Positions 1 to 64,000 of a DNA stretch of 64,000 bases are shown here, one piece after another. Under the pieces are notes generated by a model. It ran no database searches and was not told where the DNA came from. It saw only the letters and a list, made by a program, of their open reading frames with translations. This DNA is from Lacipirellula sp. Its GTDB lineage: Bacteria > Planctomycetota > Planctomycetia > Pirellulales > Lacipirellulaceae. Where the stretch lies: positions 1,512,016 through 1,576,015 of the forward strand of contig NZ_CBDIIC010000001.1 of NCBI RefSeq assembly GCF_965279485.1. The letters run 5' to 3'. Position numbers and translations under genes: made by a program. Position 1 is the first letter of the stretch; the number at the start of each line of letters is the position of its first letter.

Positions 1-477
1 GATCTGCCGCTTGAGCGCCCGCAAGTAGGTCCGCCGCACATGGCGGAGAGATTCGGGGCCCGTTTGACGGATACTGTTGTACTTGGTCTTCTCGGCTTCG
101 ATGCTCGCAGCGCCCTTTGGTTTGATGCGCGGCAGTTCAAGTTCGTTCCCGAGCATTTCAGCGAGTTCGTCGAGCGAGACCTCGACTTCCAGGTAGTGCC
201 CGCCCCCGGGATCGCTGCCGGCGCCTCCTGCCCCGTCGGGCCCTTGCCCTGGTTTGCCGAGGACGTCGCCGACTTCCCCGTCCCCTTGCCCGACGCCGCC
301 GGAGCCGTTCTTACCGAACTTGAACCGCGGAACGTCGAGCTGTGGGACCGGAATGCTGACGAGATCGCGACCCTTGCGGCCGATCATCTCGCCGTGAGTG
401 ATGTACTTGCGCAGATTGTCGCGGATCCGGCCGCGAACGATCTGCTTGAATCGGCGTTGGTCGCGTTCGATGTCCAT
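1..477 (-). CDS. yeaH: YeaH/YhbH (DUF444) family protein, 5' part (runs off window start)
   Basis: Manual translation from ATG at 477: [55 protein letters not shown]...GGVGQGDG...[28 protein letters not shown]. This is the typical DUF444 N-terminus, directly downstream of prkA. Absent from the ORF track because no stop lies in the window. Confidence 0.88.
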
Positions 478-486
478 GCGTGGGGA

Positions 487-587
487 AGCGGTCAGCGATC
501 AGCTTTCAGCAGTCAGCCAGAAGGGAGTGGGGATCCGAGGGGGCTCTCCTCCTTTGGCTGACAGCTGATCGCTGACAGCTGACCGCT
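487..587. repeat. Inverted pair of heptamer (NNTCAGC)x4 tandem arrays forming a hairpin between prkA and yeaH
   Basis: Arm 487-519 agcggtcagcgatcagctttcagcagtcagcca; arm 555-587 is its near reverse complement. Confidence 0.85.
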
Positions 588-590
588 CTC

Positions 591-2645
591 TTACTTCTCC
601 TTCGCATCGCCGCGGGCGAAGATGCTCGCGACGTAGTTCAGCACGTCGGTGGCGCTTTCGTCGTCGTAGCCGAGGTCGCGGATGAGGCGGCCCTTCACCA
701 CGTCGATTTTTTGCTGCGTTTCGGCGTCTACGACGTTCGAGACGAGGCTGGTTAGCTTGATTGAATCCTTTTGATCCTCGAATAGCTTCAGCTCGAGCGC
801 CTTGTTCAGGCGCTCGTTCGTCTTGTAGTCGAACTTCTTGCCGTCGATCGACAACGCGCCGATGTAGTTCATGATCTCCCGGCGGAAGTCATCCTTGCGG
901 CTCTCCGGGATGTCGATTTTATCTTCGATCGACCGCATCAGGCGTTCATCCGGTTCCTCGTACTGACCGGTGAAGGCGTTGCGGACCTTCTCACGTTGGG
1001 TGTACGCCTTGATGTTGTCGATGTAGTTGCCGCAGAGTCGCGACAGCGCCGCTTCGTCGGCGGCGATGGCGCGTTGCACTTCGTTCTTGACGATGTTCGT
1101 ATACTCTTCCTTCACCACGCCGAGGAGTTCGCGAAACTGGTGCTTCGTTTCCTCGTGCGTGATGAGGCTGTGATGCTTGAGCCCGGCCTCCAGTTCATTG
1201 AGCACCATGAACGGGTTGATGGACCGGGCCTCTGGATGGGCGACAAGCGCGTTGGAGAGCTTGTCTTGAACGTACCGAGGCGAAATGCCGATGAGGCCCT
1301 CGTTGGTCGCTTGATCGCGTAGTTCGGCGATGTTCTCCTCGGTGAATCCGGGGAGCGACTTGCCGTTGTAAAGCTTTAGCTTCTGCAGCCGCGACAGGCC
1401 GGCGTGCTTCGGCTCTTCGAGCCGCGTGAGGATCGCCCACATCGCCGCCATTTCGATCGTGTGCGGCGCGATATGTTTGTTCGGCACGGTGCGGGGGTTG
1501 TAGTCCTTCTCGTAAATCTTGATCTCGTTCGCCAGCGTCGTGACGTACGGGATGTCGATCTTCACCGTCCGGTCGCGAAGGGCCTCCATGAACTCGTTGT
1601 TCTGCAGCCGGCGATACTCCGGCTCGTTCGTGTGACCGATGATCACCTCGTCGATGTCGGTCTGCGCGAACTTCTTCGGCTTGATGCGATGCTCCTGGCT
1701 GGCGCCAAGCAGATCGTAAAGGAACGCGACGTCGAGCTTCAACACTTCGACGAACTCGATGATACCGCGGTTGGCGATGTTGAATTCGCCGTCGAAGTTG
1801 AACGCCCGCGGATCGCTGTCGCTGCCATAGACGGCGATTTTTCGGTAGTTGATGTCGCCGGTCAGTTCTGTGGCGTCCTGGTTCTTTTCGTCCTTCGGCT
1901 GGAACGTGCCGATACCGATGCGGTCTTTCTCGCTAAGAATCAACCGCTTGATGCGAACGTCTTGCACGACCCGCGTCCAGTCGCCGTCGTACTTCTTCAG
2001 CCGGTGCTGGTACATGAAGCGGCAGAACGGGTCGAGTTCGCCGCGGATGCGTACCTTGAGGTCATCTTCGCCGCGGCCCGCATTCAGTTTGGCCGCCACA
2101 TCGTCGCGGAAACGCTCCGGAATGAGGTGGAGCGGCTCCTCGTTCATTGGGCACCAATGAACCTCTTCCGGATCTTCCTCGTCGACCCAGCCGAGCGTGT
2201 AGAGGGCGCCGGCGTCGGTCGCCGAGTAGCGTTCGAGGCCTTGCTTCAATAGGCGGACAATCGTGCTCTTGCTGCTGCCGACGGGACCGTGCAGTAGCAA
2301 TACGCGCTTTTCGATGCCGTACTCGTGGGCAGCGCTCTTCAGCGCGTTGACCAAATCATGGAGCGGTCCGCGTAGTCCGTAAACGGCGTCGTGGCCGTTG
2401 TGATCGGGGTCGTCGAAGAAGCGATAGCTGTACTCCTTCTCTCGATTCCGATCGCTCACATCGACGCCGTACGACAAGATCATGTCGTAAAGCCGCTGGT
2501 ACGCGGTCCGCGTTACCTCGGGGTGCTCGCGAACGATGTCGAGATATTCCTCGAAGGTTCCGACCCAATTCTTGCGGCGGAACTGATCGCGATCCTGTCG
2601 CTCAGAAACGAGCGAAATAATTTCGCTGCCTTTGGTCATTGCCAT
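591..2645 (-). CDS. prkA: PrkA/YeaG family serine protein kinase (AAA+)
   Basis: Walker [39 protein letters not shown] motifs; upstream of a DUF444 gene. Confidence 0.94.
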
Positions 2646-3631
2646 GCTCCCTGCCGACGGCGACGACTCGATCGTCTAATGGCGGGCGTGTGCGAGTCGT
2701 GCTGGCGGCGCGATGTCCTGGAACGTTGTGTAGACCCAGATGATGTAATAAAGGACGCAGCCCGATGGCTGCGGGTGATGCGGGCGCGGGGAAGTTTTCA
2801 ATGAGTTCCGGGAAGAACTCTCGCGGCAGGGGATGCCGTCTGAACGATCGCCCAAGATCTCGACCCTCGGACAACGTTCTGCTCTCGCAGCAATGCGCGC
2901 ACGCGAATTCGCTTTCAGTCGCAAACGGAAATGGCGTCGCCAGAGTGGCTAACGCTCGTGCCCGAGATGCCTGCGTTGCACGCTACTAGAGCGGAGGTTG
3001 GCAAAGAGCAGCGGACCTTCGTCGCCGGCGCCATACTAGGGCGTCGGCAAACTAGCGGGAAAAACCCGCAGGTCGAATCGCTCCAAAGAACTCTTCTCTC
3101 TCATTAAGTATCAGCACAAAAGTTCAGCATGGCAACATCGATGTGGCGGAATCCGCCGGCGTGTTACCGCAGGAGTGCGTTACAACAGCGCGAGCGCTGT
3201 TCGCACCGCAGTAAATGCCGGCAGATTGCCTATTTCCTGCAGCGGGTGCGTATTCCGTGACCAACGAAGGGGACGCAGCTGCGGCAGAAAGCATAGAAGT
3301 AGACACTCCAATTCCCGCAGAATTTGGCGAGGTTGCAGCGACCGGCGAAGCTGCCAAAACCAGGAAGATTGATTACCGCCGCTCGCCCCAGCCGCCTGCT
3401 AGCTAGCCCGCCGGCAATTTCGAGAACTTTTTCCGATTGTGATGACTTTGCCGAAAGTTGGGGCGAAGACCGGCCGATACCACTCTTACGCGTTGATTCC
3501 CGGGGGGGCTCCCGAGACGCGGTCTACCTATTTGCACAGCAAATTTCGCCTCACACGCGAAGCTGGGAAGGTTGGGCCGAGTCGAGAACCAAGGCGGCGG
3601 CGGCTTCGGCCACCCCCGCGGGATTCGATTC

Positions 3632-5164
3632 ATGAAATTCCCCCGCTTGAGCTACAACCGAGTCGCCCGGGTCCTGCTCTTCACCGCTCCCCTGTGGATG
3701 TCGCCTATCACCGGCGCGGCCCATGGAGTGGAATTCCGCAAGCCAGGCAGCTCGTCTGCCCCGGCTGCGAATAGCTCGCTCCAGTTCCGCAGCGCCTCGG
3801 CGCCGGCTGAGAGCGCCGCTGAACCGGCGCCGGTTAAGGCCAAAGCAGCGCCAGCGGCCGTGGCTCCTGCCGCCGCGCCAACCATTCAGCAGGTTGCCAA
3901 GCCGCTCGCGAGCGCTGCTCGCCCGTTGCCGGCGCCTGCCGTCGCGCAAGCTCCGGCCAGAACGACCGCTCGCCCGGCATTCACTCAACCCGAATCGAAC
4001 GGCGTTGAAACCGCGGCCTACACCACGGTCGACCGTTCACGGATGCGGAACTTCGCAGCGCTCGACTACGACGAATCACTACTTGGCCCGCCGATCCACC
4101 ACCAACGTGAGTCGTTCACCGCGCCGGCCGGCTATTGCGCCGACTGCAACAGCGATCCCGGCTGCGGCCTGCAAGAAGCGACTTGCGGTTGCGGCGAAGC
4201 GACCTGCGGCATTTGCGAACCAGGGTGCGGCGCCGTTGAACCTGGCTGCGGCACGATCGAAGCGAACTGCGGAGCCATCGAAGCTGGTTGCGGGCTCGAA
4301 CCAGGCTGCGGGATGCAAGAGTGCGTCGACTGCGGCAGCGGCGTGAACCGCGGCTCCGATTACTGGTGCTTCCCGGTCTGCTTGCCGCGTTTCCGCGACT
4401 TGTCGGTCTGGGCCGGCGTCCACGGGTTCAAAGGCCCGCGTGATTCGCCGCTGTTCGGCGGATCGGGCGACGGCAACTTCGGCTTTCAGGAAGGCATTAA
4501 CATCGGCGGCAAGGCCCCGCTCATCGGCCTGCTGTTCCCTGAACTCAGCTACCAACTCGGCTACCAAGCCGTGCAAAGCCATCTCTCCGGCACCACCGGC
4601 GGCGTTACCGATGATCGGGCCCAGGACTTCGTGACGATTGGGTTCTTCCGTCGCGTGCCGGCTGGTCTGCAATTCGGCGCCGCGTGGGACTACATGGCCG
4701 ACGACTGGCTCGTCGACGCTAACTTTCAACAGATCCGCTACGAGATCAGCTTGAAGACGCAGCGTGGTCGTGAGTTCGGCTTCCTTGGCTCAACCCACAC
4801 GAACAGCAGCACGATCGGCGAGATCAATTTCCAGGCAGTCGATCAGTATCGCTTCTTCTTCCGCAACAATTTCAAAGCGGGCGATATGCGGTTCTGGGTC
4901 GGCTTCTCGAACGACAACGAAACAATCTTCGGCGGCGACTTTTACGTCCCGTTCAGCGATCGCTGGTCGCTGCAGACTGGGTTCAACTACCTGATTCCGA
5001 GCGGCGACGCCGGCCTCATCGGCGCCACGGAAGAAGCTTGGAACATTGGCATGAACCTGGTCTGGCACTTCGGCGGAGCGGCTCAGAACACGCGCAACAA
5101 CCCGCACCGGCCAATGTTCAACATGGCTGACAACGGCTCGATGTTTATCGATCAGTCGCCGTAA
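3632..5164 (+). CDS. Secreted planctomycete protein with Cys-Gly heptad repeats and a probable outer-membrane beta-barrel (DUF6666-like)
   Basis: Signal-like N-terminus from ATG 3632, Ala/Pro linker, E[AP]xCGxx repeats, then alternating aromatic strands (WAGVHGFKGPRD...GNFGFQEG...WNIGMNLVWHF). Confidence 0.65.
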   Translation: MKFPRLSYNRVARVLLFTAPLWMSPITGAAHGVEFRKPGSSSAPAANSSLQFRSASAPAESAAEPAPVKAKAAPAAVAPAAAPTIQQVAKPLASAARPLPAPAVAQAPARTTARPAFTQPESNGVETAAYTTVDRSRMRNFAALDYDESLLGPPIHHQRESFTAPAGYCADCNSDPGCGLQEATCGCGEATCGICEPGCGAVEPGCGTIEANCGAIEAGCGLEPGCGMQECVDCGSGVNRGSDYWCFPVCLPRFRDLSVWAGVHGFKGPRDSPLFGGSGDGNFGFQEGINIGGKAPLIGLLFPELSYQLGYQAVQSHLSGTTGGVTDDRAQDFVTIGFFRRVPAGLQFGAAWDYMADDWLVDANFQQIRYEISLKTQRGREFGFLGSTHTNSSTIGEINFQAVDQYRFFFRNNFKAGDMRFWVGFSNDNETIFGGDFYVPFSDRWSLQTGFNYLIPSGDAGLIGATEEAWNIGMNLVWHFGGAAQNTRNNPHRPMFNMADNGSMFIDQSP

Positions 5165-5345
5165 GCCGAGCGAATCCCCCACTCGGGGAATGCGGTCCGC
5201 CGCGTTCCCCGAGTGGAGCTCTCAGTTGACGCTGCTGATAGCTGGAACGGTGCATAGAATGCTCTCCGGTTGGCGTTCCAAACGCCTCGAAAGCTTCGTC
5301 GTGAGCTTCGCTCACTTCGCGAAACTACCAAGCCCTAAAGAAATC

Positions 5346-5612
5346 ATGCAGCAGATCGAATCACACTGGCATGACAGCGAAAATTATCGCCGAGTCGATT
5401 ACTCGGCTCGTTACACGCGGCACCGCAGCGGCGTCGAGGTCACGCTCCTGAAGCCGAAGCAGGTAACGTTCTTCTGCCCTGCTACCAAGGCGGAGTTACG
5501 GACGATTGGCGTTCGCACGGAACGAGGGTGCGAACTGCTCGTCGACCAACTCCACGCCAGCGGGCATCTCCGCGACTTGGAGCTGCGAATCGAACTCGGC
5601 TTGGCCGTGTAA
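5346..5612 (+). CDS. Small hypothetical protein (~88 aa)
   Basis: Coding-like composition from ATG 5346 within ORF 5190-5612; ends just before an inverted repeat. Confidence 0.55.
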   Translation: MQQIESHWHDSENYRRVDYSARYTRHRSGVEVTLLKPKQVTFFCPATKAELRTIGVRTERGCELLVDQLHASGHLRDLELRIELGLAV

Positions 5613-5699
5613 CGTGGAAGCCACCGGCTCCGCCGGTGGACGCAGCAAGCAGGGGCCAACAGGCAGTTCGTCCACCGGCGGAGCCGGTGGCTTCCACGT
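5612..5699. repeat. REP-like element with a perfect 31-bp inverted repeat
   Basis: acgtggaagccaccggctccgccggtggacg (5612-5642) and exact reverse complement (5669-5699); each arm is itself palindromic; lies between convergent genes. Confidence 0.9.
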
Positions 5700-5701
5700 G
5701 T

Positions 5702-6898
5702 CTACTTTGGTAGTGGATCGGCCGGCGCCGCGGGGGTTGGAACCTCCTGCCCGAAAGGGACGCGCGGGATCGGCGCCAGTCGCGGAGCTGGTCCGAACAA
5801 CCCTTGCTCCGCAGGAGTCGCATCAGGAATCGCACGCCCGGCGCCGGCGTCGTCGCCCCAGCGATCGAAGGTGACCTTTGCTTCGCGCGTTTCTCCCCCG
5901 CGAAGAAATTTGATCGTCACGGTGTCGCCTGGGAGCCGATTGGAAATCTCGGTCGTCAGCTCGTCGAACTCGGTGATTGGCTTCCCCTCAAACTCAGTAA
6001 TCTTGTCGCCCACCATCAGTCCCGCCTTCGCTGCGGGGCTGTTCGCGACAATCTCCTGAGAATCGAGACCGCGGATGCCGAGGCGCGCGCCTCCCTTACG
6101 GATGTCGATGATCGTCGTCGGCAGTTTCTCGCGCGCCTTGTCGACGAGTTCCGGCGTAAACTTCTGGCCGAAAAACTCCATCCGCTTCACGTTGGTCAGT
6201 TTCTCAAGCTCCGGCACCGCTTCATCGCCGAGCGGCGCTCCGTGCAGGCTAAGCGTCGTCGCATTGCGAATCGCGGCGATGTGCGTGAGCCCGCCTGTCC
6301 CTCCCTTCCAGTCTTTGTTGACCGTAATTTGCAGCGGCGTGCCGAAGCCGCCCAGCATCCCGAAGGTGCGGTCCATCTCGACATAGCCGCCCAGTTCCTT
6401 GACCGCGGCGATCGCCGCCGCCTCGCGCACGTCGGCAAGCCGACGTTGGGCTTCAGAGGCTTCCAAGGGACGATTGGCGAGCGTGGAGAGTTTTTCGAGC
6501 GAGGCGATCGCCAACGACTGCTCGGGGGAGTTTGCCCACGTCCACAAGATGCTGATCGATCGCGTGGCTGCTTCTAGGCTCCCATCAGCCGCCGTTTGTG
6601 CAGTCAATTCAAGCGCGGGCGCCCCGATCGCGATCAATTCACGCTGCGCGGCTTGGCGCGTGGCGTATCGATCGCCATCGAGCTCTTTGACCGCCGCCAA
6701 AACTTCTGGCGGGGCTAGCTCAGGCGATGCGACGCTCGGCTCAACCGCTGGTCCAGCCTTCTCCGCAGCAGCGTGCTCGTCATCTGGCGTCTGTGCCAGG
6801 GAAACTGGCAAGGTCATTGTCCCAACCAGCAAACCGCTCGCGAGTAGACGGGCTAGCCGGAACGCCCGCAGCAAGGATTGGAGATTGAATCCCTTCAT
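5702..6898 (-). CDS. Secreted PDZ-domain protein (HEAT/LRR-like N-terminal part)
   Basis: Signal peptide, L..ERYATRQAAQREL helical motif, C-terminal PDZ (RLGIRG...VANSPAAKAGLMVGDKITEFEG). Start could be 6913. Confidence 0.75.
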   Translation of the reverse strand: MKGFNLQSLLRAFRLARLLASGLLVGTMTLPVSLAQTPDDEHAAAEKAGPAVEPSVASPELAPPEVLAAVKELDGDRYATRQAAQRELIAIGAPALELTAQTAADGSLEAATRSISILWTWANSPEQSLAIASLEKLSTLANRPLEASEAQRRLADVREAAAIAAVKELGGYVEMDRTFGMLGGFGTPLQITVNKDWKGGTGGLTHIAAIRNATTLSLHGAPLGDEAVPELEKLTNVKRMEFFGQKFTPELVDKAREKLPTTIIDIRKGGARLGIRGLDSQEIVANSPAAKAGLMVGDKITEFEGKPITEFDELTTEISNRLPGDTVTIKFLRGGETREAKVTFDRWGDDAGAGRAIPDATPAEQGLFGPAPRLAPIPRVPFGQEVPTPAAPADPLPK

Positions 6899-7058
6899 AT
6901 GGTCGTCGTCCATTGCCGGTGACGCACGCGCAAGTGCGAACTGAGTGCTGAGCTGGTCCGCCCCGGCGAAGCGCGCGGCGAACGAGGTATTGTAGCACGG
7001 AGTGAACTTCTACCAGCCCTAGTTGTTGCGGCGCAGGCGGTAGATTAGGCTGCCCAGC

Positions 7059-8189
7059 ATGAAATTTGCCCTGCTCGGCGCCGATGCACAAAGCCTACCG
7101 CTGCTGGCGGCGGCGCTCGCGGCAGGGCACGAAATGGCCTGGGCTGGCGATCTGTCCCTCGCCCCCGACGACGACGTTGTCTGGCCCGGCGGCGCCGATC
7201 AAGGCGACGAGTGGGAAGACCTGCTCGTCGCGGAAACCGCCGATGCGATCATCGTCGGCCGCGGCGCTGCCGCCGACGACCTGCGAACTCGACAAGTGCA
7301 GGAATTCGCTCGCCTCGGTCGGCCGATGCTGACGACCTTCCCCCTCTTTCCGTCGGTGCTGACATACTTCGAAATCGACATGTCGCGCACCGAAGGGAAC
7401 GGCGTGCTCCATTACTACAATCCACTGCGTGACTCTTCGTCGCTGGCCGGCGTCGAACAGTGGGTCGTCGCGGGGCATCCCCGTTTCGGTCGCGTCGAGC
7501 AAATCGTCGCGACCCGCGCGCTCAGCAACCGCTCGCGCGACAATGTCCTCCACCACTTCGCCTGTGACGTCGATTTACTCGCGTTCGTCGGCGGAAAATT
7601 GAATCGCATCGGCGCCCATGCCTCCACGGGGGCAGAGGCCGACTACTCTGCGCTGAGCGTCCAGCTTCTCGGCGCCACGGAACTCCCCGTGCGCTGGGGC
7701 GTTGAACCGCCGGCCGAGGCCGAGGGGCTCACGCTCCATTTCATCGGCGAGCGCGGCCGCGAGTCGTTTTGGTTCGACGCCGCAGGCCTCGTCGCCGAAC
7801 CGGCGAGCGCTCCCGCCCGCCGCGCGGTGGACCGCTTCACCGCGGCCATCGCGGCAGAGGCCGTCGATGCGAGCTGGCAGCAAGCGCTGCGGGCGATGGA
7901 ACTCACTGACTCGATCGAGATCAGCCTCCGCCGCGGTCGCATGATCGACGTCCACGATCAACAGCTGACCGAGCAGTTGGCGTTCAAAGGGACGATGGCG
8001 GCGCTCGGATGCGGGCTGCTCCTGCTGTTAGTCCCCGGCTTGCTTGTCGCCGGATGGCTGGGAGGCGCCGTCGGGTTTCCGTTGGCCGAATACTGGCCTC
8101 ATCTGCTGCTGACGATTTTAGCGATCTTCTTAGGCCTGCAATTTCTGCCGAAGCTGCTCTACAAGTCGCCCCCTAGCGATAGCAAGTAG
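7059..8189 (+). CDS. Degenerate Gfo/Idh/MocA-like oxidoreductase-fold protein with two C-terminal TM helices
   Basis: MKFALLG Rossmann-like start, HHFACDVDLL, C-terminal hydrophobic segments. Confidence 0.6.
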   Translation: MKFALLGADAQSLPLLAAALAAGHEMAWAGDLSLAPDDDVVWPGGADQGDEWEDLLVAETADAIIVGRGAAADDLRTRQVQEFARLGRPMLTTFPLFPSVLTYFEIDMSRTEGNGVLHYYNPLRDSSSLAGVEQWVVAGHPRFGRVEQIVATRALSNRSRDNVLHHFACDVDLLAFVGGKLNRIGAHASTGAEADYSALSVQLLGATELPVRWGVEPPAEAEGLTLHFIGERGRESFWFDAAGLVAEPASAPARRAVDRFTAAIAAEAVDASWQQALRAMELTDSIEISLRRGRMIDVHDQQLTEQLAFKGTMAALGCGLLLLLVPGLLVAGWLGGAVGFPLAEYWPHLLLTILAIFLGLQFLPKLLYKSPPSDSK

Positions 8190-8312
8190 GCCGCGGCCCG
8201 CATGCCTCGTCTGGGCTTGCGCGGCTGCTTGCACGAAGTTTGCCGATTGTGCGGAAGTTCCCGCCTCCGTTGGTCGATCTTGAAGGTGAGGAACCGGGGG
8301 GGATCTCGCGCT

Positions 8313-8795
8313 ATGTCGTCGTTCAATCTACCGCTGCGCCGCTTGCTAGCGTGCCTGCTGCTTCTCGCAGCGAGCGGCTGCACGGCTGCACGGAATAGCA
8401 ACTGCAACTGCGGCGAATGCAACGGCTGCCCGCCGATTCGCATGGCCGCAGCTGCTTACCACGGCGAACTTGCTGACGACGTCATCTGCTGCTCGCGCTG
8501 CTTCGGCGAGGGCTGTGCGGTCTGCGATCGCATGGTGCGTCCCGTGACATGCGGGCCTGAATGCAATCAATGTCGCACCTGTCCGATTCTGCCGTTCGGC
8601 ATCGGCGACAAACTCTGCGAAAAGCCAGTTCCCGGCCCGCCGCCGGCTACCTTCCGCCCGCCGATGCCGCCAAAATTTCTGCCCGTGCCGACGCAAGACG
8701 TCCTCTCGCCCGCACGGCCCGACGCTCCGGAACCGCAGCGCGGCAACGTCGACATGGGTTGGCGTCCGCAGATGACGGTATCGGGGCACGACTAA
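8313..8795 (+). CDS. Cys-rich putative lipoprotein
   Basis: Lipobox LLLLAASGC after RRLL; many CxxC/CxC motifs; Pro-rich C-terminus. Confidence 0.65.
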   Translation: MSSFNLPLRRLLACLLLLAASGCTAARNSNCNCGECNGCPPIRMAAAAYHGELADDVICCSRCFGEGCAVCDRMVRPVTCGPECNQCRTCPILPFGIGDKLCEKPVPGPPPATFRPPMPPKFLPVPTQDVLSPARPDAPEPQRGNVDMGWRPQMTVSGHD

Positions 8796-8828
8796 CACTC
8801 CAGGCGATCGCTGAATCAAACCACCTTG

Positions 8829-8869
8829 CACGCGGCCCTCGAGAAATTTCGAGGGCCGCGTGTCTTTTG
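8829..8869 (+). terminator. Intrinsic terminator
   Basis: 14-bp stem cacgcggccctcga/tcgagggccgcgtg followed by tcttttgtt. Confidence 0.75.
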
Positions 8870-8894
8870 TTAGTCAAGAAATTGAACACCGCAC

Positions 8895-8967
8895 CGTCAT
8901 CCTGAGCAGAGCGCAGGACCTCACTCGCTAACCAAGCTTCTAGATTCTTCGCTCCGCTCAGAATGAC
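8895..8967. repeat. CGTC-tagged REP-like palindromic element
   Basis: cgtcatcctgagc...agattcttcgctccgctcagaatgac: ends gtcatcctgagc/gctcagaatgac are near-complementary; resembles a widespread bacterial repeat. Confidence 0.75.
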
Positions 8968-9199
8968 ATTCGTGTCGGTATGACAGGGAAGCAATCCACT
9001 CATGTCGCACCGTGCGACAACCCGCTAGCGAACGTGACAAACTAGGTGGAGTGTACCGGTCCCGGTTGTGCCGTTTAAGCGTGTCGTAGGGGTACGCCGA
9101 TCATCGATGTGTCAGCCGGCTCTGCCGGATACTCGTTCCGCGTCTACCGACCGCTGCCCCAGACAGCGCCGGCAGGCTTTCCACATTGGACGACCCGCG

Positions 9200-10612
9200 A
9201 TGCCCATCCTGCGCTTGCTTTCTCGCCGCGCCTCCCGTCCCGCCCTGTGGCCCCTCGCCTTGGCCGTGAGCATCGGTACGTTGCCGCCGCAGCATGCCGT
9301 CGCGTCGCCTGCCGACCGGGTGACCCCGGTGGTGACCGCGGTTCGCAATGCAGCGCCAGCCGTGGTGAATATTCAGGGGCAGAAGTCGGTGACCGACCCG
9401 CTCGTCGCCGGTCGCGCTGCCCCGGCTTCCCGCGAAGTCAACGGCATGGGCACCGGCGTGGTCATCGACTCACGCGGCTACATCCTTACCAACTTCCACG
9501 TCGTCGACGGCGTGCGGCAGATCAACGTGACGCTCGACGGCGGCCAGGCTTACGTCGCCCAGTTGGTCGCCAACGACCGCGAAACGGACCTCGCCGTCAT
9601 CCGCATCAAGACGCCCCAACCGCTGCCGACCATCCACATCGGCACGTCGCAAGACCTGATGACCGGCGAAACGGTTATCGCACTCGGCAACGCCTACGGC
9701 TACGAACACACCGTCACCTCGGGCATCATCAGCGCGTTGCACCGCAACGTGCAGGTGAACGAAACGCAGCAGTATCTCGATCTGATTCAAACCGACGCCA
9801 GCATCAATCCCGGTAATTCGGGCGGCCCGCTGATGAACCTCGACGGCGACATGATCGGCCTGAACGTCGCCGTTCGCGCCGGCGCCCAAGGGATCGGGTT
9901 CGCTATTCCCGTCGACAAAGCGGTTGAAGTTGCGACGCGGATGATCAAAGTCGAGAAGCTTGAGTCGTACTGGCACGGCATCACCCCGCTCGCGGCCGAC
10001 GGTCCGACGGGCCCGGTGACGATCGCCCGGATCGAACGCGACAGCCCTGCAGAAATCAGCGGCCTGCAACGGGGCGACTTGCTCGAGCAAATTGGAACGA
10101 CTGCGATCGACCGCCCGCTCGACGTGGAGCGCGCCTTGCTAGGACGCCGCGCTGGCGAACGGGTGCCGGTCCTCGTGCAACGCGATGGCCAACAGGTTGC
10201 ACTCGATATGATCGTCGCCGCCAAACCAGGCCCTGGCCGCAGCCGCGTCGCCGAGTCGAACTCGCAACTCGGGCCCTTCCAACAGGCAACATGGGATGCT
10301 TTCGGGCTGACGCTAGAACCAGTCTCGAAGAGCACGCTGACCGATCGCGGCTTGCCGCTCGACGGCGGCATGCGGGTCGTCTCGGTGAAGCCTGGCAGCT
10401 CGGCCTCGACTCAAGGCGTCGTCGCCGGCGACATCCTCGTGCAAATTCACCGCTGGTACACCACCAGCGAAGAAGACGTGCAGTTCATTCTGAACCGTGC
10501 TGACGCTGTGGCGAAGTTGGGCCCGGTGCGGTTCGACATCGTCCGCGGCGGCGAGCGGTTCTTCGGGCAACTGGCCCTAAGCACGAGCGGCGGCGAGACG
10601 ACTCGCCGGTAG
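9200..10612 (+). CDS. HtrA/DegP-like trypsin serine protease with two PDZ domains
   Basis: GTGVVID, LTNFHVV (His), DLAVIRI (Asp), TDASINPGNSGGPL (Ser), two PDZ-like regions. Confidence 0.92.
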   Translation: MPILRLLSRRASRPALWPLALAVSIGTLPPQHAVASPADRVTPVVTAVRNAAPAVVNIQGQKSVTDPLVAGRAAPASREVNGMGTGVVIDSRGYILTNFHVVDGVRQINVTLDGGQAYVAQLVANDRETDLAVIRIKTPQPLPTIHIGTSQDLMTGETVIALGNAYGYEHTVTSGIISALHRNVQVNETQQYLDLIQTDASINPGNSGGPLMNLDGDMIGLNVAVRAGAQGIGFAIPVDKAVEVATRMIKVEKLESYWHGITPLAADGPTGPVTIARIERDSPAEISGLQRGDLLEQIGTTAIDRPLDVERALLGRRAGERVPVLVQRDGQQVALDMIVAAKPGPGRSRVAESNSQLGPFQQATWDAFGLTLEPVSKSTLTDRGLPLDGGMRVVSVKPGSSASTQGVVAGDILVQIHRWYTTSEEDVQFILNRADAVAKLGPVRFDIVRGGERFFGQLALSTSGGETTRR

Positions 10613-10641
10613 TTCGCTGCTGATAACCAACTTGATTCAAC

Positions 10642-10686
10642 AAAAAACGGGGCCTTGCTGAGCATTCAGCAAGGCCCCGTTTTGTT
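10642..10686. terminator. Bidirectional intrinsic terminator
   Basis: aaaaaacggggccttgctga-gcat-tcagcaaggccccgttttg between convergent genes. Confidence 0.85.
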
Positions 10687-10693
10687 TACGTTC

Positions 10694-10782
10694 TAGCCCC
10701 GGGCTCCGCCCGGGGGTCGGTATCCATTCCGTTTGGCAACGTTGCGCGACGTGGTAGCCCCCCCGGGTGGAGCCCGGGGCTA
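10694..10782. repeat. REP doublet (23-bp arms, one mismatch)
   Basis: tagccccgggctccgcccggggg (10694-10716) and cccccgggtggagcccggggcta (10760-10782). Confidence 0.85.
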
Positions 10783-10804
10783 AAGCGGACCGCGAACGGC
10801 CGCG

Positions 10805-12277
10805 CTAGCTCAGCGCCACGGTGACCGTCTTCGTTTCTGTGTACGCCTGTAGGCCAGCTTCGCCGAGTTCACGGCCAAGACCGCTCTCTTTGAATCCGCC
10901 GAACGGCGCGCCGGCGTCGAAGACATCGTAGCAATTGATCCACACCGTGCCGGCCCGCAAGCGGGCGGCCAGGCGGTGGGCCTTGCCGATGTCACGGCTC
11001 CACACGGCGGCCGCGAGGCCGAAGTTGCCGGCGTTGGCCCGCCGGGCGATTTCGTCGACGTCGCTGAACTTCAGCACGCTCAGCACAGGGCCAAAGATCT
11101 CGTCGGTCGCGATCCGCATGTCGTCGGTCACGCCGGCGAAGAGCGTCGGCTCGATGTAAAAGCCTTCGTCGCCGTGCCGCTTGCCGCCGCTGATGAGCTT
11201 GGCCCCATCTTGCTTTCCGTACTCGACGTACTTGAGAATCTTGTCGAACTGCGCCTTGTCGATCTGCGGACCTTGCTCGGTCTCGGGATCAAAAGGATCG
11301 CCCAGCTTCCGCTCGTGGTTCTTTGACTTCAGGCGGTCGACGAACTCGTCGTGAATGCTGTCTTCAACGAAGAGCCGGCTGCCGGCACAGCAGCATTGAC
11401 CTTGGTTGAAGTAGAGGCCGAAGTGGGCCCCGTCGACCGCGGCGTCGATGTCGGCGTCGGCGAACACGACGTTCGGGCTCTTGCCGCCGAGTTCGAACGT
11501 GACCCGCTTCATCGTTTCGAGCGCTTCGCGTTGGATGATCTTCGCGGTCGTCCCTTCGCCGGTGAAGGCGATCTTATCAACGCCGGGATGCTTTACGAGC
11601 GCGGCGCCAGCGGTCGGACCGTAGCCCGGGACAACGTTGATCACGCCGTCAGGAATGCCGGCCTTCTGGGCGAGGCGAGCCATCCGCAAGCAGCTGAGCG
11701 GCGTTTGCTCGGCCGGCTTCATGACGATCGTGCAGCCCGCCGCCAACGCGGGGCCCCACTTCCAGGCCGTCATCAGCGCGGGGAAGTTCCAGGGGATGAT
11801 CTGACCGACGACACCCACCGGCTCGCGGCGGGTGTAGGTGAAGTAGTCGCCGCGAACCGGGATCGTGGCGCCTTGGATCTTGTCGGCCCACCCGGCGTAG
11901 TAGCGAATGCAGTCGATCACCAATGGAATGTCGGCGCCGCGGGCGTCGCGAATCGGCTTGCCGTTGTCGAGCGTCTCGATCGCCGCGAGTTCGTCGGCTT
12001 CCTCTTCGAGCAGGTCGGCGAACTTGTTCATCAGGATGCCGCGATCGCGGGCGTCCATCTTCGACCACTCGCCGCCGTCGAACTGCGCGCGGGCCGCCTT
12101 TACCGCAGCGTCGATGTCGGCCTTATCGCCTTCGGCGACTTCGGCGATCACTTCTTCCGTCGCGGGGTGGACCGTCTCGAAGGTCTTGCCGCTCTTCGCG
12201 GGCACCCATTCGCCGCCGATGAAGCACTGCGTCTGACGAACTTGCGGACGGGCGAACTTTTCAGTCACCGTGGCCAT
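10805..12277 (-). CDS. NAD-dependent aldehyde dehydrogenase (ALDH1/2-like)
   Basis: [53 protein letters not shown]; start MATVTEK at 12277. Confidence 0.95.
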
Positions 12278-12699
12278 AGACGTGATTCTCCTGCCTGGAC
12301 CTGTGAGCGGGGCGAAAGCTGGCGTCGGCGCGACGCCGATTCCAAGCCGCTCGCTTGGTGAAAAGAGCGAAGCGCGTGCGGCATGTTCGCATTGTATCAC
12401 TTCGCTGGCTCTTGCAACCAGCGGCTGAGGCGCCGCTCGGCCAACGCGCCACTCGACCGACGTCCCGCTTGCCTCGCTCGAACCGTGTCGAAATAAGCGC
12501 AACGACGCAAAATCGTCGGTCCGATTGCACCGTTCGCAACGATTCGGCTCGGCGTGTTTTGGCGGGGTGCGTGCGCTTTACGGCAAATCGCGAGCTAGGT
12601 TTTGGTAGGGCCGGTAATACCTTCGGCAAATTTCGTAACGGCGGCGCTATGCGCGCGCCTCGCCACGGTCGTTGGCAGCCGTTGGTTGGGAGAGAGACT

Positions 12700-14142
12700 A
12701 TGTATATCAAACGGCGGCAAGTTCTGATCGCGATGCTCGTCATGAGCCAACTCGGCTGCATGGCGTTCGGGGTGTTGTGGGCGTCGCAGTGGCTTCACGC
12801 CGCGTTCAATCAGATCATCCATCGCTCGGTGACGCTCCAGGCGGAATCGCTTGCGCTGACCATCGCCCGGCAATCGTCCGATCTCGCCGATTTGCAGCAA
12901 CCAGTCGACGCGCCAGGGAGCAAAGACTCGCTCCAGCGCCTCGTCGAACAACTCAACGTTCCTCACGATGGATTCGTCTCGATCGTCCGAACGGCCGACG
13001 GCAAGGTCATCGCCGCGACGCTCGCGGCGCCTGCGGGCATCAAAGCGGGAACGGCTCTCACGACGGAGACGCTGCAGTCTGGCAAGGGCTCCCCGCAACC
13101 GCTGCTCGCCGCCCTGACTCAGGACAAAGGCGAGGGAAAGCAGTCGTTCGTCTCCGGCATGTCGGAATTCGCGGGCCAGCCGTACGCGGTAACCGCTTTG
13201 AACGTCCCACAGCACGAGGCGGCGATTGTCGTCTCGCTCTCAGACGCGAGCGTCAATCGACTGTCGGCGGAACTTGTGACTCCAATGATTCAGGTCGGCT
13301 TCGTGCTCACTGGCGCCGTCGTTGGCGCCACGGCGCTGTGCACGATCTTCCTGGTTCGACGGTTCGATAGCACGCTGCTGGAAGTCAGCTCGTCGCTTGA
13401 ACGCGAAGTCGAACGTCGCACGCTCGGGTTGCAACGGAGCCGCAACGCCGTCGTGTTCGGTTTGGCGAAGCTCGCTGAGTCGCGCGACAAGGATGCTGGC
13501 CAGCACCTCGAACGGCTGCGGACCTACGTGACGGTCCTCGCCAGTGAGCTCGCCAAGCACAACTCGAAAATCGACCACCACTACGTCGCTAACCTCGCCA
13601 TCGCGTCGGCGCTGCACGACGTTGGCAAGATGGGCGTCCCCGACGCGGTGATCTTGAAGCTCGGTAAGCTGACCGCCGCCGAACGGCGCGCCATGCAGAT
13701 GCACACCGTCCTCGGCGACGAGTGCCTCGCCTCGGTCGAGCGGATGCTCGGCGACAACGACCAATTTCTTACCTTCGCCCGCGAAGTCGCCGCCGCCCAC
13801 CACGAACAATGGGACGGCAGCGGCTACCCCTACGGACTGCAGGGGAAGGACATCCCGTTGGCCGCGCGGATTGTCGCCCTGGCCGACGTGTACGACGCTC
13901 TCACCTCGCACCGCGAGTATCGCCCTGCGGCAAGCCACGCCGAGGCCCGCGAGTGGATCGTCTCGCACTACGGCTCGCAGTTTGATCCCGAAGTGGTCGA
14001 AGCGTTCATCGCCCGCGAAGTCGACTTTGCGAAGATCAGCCAGGCGGCTGCTCAGCTCGACGAACGGCGAGTCGCAGGGGGCGTGCAGGCGCCGGCCGCC
14101 ACGCAGCCCGAGCAACAACCCGCTGCCGGATCGGCCGTTTAA
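12700..14142 (+). CDS. Membrane-anchored HD-GYP (c-di-GMP phosphodiesterase) protein with extracytoplasmic sensor region
   Basis: Two TM segments flanking a Cache-like region; LHDVGKMGVPD, HHEQWDGSGYP, RIVALADVYDAL motifs; start at ATG 12700 after GGGAGAG. Confidence 0.88.
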   Translation: MYIKRRQVLIAMLVMSQLGCMAFGVLWASQWLHAAFNQIIHRSVTLQAESLALTIARQSSDLADLQQPVDAPGSKDSLQRLVEQLNVPHDGFVSIVRTADGKVIAATLAAPAGIKAGTALTTETLQSGKGSPQPLLAALTQDKGEGKQSFVSGMSEFAGQPYAVTALNVPQHEAAIVVSLSDASVNRLSAELVTPMIQVGFVLTGAVVGATALCTIFLVRRFDSTLLEVSSSLEREVERRTLGLQRSRNAVVFGLAKLAESRDKDAGQHLERLRTYVTVLASELAKHNSKIDHHYVANLAIASALHDVGKMGVPDAVILKLGKLTAAERRAMQMHTVLGDECLASVERMLGDNDQFLTFAREVAAAHHEQWDGSGYPYGLQGKDIPLAARIVALADVYDALTSHREYRPAASHAEAREWIVSHYGSQFDPEVVEAFIAREVDFAKISQAAAQLDERRVAGGVQAPAATQPEQQPAAGSAV

Positions 14143-14261
14143 CGGCTGTGCTGCCTGGGCGCGTCGTTTGCACTCTGCCCCGCCGAACTGCTTGCTTCCA
14201 GGCCGACTCGGCCTGATACTGGCGGTTCGCGGGTTATTGGGTGCAACTTAGGGACGACGCC

Positions 14262-15917
14262 ATGAAGTTTTTGCCGTTTTTGCAGCCGGGCTGCGCGCTT
14301 AGGAACCAGTCGGCCGGAAAATGGCTGCAGGCAGCGCCAATGGTTGCCGCACTCGCCGGCATTGGCGGGCTCGCGACCGAAACAGAAGCCGGCATCGTCG
14401 GTCGCAAGCTAGTCGCGACGGGCCTGAATGCGCCTATGTTCGCCACATTCGCACCCGGCGATTCGACGCGGCTGTTTATCGCTGAACGTGGCGCCGGTTC
14501 GGCAAGCAACGCGACGGCGGCGATTCGGATCCTCAACCTCCAAACCGGATTGCTGGAGCCGACGCCGTTCCTCTCGATCCCCGGCGTCAACACAAACACC
14601 GAGGGAGGGCTGTTGGGGCTCGCGTTCCATCCCGACTTCCAAACGAACCGCAAGTTCTACGCTTATGTGACTGCGAACGACTCCGATCCCAACACGCCGT
14701 TCAGCTCTTACATCCGCGAGTACACGGCGCCGAGCGCCACATCGAACACGGCCAACACAGCGTTCACTCCGATTCTGAGTTGGCCGCAGCCGCAGGCTAA
14801 TCACAACGGCGGCTTCATTGGCTTCAGTCCCAACGACGGGTATCTGTACGTCGCCTTGGGAGACGGCGGGAATGGTAACGACCAGGGAACGGGGCACACC
14901 GAACCCGGAGGCAATGCGCAGGACCTCACGTCCAACTTCCTGGGCAAGATGTTGCGCGTCGACGTTGATCGCGACGACTTCCCCGCGGACGCGAACAAGA
15001 ACTACGGGATTCCATACGATACGGCCGAATCGCCGGGCAATCCGTTCGCCCCTGCCACTCCCGGCGCCACGAATCCGACTGGCGACGACGAGATTTGGGC
15101 CTACGGGCTCCGCAATCCTTACCGCGCTGGCTTCGATCGCGCGACCGGGGATTTGTGGATCGGCGACGTCGGCCAAGACCGGCGAGAGGAAATAGATTTC
15201 CAACCCGGCAATAGCCAAGGGGGTGAAAACTACGGTTGGCGGATTCGAGAAGGATTGATTCAGACGCCCTCGGTTGGAGGACCCAAGCCGACCGGCGTCA
15301 TCGATCCCGTCTGGGACTACAAACGTCCCGGCGATAGCACGCTCACGCCTGCTGAGGCCGATTTCGTCGGCACTACGGTCATCGGCGGCGTTCCGTACCG
15401 TGGTCCCGATCCGGAACTGCAAGGGCTCTACTTCTTCGGCGACTATGGCAGCAATCGACTCTGGACCCTCCGACCAGCGACGGAGACTTCTCCGCAAGTC
15501 GTTACGTACGTCACGCCTCAGCTGCCAGTCGACACTGGCTCGCCTGGCGGCCTTTCGTCGATCGTTGAAGATGCGAACGGCAACATCTACCTCACCTACC
15601 TTAGCGGCTCCGTCTACCGGATCGTGACCAACGCCCTGACGCCCGGCGACTTCAATGCGGATGCAAAGGTCGACGGTACGGACCTTGCCGCTTGGAAGAC
15701 GGGCTTCGGCACGACGACCGGAGCGACCGCGGCCAATGGCGACGCCGACGGAGATGGCGACGTCGATGGCGCCGACTTCCTCGCATGGCAACGCAACTAT
15801 GGTTGGTCGGCGTTGAACGTCGGCGGAGCGCCGGCGGCAACCGTGCCGGAGCCGACTACCGCGTTCCTGGGGGGACTCGCGGCGCTCGGGTTGGTGCGCG
15901 GGCGGCGGCGCGTTTAA
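14262..15917 (+). CDS. PQQ-dependent sugar (glucose/sorbosone) dehydrogenase family protein with dockerin-like repeat and PEP-CTERM tail
   Basis: GLLGLAFHPDF, NHNGG, LGDGG, GKMLRVD, IWAYGLRNPYR, DVGQ..REEID; GDFNADAKVDGTDL..W; VPEP-TM-RRR. Confidence 0.88.
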   Translation: MKFLPFLQPGCALRNQSAGKWLQAAPMVAALAGIGGLATETEAGIVGRKLVATGLNAPMFATFAPGDSTRLFIAERGAGSASNATAAIRILNLQTGLLEPTPFLSIPGVNTNTEGGLLGLAFHPDFQTNRKFYAYVTANDSDPNTPFSSYIREYTAPSATSNTANTAFTPILSWPQPQANHNGGFIGFSPNDGYLYVALGDGGNGNDQGTGHTEPGGNAQDLTSNFLGKMLRVDVDRDDFPADANKNYGIPYDTAESPGNPFAPATPGATNPTGDDEIWAYGLRNPYRAGFDRATGDLWIGDVGQDRREEIDFQPGNSQGGENYGWRIREGLIQTPSVGGPKPTGVIDPVWDYKRPGDSTLTPAEADFVGTTVIGGVPYRGPDPELQGLYFFGDYGSNRLWTLRPATETSPQVVTYVTPQLPVDTGSPGGLSSIVEDANGNIYLTYLSGSVYRIVTNALTPGDFNADAKVDGTDLAAWKTGFGTTTGATAANGDADGDGDVDGADFLAWQRNYGWSALNVGGAPAATVPEPTTAFLGGLAALGLVRGRRRV

Positions 15918-15949
15918 CGCGGCGCGTCCGTTGAGCGCGGAATCAAACG

Positions 15950-15974
15950 CCCCCGGTTTGAAGAACCGGGGGCT
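15950..15974. repeat. Short palindromic repeat, copy 1
   Basis: cccccggtttgaagaaccgggggct, identical at 22007-22031. Confidence 0.8.
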
Positions 15975-16002
15975 CAGGGGCGCTCGGCACGACGCGACGC
16001 TG

Positions 16003-16371
16003 CTAGGCGTCGTCGAAGTCGGGGTCGTCGGCGAACGGCGAGTCTTCGTCCTCGTCGTCCTTTTCCTTGATGTCTTCGTCGGGCTCGGCGCCGCCGAAGG
16101 TATCGGGGAACTCCTCATCCTCGGTGAGGTCGTCTTCCCAATCTTCTTCGAAGTCGTCGTCGAAATCGTCGTCGAAGTCGTCGTCTTCGAAGTCGTCGAA
16201 GGGATCGTCCCCTTCGGATGTTTCGCTAGCGGTCGATTCGCCTGTGAAGTCGCTGGGCGTTTCGTCGAAGGTCCATGGCCGATCGCCCAATTCCGACGTC
16301 CCGTTGAGGTTACGGGCGAAGAGGGGGGCGACGTCGCCGTGGGGCGACTCCAGAATCGACTCGGCCGACAT
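16003..16371 (-). CDS. Small, extremely acidic (Asp/Glu-rich) protein
   Basis: DDPFDDFEDDDFDDDFDDDFEEDWEDDL...; alternative start 16383. Confidence 0.7.
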   Translation of the reverse strand: MSAESILESPHGDVAPLFARNLNGTSELGDRPWTFDETPSDFTGESTASETSEGDDPFDDFEDDDFDDDFDDDFEEDWEDDLTEDEEFPDTFGGAEPDEDIKEKDDEDEDSPFADDPDFDDA

Positions 16372-16619
16372 GGCGCAGACCATTTGCTTGCAAACCTTCG
16401 CGGGGATGAAAAACGTGCCGCCTCAGCGTCGTTCCGGGGGCTGGCAGGCGCCCTGGACGAGCCACAACGATAGCATGAATCCTCCAGAATTGCTCCCCGT
16501 CTCGGCGGCGTCAACCGCCTGCGGGTGCTGGCAGGCCTGTCTAGGCCGATTTTCGGCTTTCCGGTAGACTGACGGCGTTCGCGCGACACCCCCGCGCGCC
16601 GCATGGATGTAAAGGGTCG

Positions 16620-18464
16620 ATGGAAATGGACGGAGCTGCGCTTTTCGCGTTGATCGCCGCGGTCGGTTTTGGCTGGCAGCCAATGCCGGACGGAAGCGAG
16701 CGGTACGAATATATCGTCCAGGTTGACGAAGAACTCGCCGCAACGCTGGCCTCTGGAAAGTCGATCCCCATCGTCGGTGAAGTCCCCGACGATATCCGCC
16801 CGATCGGCCGGGTGCGTGTGGTGATTGGCGACGGCGCTCCCCCGCGCGAGCGGATGGTAACGCGGCTCAAGCCGGTGGTCGCAGCCACCATGGCTAAGCC
16901 GGAACTCGCCGCCGAGGAGTCGATCGTCGTCCGTGGACAGAACGCCGTCGGGTCGACAGCCTACAACCCCTACAGCGAAGTTCCGCAGCAACTTTCGCAG
17001 CAGGCAACGGCGGCGGCCAACGCCGTGAGCAACGCGGCGACTGAAGCCTGGAACAGCGGCTCGACTCCGGCCCCATCTAGCCAGGCGCTGTTCGACAATG
17101 CCGTCGCGAGCGGCACGCAGGCCTGGAACGATAATGTCGCCGGCCCTGCGACCACCGCGGTGAACAACGCCGCCCAGAACCTGCAAACTCAACTTGGCAA
17201 CTCGGTTCAGCAAGGTTTTAACAACGCCTCCAACCAATTGCAGCAGAACGCTCAGAATGCTGCGGCATCGCTTGGCGAGCGAACGAGCAGCGTGATCGAC
17301 CAATTGCGGAATCCCCAAGCACGGCAGCCCGCGGCAACGTCGCGAGACGTTCGCAACCAAGCGGCTCCGCTCGCCGCGGTCGCTCCGCCGGCAACGGGTT
17401 CCGCAATGAACGGCGCTCCGCCCGCGGTGTACGGCGACTCGCAAGCGGCGAATAACTGGAATCAAGACCCGCTCCCCACGAGCACTCCGCTGCAGTCGAA
17501 CGTGCAGGCCCCTGCTCCGTCGGCGACGAACGGCAACACATGGAACAACACCGCAACGGCCCCATTCCCCGCCGCCGCGCCGCTGGCGAACCAAGGGACG
17601 AACGGCTTCGGCAACACAGGCAATGGCGGAACGCAGCCGACGACGCAGTTCTCACAGCAACAACAGCAGCAGCCGTCGAATGGTGCGCCTGCTGCAAACG
17701 AGTGGAACACCGATAACTTTGCGGCCGGCCAACCCCCAACAAACGGAATGGGCGGCGTCAACAACACGGCAACCAACAACACAGCGACCAGCAACCCATG
17801 GCAAGGGGTCGCCGATCCGCGCGTGCCAGCCACGACCACAGGATCGACGAGCAGCACACCTGGAACCGGCGTCCTGCCGCCACAGGGCGATCTCGCCAAC
17901 GGGCAGACGCGGCCGTTCGGCGGCGTCGGTTCGCAGTGGTCGGGCGACTCGCCCATCCCATCGGCTCCTCCGCTCGCTTCCGAAACGAATCTCGCTGGCG
18001 CTGGTTCGACGCTCTCGCCATCGAACACTGGGGCGCCCGCCATCAGCGTGGGAATGATGAACCAGAACCCAAACCGCCCGCTCGACGAACTCGCCGGCGC
18101 GACGGGGACTGGAACAGGCACGCCCGCAACGCACGCCTCGACCGGGCAGACGACCCCGCCGGCGACGATGAATCGCGACATCTTCAATACCACACGACCG
18201 AATCAGCAGACCAACGGACAACTGGCCGGCCCCGGCCAGACGCCGAACCAACCGTCGGCGAACGCCGCGAACACGGCGACCACTGGGTCCCCCGCCGGCG
18301 GGCGTGACAATGCGTTCATCGCCTTGGTGGCGTGGGTGATGCTGTTCGGCTCGGCGTTCGGGAATCTGTATCTCTTCTGGAGCTACCTCGACGTGCGGCA
18401 GAAGTACCGGTCGCTGGTTCGCAAAACCGCGCGAGCCGTCGGCAGTCGTTTTTCGGCGGCGTAG
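16620..18464 (+). CDS. Planctomycete hypothetical: signal peptide, small N-terminal domain, long Q/N/T/P-rich linker, C-terminal TM anchor
   Basis: FGWQPMPDG..YEYIVQ domain; low-complexity middle; AWVMLFGSAFGNLYLFWSY then basic tail. Confidence 0.75.
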   Translation: MEMDGAALFALIAAVGFGWQPMPDGSERYEYIVQVDEELAATLASGKSIPIVGEVPDDIRPIGRVRVVIGDGAPPRERMVTRLKPVVAATMAKPELAAEESIVVRGQNAVGSTAYNPYSEVPQQLSQQATAAANAVSNAATEAWNSGSTPAPSSQALFDNAVASGTQAWNDNVAGPATTAVNNAAQNLQTQLGNSVQQGFNNASNQLQQNAQNAAASLGERTSSVIDQLRNPQARQPAATSRDVRNQAAPLAAVAPPATGSAMNGAPPAVYGDSQAANNWNQDPLPTSTPLQSNVQAPAPSATNGNTWNNTATAPFPAAAPLANQGTNGFGNTGNGGTQPTTQFSQQQQQQPSNGAPAANEWNTDNFAAGQPPTNGMGGVNNTATNNTATSNPWQGVADPRVPATTTGSTSSTPGTGVLPPQGDLANGQTRPFGGVGSQWSGDSPIPSAPPLASETNLAGAGSTLSPSNTGAPAISVGMMNQNPNRPLDELAGATGTGTGTPATHASTGQTTPPATMNRDIFNTTRPNQQTNGQLAGPGQTPNQPSANAANTATTGSPAGGRDNAFIALVAWVMLFGSAFGNLYLFWSYLDVRQKYRSLVRKTARAVGSRFSAA

Positions 18465-18490
18465 GCTTTGCGTTTATGAAGATGTACGCC

Positions 18491-18926
18491 CTCGTTCCCA
18501 CGCTCCGCGTGGGAACGCCACTTCCGACGCTCTGCGTCGCGTGTCGTAGTATGTGGCACGCCCTCCGCACGCGCCTTGGCTTGCTTGCCGCAGAGCGGCG
18601 TTGGCGACGTTCTCACGCAGAGGGTGGGAAGAAGGCTAGTCGTCGTGTCGTGTCGCTTGGCGACGCGAAATGCGATTTTAGGCGACACAACGTAAGTCCC
18701 TTCTATTGTTCGAGTTAGCAGCCGTTTTGCTCATTTTTCGCGGATGCGACGCGACACTAAGCGAAGCGGTTCCTTCTTTGTTCCTCGTTCCCACGCTCCG
18801 CGTGGTAACGTCGACTTCGACGCTCTGCGTCGCGAAACGGAAGCGTCTTGAGTTGCTTCGAACCACATGACTGGACTGCCGCGGAGCGGCGGGGAGTGCG
18901 TTTCCACGCGGAGCGTGGGAACGAGA
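18491..18926. repeat. Cluster of two REPIN-like doublets
   Basis: ctcgttcccacgctccgcgtgg(g/t)aacg plus cgacgctctgcgtcgc at 18491 and 18784; inverted partners near 18590-18645 (degenerate) and 18880-18926. Confidence 0.85.
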
Positions 18927-19031
18927 ACTCAGCGCGCACCGGTTGCCGGGACAGTCGCTACAATGCTCCCATTATCGCGAAATTAGTCGTCCGCGCCTCG
19001 CGCGATTTTCGGCCACCCTGTGCAAACGCCT

Positions 19032-19595
19032 ATGTCGACTCCGGCAGCCCGCAGACGATTCTTCTCGCTGAGACGGTTCGTCATCCTCGCGGCAGTTGTC
19101 GCGCTGGGCTGGGCGACTTACGAGGGAATGATTCGTTGGCGACTGTCGCAACTCTACGGCGGCTTCGACCGTGTCGCGATGTTGCAGAATGCGACTGAAG
19201 TGACCGCCTGGCGGCTGATGCCGCCCGCGCAGTGGCAGGCGGGAATGCCGGTGGAGGCGGCGGCGCCAGGGGAGTTTCAAGTCGTCGGCGATCCCGTCGA
19301 ATTGTCGCGCGGCGCCGCGTACGAATTGCAACAGTTGCTCGCGACGCCGGGGAGCTATCGGTTCTTCGCTCCCATCATCAGGGAATGCGGCCCGCCTGAT
19401 TATGGCGTGAAGTTTTCGTTCATCAGCGGCGGCGATGAAGTGGATGTTTACGTTTTCTTTAAATGCCGCGAGTTGGCGGTGACGCGGAGCGACGGGACGA
19501 ATCGCAAGGCCGATTTTGATCCGTCGGGGCCGAGGTTGATCGCGATCGCGCAGGAGTTGTTTCCTGGGGATACGGAGATTCAGGCGCTGAAGTAG
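19032..19595 (+). CDS. Membrane-anchored hypothetical protein, tandem paralog 1
   Basis: RRRFFSLRRF N-terminus plus TM; C-terminal domain similar to 19692-20240. Confidence 0.75.
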   Translation: MSTPAARRRFFSLRRFVILAAVVALGWATYEGMIRWRLSQLYGGFDRVAMLQNATEVTAWRLMPPAQWQAGMPVEAAAPGEFQVVGDPVELSRGAAYELQQLLATPGSYRFFAPIIRECGPPDYGVKFSFISGGDEVDVYVFFKCRELAVTRSDGTNRKADFDPSGPRLIAIAQELFPGDTEIQALK

Positions 19596-19691
19596 TTGAG
19601 CCGCGCGTGAGCGGTAGCGGCAACGCCGATAGCCGGCGTGGCAATCGCGCCAACTGTTCGCATCACCTGCTTTCAACTCGTCCGCGGCTAA

Positions 19692-20240
19692 ATGAACGAC
19701 GCATCGCGATTCAAAATCTCGCTGAAACGCTTACTCGCCTTGGTCGCACTCGCCGCGATCATCGGCGCCGCATACGTCGCCGTAGCCCCTCGGTCGCCGC
19801 TCATGCAGGTGTTCAACAGCGCAGCGAATATGGAAGTCGTTCGCACAGCGGCACGGGTTGAAGCGCGTCGCGTTCATTTGCCGGCGGGGGTCGAATATCC
19901 TAATGACGACATATTGCCGACTGACTATGTCGTCGCCGCTGCCTCGACGCAGGTTCCGGAACCGCTCGTACAAATACTCACGGAGCGATTACTAGCAACG
20001 GCGACGTACGAGGTGGATGCGGCCAAGGCGTGCGGACTGCCGGTTTACGGCGTGATGCTGTCGTTCTTTCGAGATGAGGAGCGCGTCGACGTCTACTTTT
20101 GCTTCCACTGCGGCGATCTGGCGGTCGTTCGCGAGGGCGTGGTGCAGGGTCGGGGCGATTTCAGCAAGGCCGACGATGATTTTGTGAGGGCGGCGAAAGA
20201 ATTATTTCCGGACGATGCGGAAATTCAGGCGATTGAGTAG
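19692..20240 (+). CDS. Membrane-anchored hypothetical protein, tandem paralog 2
   Basis: RFKISLKRLL plus TM; shares CG.P.YGV..SF...VDVY..F.C..LAV.R.G...DF...ELFP.D.EIQA with paralog 1. Confidence 0.75.
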   Translation: MNDASRFKISLKRLLALVALAAIIGAAYVAVAPRSPLMQVFNSAANMEVVRTAARVEARRVHLPAGVEYPNDDILPTDYVVAAASTQVPEPLVQILTERLLATATYEVDAAKACGLPVYGVMLSFFRDEERVDVYFCFHCGDLAVVREGVVQGRGDFSKADDDFVRAAKELFPDDAEIQAIE

Positions 20241-20304
20241 CGTGCCCGCGACCGGCGGTCGCGGCTTTTTGAGAGTTGGTGAGCGAGGGAAGCGTTCGTG
20301 GCGG

Positions 20305-21645
20305 TTACTTGGATTCCGCAATGTCGACGGCGACGATTTCTTTGTCGTTGCGGGCGAAGAGGGTGTGGTTGGCGTAGGCGGGGTGGCTCCAGACCACGTT
20401 GCGGCCGAATGCTTCTTCCGTCGGCTCGAGCACGTGGAACCGGCCGAATGATTCGAAGCCTTCGCGCGTGAGGCGGGCGACCATCAGGTCGCCGGTTTCG
20501 GTCATTAGGAAGTAGCGGTCGGTGTCGCCGATGCGGGTGATGAACGCGCTGCCGTGCTTGATGAACCGCTTTTCGTCGGGCTTGGTTGGTTCAAAAGTTT
20601 CCCAGAGTCGCGAACCATCCTCGGCATCGACGGCGAGCAAGGAGCCCTCGTTGCAGTCGGTGCCGTAGATGACGCCGTCGACGATGAGGGGCGTCGTGTT
20701 GGCGCTAAAGAGCGCGACTTTCGGCTTGCCGCGCCAAAGTTCCTTCGCGGCGGGCTCGTCGTCGCTGAGTTCCATCATTACCGAGGCGCTCTGAATGCCG
20801 CTCGCGTAGAGGCGATTGCCTTCGCGCATCGGACGGGCGATCGACATTTCGAAGAGCGGCGTGACGGGAATCGTCCAGTACTCCTTGCCATCCGCAGGAT
20901 TGAAGCTCGTGACGCCTGAGGGATTAAAGACAATGAGTTGTCGCGTGCCGGCGGCCTCGATAATCGACGGCGGGCAGTAGCCGGCCGGGCCGTCGAGGGC
21001 TTTCCATTTCACTTCGCCGGTGTGACGGTCGAACGCGACGAGGCATTGGCCATCGCCGCCGACCATCGTGTAGAGGAGGTCGCCATCGACGAGCGGGTGG
21101 GCGGAGAAGCCCCACATGGGGACGTCGGCGTTGAAGTCGTTCTTCAAACTATGTTCCCAAACGACTTCTCCGGTGGCGGCGTTGAGGCACTTAAGATCGC
21201 CCTCGCTGCCGAGGATGTAGACCATGTCGCCGACGACAGTGGGCGTGCAGCGAGGGCCGGCGGGGTACGAGATGCTGTAGGGGCAATCGTACGAATGCTG
21301 CCAAAGTTGCTCGCCCGTTTTCTCGTCGAAGGCGGTGAGCCGTTCACGACCGGTGAGGTTCGCGCGCTTGCCCGGCTCGTTGACCGACTCGCCTGATTCC
21401 TTGGCGTAGTCGAAGACGAACACTCGGCCGCCGGCAACGGCGGGGCCCGCGTAACCGCCGGCGATCGGCTGACGCCAACGGACTTTGAGGCCGTCGGCGG
21501 GAATAGCGTCGATGACGCCCGACTCGCGGTAGACGCCGTCGCGATTGGCGCCCATCCAGCCGGGCCATTCGTCGGCGCCGGCCGAGCCGAGGGTGCACGC
21601 TGCGATGAATGACGCCGCCCACAACGCACGATGATCGATTGACAC
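20305..21645 (-). CDS. PQQ-binding-like beta-propeller protein (BamB-like family)
   Basis: DEWPGWMGANRDG, W...I.GGYAGP, GPRCTP, WSHPAYAN..LFARND motifs. Confidence 0.85.
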   Translation of the reverse strand: MSIDHRALWAASFIAACTLGSAGADEWPGWMGANRDGVYRESGVIDAIPADGLKVRWRQPIAGGYAGPAVAGGRVFVFDYAKESGESVNEPGKRANLTGRERLTAFDEKTGEQLWQHSYDCPYSISYPAGPRCTPTVVGDMVYILGSEGDLKCLNAATGEVVWEHSLKNDFNADVPMWGFSAHPLVDGDLLYTMVGGDGQCLVAFDRHTGEVKWKALDGPAGYCPPSIIEAAGTRQLIVFNPSGVTSFNPADGKEYWTIPVTPLFEMSIARPMREGNRLYASGIQSASVMMELSDDEPAAKELWRGKPKVALFSANTTPLIVDGVIYGTDCNEGSLLAVDAEDGSRLWETFEPTKPDEKRFIKHGSAFITRIGDTDRYFLMTETGDLMVARLTREGFESFGRFHVLEPTEEAFGRNVVWSHPAYANHTLFARNDKEIVAVDIAESK

Positions 21646-22006
21646 GACGGCTGGCTCCTGGCGAGAACGGCAGCGAGGCGTGCGGCGGGGGCCGACGCTG
21701 CTGGCCGATTGGCTTGAAGGCCGAATTATAGAGGGTGTCCAGCGGCGGGGGCGAGATAAAGGCTAGTGGATAGCCGTTGGTGGTCGGCGGTTCCTCGCTG
21801 GGCGGCCGCGACACTCGGCCGCGAGTAATTCCCATTCCGCCGCGGAAAACCGGCCGCGTGTCGGGGTCGCGCTAGCGACGAGAGGCGATTGAGCAAAGGC
21901 TGCGTTGCCTCTGGTTGTCTGCGACAACACCGACACGCCGGAGTATCGGTGCTACCCGGGGGCTTTGGCGGAGAAGTTGACGGGTTGCGCGGGGGTGGCC
22001 GCGTTA

Positions 22007-22031
22007 CCCCCGGTTTGAAGAACCGGGGGCT
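22007..22031. repeat. Short palindromic repeat, copy 2
   Basis: Identical to 15950-15974. Confidence 0.8.
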
Positions 22032-22069
22032 AATATGGATGCGCGCGAATTCATCGCTCTGCGGAGCGG

Positions 22070-25000
22070 TTATGCTCGGCGCGGTTCTAGGTGATCGCCG
22101 CGGCGGCGGTAGTTAGGGATCGTGTGGTGGCGGCGCGAGGCGCGTTCGGCGCGGCGGTTGAGGGCGTCGTCGGCGCTGACGATGTACGCCAGGGCGCCCT
22201 CCCCTTCGTGCGTCTCTTCGCGGTAGTCGCTGGCCGGGAGGTCGAACGAGTATTCGTGGAACTCCGACGGGGCTTCCGCGGCGACGGCCACGGGAGCGGC
22301 GAGGGCGACGGCAGCGGGGGCGTGGCGTTCTTCGACGATGCGTTCGATGAAGGGGTAGTCGTAGAGGTCGAGCGCGGGGACGGGGATGGGTTCGGGGGCG
22401 GGGAGCGCGACCACCGGTCGCGGCTTTTTGGGTTTGGGTTTTTTGGTTGGTTTGGGGGGGGCGATAATGGGTTCTTCGAGGACCACCGGTTCGGGTTCGG
22501 CGATGAGGACTGGCGGGGCGACCGGTTCGGGCTGGCCGCGGCGGACGGGGATGCGTCGGCAGTCGCCGTCGAGCTTGCGGAACATTTCCCACATGTGCTC
22601 GTGGCAGGTGAACATCAGCAATTGATGGCCGGCGGCGGCGAATTCGCTAAGGACCTCGGCGGCGCGGCGGGTCCGTTCGATGTCGAAATTGACTAGCACG
22701 TCGTCGAGCACCATCGGCACGTTCACGCCGCGGCGGGCAAAGTTGGCCACCAGCGCCATACGAACGCTGAGGAACAACTGCTCGCGGGTGCCACGGCTCA
22801 GCACGTCGACCGGCAACGCTTCGCCAGCGGCGTTGTCGACGAGCAGGATATCGTTCGACAACGGCGTCCAAATGCGCTTGTACTGGCCGTTGGTGAGCTT
22901 GGCCATGTAACGCGACGCTTCGGCGAGCGTTTCGGGCTGGCGGTGGGCTTCGTAGTCGGCGCGGATCCGTTCGAGGACGCGATTGACCGTCGCGTGACGG
23001 CGCCAATCGGACTTCGCTTCTTCGAGTTGCTTCTCGACGACGCTGAGATCGAGCTGGCGTTCGGCGAGCGAGCGGTCCTTCGCGAGTTCGGTTTGCTCGC
23101 GGGTGTGCGAGCCGCGTTGCTCGGCGAGTTCTTTCAGTTTGTTGCCAGTGAGGTCGAGGTTGCCGGTCGCTTGCTCCCACATTTGGTCGAGCGTGCCGAT
23201 CGAATCGGGGGCGAGGAGGTTGTTGAAGACTTCCTCAGGTTCGTGGCGGCCGATGGCGGCGACGATTTCTCGGGTGACGGCGTCGCGTTGTTGCGTGAGG
23301 AGCGCGTGTTGGTGCTGGTCGGCAGCCATCATGCGGTACTCTTGCTCGTCCTCGCAGCCGCCGGCTTGGAACATGGCGCCGCGGCGGCGCTTGAGGCCGA
23401 CGATCGTTTGCAGATGCTTGCCTTCCTCAGCCTTGAGTTCCTTCGCCTTGACGACGAGGTCTTCGCGGCGTTGGACGTCGCCGAGTTGGCGGCGACGTTC
23501 GGTGAGGAGGTGATCGAGTTGGTCGAGCGGGTTCGCGAATTCGACCTGCTGGTTGCGATCGGCCGGGTTACGATCGGCAGCCGCGTCGGATTTCTCGCGA
23601 TTGACCTCTTGCTTTGGCTTGTTGTCGTTCGAGGCCTTCGGCTTCAGCACGCAGCCAACTTCTTCGGCGAGGTCGCGAATGCGGCGGAGGAGCGTTTCGT
23701 GCTCGCGTTGGCGGGCGGCGGCGTCTTCGCGGCGATGGCGAGCGCGGGCTTCGAGGTCGGCGAGTTGGCCGTAGCGATCGGTGACGCTTAGCAGCAACTG
23801 CGGATCGATTTCGCCCGGCAGGCCGAGGGCGACGATCTTCGCCTTCCAGGTGGCGAACGCAGCTTCGCGTTCGCGCTGAGCTTGCTTGAGTCGGGTTTCG
23901 GCGTTAGCGACTTCGCCGCCGGCTTGCTTGCGCTGAGCTTCGACGGGAAGCACGTTTTCAAGTTCGGCGAGGTGACGCTCAGCGGCTTGCATGCGAAGCA
24001 CGACCGAGCCGTCGGTCATGGGCAGTTCGGCGTCGACTTGTTGCTTTTCGCGTTCGGCGTCGGCAATTTGCTTGCCGACGACTTCCATCTGGCGTTGGCA
24101 GGCGTCGAGCTTTTCAGCTGCGGCATCGTCAGAGAAATACTTGAAGACAAACGAGAACGCGGCTCCGCCAATGCCGAGGGCTCCAATCAACCAGCCATGT
24201 TTGGCGAAGGGCGAAGTGGGGACGAGTAAGTAGAAACCAAGCATCAGGGCGCCGACGATGAACGACGCCAGCAGCCAGCCGAACAGCCACAGCGGCATCA
24301 CCTGATCGTCGAGCAGATCGTGGCTTTGCTGTTCGAGTTCGACTTCATGCTGGCGGGCCATATCGAGCCGCTGCTCGACAGCGAGCCGCTTGCGCAAGCG
24401 GGCGACAAGGTTGCTTGCTTCTTGCAGATCCATCGGCAGGCCGTGCGATTCTCCGCCGACGATGGCCGTTTCGATTTGCGTGCGGAACGAGCGCTCGCTC
24501 TCGCTGAGCATGTCGACGTCGCGCTGCGCCTGATCAAGCCGCTTCTGGGCGAGGCGGAGGGCGTCGATCTGCGGCTGGAGGGCTTCGAAATCGCTTTCGT
24601 TGAGCTCATTGAGCCGCGTGGCGTCTTTGACGCCGAGGGCTTCGGCGAGCCGCTTTTGCTCGGCAGTGAAGCGGGCTTCGTAGCTCTTCGCTTCGCGTTC
24701 GAGTTCGTCTTGTTGCCGCTGGAGCGATTGGAGCCAATCGCGCTGCTCGCCGAGGGCGTCGATCCGCTGGGCGTTGCGGACGAGGAGTTCGTTGATGCCG
24801 AGCCGTTCGGCCTCGTCGCGCAGCTGGTGACGCTGGCCTTGCAGCACGTCGGACTGGCGTTGGTGTTTTTCGACGTCGGCGTTGATTGCGTTGAGGCGTT
24901 CGATCGCATCGGCCGGCAACTTCACGCGGCCGCTGAGGTGGCCGAGTTGTTCGTCGAGCTTTTCTCGCTTCCGCCAGTTCGGCTTGAGGCCGACTGCGAT

Positions 25001-25726
25001 TTCAACCGTGCGGGCGTGGTGCTCGGCTTTGCGAACTTCGGTTTCGACGGCAATGATTTGGTCGTCGAGTTCCTTGATCTTCACCGCCAGCTGCGACCAG
25101 AGGCGATTTTGCTCGCGGAGGCGATCGACCTCGGCGCGAAGCCGTTCGCGCTGCGTCGTGAGGCTGACGATGCGCGACGACTGACCTTCGTCGTTGAGCA
25201 GCGAGTGGCGATTGGCGCGGAGTTCCTGGATGACGTCGAACAGGCTCACCCGGTCGAGGCCGGAGGTGAGGCGGTAGATCCACTCGGCTGCCTTGCTGCC
25301 GCTGAGCATGCCGAGTTCGTGGATTTCGTCGAGGCCGACGGCGAAGATGTTCGTGTAGGTCGGTTCGTCGACGTCGCCGAGCGATTCGCGCAGCAGCCGA
25401 TCGCCGCTGGTGGCGCCGTCGGAGGTGGTGCAGATGACGCGGCCGACGTCGTCGGGTCCGCGGTCGGCGATGCGGGTCGCACGGAAGCGCAGGTCGCCCT
25501 CGACAATGCCGAGCGTGCCGCCAGGCAGACCGCCGTCGAGCGGCGGCAGGTACTTCTTCCGCCGGCTCGTCGACATGCCGTAGAGCACGCTACGGATGAA
25601 CTGCATGACGGTCGTTTTGCCGGCCTCGTTGGGGCCGTAGAACGCCGTGACGCGGCGGGAGAGACCGGTCAGCTTCAGGTTATTCCAAACGCCGAAGCCG
25701 TCGATTTCAAGGTCGGTGATTTTCAT
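22070..25726 (-). CDS. YhaN-like SMC/Rad50-type AAA ATPase
   Basis: MKITDLEIDGFGVW, Walker A GPNEAGKT, long coiled coil, LSRGTREQLFL signature, VLDDVLVNFD Walker B, FTCH; Pro-rich tail. Confidence 0.88.
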   Translation of the reverse strand: MKITDLEIDGFGVWNNLKLTGLSRRVTAFYGPNEAGKTTVMQFIRSVLYGMSTSRRKKYLPPLDGGLPGGTLGIVEGDLRFRATRIADRGPDDVGRVICTTSDGATSGDRLLRESLGDVDEPTYTNIFAVGLDEIHELGMLSGSKAAEWIYRLTSGLDRVSLFDVIQELRANRHSLLNDEGQSSRIVSLTTQRERLRAEVDRLREQNRLWSQLAVKIKELDDQIIAVETEVRKAEHHARTVEIAVGLKPNWRKREKLDEQLGHLSGRVKLPADAIERLNAINADVEKHQRQSDVLQGQRHQLRDEAERLGINELLVRNAQRIDALGEQRDWLQSLQRQQDELEREAKSYEARFTAEQKRLAEALGVKDATRLNELNESDFEALQPQIDALRLAQKRLDQAQRDVDMLSESERSFRTQIETAIVGGESHGLPMDLQEASNLVARLRKRLAVEQRLDMARQHEVELEQQSHDLLDDQVMPLWLFGWLLASFIVGALMLGFYLLVPTSPFAKHGWLIGALGIGGAAFSFVFKYFSDDAAAEKLDACQRQMEVVGKQIADAEREKQQVDAELPMTDGSVVLRMQAAERHLAELENVLPVEAQRKQAGGEVANAETRLKQAQREREAAFATWKAKIVALGLPGEIDPQLLLSVTDRYGQLADLEARARHRREDAAARQREHETLLRRIRDLAEEVGCVLKPKASNDNKPKQEVNREKSDAAADRNPADRNQQVEFANPLDQLDHLLTERRRQLGDVQRREDLVVKAKELKAEEGKHLQTIVGLKRRRGAMFQAGGCEDEQEYRMMAADQHQHALLTQQRDAVTREIVAAIGRHEPEEVFNNLLAPDSIGTLDQMWEQATGNLDLTGNKLKELAEQRGSHTREQTELAKDRSLAERQLDLSVVEKQLEEAKSDWRRHATVNRVLERIRADYEAHRQPETLAEASRYMAKLTNGQYKRIWTPLSNDILLVDNAAGEALPVDVLSRGTREQLFLSVRMALVANFARRGVNVPMVLDDVLVNFDIERTRRAAEVLSEFAAAGHQLLMFTCHEHMWEMFRKLDGDCRRIPVRRGQPEPVAPPVLIAEPEPVVLEEPIIAPPKPTKKPKPKKPRPVVALPAPEPIPVPALDLYDYPFIERIVEERHAPAAVALAAPVAVAAEAPSEFHEYSFDLPASDYREETHEGEGALAYIVSADDALNRRAERASRRHHTIPNYRRRGDHLEPRRA

Positions 25727-25855
25727 GGTTCGCGATCCGTGCTGGCCATTGTGCCGCGGCATCGTGCCGAGGCATTCGCGGAACAAATTCCGCGGCTATA
25801 TTTGTTGGTCGGGATTGAACGTCAATCCGTTGGTTCGATCCTGGCGTGTGTTTCG

Positions 25856-27085
25856 TTACTCTTCAGCGTCGTCGAGGCTCATTAGGTCCATGCCGAGCTT
25901 CGACGCGGCAACGAGTAGTTCGCTGCGGTCGGCGCTCGAGACGCGGGCTAGCTCAGCGAGCGGGCTCCCCTTGAGACTCGCAGGGAAGAACTCTTCGAGG
26001 TCGAGCGGAATCGTGTCGTCTTCTTCAAGCTCGCGAAGTTGCCGCAGCACGTCGCCGCGGATGGTTTCTTCGTCGTACCATTCGCCGGGCACGCAGAGCG
26101 GCTCGTCGCATTCGATGGCGACGCTCCACACGGTGGGCGACTTTTGGCCGTACATGTGGCGGAGCTGGCCGATCAGTTCATCGCTGAGCCCGCCGGGACG
26201 GAGTTCGTTGAGCAACTCGCCGCTGCCGGTGATTCGCCAAGTCACGAGCAAGTCGCGATCGGGATGCTTCGCCTTGAGGTTGTTGACGCGGACGTCGATT
26301 TGCGGAAGCAGCGTCGTCACTTCGGCGCCGGCGGTGAGCTCGACCGTCTCTGTGATCCAGCGGACGACGTCGACGGCGACAAAGTTGGTTTTCACGTGGC
26401 CCGATTCGTCGACCGAGACGACCGTGCACCCGAAGGCGCCCGTTTCGTCAGGCGTGCGGCCTTGCGGCGTGCCGGCGTAGTGGGCGATGCCGGGAGATTG
26501 GTCGACCGTTTGGCGACGATGTTGACCGCCAAGAGCCATGTAGTGGACGCGGTCGCCTTCGCTGCCGGGCGCGGCGGCGGTGCCGTGCGCGACGCCGATC
26601 GTGAACAGGCCCTTCGCATCGCGATGGAAGCCGCTGTCGTCGACCGGCTGGCCGGGGTTGCGGCTGATGCCCTGGATGCGGGCGATCGTTTGGTCGCGAC
26701 GTTTGTGCTCGAAGTTCCCAACGCGTCCCGAGGGGAAGCGATGAACGTTTGCGGGAAGCGTGGCGGTCGGCGGCCAGGCATCGACAGGATCGTTCTGCCC
26801 GCCGGCCCAGTAGACGGCGATGTTGTGATCGGCAAGCCGACGAAATTGTTCGAGGAGAAACACAATGGCCCGCGGTCCGGCCTTATCGAGGTGGACGACG
26901 TCGCCGGAGAGGAGGAGCGCGTCGGCCCCTTCGGTGAGCGCGGTCTCGAAGATTTGTTCCGCCGCGAGGTACGGAGCTTCGAGGAAAGCTTCGCGCAGGT
27001 GATCGGGAATTTCGGACACGCCGGTCAACGGGCGTTCCAAATGAAGATCGCCGGCATGGACGAAACGAAGCGGGGGCTGCGACAT
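25856..27085 (-). CDS. YhaO/SbcD-like metallophosphoesterase (DNA repair exonuclease)
   Basis: FVHAGDLHL, LLSGD, GVAHG, YMALGGQH, YAGTPQGR..DE.G; adjacent to YhaN-like ATPase. Confidence 0.88.
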   Translation of the reverse strand: MSQPPLRFVHAGDLHLERPLTGVSEIPDHLREAFLEAPYLAAEQIFETALTEGADALLLSGDVVHLDKAGPRAIVFLLEQFRRLADHNIAVYWAGGQNDPVDAWPPTATLPANVHRFPSGRVGNFEHKRRDQTIARIQGISRNPGQPVDDSGFHRDAKGLFTIGVAHGTAAAPGSEGDRVHYMALGGQHRRQTVDQSPGIAHYAGTPQGRTPDETGAFGCTVVSVDESGHVKTNFVAVDVVRWITETVELTAGAEVTTLLPQIDVRVNNLKAKHPDRDLLVTWRITGSGELLNELRPGGLSDELIGQLRHMYGQKSPTVWSVAIECDEPLCVPGEWYDEETIRGDVLRQLRELEEDDTIPLDLEEFFPASLKGSPLAELARVSSADRSELLVAASKLGMDLMSLDDAEE

Positions 27086-27240
27086 TCGACGCCTCCTTGC
27101 GTACGAAAGTGGGTCGCCGCTGCGCGAGTGGGAGCGCGCAGCGACAGCGATAGCGGGGCGGGTAGTTTAGCCTAAGTTGGCAAAGCGACCAACTTCAGGT
27201 TATGGGAGGTGCTAGCACTGCGCGGAGTAGAGCGCGAGAA

Positions 27241-27315
27241 GGGGTCGGGGGCCTTTTGCCACTGGCGATCGTCAATTCAGCGGAGAGCGTCTAGTGGCAA
27301 AAGGCCCCCGACCCC
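27241..27315. repeat. Perfect 23-bp inverted repeat element
   Basis: ggggtcgggggccttttgccact (27241-27263) / agtggcaaaaggcccccgacccc (27293-27315), immediately after the devA stop. Confidence 0.88.
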
Positions 27316-27324
27316 GTTGATGCG

Positions 27325-28089
27325 TCAGCTCGCATTTTCCGCAATTCGCCCATCTTCCATGTGGATCACGCGGTCGGCGACGTCGAGGACGCGGGTGTCG
27401 TGGGTGACCATCAGCACGGGGCAGCCCTGCTCGCGGGCGAGCGATTGGAGCAGGTCGACCACCGCGCGGCCTGATTTGCCGTCGAGCGCGGCCGTCGGTT
27501 CGTCGGCGAGGATGAGTTGCGGACCGGCGACGAGCGCCCGGGCCACGGCGACGCGCTGCTTCTGCCCGCCGGAGAGTTTTTCGGGCATGTAGTCGAGCCG
27601 GTCGCCGAGGCCGACGAGTTGCAGCATGCGGGTGGCGCGATCGCGGGCTTCGTCGACGGAGACTTCGGGGTGGAGTTCGAAGACGAGTTCCACGTTCTGC
27701 CGCGTCGAGAGGAAGGGCAGCAGATTGTGGGCTTGGAAGATAAAGCCAATCTTGCGACGAACTTCAACGAGTTGCTCGCGGGTGGCTCCGTGCAGTTCGT
27801 GGCCGAGGACGAAGAGTTGGCCTTCTTGCACGTCGCGGAGGCCGGCGATGAGCGTGAGGAGCGTCGTCTTGCCGCTGCCGGAGGGGCCGGTGAGGAGGAC
27901 GACCTCGCCGGGGACGATGTCGACGGCGACGTCGAAGAGGATTTGCTTTTTGAGTTCGCCTTCGCCGAAGGAATGGCAAATGCCGCGGCCGGAGACGACG
28001 GGGGCCCGTAGGGTGGGTGCTTCCGCACCCACCTTGCCCGCATTGGTGCGAGTCGCGGGCATGCCATCCGTTGAATTGGTCGCGGTCAT
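27325..28089 (-). CDS. devA: DevA-type ABC transporter ATP-binding protein
   Basis: GPSGSGKT, LSGGQKQR, ILADEPT, VTHD; HSFGEGELKKQILFD start and GFIFQAHNL typical of DevA. Confidence 0.88.
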   Translation of the reverse strand: MTATNSTDGMPATRTNAGKVGAEAPTLRAPVVSGRGICHSFGEGELKKQILFDVAVDIVPGEVVLLTGPSGSGKTTLLTLIAGLRDVQEGQLFVLGHELHGATREQLVEVRRKIGFIFQAHNLLPFLSTRQNVELVFELHPEVSVDEARDRATRMLQLVGLGDRLDYMPEKLSGGQKQRVAVARALVAGPQLILADEPTAALDGKSGRAVVDLLQSLAREQGCPVLMVTHDTRVLDVADRVIHMEDGRIAENAS

Positions 28090-28155
28090 TTTATTTCAAT
28101 GGTGAAAACGGCTCGCGAATGAAACGGTAAAGGTGGGTGCGAGCACCCACCCTAC
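28008..28155. repeat. GTAG-tagged REP doublet spanning the devC stop and devA start
   Basis: gtagggtgggtgcttccgcacccacc (28008-28033) and inverted aggtgggtgcgagcacccaccctac (28131-28155). Confidence 0.85.
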
Positions 28156-29318
28156 TAAAACACATCAGCAGGTTGCGCCGCGCGGAGGCGGCGGACGGCG
28201 ACGACTCCGGAAATGAGGCACATCACCAGCGTGGTGATAAACACGCCGAGGACGCGTTGCCAGGTCATGTCGAGCGGTAGCGCCGTTGCCGCGCGAGCGA
28301 TTTCGTAAAGTCCCCATGCGAGCAACACGCCGGGCCAGTAACCGAGCCCGGCGAGAATGACGGCCTCTTTCAACACAAGCCGCACGAGGTAACTGTCGGT
28401 AAACCCCATCGCCTTCATCGTGGCGTATTGCGACAGGTGGTTCGACACATCGGTGTAGAGAATCTGGTAGACGATGACGAAGCCGATGCAAAAGCCGACG
28501 ACGGCGCCGAGCGTGAAGACGAAGCCGACCGGCGACGAACGGGCCCAGTAGCCATGTTCGAAGTCGAGAAATTCCTGATGCGTCAGAACGCGCGCTTCAA
28601 CGCCGAGCAGCTTTTGCAGTTCGCCCTGCACCGCTTTCGGGTCGACGCCGGGCTCGACGTGGATAAGGCCCAGGTCGGCCCCGCCGGCGTTGCGTTGCGG
28701 GAACATGCGGAAGAAGTTGAGGTCGCTGGTGAACAGGTTCCCGTCGATGCCAAACGAGTTGCCAGCCTCGGCCAAACCGACGACATGGACGCGGCGGCGA
28801 TTCACTTCAACCTCGACGTTCTCGCCGCGGCGATAGGACTCGGCGACGGGTCCGAAGATCGGCTTGCTCTTCGCGTCGTAGATGACGGCGTCGGTCTGCA
28901 AGATATTGGGCCAGTTCTCCGCGAGGCCCGGCAACTTCAGCGGCGGGTCGCCCGGCTCGAAGCCGTAGACGAAGATCGATTGCTCATTTCGTTTCCAGGG
29001 ATTGTGCCACGGCACCGTGCCGAGGTAGACGGCGCGGACCGACTCGACGCCTGGAACGGCCGGCAAGCGGTAGAGGAGCCGTCGCGGAAACGGCGAGGTG
29101 CGGAACATCGCCTGCGATTGCGGACTGACGACGATGAGGTCGGCGTCGATTTGCCGCGGGACGATCAGAGCGCTCTCGAACGCGGCTTGCATGAAGCCCA
29201 GTTGCATAAGCATCAGCAGCACGGCGACGACGACGCCGGCGACCGCGACGATGAGCTTGACGCGGCCGTAGCTAAGTTGGAGCCAAGCGAGCGGCGCTCG
29301 GGCGGGCACGGTTATCAC
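28155..29318 (-). CDS. devC: DevC-type ABC exporter permease (FtsX/MacB family)
   Basis: PLAWLQL, LMLMQLGF, FGIDGNLFTS, VIVYQILYTDV..HL.QYATMKAMG, PADVF C-terminus. Confidence 0.88.
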   Translation of the reverse strand: MITVPARAPLAWLQLSYGRVKLIVAVAGVVVAVLLMLMQLGFMQAAFESALIVPRQIDADLIVVSPQSQAMFRTSPFPRRLLYRLPAVPGVESVRAVYLGTVPWHNPWKRNEQSIFVYGFEPGDPPLKLPGLAENWPNILQTDAVIYDAKSKPIFGPVAESYRRGENVEVEVNRRRVHVVGLAEAGNSFGIDGNLFTSDLNFFRMFPQRNAGGADLGLIHVEPGVDPKAVQGELQKLLGVEARVLTHQEFLDFEHGYWARSSPVGFVFTLGAVVGFCIGFVIVYQILYTDVSNHLSQYATMKAMGFTDSYLVRLVLKEAVILAGLGYWPGVLLAWGLYEIARAATALPLDMTWQRVLGVFITTLVMCLISGVVAVRRLRAAQPADVF

Positions 29319-29333
29319 TCCTGCAGGGGATTT

Positions 29334-29501
29334 ACCACGAAGACACGAAGGGCACGACTAAATTCACGAAGGACTGAGAGCGTGAACCGCCGATGAACGC
29401 AGATAAACGCTGATGAAATTGAGATATTATCTGCGTCCATTTGCGTTCATCTGCGGTTCCATTAGTTCCCGTATTCGTGGTGTCCTTCGTGCCTTCGTGG
29501 T
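29334..29501. repeat. Nested palindromic element: 10-mer-repeat hairpin inside a 9-mer-repeat hairpin
   Basis: Outer accacgaagacacgaagggcacga (29334-29357)/tcgtggtgtccttcgtgccttcgtggt (29475-29501); inner gaaccgccgatgaacgcagataaacgctgat (29384-29414)/atctgcgtccatttgcgttcatctgcggttc (29429-29459). Confidence 0.85.
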
Positions 29502-30662
29502 TCAATTTTTGTTACTGAGTTGCGAGGACGACGGCTCAGCAACGTCGATTGTCACTTCAACGCGGGCGTTGGAGAGGCGCTGTACGGTGCGGGCGGCTTC
29601 GTGTTCGAGTTTCACGCGGACTTCGACGACGCGGGCGTCGGTGTCGGCGACTGGGTCATTCGCGAGGACGTCTTTCTTCGCGACGATCATGCCGATCTCG
29701 GCGACTTCGCCCTGGAGCGGCTCGGCGCCGCCCGTGAAGAGGCGGACCGTCGCTGGCTGCCCGAGCTTGATGCGCGGCAGATCGGCTTCGTAGACTTCGG
29801 CGACCGCGTACATCTCGCTCGTGTCGCCAAGCTCGACGATGCCGTCCTCGTTGACGCGTTCACCGGGGCGGATGCAGACCTTCAGTACCTGACCGTCGAT
29901 AGGCGAGCGGACTTCGGTCGTTTCGAGTTCGGCGCGGGCCATCGCGAGCGACGCCTTCGCGGCGGCGATCTGGCGCTCTTGCTGATCGACGTCGACCGTG
30001 CGGACCTCGGCGAGGCTTTCGAGCGTCGACTCGGCATGGCTGAGTTCTTCGCGAGCCGACTCGACTTTGAGATTGGCGGCATCAACTTCCGCTTGCGGGA
30101 CAGCTTTGGTGCTCAGGAGGCGTTCGCTGCGGTGCAGGTCGACTTCCGCCTGACTCAACACCGCCTTCGCACGGCTGATCATCGCGCGCTGTGCGGCGAG
30201 GTCGCCCGGCTTGGCGCCGGCCTTAATTTGCGCGAGCTTTGAAACTTCGACGGCGACGCGAGCTTCGGCTTCGGCGACCGAGGCGGAGCGACGGTTAAAA
30301 TTGTCGAGCACTGCGACGACGCTGCCGACGGCAACTGGATCGCCTTCAGCAACGAGCAGACGCTCAAGGCGGCCCTGCTCGCCAAACGTTGACGGAGCGG
30401 CGAGGCGGATGACCTCCGTTTTCGGCTCAAGATAGCCAAGCGAGTGGACGTTCAGCACGACCGGCGTGGCCGCCTGCGGAGGCGCAGCGGCGGTGCGCCA
30501 ACGCGACATGGCAACGAACGCGACCGCGGCAACGACTGCGATAATCGCAGCCAGCAGCAACAAACGGCGCTTCGTGAAGCATCTCGCGGCGGCGCGCGGC
30601 TCGGCGACGTTCGGCTGATCTTCCACAGCCGACCCAGCGGGCGGGCTCCAGACGGGGCTCAT
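29502..30662 (-). CDS. devB: DevB-type membrane fusion protein (HlyD family)
   Basis: VHSLGYLEPKTEVIRLAAP, coiled coil, VRSPIDGQVL, MYAVAEVYEAD, DTDARVVEVRV. Confidence 0.86.
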   Translation of the reverse strand: MSPVWSPPAGSAVEDQPNVAEPRAAARCFTKRRLLLLAAIIAVVAAVAFVAMSRWRTAAAPPQAATPVVLNVHSLGYLEPKTEVIRLAAPSTFGEQGRLERLLVAEGDPVAVGSVVAVLDNFNRRSASVAEAEARVAVEVSKLAQIKAGAKPGDLAAQRAMISRAKAVLSQAEVDLHRSERLLSTKAVPQAEVDAANLKVESAREELSHAESTLESLAEVRTVDVDQQERQIAAAKASLAMARAELETTEVRSPIDGQVLKVCIRPGERVNEDGIVELGDTSEMYAVAEVYEADLPRIKLGQPATVRLFTGGAEPLQGEVAEIGMIVAKKDVLANDPVADTDARVVEVRVKLEHEAARTVQRLSNARVEVTIDVAEPSSSQLSNKN

Positions 30663-30713
30663 GATGTCCTCAATTCTCTCACAACCAATGAGGCGACGAA
30701 GGGTCGCCCGTTG

Positions 30714-31334
30714 TTACACTTCAAGCGGAGGTTCAAGGGTGGGCGAGCGGGGGCGAGAACGGCGGCGGAGCTCGTCGACGATCGCGTTCCACATGGGTTC
30801 GCCGGGGCGGGCGATGCCGAACAGTTCCCACAGGAACAGGCCGTCGGCGGCGAGCCACGTGACGACTTGCTCCACCGAGTTCGGCTCGGCTTGGATTCGC
30901 CCGCGCATTCGCTCCAGGAACGGGCGGATGACGTCGAGCAGCGCGGGATTCGAGGCGAATGCGGTGAGCATCGCCATGATGAATTTGTGCGTGGTTTCGG
31001 GGGCGATGCCGTGCGGCGTCCCCTCGGCCGACTTCTCCGACTGGGCGTCGGGGGCAAACACCATGTCGACCATCGCGCGGACCCAGCGGCGGTCAGCGTG
31101 CGGATCGTCGGCGATGCGGGAAACGAGCCCCTGCTCCACTTCGTTGGCGAAGTGCTCCATCATGCGCGTGAGGAGCTCGTCCTTCGACGCGAAGTGATAG
31201 AGAACGCCCCCCTTGGTGACGCCCGCTTCTTGGGCGACTTTGTCGAGCGTCGTCGCCTGCAGGCCATCGCGGCCGGCGACGCGGATCGCGGCCTCGAGGA
31301 TGTCTTTCGGCGTGGTAGCGGGCGGGCGGGCCAT
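30714..31334 (-). CDS. TetR/AcrR family transcriptional regulator
   Basis: HTH TLDKVAQEAGVTKGGVLYHFASKDELL; start MARPP at 31334. Confidence 0.9.
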   Translation of the reverse strand: MARPPATTPKDILEAAIRVAGRDGLQATTLDKVAQEAGVTKGGVLYHFASKDELLTRMMEHFANEVEQGLVSRIADDPHADRRWVRAMVDMVFAPDAQSEKSAEGTPHGIAPETTHKFIMAMLTAFASNPALLDVIRPFLERMRGRIQAEPNSVEQVVTWLAADGLFLWELFGIARPGEPMWNAIVDELRRRSRPRSPTLEPPLEV

Positions 31335-31483
31335 AGTCTCTTGATCGGCCAATAAAACTTCAGAGTACACCTTAACTATACCGTACGGTATGTTTGAGGC
31401 AAGTGAAATGCCACCCGGCTTTCGAAAAATCCACAAGTCCAGCACCGATAACGACTTAAATCGCCTGGCAGTGGGTAGTCGGC

Positions 31484-32863
31484 CTAGAAGTGGGTCGCGG
31501 GACGAGCCAGGAATTGGCCGGAACCGAGCTTGCCGACAAACTTTCCGTCGCGGACCTGGACTTGGCCCCGAACAGTGACGAGCGTTGGTCGGCCTTCGAG
31601 TTCCCAGCCTTCAAACGCACTGTAGTCGATGGCCATTTGCTGCGTTTTGGCGGAAATATTGCCGCGGTAGGCGGGGTCGTAAATCACCAAGTCGGCGTCG
31701 CTGCCGACCGCGATCGTTCCCTTGCGTGGGTACAGGCCGAAGAGCTTGGCGGCTTGCGTGCTCGCGGCGTCGACGAAGGTGTTTAGATCGATACGCCCGC
31801 GGCAGACGCCGTGCGTGTAGAGGAGATTGACGCGATCTTCGACAGACGGAATGCCATTGGGGATTTTCGTGAAATCGTCTCGGCCCATCTCTTTTTGCCC
31901 ATGGAAGTCGAACGGGGCGTGATCGGTGGCGACCGTGCTAACCAGCCGCGAGCGCAACGCGTTCCAGAGAATCGGCTGATGGACCGGATCGCGCAGGGGG
32001 GGCGACATCACGTACTTTGCGCCCTCGAAGTCCGGCAACTCGGCGTAGGTTTTGTCGACAACCAAGTAGGGAATGACCGTCTCCACCCAAGCGTGCACGC
32101 CGCGGAGCTGCGCTTCTTGGACCGCTTCGAGCGCCTCTCGACACGAGGTGTGAACGCAGTAAACGTGGGCGCCGGTCAGTTCAGCGAACGTCATCAGGTG
32201 ATGGACGCCCTCGGCCTCGACTTGCGGCGGACGCGATGGCTCGTGCCACTCGGGGCCTGTCTTCCCGGCGGCGAGAAGTTGACGCTGCAGTTCGCTCACC
32301 AGCGTCTCGTTCTCGCAGTGAGCGGTGACGATCAGGCCGAGTTCCTTGGCGAGTTTCAGGGTCTGATAGAGTTCGCCGTCGTCGATGCCGAAGGCGCCTT
32401 TGTACGCCAGGAAGACCTTTAGTGACGCGACGCCGCGGGCGGCGATTTCGCGGATGGCGGCCTCGGTCGTATCATCAAAACGCGAGACGCCCATATGAAA
32501 AGTGAAGTCGCAGGCGCTTTCAGCGCCCTTGGAAAGCCAGAGTTCGAACGCTTCGAGCGGATCGTCGCCGCGGGCCGGGCAGCACATTTCGATCAGCGTC
32601 GTGGTGCCGCCGACGAGTGCGGCGCGACTGGCCGTGGCGTAGGTATCCTTTGCGAACGTCCCCATGAACGGCAAGTAAATATGGACATGCGGGTCGATGA
32701 ACCCGGGGAAGATGAACTTACCCGATGCGTCGATTACCTCTGCGCCGACTGGCGCGGTGAGCCGCGGCCCGATGGCGGCGATCGTTTCCCCTTCGACGAG
32801 GACGTCGCCGATAAAATCGTCGCTGGCAGTGACGATGCGACCGTTCTGGATCAGCAGACTCAT
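31484..32863 (-). CDS. hydA: Dihydropyrimidinase / D-hydantoinase
   Basis: PGFIDPHVH, SLKVFLAYKG, VTAHCEN, YCVH, KYVMSPPLR, ATDHAPF, DFTKIPNGIP. Confidence 0.93.
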   Translation of the reverse strand: MSLLIQNGRIVTASDDFIGDVLVEGETIAAIGPRLTAPVGAEVIDASGKFIFPGFIDPHVHIYLPFMGTFAKDTYATASRAALVGGTTTLIEMCCPARGDDPLEAFELWLSKGAESACDFTFHMGVSRFDDTTEAAIREIAARGVASLKVFLAYKGAFGIDDGELYQTLKLAKELGLIVTAHCENETLVSELQRQLLAAGKTGPEWHEPSRPPQVEAEGVHHLMTFAELTGAHVYCVHTSCREALEAVQEAQLRGVHAWVETVIPYLVVDKTYAELPDFEGAKYVMSPPLRDPVHQPILWNALRSRLVSTVATDHAPFDFHGQKEMGRDDFTKIPNGIPSVEDRVNLLYTHGVCRGRIDLNTFVDAASTQAAKLFGLYPRKGTIAVGSDADLVIYDPAYRGNISAKTQQMAIDYSAFEGWELEGRPTLVTVRGQVQVRDGKFVGKLGSGQFLARPATHF

Positions 32864-32880
32864 GCGGTGCTCCGGAAGGG

Positions 32881-32913
32881 AGCCGTCAGCTCTTAGCCGT
32901 CAGCTCTCAGCCA
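32881..32913. repeat. Single arm of the heptamer (NNTCAGC) family
   Basis: agccgtcagctcttagccgtcagctctcagcca, same unit as 487-519. Confidence 0.65.
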
Positions 32914-32960
32914 TACGGGGAAGCGGCGACAGCTCTCGCAGAAGCGAACTGCCAACCAAC

Positions 32961-32995
32961 AAAAAAACCGGCAGGGGACGAGCCCCTGCCGGTTT
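32961..32995 (-). terminator. Intrinsic terminator of the S8 protease gene
   Basis: aaaaaaaccggcagggg-acga-gcccctgccggttt; U-tract on the minus strand. Confidence 0.8.
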
Positions 32996-33031
32996 ATAAG
33001 CTATTACAATCGACTGTAAATAGTCTGACGA

Positions 33032-36000
33032 CTAGCCGCGCGGCACTTCGAGGTGGTCTGCAAACATTGCGAAGGCCTCATCGGATTCGAGCTCATCGCC
33101 CGCGTCTTCGGCGTGCTCAGCCCGCAAGCCCTGACGGCGGCGCGAACCGAACAGGTCGTCAAACGCCCGGTCGCGGCGAACCGTTTCGAAGTCGAAGTTA
33201 TCGACGCGGTCAGCGGCGCCGGTCAGCCATTCGACGACGAATTCCCGTGCATCGTCGGCCCGATCTTCGAGCTTATCAGCCCGATTGCGGAGACGATCGG
33301 CGACGTCGGTCAGCTTACCGGCGAGAGCAGCAAGCATCGGACGCGACTCAAACCGACCGGCAGCTTCGTCGCGAACCGTGGCGTTGCTGCTCAGGGCTGA
33401 TGGCAACGTCGAGGTCGCGGCGGAAACAACGCTGCTAAACGCAGGAGCAAATGTCGGAGCGACCGTTTCTTCGGAAGCGGTTAGGGCTGGAGCGACGGTG
33501 GAATCGGTAGCACTCGCTGCCGCGGCTGCCGCCACGGCCTTGTTGCTTCCGAAATCGGCCTTCCAATCGGTGAGGTCGCTGCCATCGACCTTACCATCTC
33601 GGTTCCCGTCGCCGTTGCTCGAATCGGTCTGGCTCGTTTTGCCAAAGCCGCGCTGCCAGGCGAGGAAGTCCGAGCCGTCGACGCGGTTGTCTTTGTTGTA
33701 GTCCGATGGGAGAGCGGCCAACGCAGGCGCAACCGTCGGGGTGACGGCGAAGCGATAGTCTTCAACCTCGCCAACCTGAGCGATTCCGTAGGGGGTGTTG
33801 ATGGCGCCGGCCACCGGAGTTTCACTCGTGACGACGGTCGAGTACTCGCCGTAACGGAAGCGAGCGTAGACTTGCGTCGCGGTGACGCCTGCCGGTACTT
33901 GGATGTACAACGTGTTCGCGCCTTGCTGGAGCAAGACGTTATCCGTCGCGGCGCCAATGCCGCTGAAGACCAGTCGTTCGTTGGCGTCAAACGTGCCGTT
34001 GTTATTCCAGTCGATCCATCCCTTGAGGTAACCGTTGTAGCGGTTCGCAGTGGCGACGAGGCGTACCGTGGCGCCCCCGATGATCGGATCCATCACGATG
34101 CCGTCGTCGTCATCGTACTCGGTCGTATCGTCGCCGTCGGCGTTGACCGAAGGATTGGCGGCAAGTTCGCCGTCCCAGTTCGCTCCGAGGCGATATTCGC
34201 TCTTTTTGTGCTTCGCGGGGTTCAGAACAGAGGTAGCGCCCTGAATGACCGTTTCGTACGAAGTGGGCAAGTCGCCAAAATCGTAGTTAGCGGAGTTGAA
34301 GATACCGAATGCGACGCCTGTCACCGTGCCGCCGGGGGCAAGGCTGACAACGCGAGACGCATTATTGGCTGGAGCCGTCTGCACGACCGGCGACTGAGTG
34401 ACGACGCGCACGCGATATGCACCGGCGAAGACGCTGAAAGTATACGCGCCCTGGCTACTGGTGATCGTGGACGCCTCTCCGGGGTTGTACGTGAGGTCGT
34501 TATTCGCATCTAGGTACACGAAAACGCCTGCCATCCCGACTTCGCCGGCATCGCGTGTGCGATTCTGGTTCGCGTCGCCATAGACGTAACCCAAAATCGT
34601 CGCCGGGGTCGCCGGGTCGACGCCACCGCCTCCACCGCCGCCGCCATTGGCGGGCGGCTTCAGTGCATAATTCACGTTAACGAGGCTGACGCCCTGACGC
34701 AGGAGCAGCGTCGTCATCGCATTGACGGGCGTGACGGCCGTCCAACCGGTCGGCATCTGGACGCGAACGTCGACGACCGTGTTGGAAGTAATGTTGGGCA
34801 CAATGATTTCGTAGTTGCCGTTCGCGTCGGTGACGGCGGTCAACTCGCCGGCGTCGTAGGCGCCGTTGCGATTGGCGTCGACGTACACCGTGATTCCAGA
34901 GGCCGCGACGTCGTCACCGTTCTTAATGCCGTCGCCATTGAGGTCGGCGAGCACGTTGCCGGCAACCTTGGCCTCGGGCGAAGCAGTCGTCCCGGGATCG
35001 AGTAGGAAGTTAACCCCCTTCACATTCTCATCGTTGGTCACCGTCAGCGTGTCGACGAGGGCGCTGCGTCCCAGCGGATCGACGACTGAGATCTCGTATT
35101 CGCCTGGCGCGAGATCGAAGTAGTAATTGCCGTCGGCGCCGGTCACGAACTGAGCGGCGATGACGCCGTCGCTGGTGCGCTTCGCAACGACGGTCACGTT
35201 GCCGGCGAAACGCTCCTGCGCCGTATCGGCGACAGTATTCAGTTCGAAGATGCGAAGCGTGTCGGGATCCTGGTCGAAATCGACCGGAGTCGTAATGACG
35301 CGAGTCCAGTTGAATTCGCCGTCGCCATTGTCATCAATGCCGACCGCGCCTTGGACGCGTTGCGCGCTCGCAGCGACTTGCTGGCCGTGCCACGACATTG
35401 AAATCGACATGCCAAACGTCGTCGGAGACCAATTCTCCATATACAAGCGCCAGCCCTTGGTTTCACCAGTTGGCTCGCCAGTATCGGGGTCGGTGAGAGG
35501 CTCGCCGGTCAAGGGATCGAGAATCGGCGCATCATCGGTGAGTTCGCCCCAACTACGGTTGGTGGTGAAGCTCCAGATAAGATTGCCGCCGTTGTCGCCG
35601 GAACCGGGGCTACCGATCGACTGACCGGGAATCTCGTTTTGGTAGGTGGCCTGGTTCCCCATTCCGTACCAAAAGTGATTGAGCTCCGAATGGGTCCCAG
35701 TCGGGGAAACGAGCACGAGGCGCATGTTATCGAGCGCTGCCGCCGTGCCGCCGCTGATACTAAGTTTGACTTCAACCGTCTCGACGCTCATGCGGTTGTT
35801 TTCTGGCACCGAGAATTCGATGAAGTTGCTTCCCCGCGTAGGTACCGGCGGATCGTCGGCGGAGAAGGGGTCGTCGGCGAAGTACTCATTCCAGTACTCG
35901 ATGCCGACCCCGCCCGTTCCGAAGCCGCCCGGCACGACGACGTAGTTGCTGGCTTGGTTGCCTTTAGAGGCGGCCTGGATGGGGGCGGGCCCGTTCACGC

Positions 36001-37753
36001 TGGTGGTGAAAGTTCGTTCCGGCTTCAGAGTTTGCCCCTTGGTGCTCCACTGCTCGGCGAGTTGCACGGCCATCTCGGCGTCGACGGCGCCGTGAGCGTA
36101 GCCGATTTGTTCGCCGTAAGTGCCGTAGCCTTGGCTAACGGTGTACCCCGCGCCGTTGGTCATCTTCAACGGCTGATTCATCACGGGATCGAGCGTCGGG
36201 AAGTGGACCTGCAGGAAGCCAGGAATCGACGCGTCAAACTCGTCCGGTTCTTGGAAGAAGCCTTGCTGATTGACGAACCAAGTGTTCTGCGTGGTGTCCC
36301 CACTGCCGTCGGTCGGCTCTTCTAGAGGCGACACTTGCCGTGCCGAGCGGACCAGAATCTCTTGAACGTCGCGCCAACTGAGGTTCGGATTAGCTTCGAG
36401 CATGAGGGCGATGACGCCGGTAACCATCGGCGCCGACGCCGACGTCCCGTTGAAACGCGACGTATAGTTGCCGTCGGGCAGGAAGTCGCGATCGTAGATT
36501 TCGCCTTGAGTCGGGTGCGGCGGCACGTTGTAACCGCCCAGACCGCTGGTGTACGTTCCCGTGAGGTCGGTGGTGTAGATGCCGCTGCCGATGCCTTGAT
36601 CGTCGGCGATCTGCTGGTTGGCGTTCGAACCGGTCGGCGCCACGACGAGGACGTTGGGGCCCGCTTCGGGGTAGCCCGTAATCGTGCCGTCTTCGTTGAC
36701 GTACATGCCGTCGTGATCGTAGCCGCCGACGGTGATCGTATAGCGAGAATTCTGGAAGCCGTCGTAGATTGAGCTATCGTTGCCCGTGGCGCCGCCGAAG
36801 CCCGGCTGAAGGCTCGAACCGGCGCTGTTGCCGGACGCGAAGACGTGAATGACGCCCAGGCCGCCGCGACCGAAGATAATCGAATCGCGGAGGGCGTTCA
36901 CTTCGGCCGTAGACAACGGAGAGAGGGTTCTCTCGGCGGCGCTGCCCCAGCTGTTGTTCGTGATGTCGATATCTTGAATTCGGTAGCGAAAGGCGTCGAC
37001 GGTCGCATTCTGGTTGAGCGTCGGCGCGAGGAACCGAATAGGAATAATCGAGGCCCCAGGCGCGATGCCCGTACCGCCGATGCCGTTGTTCGCCACGGCA
37101 GCGATGATGCCGGCGACGGCCGTTCCGTGAGGACCGCCGTCTTGATTCGGGGTCGGGTTGGCGTTGCTGCCTGAGCCGGCGACGTTGTATCCCGGAATCG
37201 TCTTGCTAATGTTTGCTGCAAGATCGGGATGATTCGTTTGGACGCCGCTATCGATCACGGCGACGTTAACGCCTGCCCCTGTGTAGCCGAGTCCGCCGCG
37301 CATCATCCAAACTGGCGCGACATTGACGTCGTTGCCCGGGACGCCGTAAATCGGCTGCCAGTCGGGGCTGCCGACCTCTTGCCCGGTGTTGATCAAGTGC
37401 CACTGATTCGCCAGCAACGGATCCGTCGGAATCGAGAACGAGGTGCGCGCCTGGGCGGGCGAGGCGGCCGCGATCATCGCGTTCCAATAGTTTTCGTTGG
37501 CGAGGACCGCCGCGGCGCCTGCGGTGGTATTCGTCGACAGCGCAGTCGAGTTCGCCAACACATAGTCGCGGATATAGCTCTCACTCCATCCTGTCCCGGT
37601 GCCGCCCGAGCCATCCGCCATCACGCGGCGATCTTCCAGCGGTTCGAACACAAATTGGCGTTTCTGCCGACGGCTGATGCCAGCCGGGCGGCGCTCTTTC
37701 GGAGCGCGCTTACCAAAAAGACCGTTCAACCGACGTGGGTGGGAGTTCGACAC
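33032..37753 (-). CDS. Large secreted kexin/furin-like S8 peptidase with P-domain, SdrD-B-like repeats, GEVED and dockerin-like domains
   Basis: FEPLEDRRVMA signal; triad VIDSG, HGTAVAG, FNGTSASAPMVTG; DITNNSWG; LSWRDVQ; G.V..D.N..G..D.GE repeats; GEVEDY; DYNKDNRVDGSDFLAWQ. Confidence 0.88.
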   Translation of the reverse strand: MSNSHPRRLNGLFGKRAPKERRPAGISRRQKRQFVFEPLEDRRVMADGSGGTGTGWSESYIRDYVLANSTALSTNTTAGAAAVLANENYWNAMIAAASPAQARTSFSIPTDPLLANQWHLINTGQEVGSPDWQPIYGVPGNDVNVAPVWMMRGGLGYTGAGVNVAVIDSGVQTNHPDLAANISKTIPGYNVAGSGSNANPTPNQDGGPHGTAVAGIIAAVANNGIGGTGIAPGASIIPIRFLAPTLNQNATVDAFRYRIQDIDITNNSWGSAAERTLSPLSTAEVNALRDSIIFGRGGLGVIHVFASGNSAGSSLQPGFGGATGNDSSIYDGFQNSRYTITVGGYDHDGMYVNEDGTITGYPEAGPNVLVVAPTGSNANQQIADDQGIGSGIYTTDLTGTYTSGLGGYNVPPHPTQGEIYDRDFLPDGNYTSRFNGTSASAPMVTGVIALMLEANPNLSWRDVQEILVRSARQVSPLEEPTDGSGDTTQNTWFVNQQGFFQEPDEFDASIPGFLQVHFPTLDPVMNQPLKMTNGAGYTVSQGYGTYGEQIGYAHGAVDAEMAVQLAEQWSTKGQTLKPERTFTTSVNGPAPIQAASKGNQASNYVVVPGGFGTGGVGIEYWNEYFADDPFSADDPPVPTRGSNFIEFSVPENNRMSVETVEVKLSISGGTAAALDNMRLVLVSPTGTHSELNHFWYGMGNQATYQNEIPGQSIGSPGSGDNGGNLIWSFTTNRSWGELTDDAPILDPLTGEPLTDPDTGEPTGETKGWRLYMENWSPTTFGMSISMSWHGQQVAASAQRVQGAVGIDDNGDGEFNWTRVITTPVDFDQDPDTLRIFELNTVADTAQERFAGNVTVVAKRTSDGVIAAQFVTGADGNYYFDLAPGEYEISVVDPLGRSALVDTLTVTNDENVKGVNFLLDPGTTASPEAKVAGNVLADLNGDGIKNGDDVAASGITVYVDANRNGAYDAGELTAVTDANGNYEIIVPNITSNTVVDVRVQMPTGWTAVTPVNAMTTLLLRQGVSLVNVNYALKPPANGGGGGGGGVDPATPATILGYVYGDANQNRTRDAGEVGMAGVFVYLDANNDLTYNPGEASTITSSQGAYTFSVFAGAYRVRVVTQSPVVQTAPANNASRVVSLAPGGTVTGVAFGIFNSANYDFGDLPTSYETVIQGATSVLNPAKHKKSEYRLGANWDGELAANPSVNADGDDTTEYDDDDGIVMDPIIGGATVRLVATANRYNGYLKGWIDWNNNGTFDANERLVFSGIGAATDNVLLQQGANTLYIQVPAGVTATQVYARFRYGEYSTVVTSETPVAGAINTPYGIAQVGEVEDYRFAVTPTVAPALAALPSDYNKDNRVDGSDFLAWQRGFGKTSQTDSSNGDGNRDGKVDGSDLTDWKADFGSNKAVAAAAAASATDSTVAPALTASEETVAPTFAPAFSSVVSAATSTLPSALSSNATVRDEAAGRFESRPMLAALAGKLTDVADRLRNRADKLEDRADDAREFVVEWLTGAADRVDNFDFETVRRDRAFDDLFGSRRRQGLRAEHAEDAGDELESDEAFAMFADHLEVPRG

Positions 37754-38741
37754 TGATAGGTCCTTTGAAAGCAGAGCTCGCCTTGCGTGGGGAACAGGTT
37801 TTGCGTTTTCAGCGATCGTCGTCTCGTGGCCGCAAGACTGCGGAAGAAAAGCGACGGATCAAATCACAACGAAATATCCCAACTGCAGCGGCGTCACTCG
37901 TCGAAAAAGTTAATGTTCTGTCCCGAGCTGATGTGCGAAACCAAACGTAGAACTGACAGAGGCAAGAGATCGTTCGCCGATCAGGTTGATCGACCAGCGA
38001 CTGCTCCGGCAATCGTGCGTCGCTTCGTCGGCTTTGCAGTTCACTGACGCCAGCCTCATCCGAGAGGGCCGACGACTCAGTCTTCATTGAACCACTAACC
38101 TTGAACGAAAGCTCCGCCAGGTTGCCTCGGCTCTACCGCCTCGACATTCCATCTCTAGCTATCGGCAGCTGCCTGCTCCTCTTCACGCGAGGCAAATCTC
38201 CATTTGCCAGGTTCGCGTTTTGGCGTCCGCCTGCTAGCGTGGCATTCCCTGCCGTCTGTGCCGGTTAGCACAGATTTGGGGGAACCCACACCGGTCCATC
38301 CTAGTTGCGTCCAATTTTTCCGTCAAACTTTCGGCGATGCGAACTTGCCTCCGCCAGGGGGGCAGGGGCGATTCGCGTGCGGCAGCCAGATCTTGCCGGC
38401 CCCGCAGGCCAAGCCTTTGAGCAGGCTTGGCACGCAAAAGTTCCGAGAAAATGTGGTTTGCCGACAAGAGGCGCCGCTAGAGCGAAAGCCTCTCCCTATG
38501 GGGCCGCAAGCAGGCGTTTGCGTCACGCAATTTTTTCTCGCGCGTAGACAGGCCCCGAATCCGCGGCCGCGCCATTGCTGTTCGCAACGAACTTCAAACC
38601 CCGCCAAGCCTCCCAAGTTACTCGCTGAATTGGAGCAAAGCAGCCAGTTCAACGTCTATTGAGACAATTTCGCACGCCGCACGGAGTGATGGGAACACTT
38701 CAAATGCGCAGCTGATTCTCGCTCGCCTTCACGCCCCCCTA

Positions 38742-40067
38742 TCACTTCGTGATGCGGTAGAGATGAGTATCGGTGCGGAGGATGAGATCCTCCCCTGCGA
38801 CGGCTGGCGATGCCATGTGCATGCCGTCCAGCTGGTTGACTGCCAGCTCCTGGTAGTCCGCCGAGTCAGCGACCACCGTGGTGCTTCCTTCGTGACTGCA
38901 AAAGTAAAGGCGGCCATTGGCTAGGATCGGCGAGGCTGAGTATTTGCCGGGAATCCGCTCGCGCCAGAGCTGCTTGCCGTCGGCAGTGCCGAAGCAGGTC
39001 GCCACGCCGCCGTCGCTGATGACGTAGATGCGGCCATCGCTAATGACTGGCGACGACTTGGCCGGAATTTGCTGCTTTTCCCGCCAATCGACGTGGGTTT
39101 CGGTCACGTCGCCGGAGCCGTCGGTGCGGATCGCCCAGAGCTGCGGCTTACCAAACCCAGTGCAAAGATAGACCCGCTCGCCATCAAAAACAGGCCGCGG
39201 GACGTTGGAAAAACCGTTACCGTGGTCGACGCGCCAGAGTTCGTCGCCAGTGGCAGGATCGTAGGAGACAAACCACTGCGCCCCGGGAATGACCGCCTGC
39301 TTGCGTCCCGCCTGCTCGAAGACGAGCGGCGTGGCGAACGCCTTCCGCATGTCGGGGTTCGTTTCGCGAATCGGCGGGCGGTCGACCTGCCAACGGATCT
39401 CGCCGTTGGCGATATCGAGCGCGGCGATGAATTGCTTGTCGGCGCCGTCGCAGGTGAGGATCGCGACGTCTTCGACGACAACCGGCGAACTCCCAGGCCC
39501 CACGATGTGGTCGAGTTCCATCGGCCGCCGCCACAGGACCTCGCCGCTGTTGACGTCGACCGCCGCGGCTCCGAAGGTGCCGAAGTGGCAAATCAGCCGG
39601 CCGCCGACGAGGACCGGCGTGGGCGAGGCGTAGCTGTTGAGATTGTGAATTGGGGGCGGCTCGTCGACGCTGAACAAGCTCACCCTGCGCAGGAGTTTTC
39701 CCGTTTCGAGGTTGACTTCGAGAGCGAGCAGGTCGATCGCCGCTGCGGCGCCCATGTCGGTTCCGGAGGAAATCCGGGCAACCTGTTCGTCGCTAACAAG
39801 CGGCTCCTCCGCGTCGGAAGCCTTTTCGACGGCGGTGGTCAGCCAAATGCGGCCGTTGGCGATCACCGGCGACGACCATCCGCGGCCGGGGAGCGGCGTT
39901 TTCCAGCGAATGCCCTCTTTCTCATTCCAGTGAAAAGGGAGATCGACGGCCCCGACATCGCCCTGCCCGCCTGGACCGCGAAATTGCGGCCAGGAGGAAC
40001 CCATCGGCTCATCAGCGGTTGCAACAACCGTGACCAACAGCGCAGTGAAGAATGCGAGCCGTCTCAT
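38742..40067 (-). CDS. PQQ-binding-like beta-propeller protein
   Basis: SWPQFRGPGGQG, WKTPLPGRGWSSPV, NSYASPTP, GPGSSPV, ASPAV; start MRRLAFF at 40067. Confidence 0.86.
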   Translation of the reverse strand: MRRLAFFTALLVTVVATADEPMGSSWPQFRGPGGQGDVGAVDLPFHWNEKEGIRWKTPLPGRGWSSPVIANGRIWLTTAVEKASDAEEPLVSDEQVARISSGTDMGAAAAIDLLALEVNLETGKLLRRVSLFSVDEPPPIHNLNSYASPTPVLVGGRLICHFGTFGAAAVDVNSGEVLWRRPMELDHIVGPGSSPVVVEDVAILTCDGADKQFIAALDIANGEIRWQVDRPPIRETNPDMRKAFATPLVFEQAGRKQAVIPGAQWFVSYDPATGDELWRVDHGNGFSNVPRPVFDGERVYLCTGFGKPQLWAIRTDGSGDVTETHVDWREKQQIPAKSSPVISDGRIYVISDGGVATCFGTADGKQLWRERIPGKYSASPILANGRLYFCSHEGSTTVVADSADYQELAVNQLDGMHMASPAVAGEDLILRTDTHLYRITK

Positions 40068-40156
40068 CGCTTTGCCAATCGCCTTAAGCCAGTGGAGAAC
40101 CCACTTGTCCTGCCGACCTTGGTGCAAGCCGCCTGGTCCGCCTCAGCCAAGCACCA

Positions 40157-40576
40157 TCACGCTGCACAACGGCCACCGACGAGACGAGGCTCGCGTAACT
40201 TCCGCGCGGCTCGTCGCCTTTTTCTACCTCGACGCTTGCTCGTCACCAACAACATCCCCACGCCCCACACTGCCCAAAGCACGTTCTGCTTTAGCGAATG
40301 GTCGAGCGCGAGCGGCAGAAAAGCCATCGCCCCGCACAGTAGCGCTACGACTTGCCACTGAATCATCCGCTGCCAGTCTCGCGAATAGCGTCGCTCTGGT
40401 GGGAAGTCATCACGGCTGCGCCATGCGTGGATCCCAACAGCGAAGCAGATCGTTGCAATCACAGCCGCGGAAAATGCGTTGAACCAACCTCCATTGGTCG
40501 CAGTCCACGCCGAGCATGCTAAGAGCGCCGCTCCGAGGATTAAATCGACCATCGCAAAGGCTCGCATCAACGTCAC
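40157..40576 (-). CDS. Small multi-pass membrane protein
   Basis: About four hydrophobic segments and a basic C-terminus. Confidence 0.6.
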   Translation of the reverse strand: MTLMRAFAMVDLILGAALLACSAWTATNGGWFNAFSAAVIATICFAVGIHAWRSRDDFPPERRYSRDWQRMIQWQVVALLCGAMAFLPLALDHSLKQNVLWAVWGVGMLLVTSKRRGRKRRRAARKLREPRLVGGRCAA

Positions 40577-40681
40577 GCGATTTTCTCCCGAGAGCTAACA
40601 CCAGCCAGATCGCCAGAATGCGTTCTCTATGAGCCGGCTACCTTATACCACGAGCAGCGAAGTGATGGACGCGCCAAAACG

Positions 40682-40716
40682 AAAAGAGCCGCCCCAGAGG
40701 CTGGGGCGGCTCTTTT
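40682..40716. terminator. Intrinsic terminator (bidirectional type)
   Basis: aaaagagccgcccca-gaggc-tggggcggctctttt. Confidence 0.85.
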
Positions 40717-40738
40717 GAAAGCTCAATTCGCGAGCGAC

Positions 40739-41326
40739 TTAGAACCGCGGCTGCGACGGCTTGAACGGCGGCAAGCCCGACGAAGTCGGCTGCAGTTGCT
40801 GGCCGTAAGGTGAACTCACTCCGACCTGAGTCGGCTGGTGCGGACGGAGACCCAACGACGGCGAGTGGGTCGAGCTATGACCACCCGACAGCGGTGTCGA
40901 CGGGGTGCTAGCAGGAGACGGCGAGCCGCCGGTAGCACGCTCGTTCGGGATCATCTCTTCGCCGATGACTTGCAGCAGCTTCGAGATGCAAAGCTTGTTC
41001 ATGCTCGTCCGCAGATCGTGCGCTTCGGTCCGCAGCGATTCGTGCATGCTCTTCGGCAGGCGAACGGTGATGACGCGAGTTGGCTCGCTTTCGGTGTCGG
41101 CCGAGGGGCGCTTCTCGCGGAGCTTCACGAGCAGCTTTTGAATGCGGTCGAACTGTTCGCTTTGCTCGAAAGCGGTCAGCTCATCGAAAGTCGGGAAGGT
41201 CTTGCGAGCGGCGCCATCGACGCCGAGGACTTCGCGAAAGAACGTAACCCAGTCGGGGTTTTGCTTGTAGCGGGTTTCAGCGAACTCGAGAACTTCTTGA
41301 TACTTTTCCGTAGTTTGGGTAAGCAC
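40739..41326 (-). CDS. Ribbon-helix-helix (HicB-like C-terminal fold) DNA-binding protein
   Basis: GTG start at 41326; TRVITVRLPKSMHESLRTEAHDLRTSMNKLCISKL RHH pattern; Ser/Pro-rich tail. Confidence 0.7.
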   Translation of the reverse strand: MLTQTTEKYQEVLEFAETRYKQNPDWVTFFREVLGVDGAARKTFPTFDELTAFEQSEQFDRIQKLLVKLREKRPSADTESEPTRVITVRLPKSMHESLRTEAHDLRTSMNKLCISKLLQVIGEEMIPNERATGGSPSPASTPSTPLSGGHSSTHSPSLGLRPHQPTQVGVSSPYGQQLQPTSSGLPPFKPSQPRF

Positions 41327-41626
41327 GGCTGACGTCTCCTTCCGAACAGCTTTGGGATGGGCGAATCGAAGACCCGAGGGCGGTCTTCTGGTGCCTCCAT
41401 ATTCATGCGCGGTCAAGCAAATCCCGGAGGTCCTTGCAGTGCTTGCACTTACGTCGATTCTGCTAGCGTGCCTATTCCGTGGCAGGCCATGCTGAAGTTC
41501 GACGCACGACCCCACTGCCCAAAAAGCAGGCAGTACGACTTTTCCCATTCCGAAAAATGTCCTGCTAGCAACGAGTACCAGCGCAAGGCTGGAACATCGC
41601 CCTAACTCGTTTACTATCAATGAAAA

Positions 41627-41648
41627 GAGGCGACCCGAAGGTCGCCTC
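41627..41648 (-). terminator. Probable intrinsic terminator
   Basis: gaggcgacc-cgaa-ggtcgcctc preceded by aaaa (U-tract on the minus strand). Confidence 0.65.
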
Positions 41649-41770
41649 CAAAGAAATTTTCGGATTTTCTCAAGTCCTGGACACCTGGGTGTCCATCGAG
41701 GGCAGTGGTCGGTTCGCGGCGTCGCGGCCGACTTAGCCAACTGCCGATTTGGCAGCTAGCACCGCTAGCG

Positions 41771-42700
41771 CTACGACTCTGCCGAGAACTTATCGCGGAC
41801 GCGATCGAGCAGCTTCTTGGTAAGCATGATGCCTTCGCGTTCGTCTTCTGGATTAGCGCCTTCCCATTCGATGCCAACGTAGCCGTGGTAGCCGGCGTCG
41901 AGCACGATTTTCATCATCTTGAAGTAGTCAGTGCGGACTTCGTCGCCGGCGGCGTTGAACTCGTGACTCTTCGCGCTGACGCCCTTGGCGAACGGCATCA
42001 GCTCGGCGCATCCCTTATACCGATCGTACTCGTGGAAGTTGCCGAAGTCGGGAAGCGTGCCGCAATTGGGCAGATCGACCGTCTTCATCACGCCCGCCAG
42101 CCACTCGCCGTTCGACGACAAGCCGCCGTGGTTTTCGACGATGACGTTAATCTTGTGCGGGGCAGCGAACTCCGAGAGCTGACGCAAACCGTCGGCTGCT
42201 AGCTTGCCCTGCTCCTCCGGCGTTCCTTCCGAATGTGCATTCACTCTGATCGAATGACAACCGAGAAACTTGGCGGCTTCAACCCACTGATGGTGGTTTT
42301 CCACAGCCTGCTTCCGCTTGGCGTCGTCAGGGTCGCCGAGGTTGCCTTCGCCATCCACCATGATGAGGACGCTGGTCACCCCTTCATCGGAGCAACGCTT
42401 TTTCAGCTCGCCCAGGTATTTCTCGTCGCGGGCCTTATCCTTGAAAAACTGATTGACGTACTCGACCGCGTCGATGCCGCAGGCCTTCGTGAAGGCCGGA
42501 AACTCCAAATTCTCCATCTTGCCAGCCTGCAGGGCCTTATGGAGCGACCATTCGGCAAGCGAAATCTTGAACAGCGGGGCCTTCGCCTCGGCGGCCAGAG
42601 CTGTCGTTAGGCCGCGGCCAAGGGCGAATCCAGCGCCGGCAACCGCCGCTCCGGTGCGAAGAAACCAACGGCGGTTGACGGTGCGCAGTGAGTCGTGCAT
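41771..42700 (-). CDS. TAT-exported sugar phosphate isomerase/epimerase (xylose-isomerase-like TIM barrel)
   Basis: NRRWFL TAT motif, [37 protein letters not shown]. Confidence 0.88.
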
Positions 42701-43040
42701 GGGAAAAACGAGCTCCTAACAGAGTGAAGGGCGCCTGGATCAGAGCGGTCGTCAGGCCGCGAAAGGGCCGAGCCGCTACGGGGAGTATAGAAGGGGGATG
42801 CGGGGGCCACAATTCGCCGGAAGTCACGCGATCCGTTCTACGGTGGGCATGATTGGCGGGGTCGGCTGTCTTCGGCCACAGAGATCCTGACTTCTATGTA
42901 ATCTCGCCAGTGACAAACGACCCTCGCCCCCGTCACGCTCCCCTGCCCCATTGACCCTACGCGCGGAACGGTCGAGAATCGCGGGTTTCCTGACCATTTC
43001 CCCAAGTCACTGACTGATAAACGCCCGCCAGGAGCCCGCG

Positions 43041-44276
43041 ATGTCCGCCGCCCAACCGATCACGATGAACAACGGCCGTCTGCAAGTCCCCGACGCGCCG
43101 ATCATCCCCTTCATCGAGGGGGACGGCACTGGTCCCGATATTTGGCGGGCCAGCCAGGTCGTGTTCGACGCGGCGGTTGAGAAGGCGTACGGCGGCAAGC
43201 GGAAGATCGAGTGGAAGGAAGTCCTCGCCGGCGAGAAGGCGTTCAACCAAACTGGCAACTGGCTGCCTGACGCGACGCTCGATGCGTTCCGCAGCTTGTT
43301 GGTTGGCATCAAGGGCCCGCTCACCACGCCGGTTGGCGGCGGCATTCGCTCGCTGAACGTCGCCCTGCGACAGATCCTCGACCTCTACGTCTGCCTGCGG
43401 CCGGTTCAATACTTCACGGGCGTCCCCTCGCCGGTGAAGCAGCCGGAACTGACCGACATGGTCATCTTCCGCGAGAACACGGAAGATATCTACGCCGGCA
43501 TCGAGTTCGAACATGGCTCGGCCGACTGCGACAAGTTCAAGAAACTGTTCAGCGAAGCGTTCCCCGGCCCTTGGAAGAAGGTCCGCTTCCCCGAAACGGT
43601 TGGCATCGGCATCAAGCCGGTCAGCCAAGAGGGAACCGCGCGGCTCGTGCGGGCGGCGATCCAGTACGCGATCGACAACGACCGCCGCAGCGTGACGCTG
43701 GTCCACAAGGGGAACATCATGAAGTTCACCGAAGGGGCCTTCCGCGATTGGGGCTACGAAGTGGCGAAGAAGGAATTCGGCGCCGTGGAACTCGACGGTG
43801 GTCCGTGGTGCACCTTCAAGTCGTCGAAGACCGGCAAAGAAATCGTCGTCAAGGACGTCATCGCCGACGCGATGCTGCAACAGATCCTCACCCGGCCGGC
43901 TGACTACGACGTCATCGCCACACTCAACTTGAACGGCGATTACATCAGCGACGCCCTCGCGGCCTGCGTCGGCGGCATCGGCATCGCGCCGGGCGGCAAC
44001 ATCAACTACATGACCGGTCACGCGATCTTCGAGGCGACCCACGGCACCGCGCCGAAGTACGCCAACCAAGACAAGGTGAACCCGGGCAGCGTGATCCTCT
44101 CAGGCGAGATGATGTTCCGCTATATGGGCTGGACCGAGGCGGCCGACCTGATCATTAAGGGCCTCAACGGCGCGATCGCGGCAAAGACCGTCACCTACGA
44201 CTTCGAGCGGTTGATGGATGGCGCGAAGCTCGTGAAGTGCAGCGAGTTCGGGCACGCCGTCGTGAAGCACATGTAG
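43041..44276 (+). CDS. icd: NADP-dependent isocitrate dehydrogenase
   Basis: [73 protein letters not shown]. Confidence 0.97.
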
Positions 44277-44306
44277 TTGTGCTTGGCGATTGGCGCGTGA
44301 AATAAG

Positions 44307-44345
44307 AAACCCCGGCGGAGTCTGGCGACTTCGCCGGGGTTTTTG
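44307..44345 (+). terminator. Intrinsic terminator after icd
   Basis: aaaccccggcggag-tctggcg-acttcgccggggttttt. Confidence 0.75.
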
Positions 44346-44437
44346 CTTGCTTTACGAGAAAGCTTAGCCGCCGTCGACGAACGACGCAGAGCGTCGAGGG
44401 CGGCGTTCCCATGCGGAGCGTGGAAACAAGGTCGGGG

Positions 44438-45127
44438 TTAACGCGAGTCGCGCTTCGCTTGCTTGCGGCCGCCACGAGCTTGGACGTGGGCTTGCACGCG
44501 CGAGGTTTTGCCGCTGGCTTTCAAACGTGATTTCTTAGCAGCGGTTTGGGCCGAGAGCTGCCGGGCTGGTTCGGCGGTGACGAGCCCCAGCGAGCCGACG
44601 CCAAAGGCCGGCTTCTTCTTGGCGGCTTTCTTCGCGACCTTCTTCTTCGCCACTTTCTTTGGAGCGGCTTTTTTCTTGGCGACTTTCTTCTTCGGCGCGG
44701 CTGCAGGCGTTGCTGCCCCCTTTTTCTTCGCGGCCTTTTTCTTCTTCACCTTGGCTTTGCTGGCCGCGTTTAGTTCGCTGCGAACGTCTTTCAGTTCGTC
44801 GCGCGCAACCGCTCGCTTCAGCCGGTGCCCTGCAGCGCGGACCTTCTTCTTCGGCGGCTTCGGCAAGACTTTTCCGACGGTCGAACCGCCGGCTTGCGCC
44901 TTCGCTAGCTGCTCTTCGTAGCGTTTGAGCACATGCGCAAAAAGCGCCGCTTTCTCGCCGCTGCGAGCGTTCTTGTCGGTCACGCGCGACTTCTGCGCTT
45001 GCTGCGTTTCGCGACGCTGCTCAGTCGCTAAGTCTTGCCACTTGTCGCGTAAGCGTCGCGCGGAAGCGACGTTCTTCTTCAGTTGATCGACAGAAAGCTT
45101 CTCGATGGCGTCGGGACGGCTTCCCAT
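44438..45127 (-). CDS. Lys/Ala-rich histone H1-like protein with N-terminal helical domain
   Basis: AKVKKKKAAKKK...APKKKVAKKKAAPKKVAKKKVAKKAAKKKP; start probably ATG 45127 (ORF open to 45190). Confidence 0.75.
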   Translation of the reverse strand: MGSRPDAIEKLSVDQLKKNVASARRLRDKWQDLATEQRRETQQAQKSRVTDKNARSGEKAALFAHVLKRYEEQLAKAQAGGSTVGKVLPKPPKKKVRAAGHRLKRAVARDELKDVRSELNAASKAKVKKKKAAKKKGAATPAAAPKKKVAKKKAAPKKVAKKKVAKKAAKKKPAFGVGSLGLVTAEPARQLSAQTAAKKSRLKASGKTSRVQAHVQARGGRKQAKRDSR

Positions 45128-45323
45128 TACCACGCCCAGTTCTGCCTTCGTGCACATCCGTTTGGCATCGGCAACAGTCAGTCGTCCCATCGATGGCGCC
45201 TCGCTGGAGAGAATAGTTCCTCGGACGGTCGCGTCCTAAGGAGTCAGCGTAGGCGATTAATCGTTGAAAAACAACCGCGAGACTGGTCGCCAACGTTGGC
45301 GACGGAGGCGATCAGACGTGCAC

Positions 45324-46247
45324 TTAGAGCGCCGCTTCGGCCTGCTTCAGGCTGGCGCGAAACTCGGCCACTTCGCCGGGACGAACGATCACTGCCGGCA
45401 CGTTGAGCTGCCCTTTTCCGGCAGCAGGAAACGCAAGTTTCTCCGCCGAGTGAAAGTAGGCAAGCCGATCGACCGCGAGATAACCGCAGAGGCGGGGATC
45501 ATGGGCGATGATCCCCGCAACCTTGCCGAGTTCCACGAGTTCGAGGGCGGCCTCGCTTTGATCGAAGGTTACGAGCAGCGGCGGATCGGACAAGTCAGCC
45601 ACGGCTGCGGCGAGTTCGGTCGCGGCGCCGAGTCGCAAATCGACGACGACGCGCGGCGAGTGGCGCGAGATCGCGGCGGCGATTTGCTGCGCAGCGGTTC
45701 GCTCGCCTTCAGTGACGAGATGCTTAACAATGCACTTTGATTTCGCTTGAGAGCTTTGTGGGTCGGCGCCCATCCAAAATTTCATCGCATGCTGGAAGCC
45801 TTGGAGCCGTTCGATTGGTAAGGCGCAACAGCGATTGTCGACGATGAGCAAAACGTCGTCGCCGTCGTGCAACAAGCTCGTCACGTACTTCGCGCAGCGA
45901 CGCCCTGCGCCAAAACTGGCTTCGCCGACGTGAAAGGTCTGCGTGGCGCCGCCTGGGCCGTATCCGCAAGTCGCGGTAAATCCCGAAGACCCAGCCATCG
46001 AAAGTTTGCCGCAGCGAGTCTCGCCGGCAGGCGGCCAAGCGATCGAGAGGTCGACGCCGTTCTCGTCGGCTGCAGCCTGGGCGCCCGTAGCCAGCGCTTG
46101 CCAATATTCAGAGTGGCCGCCAGTTAGGAGCACCATCGAGTGCTCCGGGGCGGACACCTGGTAGTCGAGGACCGCCAAGCCCCCCATGCCGGCCGTCATC
46201 ACGGCCATCACGGCAATCGCTCCCAAGGCCAATCGAAGCCCGATCAT
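45324..46247 (-). CDS. Divergent periplasmic-binding-protein type I (RbsB-like)
   Basis: Signal/TM, SEYWQALATGAQAAA, ERLQGF, LVTFDQ..AL.LV..GKV.GII.HDP..GYLAV; start MIGLRL at 46247. Confidence 0.65.
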   Translation of the reverse strand: MIGLRLALGAIAVMAVMTAGMGGLAVLDYQVSAPEHSMVLLTGGHSEYWQALATGAQAAADENGVDLSIAWPPAGETRCGKLSMAGSSGFTATCGYGPGGATQTFHVGEASFGAGRRCAKYVTSLLHDGDDVLLIVDNRCCALPIERLQGFQHAMKFWMGADPQSSQAKSKCIVKHLVTEGERTAAQQIAAAISRHSPRVVVDLRLGAATELAAAVADLSDPPLLVTFDQSEAALELVELGKVAGIIAHDPRLCGYLAVDRLAYFHSAEKLAFPAAGKGQLNVPAVIVRPGEVAEFRASLKQAEAAL

Positions 46248-46752
46248 CGTTCTTCCCTCGGTTGTGGCGAATTTGGTTCCGGCGGCGGCCGCTCGCTGGC
46301 GGATTGGGCAGTGTGCCAGCGAACGGCGCCGCGGTGGGTTAGACGACCGCTGCTGTAGAGTTGATCGCGTCTGGAGGAAAAATCTTGCGGCTTTCTTCCA
46401 AATTCGCTTCCAGTTACTGAGATAGAGAGCCGGCCCGTTGCAAGCGGACTGCAGCAAACGCGAAAAGGGCGGTTTCGCCGCAAAACGGCTGCAGTCACAT
46501 CACTGCAGTGCCGCAGCAGCGAGGTCGGGGTAGAACATTCGCCGGCGTAGCGACGTCTGGTCGGTGAAAATACGGGGAAATTGCCGGTAGTAATTGGCGC
46601 AAGGCAAAACAGAGCGCAGGATATTGAGGCACGACGCGCTGTTAACGACTGCGGGCTTTAGGCGGCCCCCTGGCAGGAACATCGCGGCGCCCGCTGGCCG
46701 CTCCTGTCGACAGCACTCCCCACCTCTGCCGCCTCCGACCCCGCTGGCCACC

Positions 46753-49700
46753 ATGCCGATTCGAGTCGCTCTCCATCACCGCACCGAATACCGCTACGAC
46801 GAGCTCGTTGAGTTCGGCCCCCAGATCGTGCGGCTCCGTCCGGCCCCCCATTGCCGGACGCCGATCACTGCCTATTCGCTCTGGATCGAGCCGTCGGGGC
46901 ACTTCCTCAACTGGCAGCAAGATCCATACGGCAACTTCCAGGCGCGAATCGTCCACCCGAAGCCGTCGGACCACGTGTCGGTGGAAGTGGCGCTGACCGC
47001 TGAGATGACGGTGATCAATCCGTTCGACTTCTTTCTGGAAGACGACGCGACGGAATTTCCGTTCTCGTACGGTCCTGACATGCTGAAGGATTTGATGCCC
47101 TTCTTGCATGTCGCCCCCGCGATGGAGGGTTCGCCCCTGGCGGAATATGTGCGGAAGATCGATCGCCGCAAACGCCGGACGATCGACTTCCTAGTTGAAC
47201 TCAACAGCCAACTGCAGCGCGACATCAGCTATACGATCCGCATGGAGCCGGGCGTTCAGACGTGTGACGAGACGCTGCAAAAGCGGAGCGGCTCGTGCCG
47301 CGACACGGCGTGGCTGCTCGTGAACGTCCTGCGGCGCTGCGGCTTGGCAGCGCGGTTCGTCTCGGGTTACCTCATTCAGCTGACGCCGGACATCAAATCG
47401 CTCGACGGCCCCAGCGGCGCCGAGCACGACTTCACCGACCTCCACGCTTGGACGGAAGTCTTCCTGCCGGGCGCCGGCTGGATTGGCCTCGACCCGACGT
47501 CGGGGTTGATGTGCGGCGAAGGGCATATCCCGCTTGCGTGCACGCCCGATCCGGTCGGTGCCGCCCCGATTTCATTCTCGGCGACCGCCGCGGCGAGCGA
47601 CTTCAAGTTTCATATGGAAGTCACGCGGATCCACGAAGATCCGCGGGTGACGAAGCCCTACTCCGACGAGCAGTGGGAAGCGGTCAACGAACTGGGCAAA
47701 GAAGTCGATCGCCATCTAGCCGCCGGCGACGTGCGGCTGACGATGGGCGGGGAGCCAACCTTCGTGTCGATCGACGACATGGAAGGCGCTGAGTGGAAGA
47801 CCGCGGCGATGGGCCCTAACAAGCGCCGCCTCGCGGGCGATTTGCTCACGCGGATGAAGCACCGCTTCGCACCGGGCGGAATGCTGCACCTCGGCCAAGG
47901 CAAGTGGTATCCGGGCGAACCGCTGCCGCGCTGGTCGTTGAAGTGCTACTGGCGTCGCGATGGCGAACCGATTTGGCGCGACGAGTCGTTGTTTGCCGAT
48001 CCGACGAAGAAGGGCGAACAAACGGTCGACGATGCGCGCCGGTTTGGCCAAGCGCTCGCGGAACGCCTGGGCGTCAAGCCGCAGCATGTGATCGACGGGT
48101 TCGAAGACGTCCTCTACTACGCGTGGAAAGAACGCCGTCTGCCGGCGAACGTCTCGCTGCAAGATTCCAAGCTGGAAAATGCCGAAGACCGCGCGCGGCT
48201 CGCGAAGGTTTTTGAGCAAGGCATTACCTCGCCGGTTGGTTGCGCGTTGCCAATTCGCCGCGTCTGGTGGGCCGATCAGCCTTATTGGGAAAGTGGCGAG
48301 TGGGTCGTCCGCAGCGACGAGATGTTCCTGCTGCCGGGCGATTCGCCGATGGGCTTCCGGCTGCCGATTCAATCGCTCCTGTGGGCGAAACGGCCGGCGA
48401 TTGAGTCGTACGGCTACGCCACCGAACCATTCGCCGAACGCTTTCCGCTGCCGCAATATCAGCGGATGCGCGAAGACATCGCCGCGCGGGCGGGCGTCGG
48501 CGCTCAAGCGCTGCAACCCGCATGGAGCGGCGGCGGTAGCTGGGGTTCAGGGCCTGAAGGCGCCTTCTTCGGCGACTACTCGGGCAACATCGTCGATGGT
48601 TTCTCCGGCAATGGCGGACCGCACGCAGGCAACGGGCAAGCGAACGGCAACGGGAATGGCAGCGGTCCTGGCGCTCCTTGGCTGCAGAATGGCAATAACG
48701 ATTTCCAGGGGCAGCCAGGCAGCGTCCCCGCCGGCGGGCAGCAAGCAGACCCTTCGTGGCTGGTGCGAACGGCACTCTGTATTGAGCCGCGGGACGGCGT
48801 GATCCACATTTTTATGCCGCCGCTCGATCGGCTCGAAGATTACCTCGAATTGGTCACGGCCATTGAAGACACGGCGGCGCAGTTTGGCACGCCGGTCGTC
48901 CTCGAAGGCTACGAACCGCCGCACGATCACCGGATCAACAACTTCAAAGTGACTCCCGATCCGGGCGTGATCGAAGTGAACGTCCAGCCAGCCGAGAACT
49001 GGGACGAGTTGGTGGCGATCACCTCGGGCGTTTACGAGGACGCCCGCTACTCGCGGCTGGGGACGGAGAAGTTCGACCTCGACGGTACGCATACCGGCAC
49101 GGGCGGCGGCAATCACGTTGTCCTCGGCGGCGCCACGCCGGCCGACAGCCCGTTCCTCCGCCGACCTGACGTGCTGCGGAGCTTGCTGGCCTACTGGCAT
49201 AACCACCCGTCGCTGTCGTATCTATTCTCGGGCAGTTTCATCGGCCCGACGAGCCAGGCGCCGCGGGTCGACGAAGGCCGCCGCGACGCTCGCTACGAAC
49301 TGCAGATTGCGATGGAGCAGATCCGCGATCGGCAGAACTATCCCTCGTGGATGGTCGACCGCGTCTTCCGCAATCTGTTGGTCGATGGCACCGGCAACAC
49401 GCATCGCGCTGAATTCTGCATCGACAAGTTGTTCTCGCCCGATAGTTCGACCGGTCGCTTGGGCCTCGTCGAGTTCCGCGCGTTCGAAATGCCGCCGCAT
49501 TGGCGGATGAGCATGGCGCAGCAGCTGCTGCTCCGCTGCCTGGTCGCACGTTTCTGGGAGAAGCCATACACCGCGAAGTTGGTCGATTGGGATACCTCGC
49601 TGCACGACCGGTTCATGCTGCCGCAGTTCGTGCGGCAAGATTTCAACGACATCGTCGATGAAACTCGCCAAGCTGGCTTCGCGATGGAGAAGGCGTGGTT

Positions 49701-50265
49701 TGAGGCGCACTTCGAGTTCCGTTTCCCGCGAATGGGCGAATTTTCTCAAGCTGGGATGCGAATCGAACTGCGGAAAGCGATCGAACCATGGTACGTTCTA
49801 GGGGAAGAGGCGACCGGGACGGGAACGTCGCGCTATGTTGACTCTTCGCTCGAACGTCTGCAGGTACTCGTGCAAGGGATGACTGACAGCCGTCACTACA
49901 TGACGTGCAACGGCCGGAAGGTTCCGCTCCACCCGACGGGAACTGAAGGCGAGTACGTGGCTGGCGTGCGATATCGCGCATGGCAGCCGCCAAGCTGTCT
50001 GCACCCTACAATTCCTGTCGACGCGCCGCTGTCGTTCGATTTGGTCGACGGTTGGATGAACCGTTCGCTCGGAGGCTGCACTTACCACGTGGGGCATCCA
50101 GGCGGATTGAATCCGGAACTGTTCCCGATCAACGCGTTCGAAGCTGAAAGCCGTCGCTACGCCCGCTTCTTCAAGATGGGGCACAGCGGCGGACCGATTT
50201 CCCCGGCGCCAGAAGAACCGAATCCCGATTTTCCGCTAACGCTCGATCTTCGCCGTAACCGATAA
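46753..50265 (+). CDS. Transglutaminase-domain protein fused to DUF2126
   Basis: [21 protein letters not shown] (Cys), [69 protein letters not shown]. Confidence 0.9.
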   Translation: [1170 protein letters not shown]

Positions 50266-50303
50266 TCAGCAGTTGAGACCTCATCCGCGGCGAGAATCCA
50301 CCA

Positions 50304-52823
50304 GTGCCTGGCTCTGACCTACGCGTAGACGCCAAACTGTTCAGCGGCTATTCAGGCGCCGAGGGGTCGTACGACGAAGTATTTTCCGACAAGGGGGAGC
50401 TTCGTCCCGCTTGGCGGCGATTCATCGACGCGACCGAAGGGCTGCCGCGCGCGGAGTTTGGTCGGCGATGGGAGCAGGCGCAGCGACTGCTGCAGCAGAA
50501 TAGCCTCGCTTACCCCGATCCAAGGGATCCGCGCGCTCGTCGGCACCCCTGGGAACTCGACGCCTTCCCGCTGGTGATTCAAGCAGAGGAATGGCGCGAG
50601 GTCGCCGCGGCGCTTAAGCAGCGAGCGACGCTCCTCGACATGGTGCTGCAAGACTTGCTCGGTCCGCAGCGACTGATCAGGGAGGGGCATCTGCCGGCGG
50701 AAGTGGTGTTTCGCCACCCGGGCTTCTTGCTCCCCTACTGCCGCCCCGATGCCACGCCGCAGCAAGTGCTGCACGTCTACGGGGCCGACGTCGCCCGCTC
50801 GCCCGACGGTCGCTGGTGGGTGCTCGACGATCGCTGCGAGTCGCCCTCGGGGGCGGGCTTCGCGCTGCAGAACCGCATCGCGATGTCGCGGATGCTGCCC
50901 GACGTCATTCACGAATGCCGCGTCGAGCGCTTGGCGCCCTACTTCATCTCGTTTCAAGAACACCTCGCTCGCTTGGCGCCTGATCGCGAACGAGCCCGCG
51001 TGGTGTGGCTCAGCCAGCTGGCGGGGAGCGCGAACTATTTCGAAGACGCCTTCCTCGCGCGGTATCTCGGCTACACGCTCGCCGAAGCTGGCGACCTGGC
51101 GGTGCGGCAGAACAAGCTGTATCTGAAGACGCTCGCGGGACTATCGCCGGTCGACGTGTTGATGCGGCGACCGAATAGCGAGAATTGCGATCCTCTGGAA
51201 CTCTCCGATGCGTCCTCGATGGGCGTCGCGGGATTGCTGCAGTCGCTGCGCAGCCGGAACGCCGCAATTGCGAATGGACTTGGAAGCGGGCTGCTCGAGT
51301 CGCCGATCTTCATGGCGTTCCTGCCGCGACTCGCGGAAACGCTGCTGAGCGAACCGTTGAAGATGCCGAACGTCGCCACTTGGTGGTGCGGCGATCCGAA
51401 GAGCAGGAAGTATGTGCTGAGCCGGGTTTCGGAGTTGGCGATTCGGCCCGCCTATCGCCGCCGCGGCGTGAACGATTCGCGGCTCCTAGAACTGAGCCGT
51501 AGCGAACTAACGGCGATGATCGAGGCTCATCCGACGGCGTACGTCGCCCAAGAGCGCGTCCGCCGGTCGACGGCGCCGGTCTGGTCGGGACAGGACGTCA
51601 CCCACTCGTACATTTCGCTGCGGGCGTTCGCTGTCTCCAGCGGCGATAGCTTCGAAGTGATGCCGGGCGGCCTCGCGCGGGTCAGTGCGACGCTCGGCCC
51701 GCTCGACATGTCGCTGCTCGAAGGGGAACGGAGCAAAGATACTTGGGTGCTCTCGGAAGGGCCGGTCAGTTCGGTGACGCTGCTGATCGCCGCCGACGAG
51801 CCGCTTGCGCTGCGCCGCGGCGGCGTCGACTTACCGAGCCGCGCCGCAGAGCACTTCTTCTGGCTGGGGCGGCAATCGGTGCGTGCGGAAACGCTCGGCA
51901 AATTGATTCGCGCCGTGGCGCTGCGACTAACGAGCGAACAAGACGCCGAACGGATCCCCGAGTTGCAGTTGCTGATCCGTGTTCTCGCGGAGCTCGGGCA
52001 AATCGAACCGGGCTACGTCGTCGACGAAATCAAAGTCCAGATGCCGGCGCTCGAAAAGCTGCTGCCTGCTGCCGTGTTCGATGAAAAGACGCCCGGCACG
52101 CTGCGGGCGACGGTCGCGAATCTTGCACAACTTGCGGCGACCGTGCGCGACTTGCTGTCGCTCGATACCTGGCGGATCATCCGCGAGATGAACGACGAGT
52201 TCCAGCCGACGGCGAGCGACGACGGGTTCCTCGATATGCTCGTGAAGGTCGATGGCCTGCTCGCGGGCTTGGCAGCGCTTACCGGCCAGTTCGCTGAGGG
52301 AATGACGCGGACGCACGCGTGGCGGTTTCTCGACTTCGGCCGTCGCCTGGAGCGAACGCTGCAAGCTTCGCAGCTCATTCGCGCCGTCGTCGCTGAAGGG
52401 GGTGGAACCGACGCCGCAGCCCTCGAGTCGCTGCTGGAAGTTTCCGACAGCTTGATGACCTACCGCTCGCGGTACTACTCGCGGTTCCAACTCGGCGCCG
52501 TGCTCGACTTGCTGATGACCGACGAAACGAACCCGCGGTCGATGGCGTTTCAGCTGGTGGAGTGCACTTCGCACGCGGCTCAGTTGCCGCGCGAGTCGAT
52601 CGTCCCGGGGCAGATGACGGAAGAGCGGCTCGCTGCGTCGCTGCTCCACTTGATCCGCCGCGTCGATCCGTTGGCAATCGCTCGCGCGTACGAATCGGGC
52701 GACGAAGAACCGCTCGACTCGCTGCTGACGACGATCGACTCGTCGCTCCCCAAACTGTCGGACGCGGTGTCGCACCACTATTTCTTCCACAGCGGACCTG
52801 CGCAGCGTCTGGCGCGTGACTAG
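50304..52823 (+). CDS. Circularly permuted ATP-grasp type 2 protein fused to alpha-E (DUF403) domain
   Basis: YDE...G.LRP.W, QRATLL, DVARSPDGRWWVLDDR..SPSG, CDPLEL, MPGGLARV, SKDTWV; alpha-E RAAEHFFWLGR..RAE, GRRLER, DETNPRS.AFQ. Confidence 0.9.
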   Translation: MPGSDLRVDAKLFSGYSGAEGSYDEVFSDKGELRPAWRRFIDATEGLPRAEFGRRWEQAQRLLQQNSLAYPDPRDPRARRHPWELDAFPLVIQAEEWREVAAALKQRATLLDMVLQDLLGPQRLIREGHLPAEVVFRHPGFLLPYCRPDATPQQVLHVYGADVARSPDGRWWVLDDRCESPSGAGFALQNRIAMSRMLPDVIHECRVERLAPYFISFQEHLARLAPDRERARVVWLSQLAGSANYFEDAFLARYLGYTLAEAGDLAVRQNKLYLKTLAGLSPVDVLMRRPNSENCDPLELSDASSMGVAGLLQSLRSRNAAIANGLGSGLLESPIFMAFLPRLAETLLSEPLKMPNVATWWCGDPKSRKYVLSRVSELAIRPAYRRRGVNDSRLLELSRSELTAMIEAHPTAYVAQERVRRSTAPVWSGQDVTHSYISLRAFAVSSGDSFEVMPGGLARVSATLGPLDMSLLEGERSKDTWVLSEGPVSSVTLLIAADEPLALRRGGVDLPSRAAEHFFWLGRQSVRAETLGKLIRAVALRLTSEQDAERIPELQLLIRVLAELGQIEPGYVVDEIKVQMPALEKLLPAAVFDEKTPGTLRATVANLAQLAATVRDLLSLDTWRIIREMNDEFQPTASDDGFLDMLVKVDGLLAGLAALTGQFAEGMTRTHAWRFLDFGRRLERTLQASQLIRAVVAEGGGTDAAALESLLEVSDSLMTYRSRYYSRFQLGAVLDLLMTDETNPRSMAFQLVECTSHAAQLPRESIVPGQMTEERLAASLLHLIRRVDPLAIARAYESGDEEPLDSLLTTIDSSLPKLSDAVSHHYFFHSGPAQRLARD

Positions 52824-52836
52824 GGCGGAGCCCGAG

Positions 52837-53724
52837 ATGAAGTACTCAATCAAGCACCGCACTTGGTATGCCTACGCCGAATCGGCGCCGGTCTGCCACA
52901 ACATGCTTCACCTGGCGCCGCGCAACACCCCCTATCAGACTTGCTCCGACTACCGTCTACGGATCGTCCCTGAGCCGGCGCTCATCACGCGTCGGGCAGA
53001 CTGGTTCGGCAACTTCATCGACTATTTTTCGATTGAAGGGGCACACAACGGCCTGGAGATTACCTCGCAAAGCACCGTCAACGTCACGCGGCCGCCGAAG
53101 CTCTCCCCAAGTGAATCGCCCAAGTGGGAGACGATCGCGCAGCTATCGACGGCAGGCACGACAAGCGCCTCGCTGGAGGTCTACCAGTTGACGCTTCGCT
53201 CGTCGCGGGTGCGACCTTCGCAGCAATTGCGGCAATACGCCTTTCCGAGCTTCCCCGCCGGCCGCCCGATTGTTGAAGGCATCATTGACCTGACGGCCCG
53301 CATTCATCGTGACTTCGAATTCGATCCGAAAGCGACGACGGTTCACACTCCGCTGGAGGATCTACTGAAGCTCCGTCGCGGCGTTTGCCAGGATTTTGCG
53401 CATCTCGCGATCGGCTGCATGCGATCGCTGGGGCTGCCGGCTCGGTACGTGAGCGGTTACCTCCGCACGGTTCCGCCGCCAGGCAAACCGCGACTAGTCG
53501 GCGCCGATGCGTCGCACGCCTGGGCCTCGGTCCACTGCGGGCCGCTGGGTTGGGTCGACTTCGACCCAACGAACAACACGCTCATCGGCGAGTCGCATAT
53601 CACCATCGGCTGGGGCCGCGACTACGGCGACGTTTGCCCGATTCAGGGCGTGTTCGTCGGCGGCGGCGAGCACAGCATGGGCGTGAGCGTCGACGTGCTG
53701 CCAGCAGAAGAGAAGGCCGCTTGA
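52837..53724 (+). CDS. Transglutaminase-like protein
   Basis: YSIKHRTWYAY, RRGVCQDFAH, ARYVSGYL, ASHAWASV, DFDPTN, GRDYGDV.P; GGAG upstream of ATG 52837 (alternative GTG 52816). Confidence 0.9.
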   Translation: MKYSIKHRTWYAYAESAPVCHNMLHLAPRNTPYQTCSDYRLRIVPEPALITRRADWFGNFIDYFSIEGAHNGLEITSQSTVNVTRPPKLSPSESPKWETIAQLSTAGTTSASLEVYQLTLRSSRVRPSQQLRQYAFPSFPAGRPIVEGIIDLTARIHRDFEFDPKATTVHTPLEDLLKLRRGVCQDFAHLAIGCMRSLGLPARYVSGYLRTVPPPGKPRLVGADASHAWASVHCGPLGWVDFDPTNNTLIGESHITIGWGRDYGDVCPIQGVFVGGGEHSMGVSVDVLPAEEKAA

Positions 53725-53881
53725 GTCGCCTCTCGCTCTTGCCAAGCCCCGACAGTCGCGGGCTCTACAGCGGTCTTAAGCGAGCGAAACGGCGATTTCC
53801 GCCGATTCGCATCGGTCGGCTGGTTGAGCTATCCTTGAGAGCTTCCGAATCGCTCAACTCGCCACGCCGCCGCGGGATTTC

Positions 53882-54544
53882 ATGGAATACGTTAAGCAGC
53901 TGATCGACCTGTTTCTCCACCTCGACGAACATCTGCGCGAAGTGGTGAACGATTACGGCACGTGGACTTACCTCGTGCTGTTCGTCATCGTGTTCTGCGA
54001 GACGGGGCTCGTCGTCACGCCGATCTTGCCGGGCGACTCGCTGCTGTTCGCGGCGGGGGCGATCGCCGCGCTCGGCTCGCTCAACCCGCATCTGCTCGTG
54101 GTGTTGCTCACCATCGCTGCGATCCTCGGCGATGCGGTGAACTATCAGATTGGCCGCTACATCGGGTCGGCGGTGTTCAAGAAAGAGGACTCGCGGTTCT
54201 TCAAGAAGGCGCATCTCGAGAAGACGCACGCCTTCTACGAACGATACGGCGGGAAGACGATCATCATCGCCCGCTTCGTGCCGATCGTGCGGACCTTCGC
54301 GCCATTCATCGCCGGCGTCGGGCAGATGAGCTACCGGCAGTTTGCGTTGTACAACGTGATCGGCGCGATCTTGTGGGTCGTCATCGGCGTGTACGCTGGC
54401 TACTTGTTTGGCGGACTGAAGATCGTCAAAGAGAATTTTTCACTGATCATCATCGCGATCGTCGGCATCTCGCTGCTGCCGGCGCTCATTGAGATCTGGC
54501 GGGCGAAGCGTCAGCGCAGCGCCACAACGTCGGCAGATGCGTAA
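53882..54544 (+). CDS. dedA: DedA family membrane protein
   Basis: [49 protein letters not shown]. Confidence 0.93.
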
Positions 54545-54585
54545 CTACCGCTTGCACGATGCTCAGCCAGTCTATCTGTTGCGGA

Positions 54586-56049
54586 TCAGCCCGCAGCGGT
54601 GGCAGTTGGTTCGATCTCACGGACTTCGAACCCAGCGCGATCCTCGCGCCGCAGCAGCTTGTTTGCCGCGGCAGCATCGTTGCCGGTGAATTGCTGCGTC
54701 GCCGCGTCGAACGTCAACACTGGCCCCGCTCGGAAGTCGGATTCCGCGGCGCCATGCTCGCGCGCGACCCCCTTCAACTGCTCGACCATGACGAGGGCAT
54801 CTTCAATCACGTGCAATTCTTGGGCAAGTTGCCGAGCTGAGGACGAGTTGCTGGCAGCGCGGTAGGCGACGTTGGCCAGGTTGCACCATTCTGTTGACTC
54901 ATGTCCCATTTTCACCGGCGCGTTAAGCGCTGACGATTTCCCGCTACGCACGGCGTCGACAAAATTCTGCTGGTGCCCTGCCCCGCTGTCGCCCTTGAAC
55001 TTGCGAATCTCCTTACCGTCGACGTCGAACGCCTTCGCTTGGCCGCGCTGACCTTCGAAGCGGCCCCCTTCGCAGTAGACGATGTAGCCGCTGCCCGGCC
55101 CGGGTGACGGCGGCGACGCTTTGCCGCCGACCTTCTCCGGCAAATTGCAGACGGCGACGATCACCGGGTACTTGCCCGTATCGAGCAGCGCGCAGTGGAG
55201 GTTCGGCGTCTCGCCGCAATCGCCTTCGCCGAAGCGACCGCCGCCGGCAACGACGCGGCGCGGGAACGCGACGCTATCTTGGAAGACGTTGTTGCGAACG
55301 TCGTCGAGAATGTGGACGCCCCAGTTGCCCATCTCACCGGAGCCCGTGTTCCACATCCAGTGCCAGTCGTAGTGGAGCGCGTTCCGCATCAGCGGCTCGT
55401 CTTGCGCCGGGCCGAGCCAGAGGTTGTAATCGACGCTCGCCGGCGGCGCGAGCGCCGTGTCGCGCTTGCCGATCGGGCCGCGGACGCCGAAGCGATTCAC
55501 GCGGACCTTCTCGATGGCTCCGAGCGTTTTGTCTTCATGCAGAAACTGCTTGATCTCGGCCTGCATCGGATCGGAACGCTGTTGCGTACCGACTTGGCAC
55601 ACCAGCCCGTAGCGATTGGCTGCGTTAACGACCTGCCGGCCATCCCAGTTCATGTGGCCGAGCGGCTTCTCGACATACACATGCTTGCCCGCTTCGAGGG
55701 CCCAGATTGCCGCAAGACAGTGCCAGTGATTTGGCGTGGCAATCACCACGGCGTCGATGTCTTTCGAGTCGAGCAGTTTCCGCAGGTCGCGATACTTCGC
55801 AGCGCCGTCGTACTCTTTCGCCAACGCATCGACGTGCTGCTCATCGGGATCGCAGAGCGCCGCGACCTTCAGCCCCGGCACTTTGCGAAACGAACGCAGC
55901 AGTTCCGCCCCGCGACCGCCGCAGCCGATGAGACCGATGTTCACCTGCTCGTTGGCGCCGGCAGCCCAGGTAGGACGGACTGAAACCGCTGCAAGGCCGC
56001 CAACCGCGAGCGCGCCGCCCAAGAAATTCCGCCGATTGAAGCTCGCCAT
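54586..56049 (-). CDS. TAT-exported Gfo/Idh/MocA family oxidoreductase
   Basis: NRRNFL, IGLIGCGGRG, IATPNHWH, KHVYVEKP, QVGTQQRS, WLGPA, GEMGNWGVH.LD. Confidence 0.92.
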   Translation of the reverse strand: MASFNRRNFLGGALAVGGLAAVSVRPTWAAGANEQVNIGLIGCGGRGAELLRSFRKVPGLKVAALCDPDEQHVDALAKEYDGAAKYRDLRKLLDSKDIDAVVIATPNHWHCLAAIWALEAGKHVYVEKPLGHMNWDGRQVVNAANRYGLVCQVGTQQRSDPMQAEIKQFLHEDKTLGAIEKVRVNRFGVRGPIGKRDTALAPPASVDYNLWLGPAQDEPLMRNALHYDWHWMWNTGSGEMGNWGVHILDDVRNNVFQDSVAFPRRVVAGGGRFGEGDCGETPNLHCALLDTGKYPVIVAVCNLPEKVGGKASPPSPGPGSGYIVYCEGGRFEGQRGQAKAFDVDGKEIRKFKGDSGAGHQQNFVDAVRSGKSSALNAPVKMGHESTEWCNLANVAYRAASNSSSARQLAQELHVIEDALVMVEQLKGVAREHGAAESDFRAGPVLTFDAATQQFTGNDAAAANKLLRREDRAGFEVREIEPTATAAG

Positions 56050-56298
56050 GAATCGATGTCCTACCAAATAAGGCTGAAAAGCGTGGAAGGTTGTCCACAA
56101 CCGCCCAAGCGCCGCTATTAAGTATTAAAGGCGCCGAGCACGCTCGGTGCAAGCGTCCGACAGTTTTCGTCAGCTTCCTTCTCTGGCCAGCTTTCTTAGC
56201 CCGGTCGTCGCGATGCATTCGCTCCACGCGGAGCCGAATGTATATTGACGAACGGGCTGATTTCGCTGCGATTACTGAATCACTCTTCTACGATCGAA

Positions 56299-57243
56299 AT
56301 GCCGCCGATGAAGACGCCATCGTTCCAGCCGCGCCGTCGCGAATTCCTGGCCGCCGCCGCGGCCATCGGTTCAGCCGCCTACCTTTGCGGCAACGCGACG
56401 GCGGCTGACCGAGCTTCTGAGCCGGCTAAACAAGCCATTCAGTTCTGCGCTTTTGAAAAATTCCTGCAGGACTTAAGTCACGATGAACTCGCGGACGGTC
56501 TCGCCGAGCTGGGATTCAACGGCGTCGAAGTCACGGCCAGGCAAGGGGGTCGGATCACTCCCGAGCGCGCGCAGGAACAGTTGCCGGCGCTCGTCGACGC
56601 CCTCGCGAAGCGGAACCTCGAAGTCACGATCCTCACCACCGAAGTCAACCGCGCCGACGATCCAACGAATGAAAAGCTACTCGCAGCCGCGGCCAAGCTT
56701 GGCATCAAGCGTTACCGACTCGGTTGGTTCAAGTACGCCGATGATCGCCCGATCCCAGCGCAGCTCGCCGGCTACCGCAGCCAGCTGCTCGATCTCGCGG
56801 CGCTGAATCGCGAGCTAGGCATCACTGGTCTCTGGCAAAATCACAGCGGCGAACAGTACGTCGGCGCCACGATTTGGGATCTGCACCAACTCCTGCAGGA
56901 CGTGCCGAAGGAGGAAGTCGCCGCGGCGTTCGACATTCGTCACGCGACCGTCGAAGCGGGCCGATCTTGGCCACGGCTCTACCAATTGATCAAGCCGCAT
57001 ATTGGCGCCCTCTACATGAAGGACTTTGCCTGGTCCGGAAATAGAGACAAACACATAACTTTTGGCAAGGGACGGGTCGAGCCGCGGTACTTTGAAATGC
57101 TGAAGCACGATCGGCTTGAAGCGCCCGTCTCCATCCACGTCGAGTACTTACCGCGCGGGTCGGCCCAAGAAAACCTGCAGGCGATTGGCCGCGACTTCAA
57201 CCGAGTGCGAGAACTGCTGCAAACGGCGAGCGATCAATCTTAG
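56299..57243 (+). CDS. TAT-exported sugar phosphate isomerase/epimerase (TIM barrel)
   Basis: RRREFL, GFNGVEVTAR, QNHSG, FDIRHA, YMKDF, SIHVEY; start 56299 or 56308. Confidence 0.85.
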   Translation: MPPMKTPSFQPRRREFLAAAAAIGSAAYLCGNATAADRASEPAKQAIQFCAFEKFLQDLSHDELADGLAELGFNGVEVTARQGGRITPERAQEQLPALVDALAKRNLEVTILTTEVNRADDPTNEKLLAAAAKLGIKRYRLGWFKYADDRPIPAQLAGYRSQLLDLAALNRELGITGLWQNHSGEQYVGATIWDLHQLLQDVPKEEVAAAFDIRHATVEAGRSWPRLYQLIKPHIGALYMKDFAWSGNRDKHITFGKGRVEPRYFEMLKHDRLEAPVSIHVEYLPRGSAQENLQAIGRDFNRVRELLQTASDQS

Positions 57244-57453
57244 GTTGCGTCGCAGTTCGTCCCACTAGATTGTCCGCGTGCGGCTGTTCCTCAGACTGCC
57301 CTCCTCTCTTCATTCTGCTCCGTCACCTACTGCAAAGACGGGTAAATGAAGTGCTGCCGGCCGTCTGACAGGCCAGCTCCGCTGCAATCCGCCCGCGAGG
57401 CCGCTATCCGGCCAGGGCGGAAGAATTTACATTGAAGTAGATTCGAGACCCCC

Positions 57454-57491
57454 GCCCTCGTAGCTCAGGGGATAGAGCAGCGGTTTCCTAA
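57454..57491 (+). tRNA. 5' half only of tRNA-Arg(CCU), truncated exactly after the anticodon loop
   Basis: GCCCTCG-TA-GCTC-AGGGGATA-GAGC-A-GCGGT-TTCCTAA, then TAGAA instead of the ACCGC needed to close the stem; no T-arm or 3' half seen by eye in the window. Confidence 0.88.
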
Positions 57492-57561
57492 TAGAAAATT
57501 CCCGAGCGGCATTAACGCCAAATCATAGTTTTCTTCGGAAAACGAGCTTTCGGAACCGATA

Positions 57562-57614
57562 ACTGACACCTGCAAACCCTCACCAACATCTGGCTGCGGG
57601 TGTCAGTGACACCC
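57562..57614. repeat. TGACACC motif x3 (direct and inverted), candidate integrase arm-type sites
   Basis: actgacacc 57562-57570, ggtgtcagt 57599-57607, gtgacaccc 57606-57614, 70-120 bp inside the junction. Confidence 0.5.
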
Positions 57615-57828
57615 GCTCAAAACGGCGAGTCACTTAGCCTCGCTCTTCAGTAGACGACTCGCGCGATCTGGCAGCGAATGTTGATTCCGCAGCGTCATTG
57701 CCCCACGCTATTGCGAAGATTTAATCGTGCTCCAAGACAATCCTAGTCTCTGTTGCCTTTGGCTTATCAGCGCAAGGGGCCGCAAACTTCGTCTCGCAGA
57801 CATAGAGCCTGGGGTAGCCACTCCCCCT

Positions 57829-57860
57829 GTTTGACGAGTATCGGGAGTTTGACGAGTATC
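57829..57860 (+). repeat. 14-bp direct repeat with 18-bp period
   Basis: gtttgacgagtatc at 57829 and 57847. Confidence 0.75.
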
Positions 57861-58008
57861 CGGAGACTGTTGAATCGCCTTGCACTCAGCCCACGGTAAC
57901 GGTTTAGGAAGCTAGAGCGGACGCATACTGTCTAGCGTTTATTGGGGCGTGTGACCATATTTGTACCTAGCGGTAAGCGGGTGGCAATTACGGTAGGAAA
58001 TTCGATGG

Positions 58009-58449
58009 TTGGGCGATGCGGCGTTACAAACGGGTGACGCCGTGAGGCATAATATGTTTCAATTCTCTACAGACTTAGCAAAGTATCACCCCATCTCGCT
58101 GCAAGAGGCGAAGTCGACGTTTGCAGATCACGATCCGAAGGGAGTTGTCTTTAAGGTCAATTTGCAGGACTTGCCTACCGCTCTTCAGAAGATTCCAACG
58201 CTAAATGACGCCTACGTTTCAGGGATACAGGACGATATCGGAGCAGCACCAGCTGCGGGAACTCCGCAAGCTGTGATTCTCACCGCTCGTGAGGACGTTA
58301 AAGATGCTCCGGCGACAGGCAACTTGAACGCCTATCTGCTTCTTACAGTGGGTGACAGCGTATTTATGTCACCACCTTGCAACAAACTCGGCTCTCTACC
58401 GCACCATTATTCTGGTCAGTTTCCGCTTGAATCGGTTTTCAAGCCGTAG
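58009..58449 (+). CDS. Hypothetical protein (island)
   Basis: 146-codon ORF in lower-GC DNA; start uncertain (TTG 58009 or internal ATG). Confidence 0.5.
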   Translation: MGDAALQTGDAVRHNMFQFSTDLAKYHPISLQEAKSTFADHDPKGVVFKVNLQDLPTALQKIPTLNDAYVSGIQDDIGAAPAAGTPQAVILTAREDVKDAPATGNLNAYLLLTVGDSVFMSPPCNKLGSLPHHYSGQFPLESVFKP

Positions 58450-58720
58450 AGGGCATCATCAGCTTGAAACGGGTGTCGCCAATTCTCGGCGATTAGCGTT
58501 GTCCGCTCAGGTCTTACCGCCATGCCGCCTTTAGGCTGGTTCAACTATGGAGCCGGTCCGGCAATATAGGGATAGCCAAGGCTCTGAGAAGTCAACAAAA
58601 ACCAGCTGGAAGGCCCAGCGGGCTATTTTGTTGATGTGATTACCCCGAATTTGCCGTTACGCCGCAACTCGCTAAACTGAGCGGTCTGCCATAAGGGCGA
58701 GAGACTTATTGTGTTTAGCG

Positions 58721-59737
58721 ATGGCGCATGACGGGAGAGACAACTTGTACGACGGTGACAGCACTCCCCCTGACTTTGTTGCAACTGGCGAGCGAATTCG
58801 CGTCAAAATCGAAGACCTCTTCTCCAAATACCACACCACGGATTTGCCTCGGGACATTGGGGCTGTGGCCGACTACTTCTCTCATGTCGCAGACGCGATC
58901 GACTATGATCGACTCGAAATCAGGAGTAACCGAGTCCTATTAGGCTATTTCGATACGGTGATGCTTTGGCTGCGTGACAGCCTGCTCGCCTATCCTGATT
59001 CAATTGGTGAACAGGTTTTCTCTCTCGCCCAAGAGAAGCAGCTTCCCGAGGTTATTGGGCTCTTTGCGAATCTCTCCGAACGTCATCTCAGCTACATTCG
59101 GCGCCGGGCGATCTATGGGCGGCTACCGGCCCTTCTGTATATGTTCAGCCGGTTTGCGATTGTTCCGGGCAATGATAGCGAATACGTCACGTCACCAAAG
59201 TTGCTTGACGCGAAAATGGGCCTCAAGCGACTCTCGCAGATTCTTCGCTACGCGGCGTCGATGGAAGTTGTCGAATACGACGAGACGTTTCAGGCATTTC
59301 GGCAACACTACGACCCGAACTTGGTTAACAAGAGCAAGGTGTTGAGCCTTATTCATCTACTAAGGGTGCAAGTTGAAGCGACGCCGGATGAGGCCCATCA
59401 GAAACTCATCCTGAGCAAACTAGAATCAATCGAAGCGGAACTTAAGAAATCTAAAGTCCGCTGGAGTGCTGTGTTCACAGGGTTGATTGTAATTCTCGGG
59501 TTCTTAGCCGACCTCAAGAGCGTCGCGCCGAACGTGTATGACAAGTCTGTCCAGACTGTTGAGGCTATTCTTCACGTCCTTAAAACAGATGGTATGGTGC
59601 AAAATTCCCGAGGTGACTTGCTTCTCGATCACAAGGATTCATCCGATCGCAAGCCGACGGATGGAATACCTGACAACAACGCGATTCTGACTGAACCAGT
59701 AAGGCCGAAGGACGACGACGAACAAGACGAAGAGTAA
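58721..59737 (+). CDS. Hypothetical helical protein with a hydrophobic C-terminal segment (island cassette gene 1)
   Basis: ~338-aa ORF; WSAVFTGLIVILGFLADL segment; acidic tail. Confidence 0.75.
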   Translation: MAHDGRDNLYDGDSTPPDFVATGERIRVKIEDLFSKYHTTDLPRDIGAVADYFSHVADAIDYDRLEIRSNRVLLGYFDTVMLWLRDSLLAYPDSIGEQVFSLAQEKQLPEVIGLFANLSERHLSYIRRRAIYGRLPALLYMFSRFAIVPGNDSEYVTSPKLLDAKMGLKRLSQILRYAASMEVVEYDETFQAFRQHYDPNLVNKSKVLSLIHLLRVQVEATPDEAHQKLILSKLESIEAELKKSKVRWSAVFTGLIVILGFLADLKSVAPNVYDKSVQTVEAILHVLKTDGMVQNSRGDLLLDHKDSSDRKPTDGIPDNNAILTEPVRPKDDDEQDEE

Positions 59738-59771
59738 TTCCCGAACTGCCTATTCTCGCGAGTCACAAGCC

Positions 59772-60005
59772 ATGGGTACGTTTCGCTTTGACGGCAACAA
59801 ATCCGTCGATGACAACTTGGACTCATTTTTTGAGCATCTCAAGGGTGTCAATGCTGAATTCTCGGCAATTCTGAGAGAGGAAATCGGCACGATGATTCCG
59901 CTACCTGAGGGGCAGCGTCGCACAACGGCCCGCACAGCGTTCAGCACAGCGGTCGCTCGGAAATTGGACGGCGAGAAGGGCAGTGCCGCGGAGGCGAAGT
60001 CGTAA
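59772..60005 (+). CDS. Small hypothetical protein (77 aa; island cassette gene 2)
   Basis: Fills the gap between two genes; stop is 1 nt before the ATPase ATG and its 3' end contains that gene's GGAGG. Confidence 0.7.
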   Translation: MGTFRFDGNKSVDDNLDSFFEHLKGVNAEFSAILREEIGTMIPLPEGQRRTTARTAFSTAVARKLDGEKGSAAEAKS

Positions 60006-60006
60006 C

Positions 60007-62511
60007 ATGCCTCGTTACCTGCTTGCCCGACTCAAAATTGACGGCTTCCGCGGTATCAATAACCATGCTGAGCCTCTGGACTTGCGTTTCAAAACCAACG
60101 CCATTAATTCCGTCTTCGGAACCAACGGTCTCGGCAAAAGCTCGATCTTTGACGCTCTGTCGTATGCGATTCGCGGCTGTATTCCAAAGTTAGACGACCT
60201 TCCGGATAGCGACGGTGCGATTGACTACTACTGCAACCTTTTTCATCCAACCGGCACGGCCACGCTAAATCTGACACTATCCCCCGACGATGGCTCGACA
60301 GACATCGAGCTTTGCGTCACTCGCACTTCGGCAGGACAATGCAACGTCACTTCACCGTCAGGCTACGCTGCCCCAGAGCAGCTTTTGCGGTCGCTCAGTG
60401 GGGACTTTGTTCTTCTTGATCAGGGTGCATTTCAGCGTTTCGTTGATGATTCGCCGTTGAAGCGAGGCAGGACGTTCTCAGGGCTCCTGGGCTTGTCGAA
60501 ATTGTCGGAATACCGACAAGCACTGGCCGTCGTTTCCAACCGAGGCAACGTCGGCAATGACTTTCATCTCGCAACACTGGAGACCCAGAAGGATGGCCAC
60601 CGCACTCAATTAAACGCAGCCCATACTCGCATAAGAGAGAATTATCTGCCGCTGCTTGGTGCGGCTCTACCGGACCCTATGGACTGCAATAACGTGCTGC
60701 AAAAGGCTTCGGTCGCATTGTCTGGAGTTGCGTTGGTTGGCGAGCATTTCAAGTCGAAAAGCGTCGACAAAGTAGACTTCGATGCCGTACGAAAGGTTAT
60801 CAAGGGTGCTGAGATGGGGGATGAGCGGCAACGCTTGTCGAACCTGATTCAGTCAATAGCATCACTGGCCAAGCTGGCTCCAGGCGAAACGGAAGCTACA
60901 GAAGTAGCGTCTCTAGGTGAGCTAATCGAAAAGAGAGCAGACGCTCTCGCAAAAACGGGCGGAGCTAAGCTGGAGAGCGTATATAGTGCGGTCGCCAGCC
61001 TCCTAGAGTCAGGGGAGTGGGAGTTTCCGAACAAGTGCCCAGCCTGCGACGCCGAGCGTGAGTTCCCCATTTTGGACCACGTTAACGAGAGGCTATCCCA
61101 CTACGAAACGGCCAACGAATGCCTAACGCAAATCACGGAACTCTGGACAACGGCAGCTTTCGTCCTTCGCACGCGTCGACTTGAGTCCTTAGATGCAATG
61201 GCCATTCCGACTGAGGACCGCAAATTCGACGCTATAGATTCCAAAATCCGCATCGGTGCCATTGATGGCATCACAGTTGCAAAAGTAGTTGAGGCTGTCA
61301 GCGGTGTTGAGCTGAACCGGACCGATCGGGTTAAGGGTTTGGAAGCGGAGCGGGATGAGTTGGAGGGAAAGTTACCTCAATCACTCGTCGAACTAACCAC
61401 ACAAGTTGAACGTGCCGCTGCTATTGAGAAGGATGTAGCCGCTTACAAGCAGCAACAGAAGCAGGAAGCGGCCGTAGCAACGAAGCTGGAGCGACGGACG
61501 AAATGGCAAGAGTTCATCAAATCAGCCTCCGACGACTTTTCGGAAGCGGAAGTAGCACTCTCAACCGCGACCGCCACGGCCGTTGAAAGCGACTATCGCG
61601 AAATGTATGGGGCGATTACGAACAACCCAGACGTTGTACCGGCCTTGAGACGTGCCGGCGGCAGCGAAGAGTTACACCTACGCCTTGAGAAGTTTTATAC
61701 GTTGAACGATCGCTCGGCTTCGACGTTACTGCAAGAGAGCTACCGTAACGCACTTGCGATCTCAATTTTCCTGAGCACTGCACTTAAGTCGAAGTCGCCG
61801 GCACGGTTTATTGTTTTCGATGACATAACATCCAGCTTTGATGCTGGCCACCAATTCGCTCTCATGGAGTTGTTGAGAACGAGAGTAGGCCTACCGGCAA
61901 ACAATCAAGGGCCGCAAGTCATTCTCCTAAGTCACGATGGCTTGTTGGAGAAGTACTTTGACAAGCTATCTGGCGGCACAGACTGGCATCATCAACGGCT
62001 TCAAGGCTCGCCGCCGTGCGGTGCTGTTCTCAGTCAATCCCAAGATGCAGGACGGCTAAAAGCCCTCGCCACGCAACTCTTAACTGCCGGTCAAATTGAT
62101 TTAGCGGAGCACTTGGTTCGTCAGTATCTGGAGTACATGCTGCTCCAAATAATTAGCAAGGTCCGCATTCCCGTGCCACTCGATTTTTCGATTCGCGACG
62201 ACCGGAAGATGGTCGATAACGCGTTGGGTGCAATTAAGGAAGCCGTTGATTTATGCCAGCAAGCTAACGTGTTGGTTATAGATCCTACTCAATCAGCGAA
62301 GCTCATGAACATAATCGTACCTGCTATGGTTGCGAACTCTCTATCGCACTACGCGACTGGCGTGAAGACGCATCTGACCGCTCAAGTCCTGTCTGGATTG
62401 CTGCAAAATGTGGATGACTTCTCCGATTGCTTCTGCTACGACTGCCAGTGCAGCGGATCGACTCAGCGGAGGTATTACAAGTCGCTCACTAAGAAGCATT
62501 GTCCGTGCTAA
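60007..62511 (+). CDS. Rad50/RloC-like ABC ATPase with zinc hook and HEPN-like C-terminal domain (island cassette gene 3)
   Basis: LKIDGFRGI, Walker A GTNGLGKS, CPAC in the coiled coil, degenerate signature LQESYR, Walker B IVFDDITSSFD, H-loop LLSHD, then VRQYLE...NSLSH. Confidence 0.8.
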   Translation: MPRYLLARLKIDGFRGINNHAEPLDLRFKTNAINSVFGTNGLGKSSIFDALSYAIRGCIPKLDDLPDSDGAIDYYCNLFHPTGTATLNLTLSPDDGSTDIELCVTRTSAGQCNVTSPSGYAAPEQLLRSLSGDFVLLDQGAFQRFVDDSPLKRGRTFSGLLGLSKLSEYRQALAVVSNRGNVGNDFHLATLETQKDGHRTQLNAAHTRIRENYLPLLGAALPDPMDCNNVLQKASVALSGVALVGEHFKSKSVDKVDFDAVRKVIKGAEMGDERQRLSNLIQSIASLAKLAPGETEATEVASLGELIEKRADALAKTGGAKLESVYSAVASLLESGEWEFPNKCPACDAEREFPILDHVNERLSHYETANECLTQITELWTTAAFVLRTRRLESLDAMAIPTEDRKFDAIDSKIRIGAIDGITVAKVVEAVSGVELNRTDRVKGLEAERDELEGKLPQSLVELTTQVERAAAIEKDVAAYKQQQKQEAAVATKLERRTKWQEFIKSASDDFSEAEVALSTATATAVESDYREMYGAITNNPDVVPALRRAGGSEELHLRLEKFYTLNDRSASTLLQESYRNALAISIFLSTALKSKSPARFIVFDDITSSFDAGHQFALMELLRTRVGLPANNQGPQVILLSHDGLLEKYFDKLSGGTDWHHQRLQGSPPCGAVLSQSQDAGRLKALATQLLTAGQIDLAEHLVRQYLEYMLLQIISKVRIPVPLDFSIRDDRKMVDNALGAIKEAVDLCQQANVLVIDPTQSAKLMNIIVPAMVANSLSHYATGVKTHLTAQVLSGLLQNVDDFSDCFCYDCQCSGSTQRRYYKSLTKKHCPC

Positions 62512-62590
62512 CATGCTCCGCCCGCGTGGCCTGCCTCAAAATTTAAGAAGAACCTGCCTCCGGCCGCTTGCTCATGCTTGGCGGCTGGGG

Positions 62591-63058
62591 TTACTCAAAG
62601 TTGAGCACGCCGAATCCGTTCAAATGCCTGCGAACGTGAGCGTCTCGTGCCCGCGCGGCTTCTAGTGGCGTGTCGTAGTAGCCGATGTGCTGCCTGACAC
62701 CGTCAATGGTGATCTGGGATCTCCACTTGTCGCCGTGCTTAGTGACGCCGATGTAGCCGCTCGTGTTGTGGCACCCCTTCGGTATGTTGTGACGCTGCTG
62801 AACTCTGGTAGCCGAACGAAGATTGGCGGAGCGATTGTCTAGCGGCTGGCGGTTCCGATGATCCACCCGCCGGCCTCCAGACAAATCAAGCCCCATCAAC
62901 TCAGCTACGATGTGATACAACGCTTGGTAGCTCTCAGTTCCGTCTTCGCGTCGAACCTTCCGGACTGGTCGAAACGAGCCCGAATACGAGCACCGCACCG
63001 CGTGCCACTAGGGGTAACGCGAGAACATCGCATTGAAGGCCCTAGAAGCCTCCCTCAC
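62591..63058 (-). pseudogene. HNH endonuclease-AP2 domain gene, N-terminally disrupted
   Basis: YHIVAE...VDHRNRQPLDNRSANLR (HNH) plus NTSGYIGV...KWRSQI...IGYYDTPLEAARARD (AP2); in-frame TAG at 63008-63010 within SRYP*WHA. Confidence 0.75.
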
Positions 63059-63193
63059 ACTCCCCAGCTATGACCGGCGGCTCTGGCAGGATTGCAATTA
63101 GCGTCGCAGGCACGGCTCTGAGAGCGCCAAGCCTACTATAAGTTGCGTCTAGAATGACTTGGACGGAGATTGAAGCCCCCCCGAGAGGTAAGA

Positions 63194-63588
63194 ATGAGCA
63201 CTCCTTCAACTGGTTCCGAACGTGTGCGGCCCTTCTTGCCAGTCCGCGACTACGACCTGTCGAAGCGGTTCTACGAGGCCCTGGGGTTCGAGATAGTCCT
63301 CGACGGTGAGGCCGCGATCTTCAACGCCGGCTCCGGAGGCTTTATCCTCCAGCGTTACTACCAGAAGGAGTGGGCCGAGAATACGATGCTGCAGCTGTTG
63401 GTCGACGACTTCAACGCCCGGTGGCCCACATCCAAGATCTCGACCTGCCGTCCAAGCCCCCAAGCCCCCAAGCCGCCAGCGCTGCAGCGTTGCAGCGTTG
63501 GGGACAGCGCAGGTGCTACATTAATGATCCGTGCGCGGTGCTCTGGCATGTGTGCCAAAGTCGCGATTCGCAAGTTCAGGACGCGTAA
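63194..63588 (+). pseudogene. VOC/glyoxalase family gene with frameshifts
   Basis: RPFLPVRDYDLSKRFYEALGF...WAENTMLQLLVDD in one frame; AHIQDLDLP and LQRWG..CYINDPCAVLWHV in another frame. Confidence 0.8.
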
Positions 63589-63718
63589 CGCTCCGCGCAC
63601 GCGTTACGATATGCGTCCACCCAGGGTATCGCGTTGGAACTAGTAGTACCGGAACCACCGACATCCCGGCTAGTCACAGCTGCTTTTTTGAACCCGGTGC
63701 GCGCCGCGACAGGCCAAG

Positions 63719-64000
63719 CTACTTCAGCCTGATCAAATCACGACGCGAATCTCGAAAAAGCCTCCGAGCAAATCGGTCTTCGTAAATCCAATTAGCCGCT
63801 AATTCGTTGAATACCCGATTGACCGGCCACTGCAAGCAGTTTCCCAATTCAATCAACTTTCCATACGATGACTCGTCCATCACTGGTACCCAACGCGAAT
63901 TCCCGCTCTTCGCCGGACATAGACAAACAAATGTTACGATGCTGAATTGACTCATCAAAAAGCGTTTCCTGCGTCTGCCAAATGTTGTTATCCGGGTCTC
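63719..64000 (-). CDS. Possible 3' end of a gene entering from beyond the window
   Basis: The frame of ORF 63719-63958 stays open to position 64000; no recognisable motif. Confidence 0.3.
   Translation of the reverse strand, partial: ETRITTFGRRRKRFLMSQFSIVTFVCLCPAKSGNSRWVPVMDESSYGKLIELGNCLQWPVNRVFNELAANWIYEDRFARRLFRDSRRDLIRLK

Follow-up and report, generated by a model that had tools for sequence, protein, structure and literature searches.

The window, the 64,000-nucleotide stretch of DNA analysed here, spans C1:1512016-1576015 of a 7.0 Mb genome assembled in two contigs, and coordinates without a prefix refer to it. A host gene for a xylose isomerase-like TIM barrel protein (AP_endonuc_2, Pfam PF01261, E=3.9e-20) lies at 56245..57243 on the + strand. 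In same-genus genomes this gene adjoins tRNA-Arg(CCT), with matches of 71-83% identity in G019, G020, G021 and G027. In the window it is followed at 57454-57491 (+) by positions 1-38 of a tRNA-Arg(CCU), which stop at the final base of the anticodon loop. The half reads GCCCTCG-TA-GCTC-AGGGGATA-GAGC-A-GCGGT-TTCCTAA. In order, these segments form the 5' side of the acceptor stem, the D arm, the 5' side of the anticodon stem (57480-57484) and a loop of 7 nt (TTCCTAA, 57485-57491) in which CCT at 57487-57489 is the anticodon, all on the + strand. The half matches the start of the one credible tRNA-Arg(CCT) gene in this genome at 38 of 38 positions, and after 57491 the sequence is unrelated, beginning TAGAAAAT. 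Because neither ARAGORN nor Rfam called a tRNA over the whole window, the 3' half is truly missing at this junction, and the original prediction of a perfect 5' half without its 3' counterpart is borne out. Its description of 57454-57620 as leading into foreign sequence holds in part: the DNA after 57491 is unrelated to the tRNA, but it is not random, since 57492-57620 is the left arm of the att site of an island (island 1) and contains three copies of a rare 7-mer. The half tRNA in the window is a left scar (attL), not a broken gene.

The intact tRNA-Arg(CCT) was located by a whole-genome ARAGORN search at C1:1638046-1638119, on the strand of the window and 68.6 kb downstream, and scores 67 bits against Rfam RF00005. 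The search for another tRNA-Arg(CCU) that had been suggested for this locus thus ends in one credible gene. A second ARAGORN call for tRNA-Arg(cct), at G000 C2:4211693-4211789 (-), is 97 nt long, has a sequence unlike tRNA and is probably a false positive. The 38-nt half is present as an exact repeat at C1:1569469 (window 57454), C1:1603450-1603487 and C1:1638046-1638083, with all three copies co-oriented. Each stops as a repeat at the last loop base, and only the copy at C1:1638046 runs into a full tRNA, which contains the sole 3' half in the genome. Three co-oriented exact matches of 38 nt ending at the same base are far beyond chance. Directly 3' of the intact gene lies host flank, 82% identical to the right flank in G020. 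The 7 nt before the repeat, GACCCCC, are also common to 57447-57453 and C1:1603443-1603449, which extends the identity of these two copies to 45 nt. This 7-mer is not shared by island 2, and its sharing could be due to extended attP/attB homology or to gene conversion.

The repeats delimit two intervals, island 1 of 34.0 kb and island 2 of 34.6 kb. The left 6.5 kb of island 1 (57492..64000) fall within the window, where they are marked by a drop in GC content, by their ORFs and by Pfam matches, and the element continues to C1:1603449. GC content is 55.1% in island 1 and 57.5% in island 2, as against 61.4% in the genome. Compared as DNA, the two islands have nothing in common except the att repeat, which was likewise the sole match when DNA relatedness was sought among islands 1 and 2 and the islands of the relatives G023 and G024. 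Pfam recognised no phage structural genes in islands 1 and 2, and both elements are genomic islands rather than prophages.

A genome-wide PF00589 search found one tyrosine integrase per island. Int1 (385 aa; C1:1602122-1603279, L002:15122-16279, - strand) and int2 (425 aa; C1:1636588-1637865, - strand) each occupy the right end of their island, are 46% identical to each other and match PF00589 only in Pfam. Both genes start 170-180 bp from the right-hand repeat and are divergent from the tRNA 5' half. The arrangement agrees with the definitions of the Islander database: an intact tDNA and its co-oriented cognate fragments lie on one replicon, both 5' fragments are upstream (left) of the + strand intact tRNA, each island contains PF00589 and has a length within 2-200 kb, and each tandem member has its own integrase and fragment.

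Four public runs (X1-X4) contain the locus in the form of unitigs with k=31, which end at the 38-nt repeat and cannot link contexts across it; a search of these unitigs for excision products or an empty site gave no joint, and the order of the three repeats is as in the deposited two-contig assembly. The reads contain every one of the three left and three right contexts of the repeat, whose node has a depth of about 3x. Over window positions 44100-64000, the depth of island 1 relative to the chromosomal flank was about 2x (2.1x) in run X1 and about 1x in X2. Because adjacent chromosomal unitigs also differ by 30-40%, the excess in X1 is not readable as an extrachromosomal copy.

The first larger ORFs of island 1 are found at 58009-58449, 58709-59737 and 59983-62511, the last encoding an SMC/AAA-type ATPase of 842 aa (SMC/AAA_23/AAA_13 in Pfam). 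Beyond the window, at C1:1578103-1590366 (L097:103-12363, +), island 1 encodes an RHS/DUF6531 protein of 4087 aa with beta-helix, FG-GAP and DUF6531 matches and 15 RHS-repeat stretches, the predicted architecture of which is polymorphic-toxin-like. A WD40-like protein, a PQQ_2 protein and, near int1, an AAA_25/DnaB-like protein are also encoded there. Island 2 contains mostly unknown proteins, along with DUF4142 and a large dockerin-containing protein, and the ORF abutting int2 has a weak, excisionase-like match to HTH_17.

In order to compare the locus among relatives, the hypothetical empty site, consisting of the two joined flanks, was searched in 30 genomes and the loci were then read. In G019, G021 and G027 the left-flank gene leads through the native upstream region into an intact tRNA-Arg(CCT) with no island, which represents the unoccupied site. 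G023 and G024 contain isolated 5' halves of 38-39 nt, as in the window, and the intact copy of G023 is preceded by arm-type boxes. G020 has a classical-polarity island of about 50 kb within tRNA-Arg(CCT) (L111, C1:2105296-2155516). There, the intact tRNA adjoins the native box described below, a PF00589 integrase (L115:18039-19247) is convergent on the tRNA 3' end, and a 3' fragment about 50 kb away starts at the loop (...TTTCCTAAACCG...) and runs through the 3' end. Another 14 kb separates this fragment from the conserved right flank. The G020 integrase was considered as a member of the int1/int2 family and rejected, as it had no tblastn match and is a distinct PF00589 protein. A comparison of sister strains, which had been proposed as a check, therefore recovers empty sites, reverse halves and a classical island at one tRNA gene.

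The heptamer GGTGTCA occurs 178 times in 7 Mb (both strands), yet it is clustered at every island end. The candidate sites in the left arm of island 1 are TGACACC at 57564-57570 and the palindrome GGTGTCA-G-TGACACC at 57599-57613, and island 2 carries GGAGTCACTGACTCC at the equivalent left-arm distance, +109 to +125 from its core. In both islands the palindromic pair is located about 108-125 nt past the loop, and a direct pair of GGTGTCA precedes the element-borne 5' half, at -76/-64 in island 1 and -79/-65 in island 2. These boxes are most simply interpreted as putative arm-type integrase sites. A further motif, CGGCTTTTCTAGGCTC or near variants of it, is found about 45 nt past the core in the left arm of island 2 (C1:1603530-1603545), in the G024 island (L113) and at locus L026, and may represent another protein-binding site in attP.

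The identity block of islands 1 and 2 stops at 57491, the 3' end of the loop. Both attPs lack the 3' strand of the anticodon stem and have TAGAA and GGGGG in place of ACCGT. Because attP is without this strand, the usual symmetry of an anticodon-loop core, with both stem strands round the loop, is found only in attB, where it exists by the nature of a tRNA. The reverse block covers tRNA positions 1-38 and the classical block of G020 starts at position 31/32 and extends through the 3' end; the two overlap in TTCCTAA only. This overlap is the best evidence at hand for strand exchange within the anticodon loop, and from the ends of the identity blocks we infer that TTCCTAA at 57485..57491 (+) is the probable crossover segment. 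The claim that an integrase crosses over in this 7-nt loop is supported to the extent that the identity blocks meet there.

A scan with one genome per species revealed 56 loci with relatives of int1 and int2, nearly all of them in Planctomycetota MAGs. At about 36 of the 56, a tRNA gene occupies the strand opposite the integrase gene and begins 150-280 bp upstream of it, and the divergent tRNAs include Arg (ACG, CCT and TCT), Lys, Met, Ser, Gln, Leu, Val, Thr and Ile. Ten other islands were followed on long contigs. In eight of them a 5' tRNA fragment lies 10-61 kb past the integrase; these fragments begin at position 1 and end 0-3 nt past the anticodon loop. The remaining two are a degenerate remnant and an island (G003 C24) with no 5' fragment within 78 kb. 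The attP layout is conserved, with a direct pair of GGTGTCA 65-80 nt before the element-borne 5' half and a palindromic pair about 110-125 nt past the core, and the GGTGTCA pair precedes the element-side tRNA in almost all family loci. L019 and L040 have no intact tRNA, only arm boxes followed by a 5' half, and in L019 the palindrome of a next island follows the half; on these grounds both are regarded as internal members of tandem arrays, like island 1. The tRNA of L014 is exceptional in being co-oriented with the integrase.

In the present genome (G000), four of the five family members are divergent to a tRNA 5' end. At G000 C2:4229520-4231598, a classical-type integrase is convergent on the 3' end of tRNA-Ser(GCT) (C2:4230273-4230362, -) and a family member is divergent from its 5' end, so that one tRNA gene appears to serve integrases on either side. 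In L045 (CAVULO010000005.1), from a MAG labelled Alphaproteobacteria, a tRNA-Val(CAC) has a divergent family member that shares 58% identity with int1; this reflects either spread past Planctomycetota or a binning or labelling issue.

According to our analysis, the half tRNA is very probably an attL scar left by two islands in tandem, both of which use tRNA-Arg(CCU) in reverse polarity and recombine in its anticodon loop. Our grounds are the three exact copies of the repeat, the homology of the two integrases, the empty site seen in relatives and the family geometry with its arm sites. The attP of each island of about 34 kb would carry tRNA positions 1-38 and about 180 bp of its own upstream DNA, beside the divergent integrase gene. 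After recombination in the loop, the left arm of the island would follow the native upstream region and the native 5' half, giving the dead half in the window, and the native 3' half would follow island upstream DNA and the island-borne 5' half, so that the gene is whole at the integrase end. Island 1 was probably integrated first, with island 2 then using the regenerated gene. The single functional tRNA-Arg(CCU) would now be the one at C1:1638046, with island 2 DNA upstream. The first of two options in the original prediction, a tRNA rebuilt at the far end with the 5' half and upstream DNA of the element, agrees with the intact gene at C1:1638046 and its adjacent integrase. The suggested downstream search accordingly finds the 3' half there, preceded by a 5' half. 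A single element had been assumed; an integrase island in the tRNA is indeed present, but the tandem pair was missed. An intact copy at the other end had also been named as the outcome that would reduce the case to a 5'-duplicating integration, and to this it is now reduced.

The second option was a tRNA-Arg(CCU) split by an element and whole only on excision. Genes of this kind include those interrupted by the cyanobacterial nifD/fdxN/hupL elements and the sigK skin. Such a switch would account for the 3' half missing at the junction and for the window without a tRNA call, but an interrupted gene has no intact counterpart as long as its element is in place, and here the integrated array has at its far end a complete tRNA-Arg(CCT) with a good score. 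The same design moreover recurs with many tRNA identities, always with the intact gene beside the integrase, and we regard the switch as refuted. The functional copy at the integrase end, with element DNA upstream, would also be expected if the element destroyed the host gene and carried a complete replacement tRNA-Arg, as in the tRNA-dependent lysogeny of some phages. Elements of that class have a full tRNA inside them and leave orphan 5' and 3' halves, whereas here the one 3' half in the genome is inside the intact gene with host flank directly after it and no orphan 3' half exists, which makes a replacement tRNA very unlikely. It is extremely unlikely that the half is a simple tRNA pseudogene, a duplication relic or an assembly artefact that arose without site-specific recombination. 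The linkage across the 38-nt repeat does rest on the deposited assembly, as short-read unitigs cannot bridge it, but all repeat contexts are present in the reads at the matching node depth, the boundaries are base-exact, integrases and arm sites are where they are expected, and sister genomes show both empty and occupied sites.

Reverse-polarity integration with the exchange elsewhere in the 38-nt block, for example in the D arm, deserves separate consideration. The sequence alone confines the crossover to the shared block only, and an attP lacking the 3' stem strand would leave the loop without symmetric core sites in the element. Against this, the block ends at the loop 3' edge plus 0-3 nt in about ten independent islands at different tRNAs, the classical block of G020 begins at the loop 5' edge, and a whole functional 5' half is required on the element only if the exchange takes place at or after the loop. 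Exchange elsewhere in the block therefore seems unlikely. The arrangement found for islands 1 and 2, with element DNA upstream of the regenerated gene and the native upstream region on the fragment, is that of reverse-polarity integration, and we retain loop recombination by a tandem island pair as the explanation of the half tRNA.

Tyrosine recombinases share the catalytic set R-K-H-R-H/W-Y. Searched alone against the PDB, int1 gave only a spurious match to a sorting nexin, and a family profile was needed. The active site was therefore aligned using a profile of 22 members of the int1/int2 family, which matches XerA (E=5e-10) and XerD (E=2e-7). In this alignment the canonical Lys, Arg-II, His and Tyr are matched by K248, R326, H348 and Y357. 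Where Arg-I aligns, the family has an invariant Gly (G223) within the motif G-x-G-N-x-D-C (int1 residues 219-226), the His-I position is taken by an invariant Tyr (Y323), and invariant R246 and R253 lie on either side of the catalytic-Lys position K248. The predicted pocket of the family is thus atypical for tyrosine recombinases, with the aligned Arg-I and His-I missing. In Bacteroides IntDOT, the 'missing' Arg comes from another position.

The native upstream region contains the box TTTACATT at 57426..57433 (+), 21-28 nt before the tRNA +1, which is conserved as cTTTACATTgAG before the intact tRNA-Arg(CCT) in G019, G020 and G021 and is a candidate native promoter element. Within the array the box is found only at the half in the window, and the other two copies have an integrase gene and arm boxes upstream instead. 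A sigma-70 consensus scan of the tRNA strand upstream of the native and island-borne copies gave no match, and upstream of the element-side tRNA there are A/T-rich boxes only. The rebuilt tRNA would, we infer, be transcribed from an island-borne promoter. No terminator was predicted between the half in the window and the first three larger ORFs of island 1 (58009-62511), and these ORFs have the same orientation as the native tRNA upstream region. Because the native box is retained, no terminator is predicted and these genes are co-oriented, it is plausible that the native promoter reads into island 1.

On the integrase strand the arm box reads TTGACACC. A match to TTGACA-16/18-TAnnnT with its -35 within the arm box is present at 25 of 43 family loci, among them those of islands 1 and 2, as compared with 0.17 in shuffles, and this candidate integrase promoter sits 100-150 nt upstream of the gene. 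At L004:14946-14974 (-), for example, it reads TTGACA-17-TAGCAT, with the -35 in one arm box and a second box in the spacer. Integrase bound to the arm sites could thus repress its own promoter.

The codon AGG is used 2.3 times per 1000 codons in host ORFs and 7-8 times in islands 1 and 2 (about 3x), and makes up 9-10% of Arg codons in the long ORFs of both islands, as against 2.8% in the host; these counts are approximate, the host being represented by C1:1-1500000 and ORFs being taken from stop to stop. The excess fits an interest of the islands in tRNA-Arg(CCU), but it is not specific because the integrase family targets many tRNAs.

Taken further, these features could mean that the int1/int2 family is a Planctomycetota-wide, obligately reverse-polarity clade, perhaps with Arg-I supplied from the beta-hairpin. 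Its attP would be a compact divergent control region in which the GGTGTCA sites set integration, repress the integrase gene and adjoin an element-borne tRNA promoter, and the islands would take over tRNA transcription and capture the strong native promoter for their co-oriented far-end cargo. We regard this extended reading as speculative and rather doubtful in its entirety. If it were true, the islands would take over the transcription of a rare-codon tRNA whose codon, AGG, they use about three times more than the host.

For this genome, tRNA-Arg(CCU) is settled as intact and two islands of about 34 kb are precisely delimited, which is useful for annotation; one of them contains the giant RHS protein and candidate defence genes. 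The use of one anticodon loop in both polarities by sister species offers a natural comparison that supports the loop-crossover model. A whole integrase clade appears to be committed to the minority polarity, with the element, not the host, supplying the upstream region of an essential-type gene. Planctomycetota are hard to manipulate, and the clade could be drawn on for genetic tools in this phylum, as a source of integrases whose attB sites in tRNA genes are conserved and well defined. The reverse-polarity tandem islands do not overturn current understanding.

In the classification of tDNA integrases by Williams in 2002, the anticodon loop is reportedly sublocation 'A'. Islands 1 and 2 resemble classical anticodon-loop elements such as the G020 island in that a PF00589 integrase recombines attP with attB and the identity blocks meet at the same tRNA-Arg(CCU) loop. 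While classical elements carry the stretch from the loop to the 3' end and keep the native promoter, islands 1 and 2 carry positions 1-38 and replace the upstream region. The promoter of KplE1 IntS is said to overlap the arm-type sites of the integrase, allowing negative autoregulation; the candidate overlap seen here, with TTGACACC as the -35 at 25 of 43 loci, is a sequence-based likeness by analogy only.

The arrangement had been taken as unprecedented, but tDNA islands with a 5' fragment are already documented (PMC4383910; PMC6563490). As far as it is summarised in later papers, an element of Mesorhizobium loti integrates into a tRNA gene in reverse orientation (Zhao and Williams, 2002, via PMC6563490 and PMC1635311). 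The Islander database lists 159 of 3919 islands with a 5' tDNA fragment as well as 125 tandem arrays, and has the anticodon loop as a standard crossover sublocation (2083 of 3919 islands; PMC4383910). Like the M. loti and Islander 5'-fragment islands, islands 1 and 2 displace a 5' piece of the tDNA and regenerate the gene with an element-borne 5' sequence and upstream DNA, and like the Islander tandems they each have their own integrase and fragment. They differ from these cases in their Planctomycetota host and their divergent integrase family, in which reversed polarity, the divergent geometry of integrase and tRNA and the GGTGTCA sites appear to be clade-wide. A literature search gave no earlier account of this Planctomycetota family. 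Recombination at the 5'-distal side has been described as 'considerably less frequent' than at the 3'-distal side, with archaeal cases such as CalSub-E1 (Krupovic et al., 2019; PMC6563490). The islands share 5'-distal recombination with these archaeal elements, which belong to another domain of life, use other integrase types and have no evident relationship to them. The mode of integration is thus rare but already described, and islands 1 and 2 are a further case of a known minority kind.
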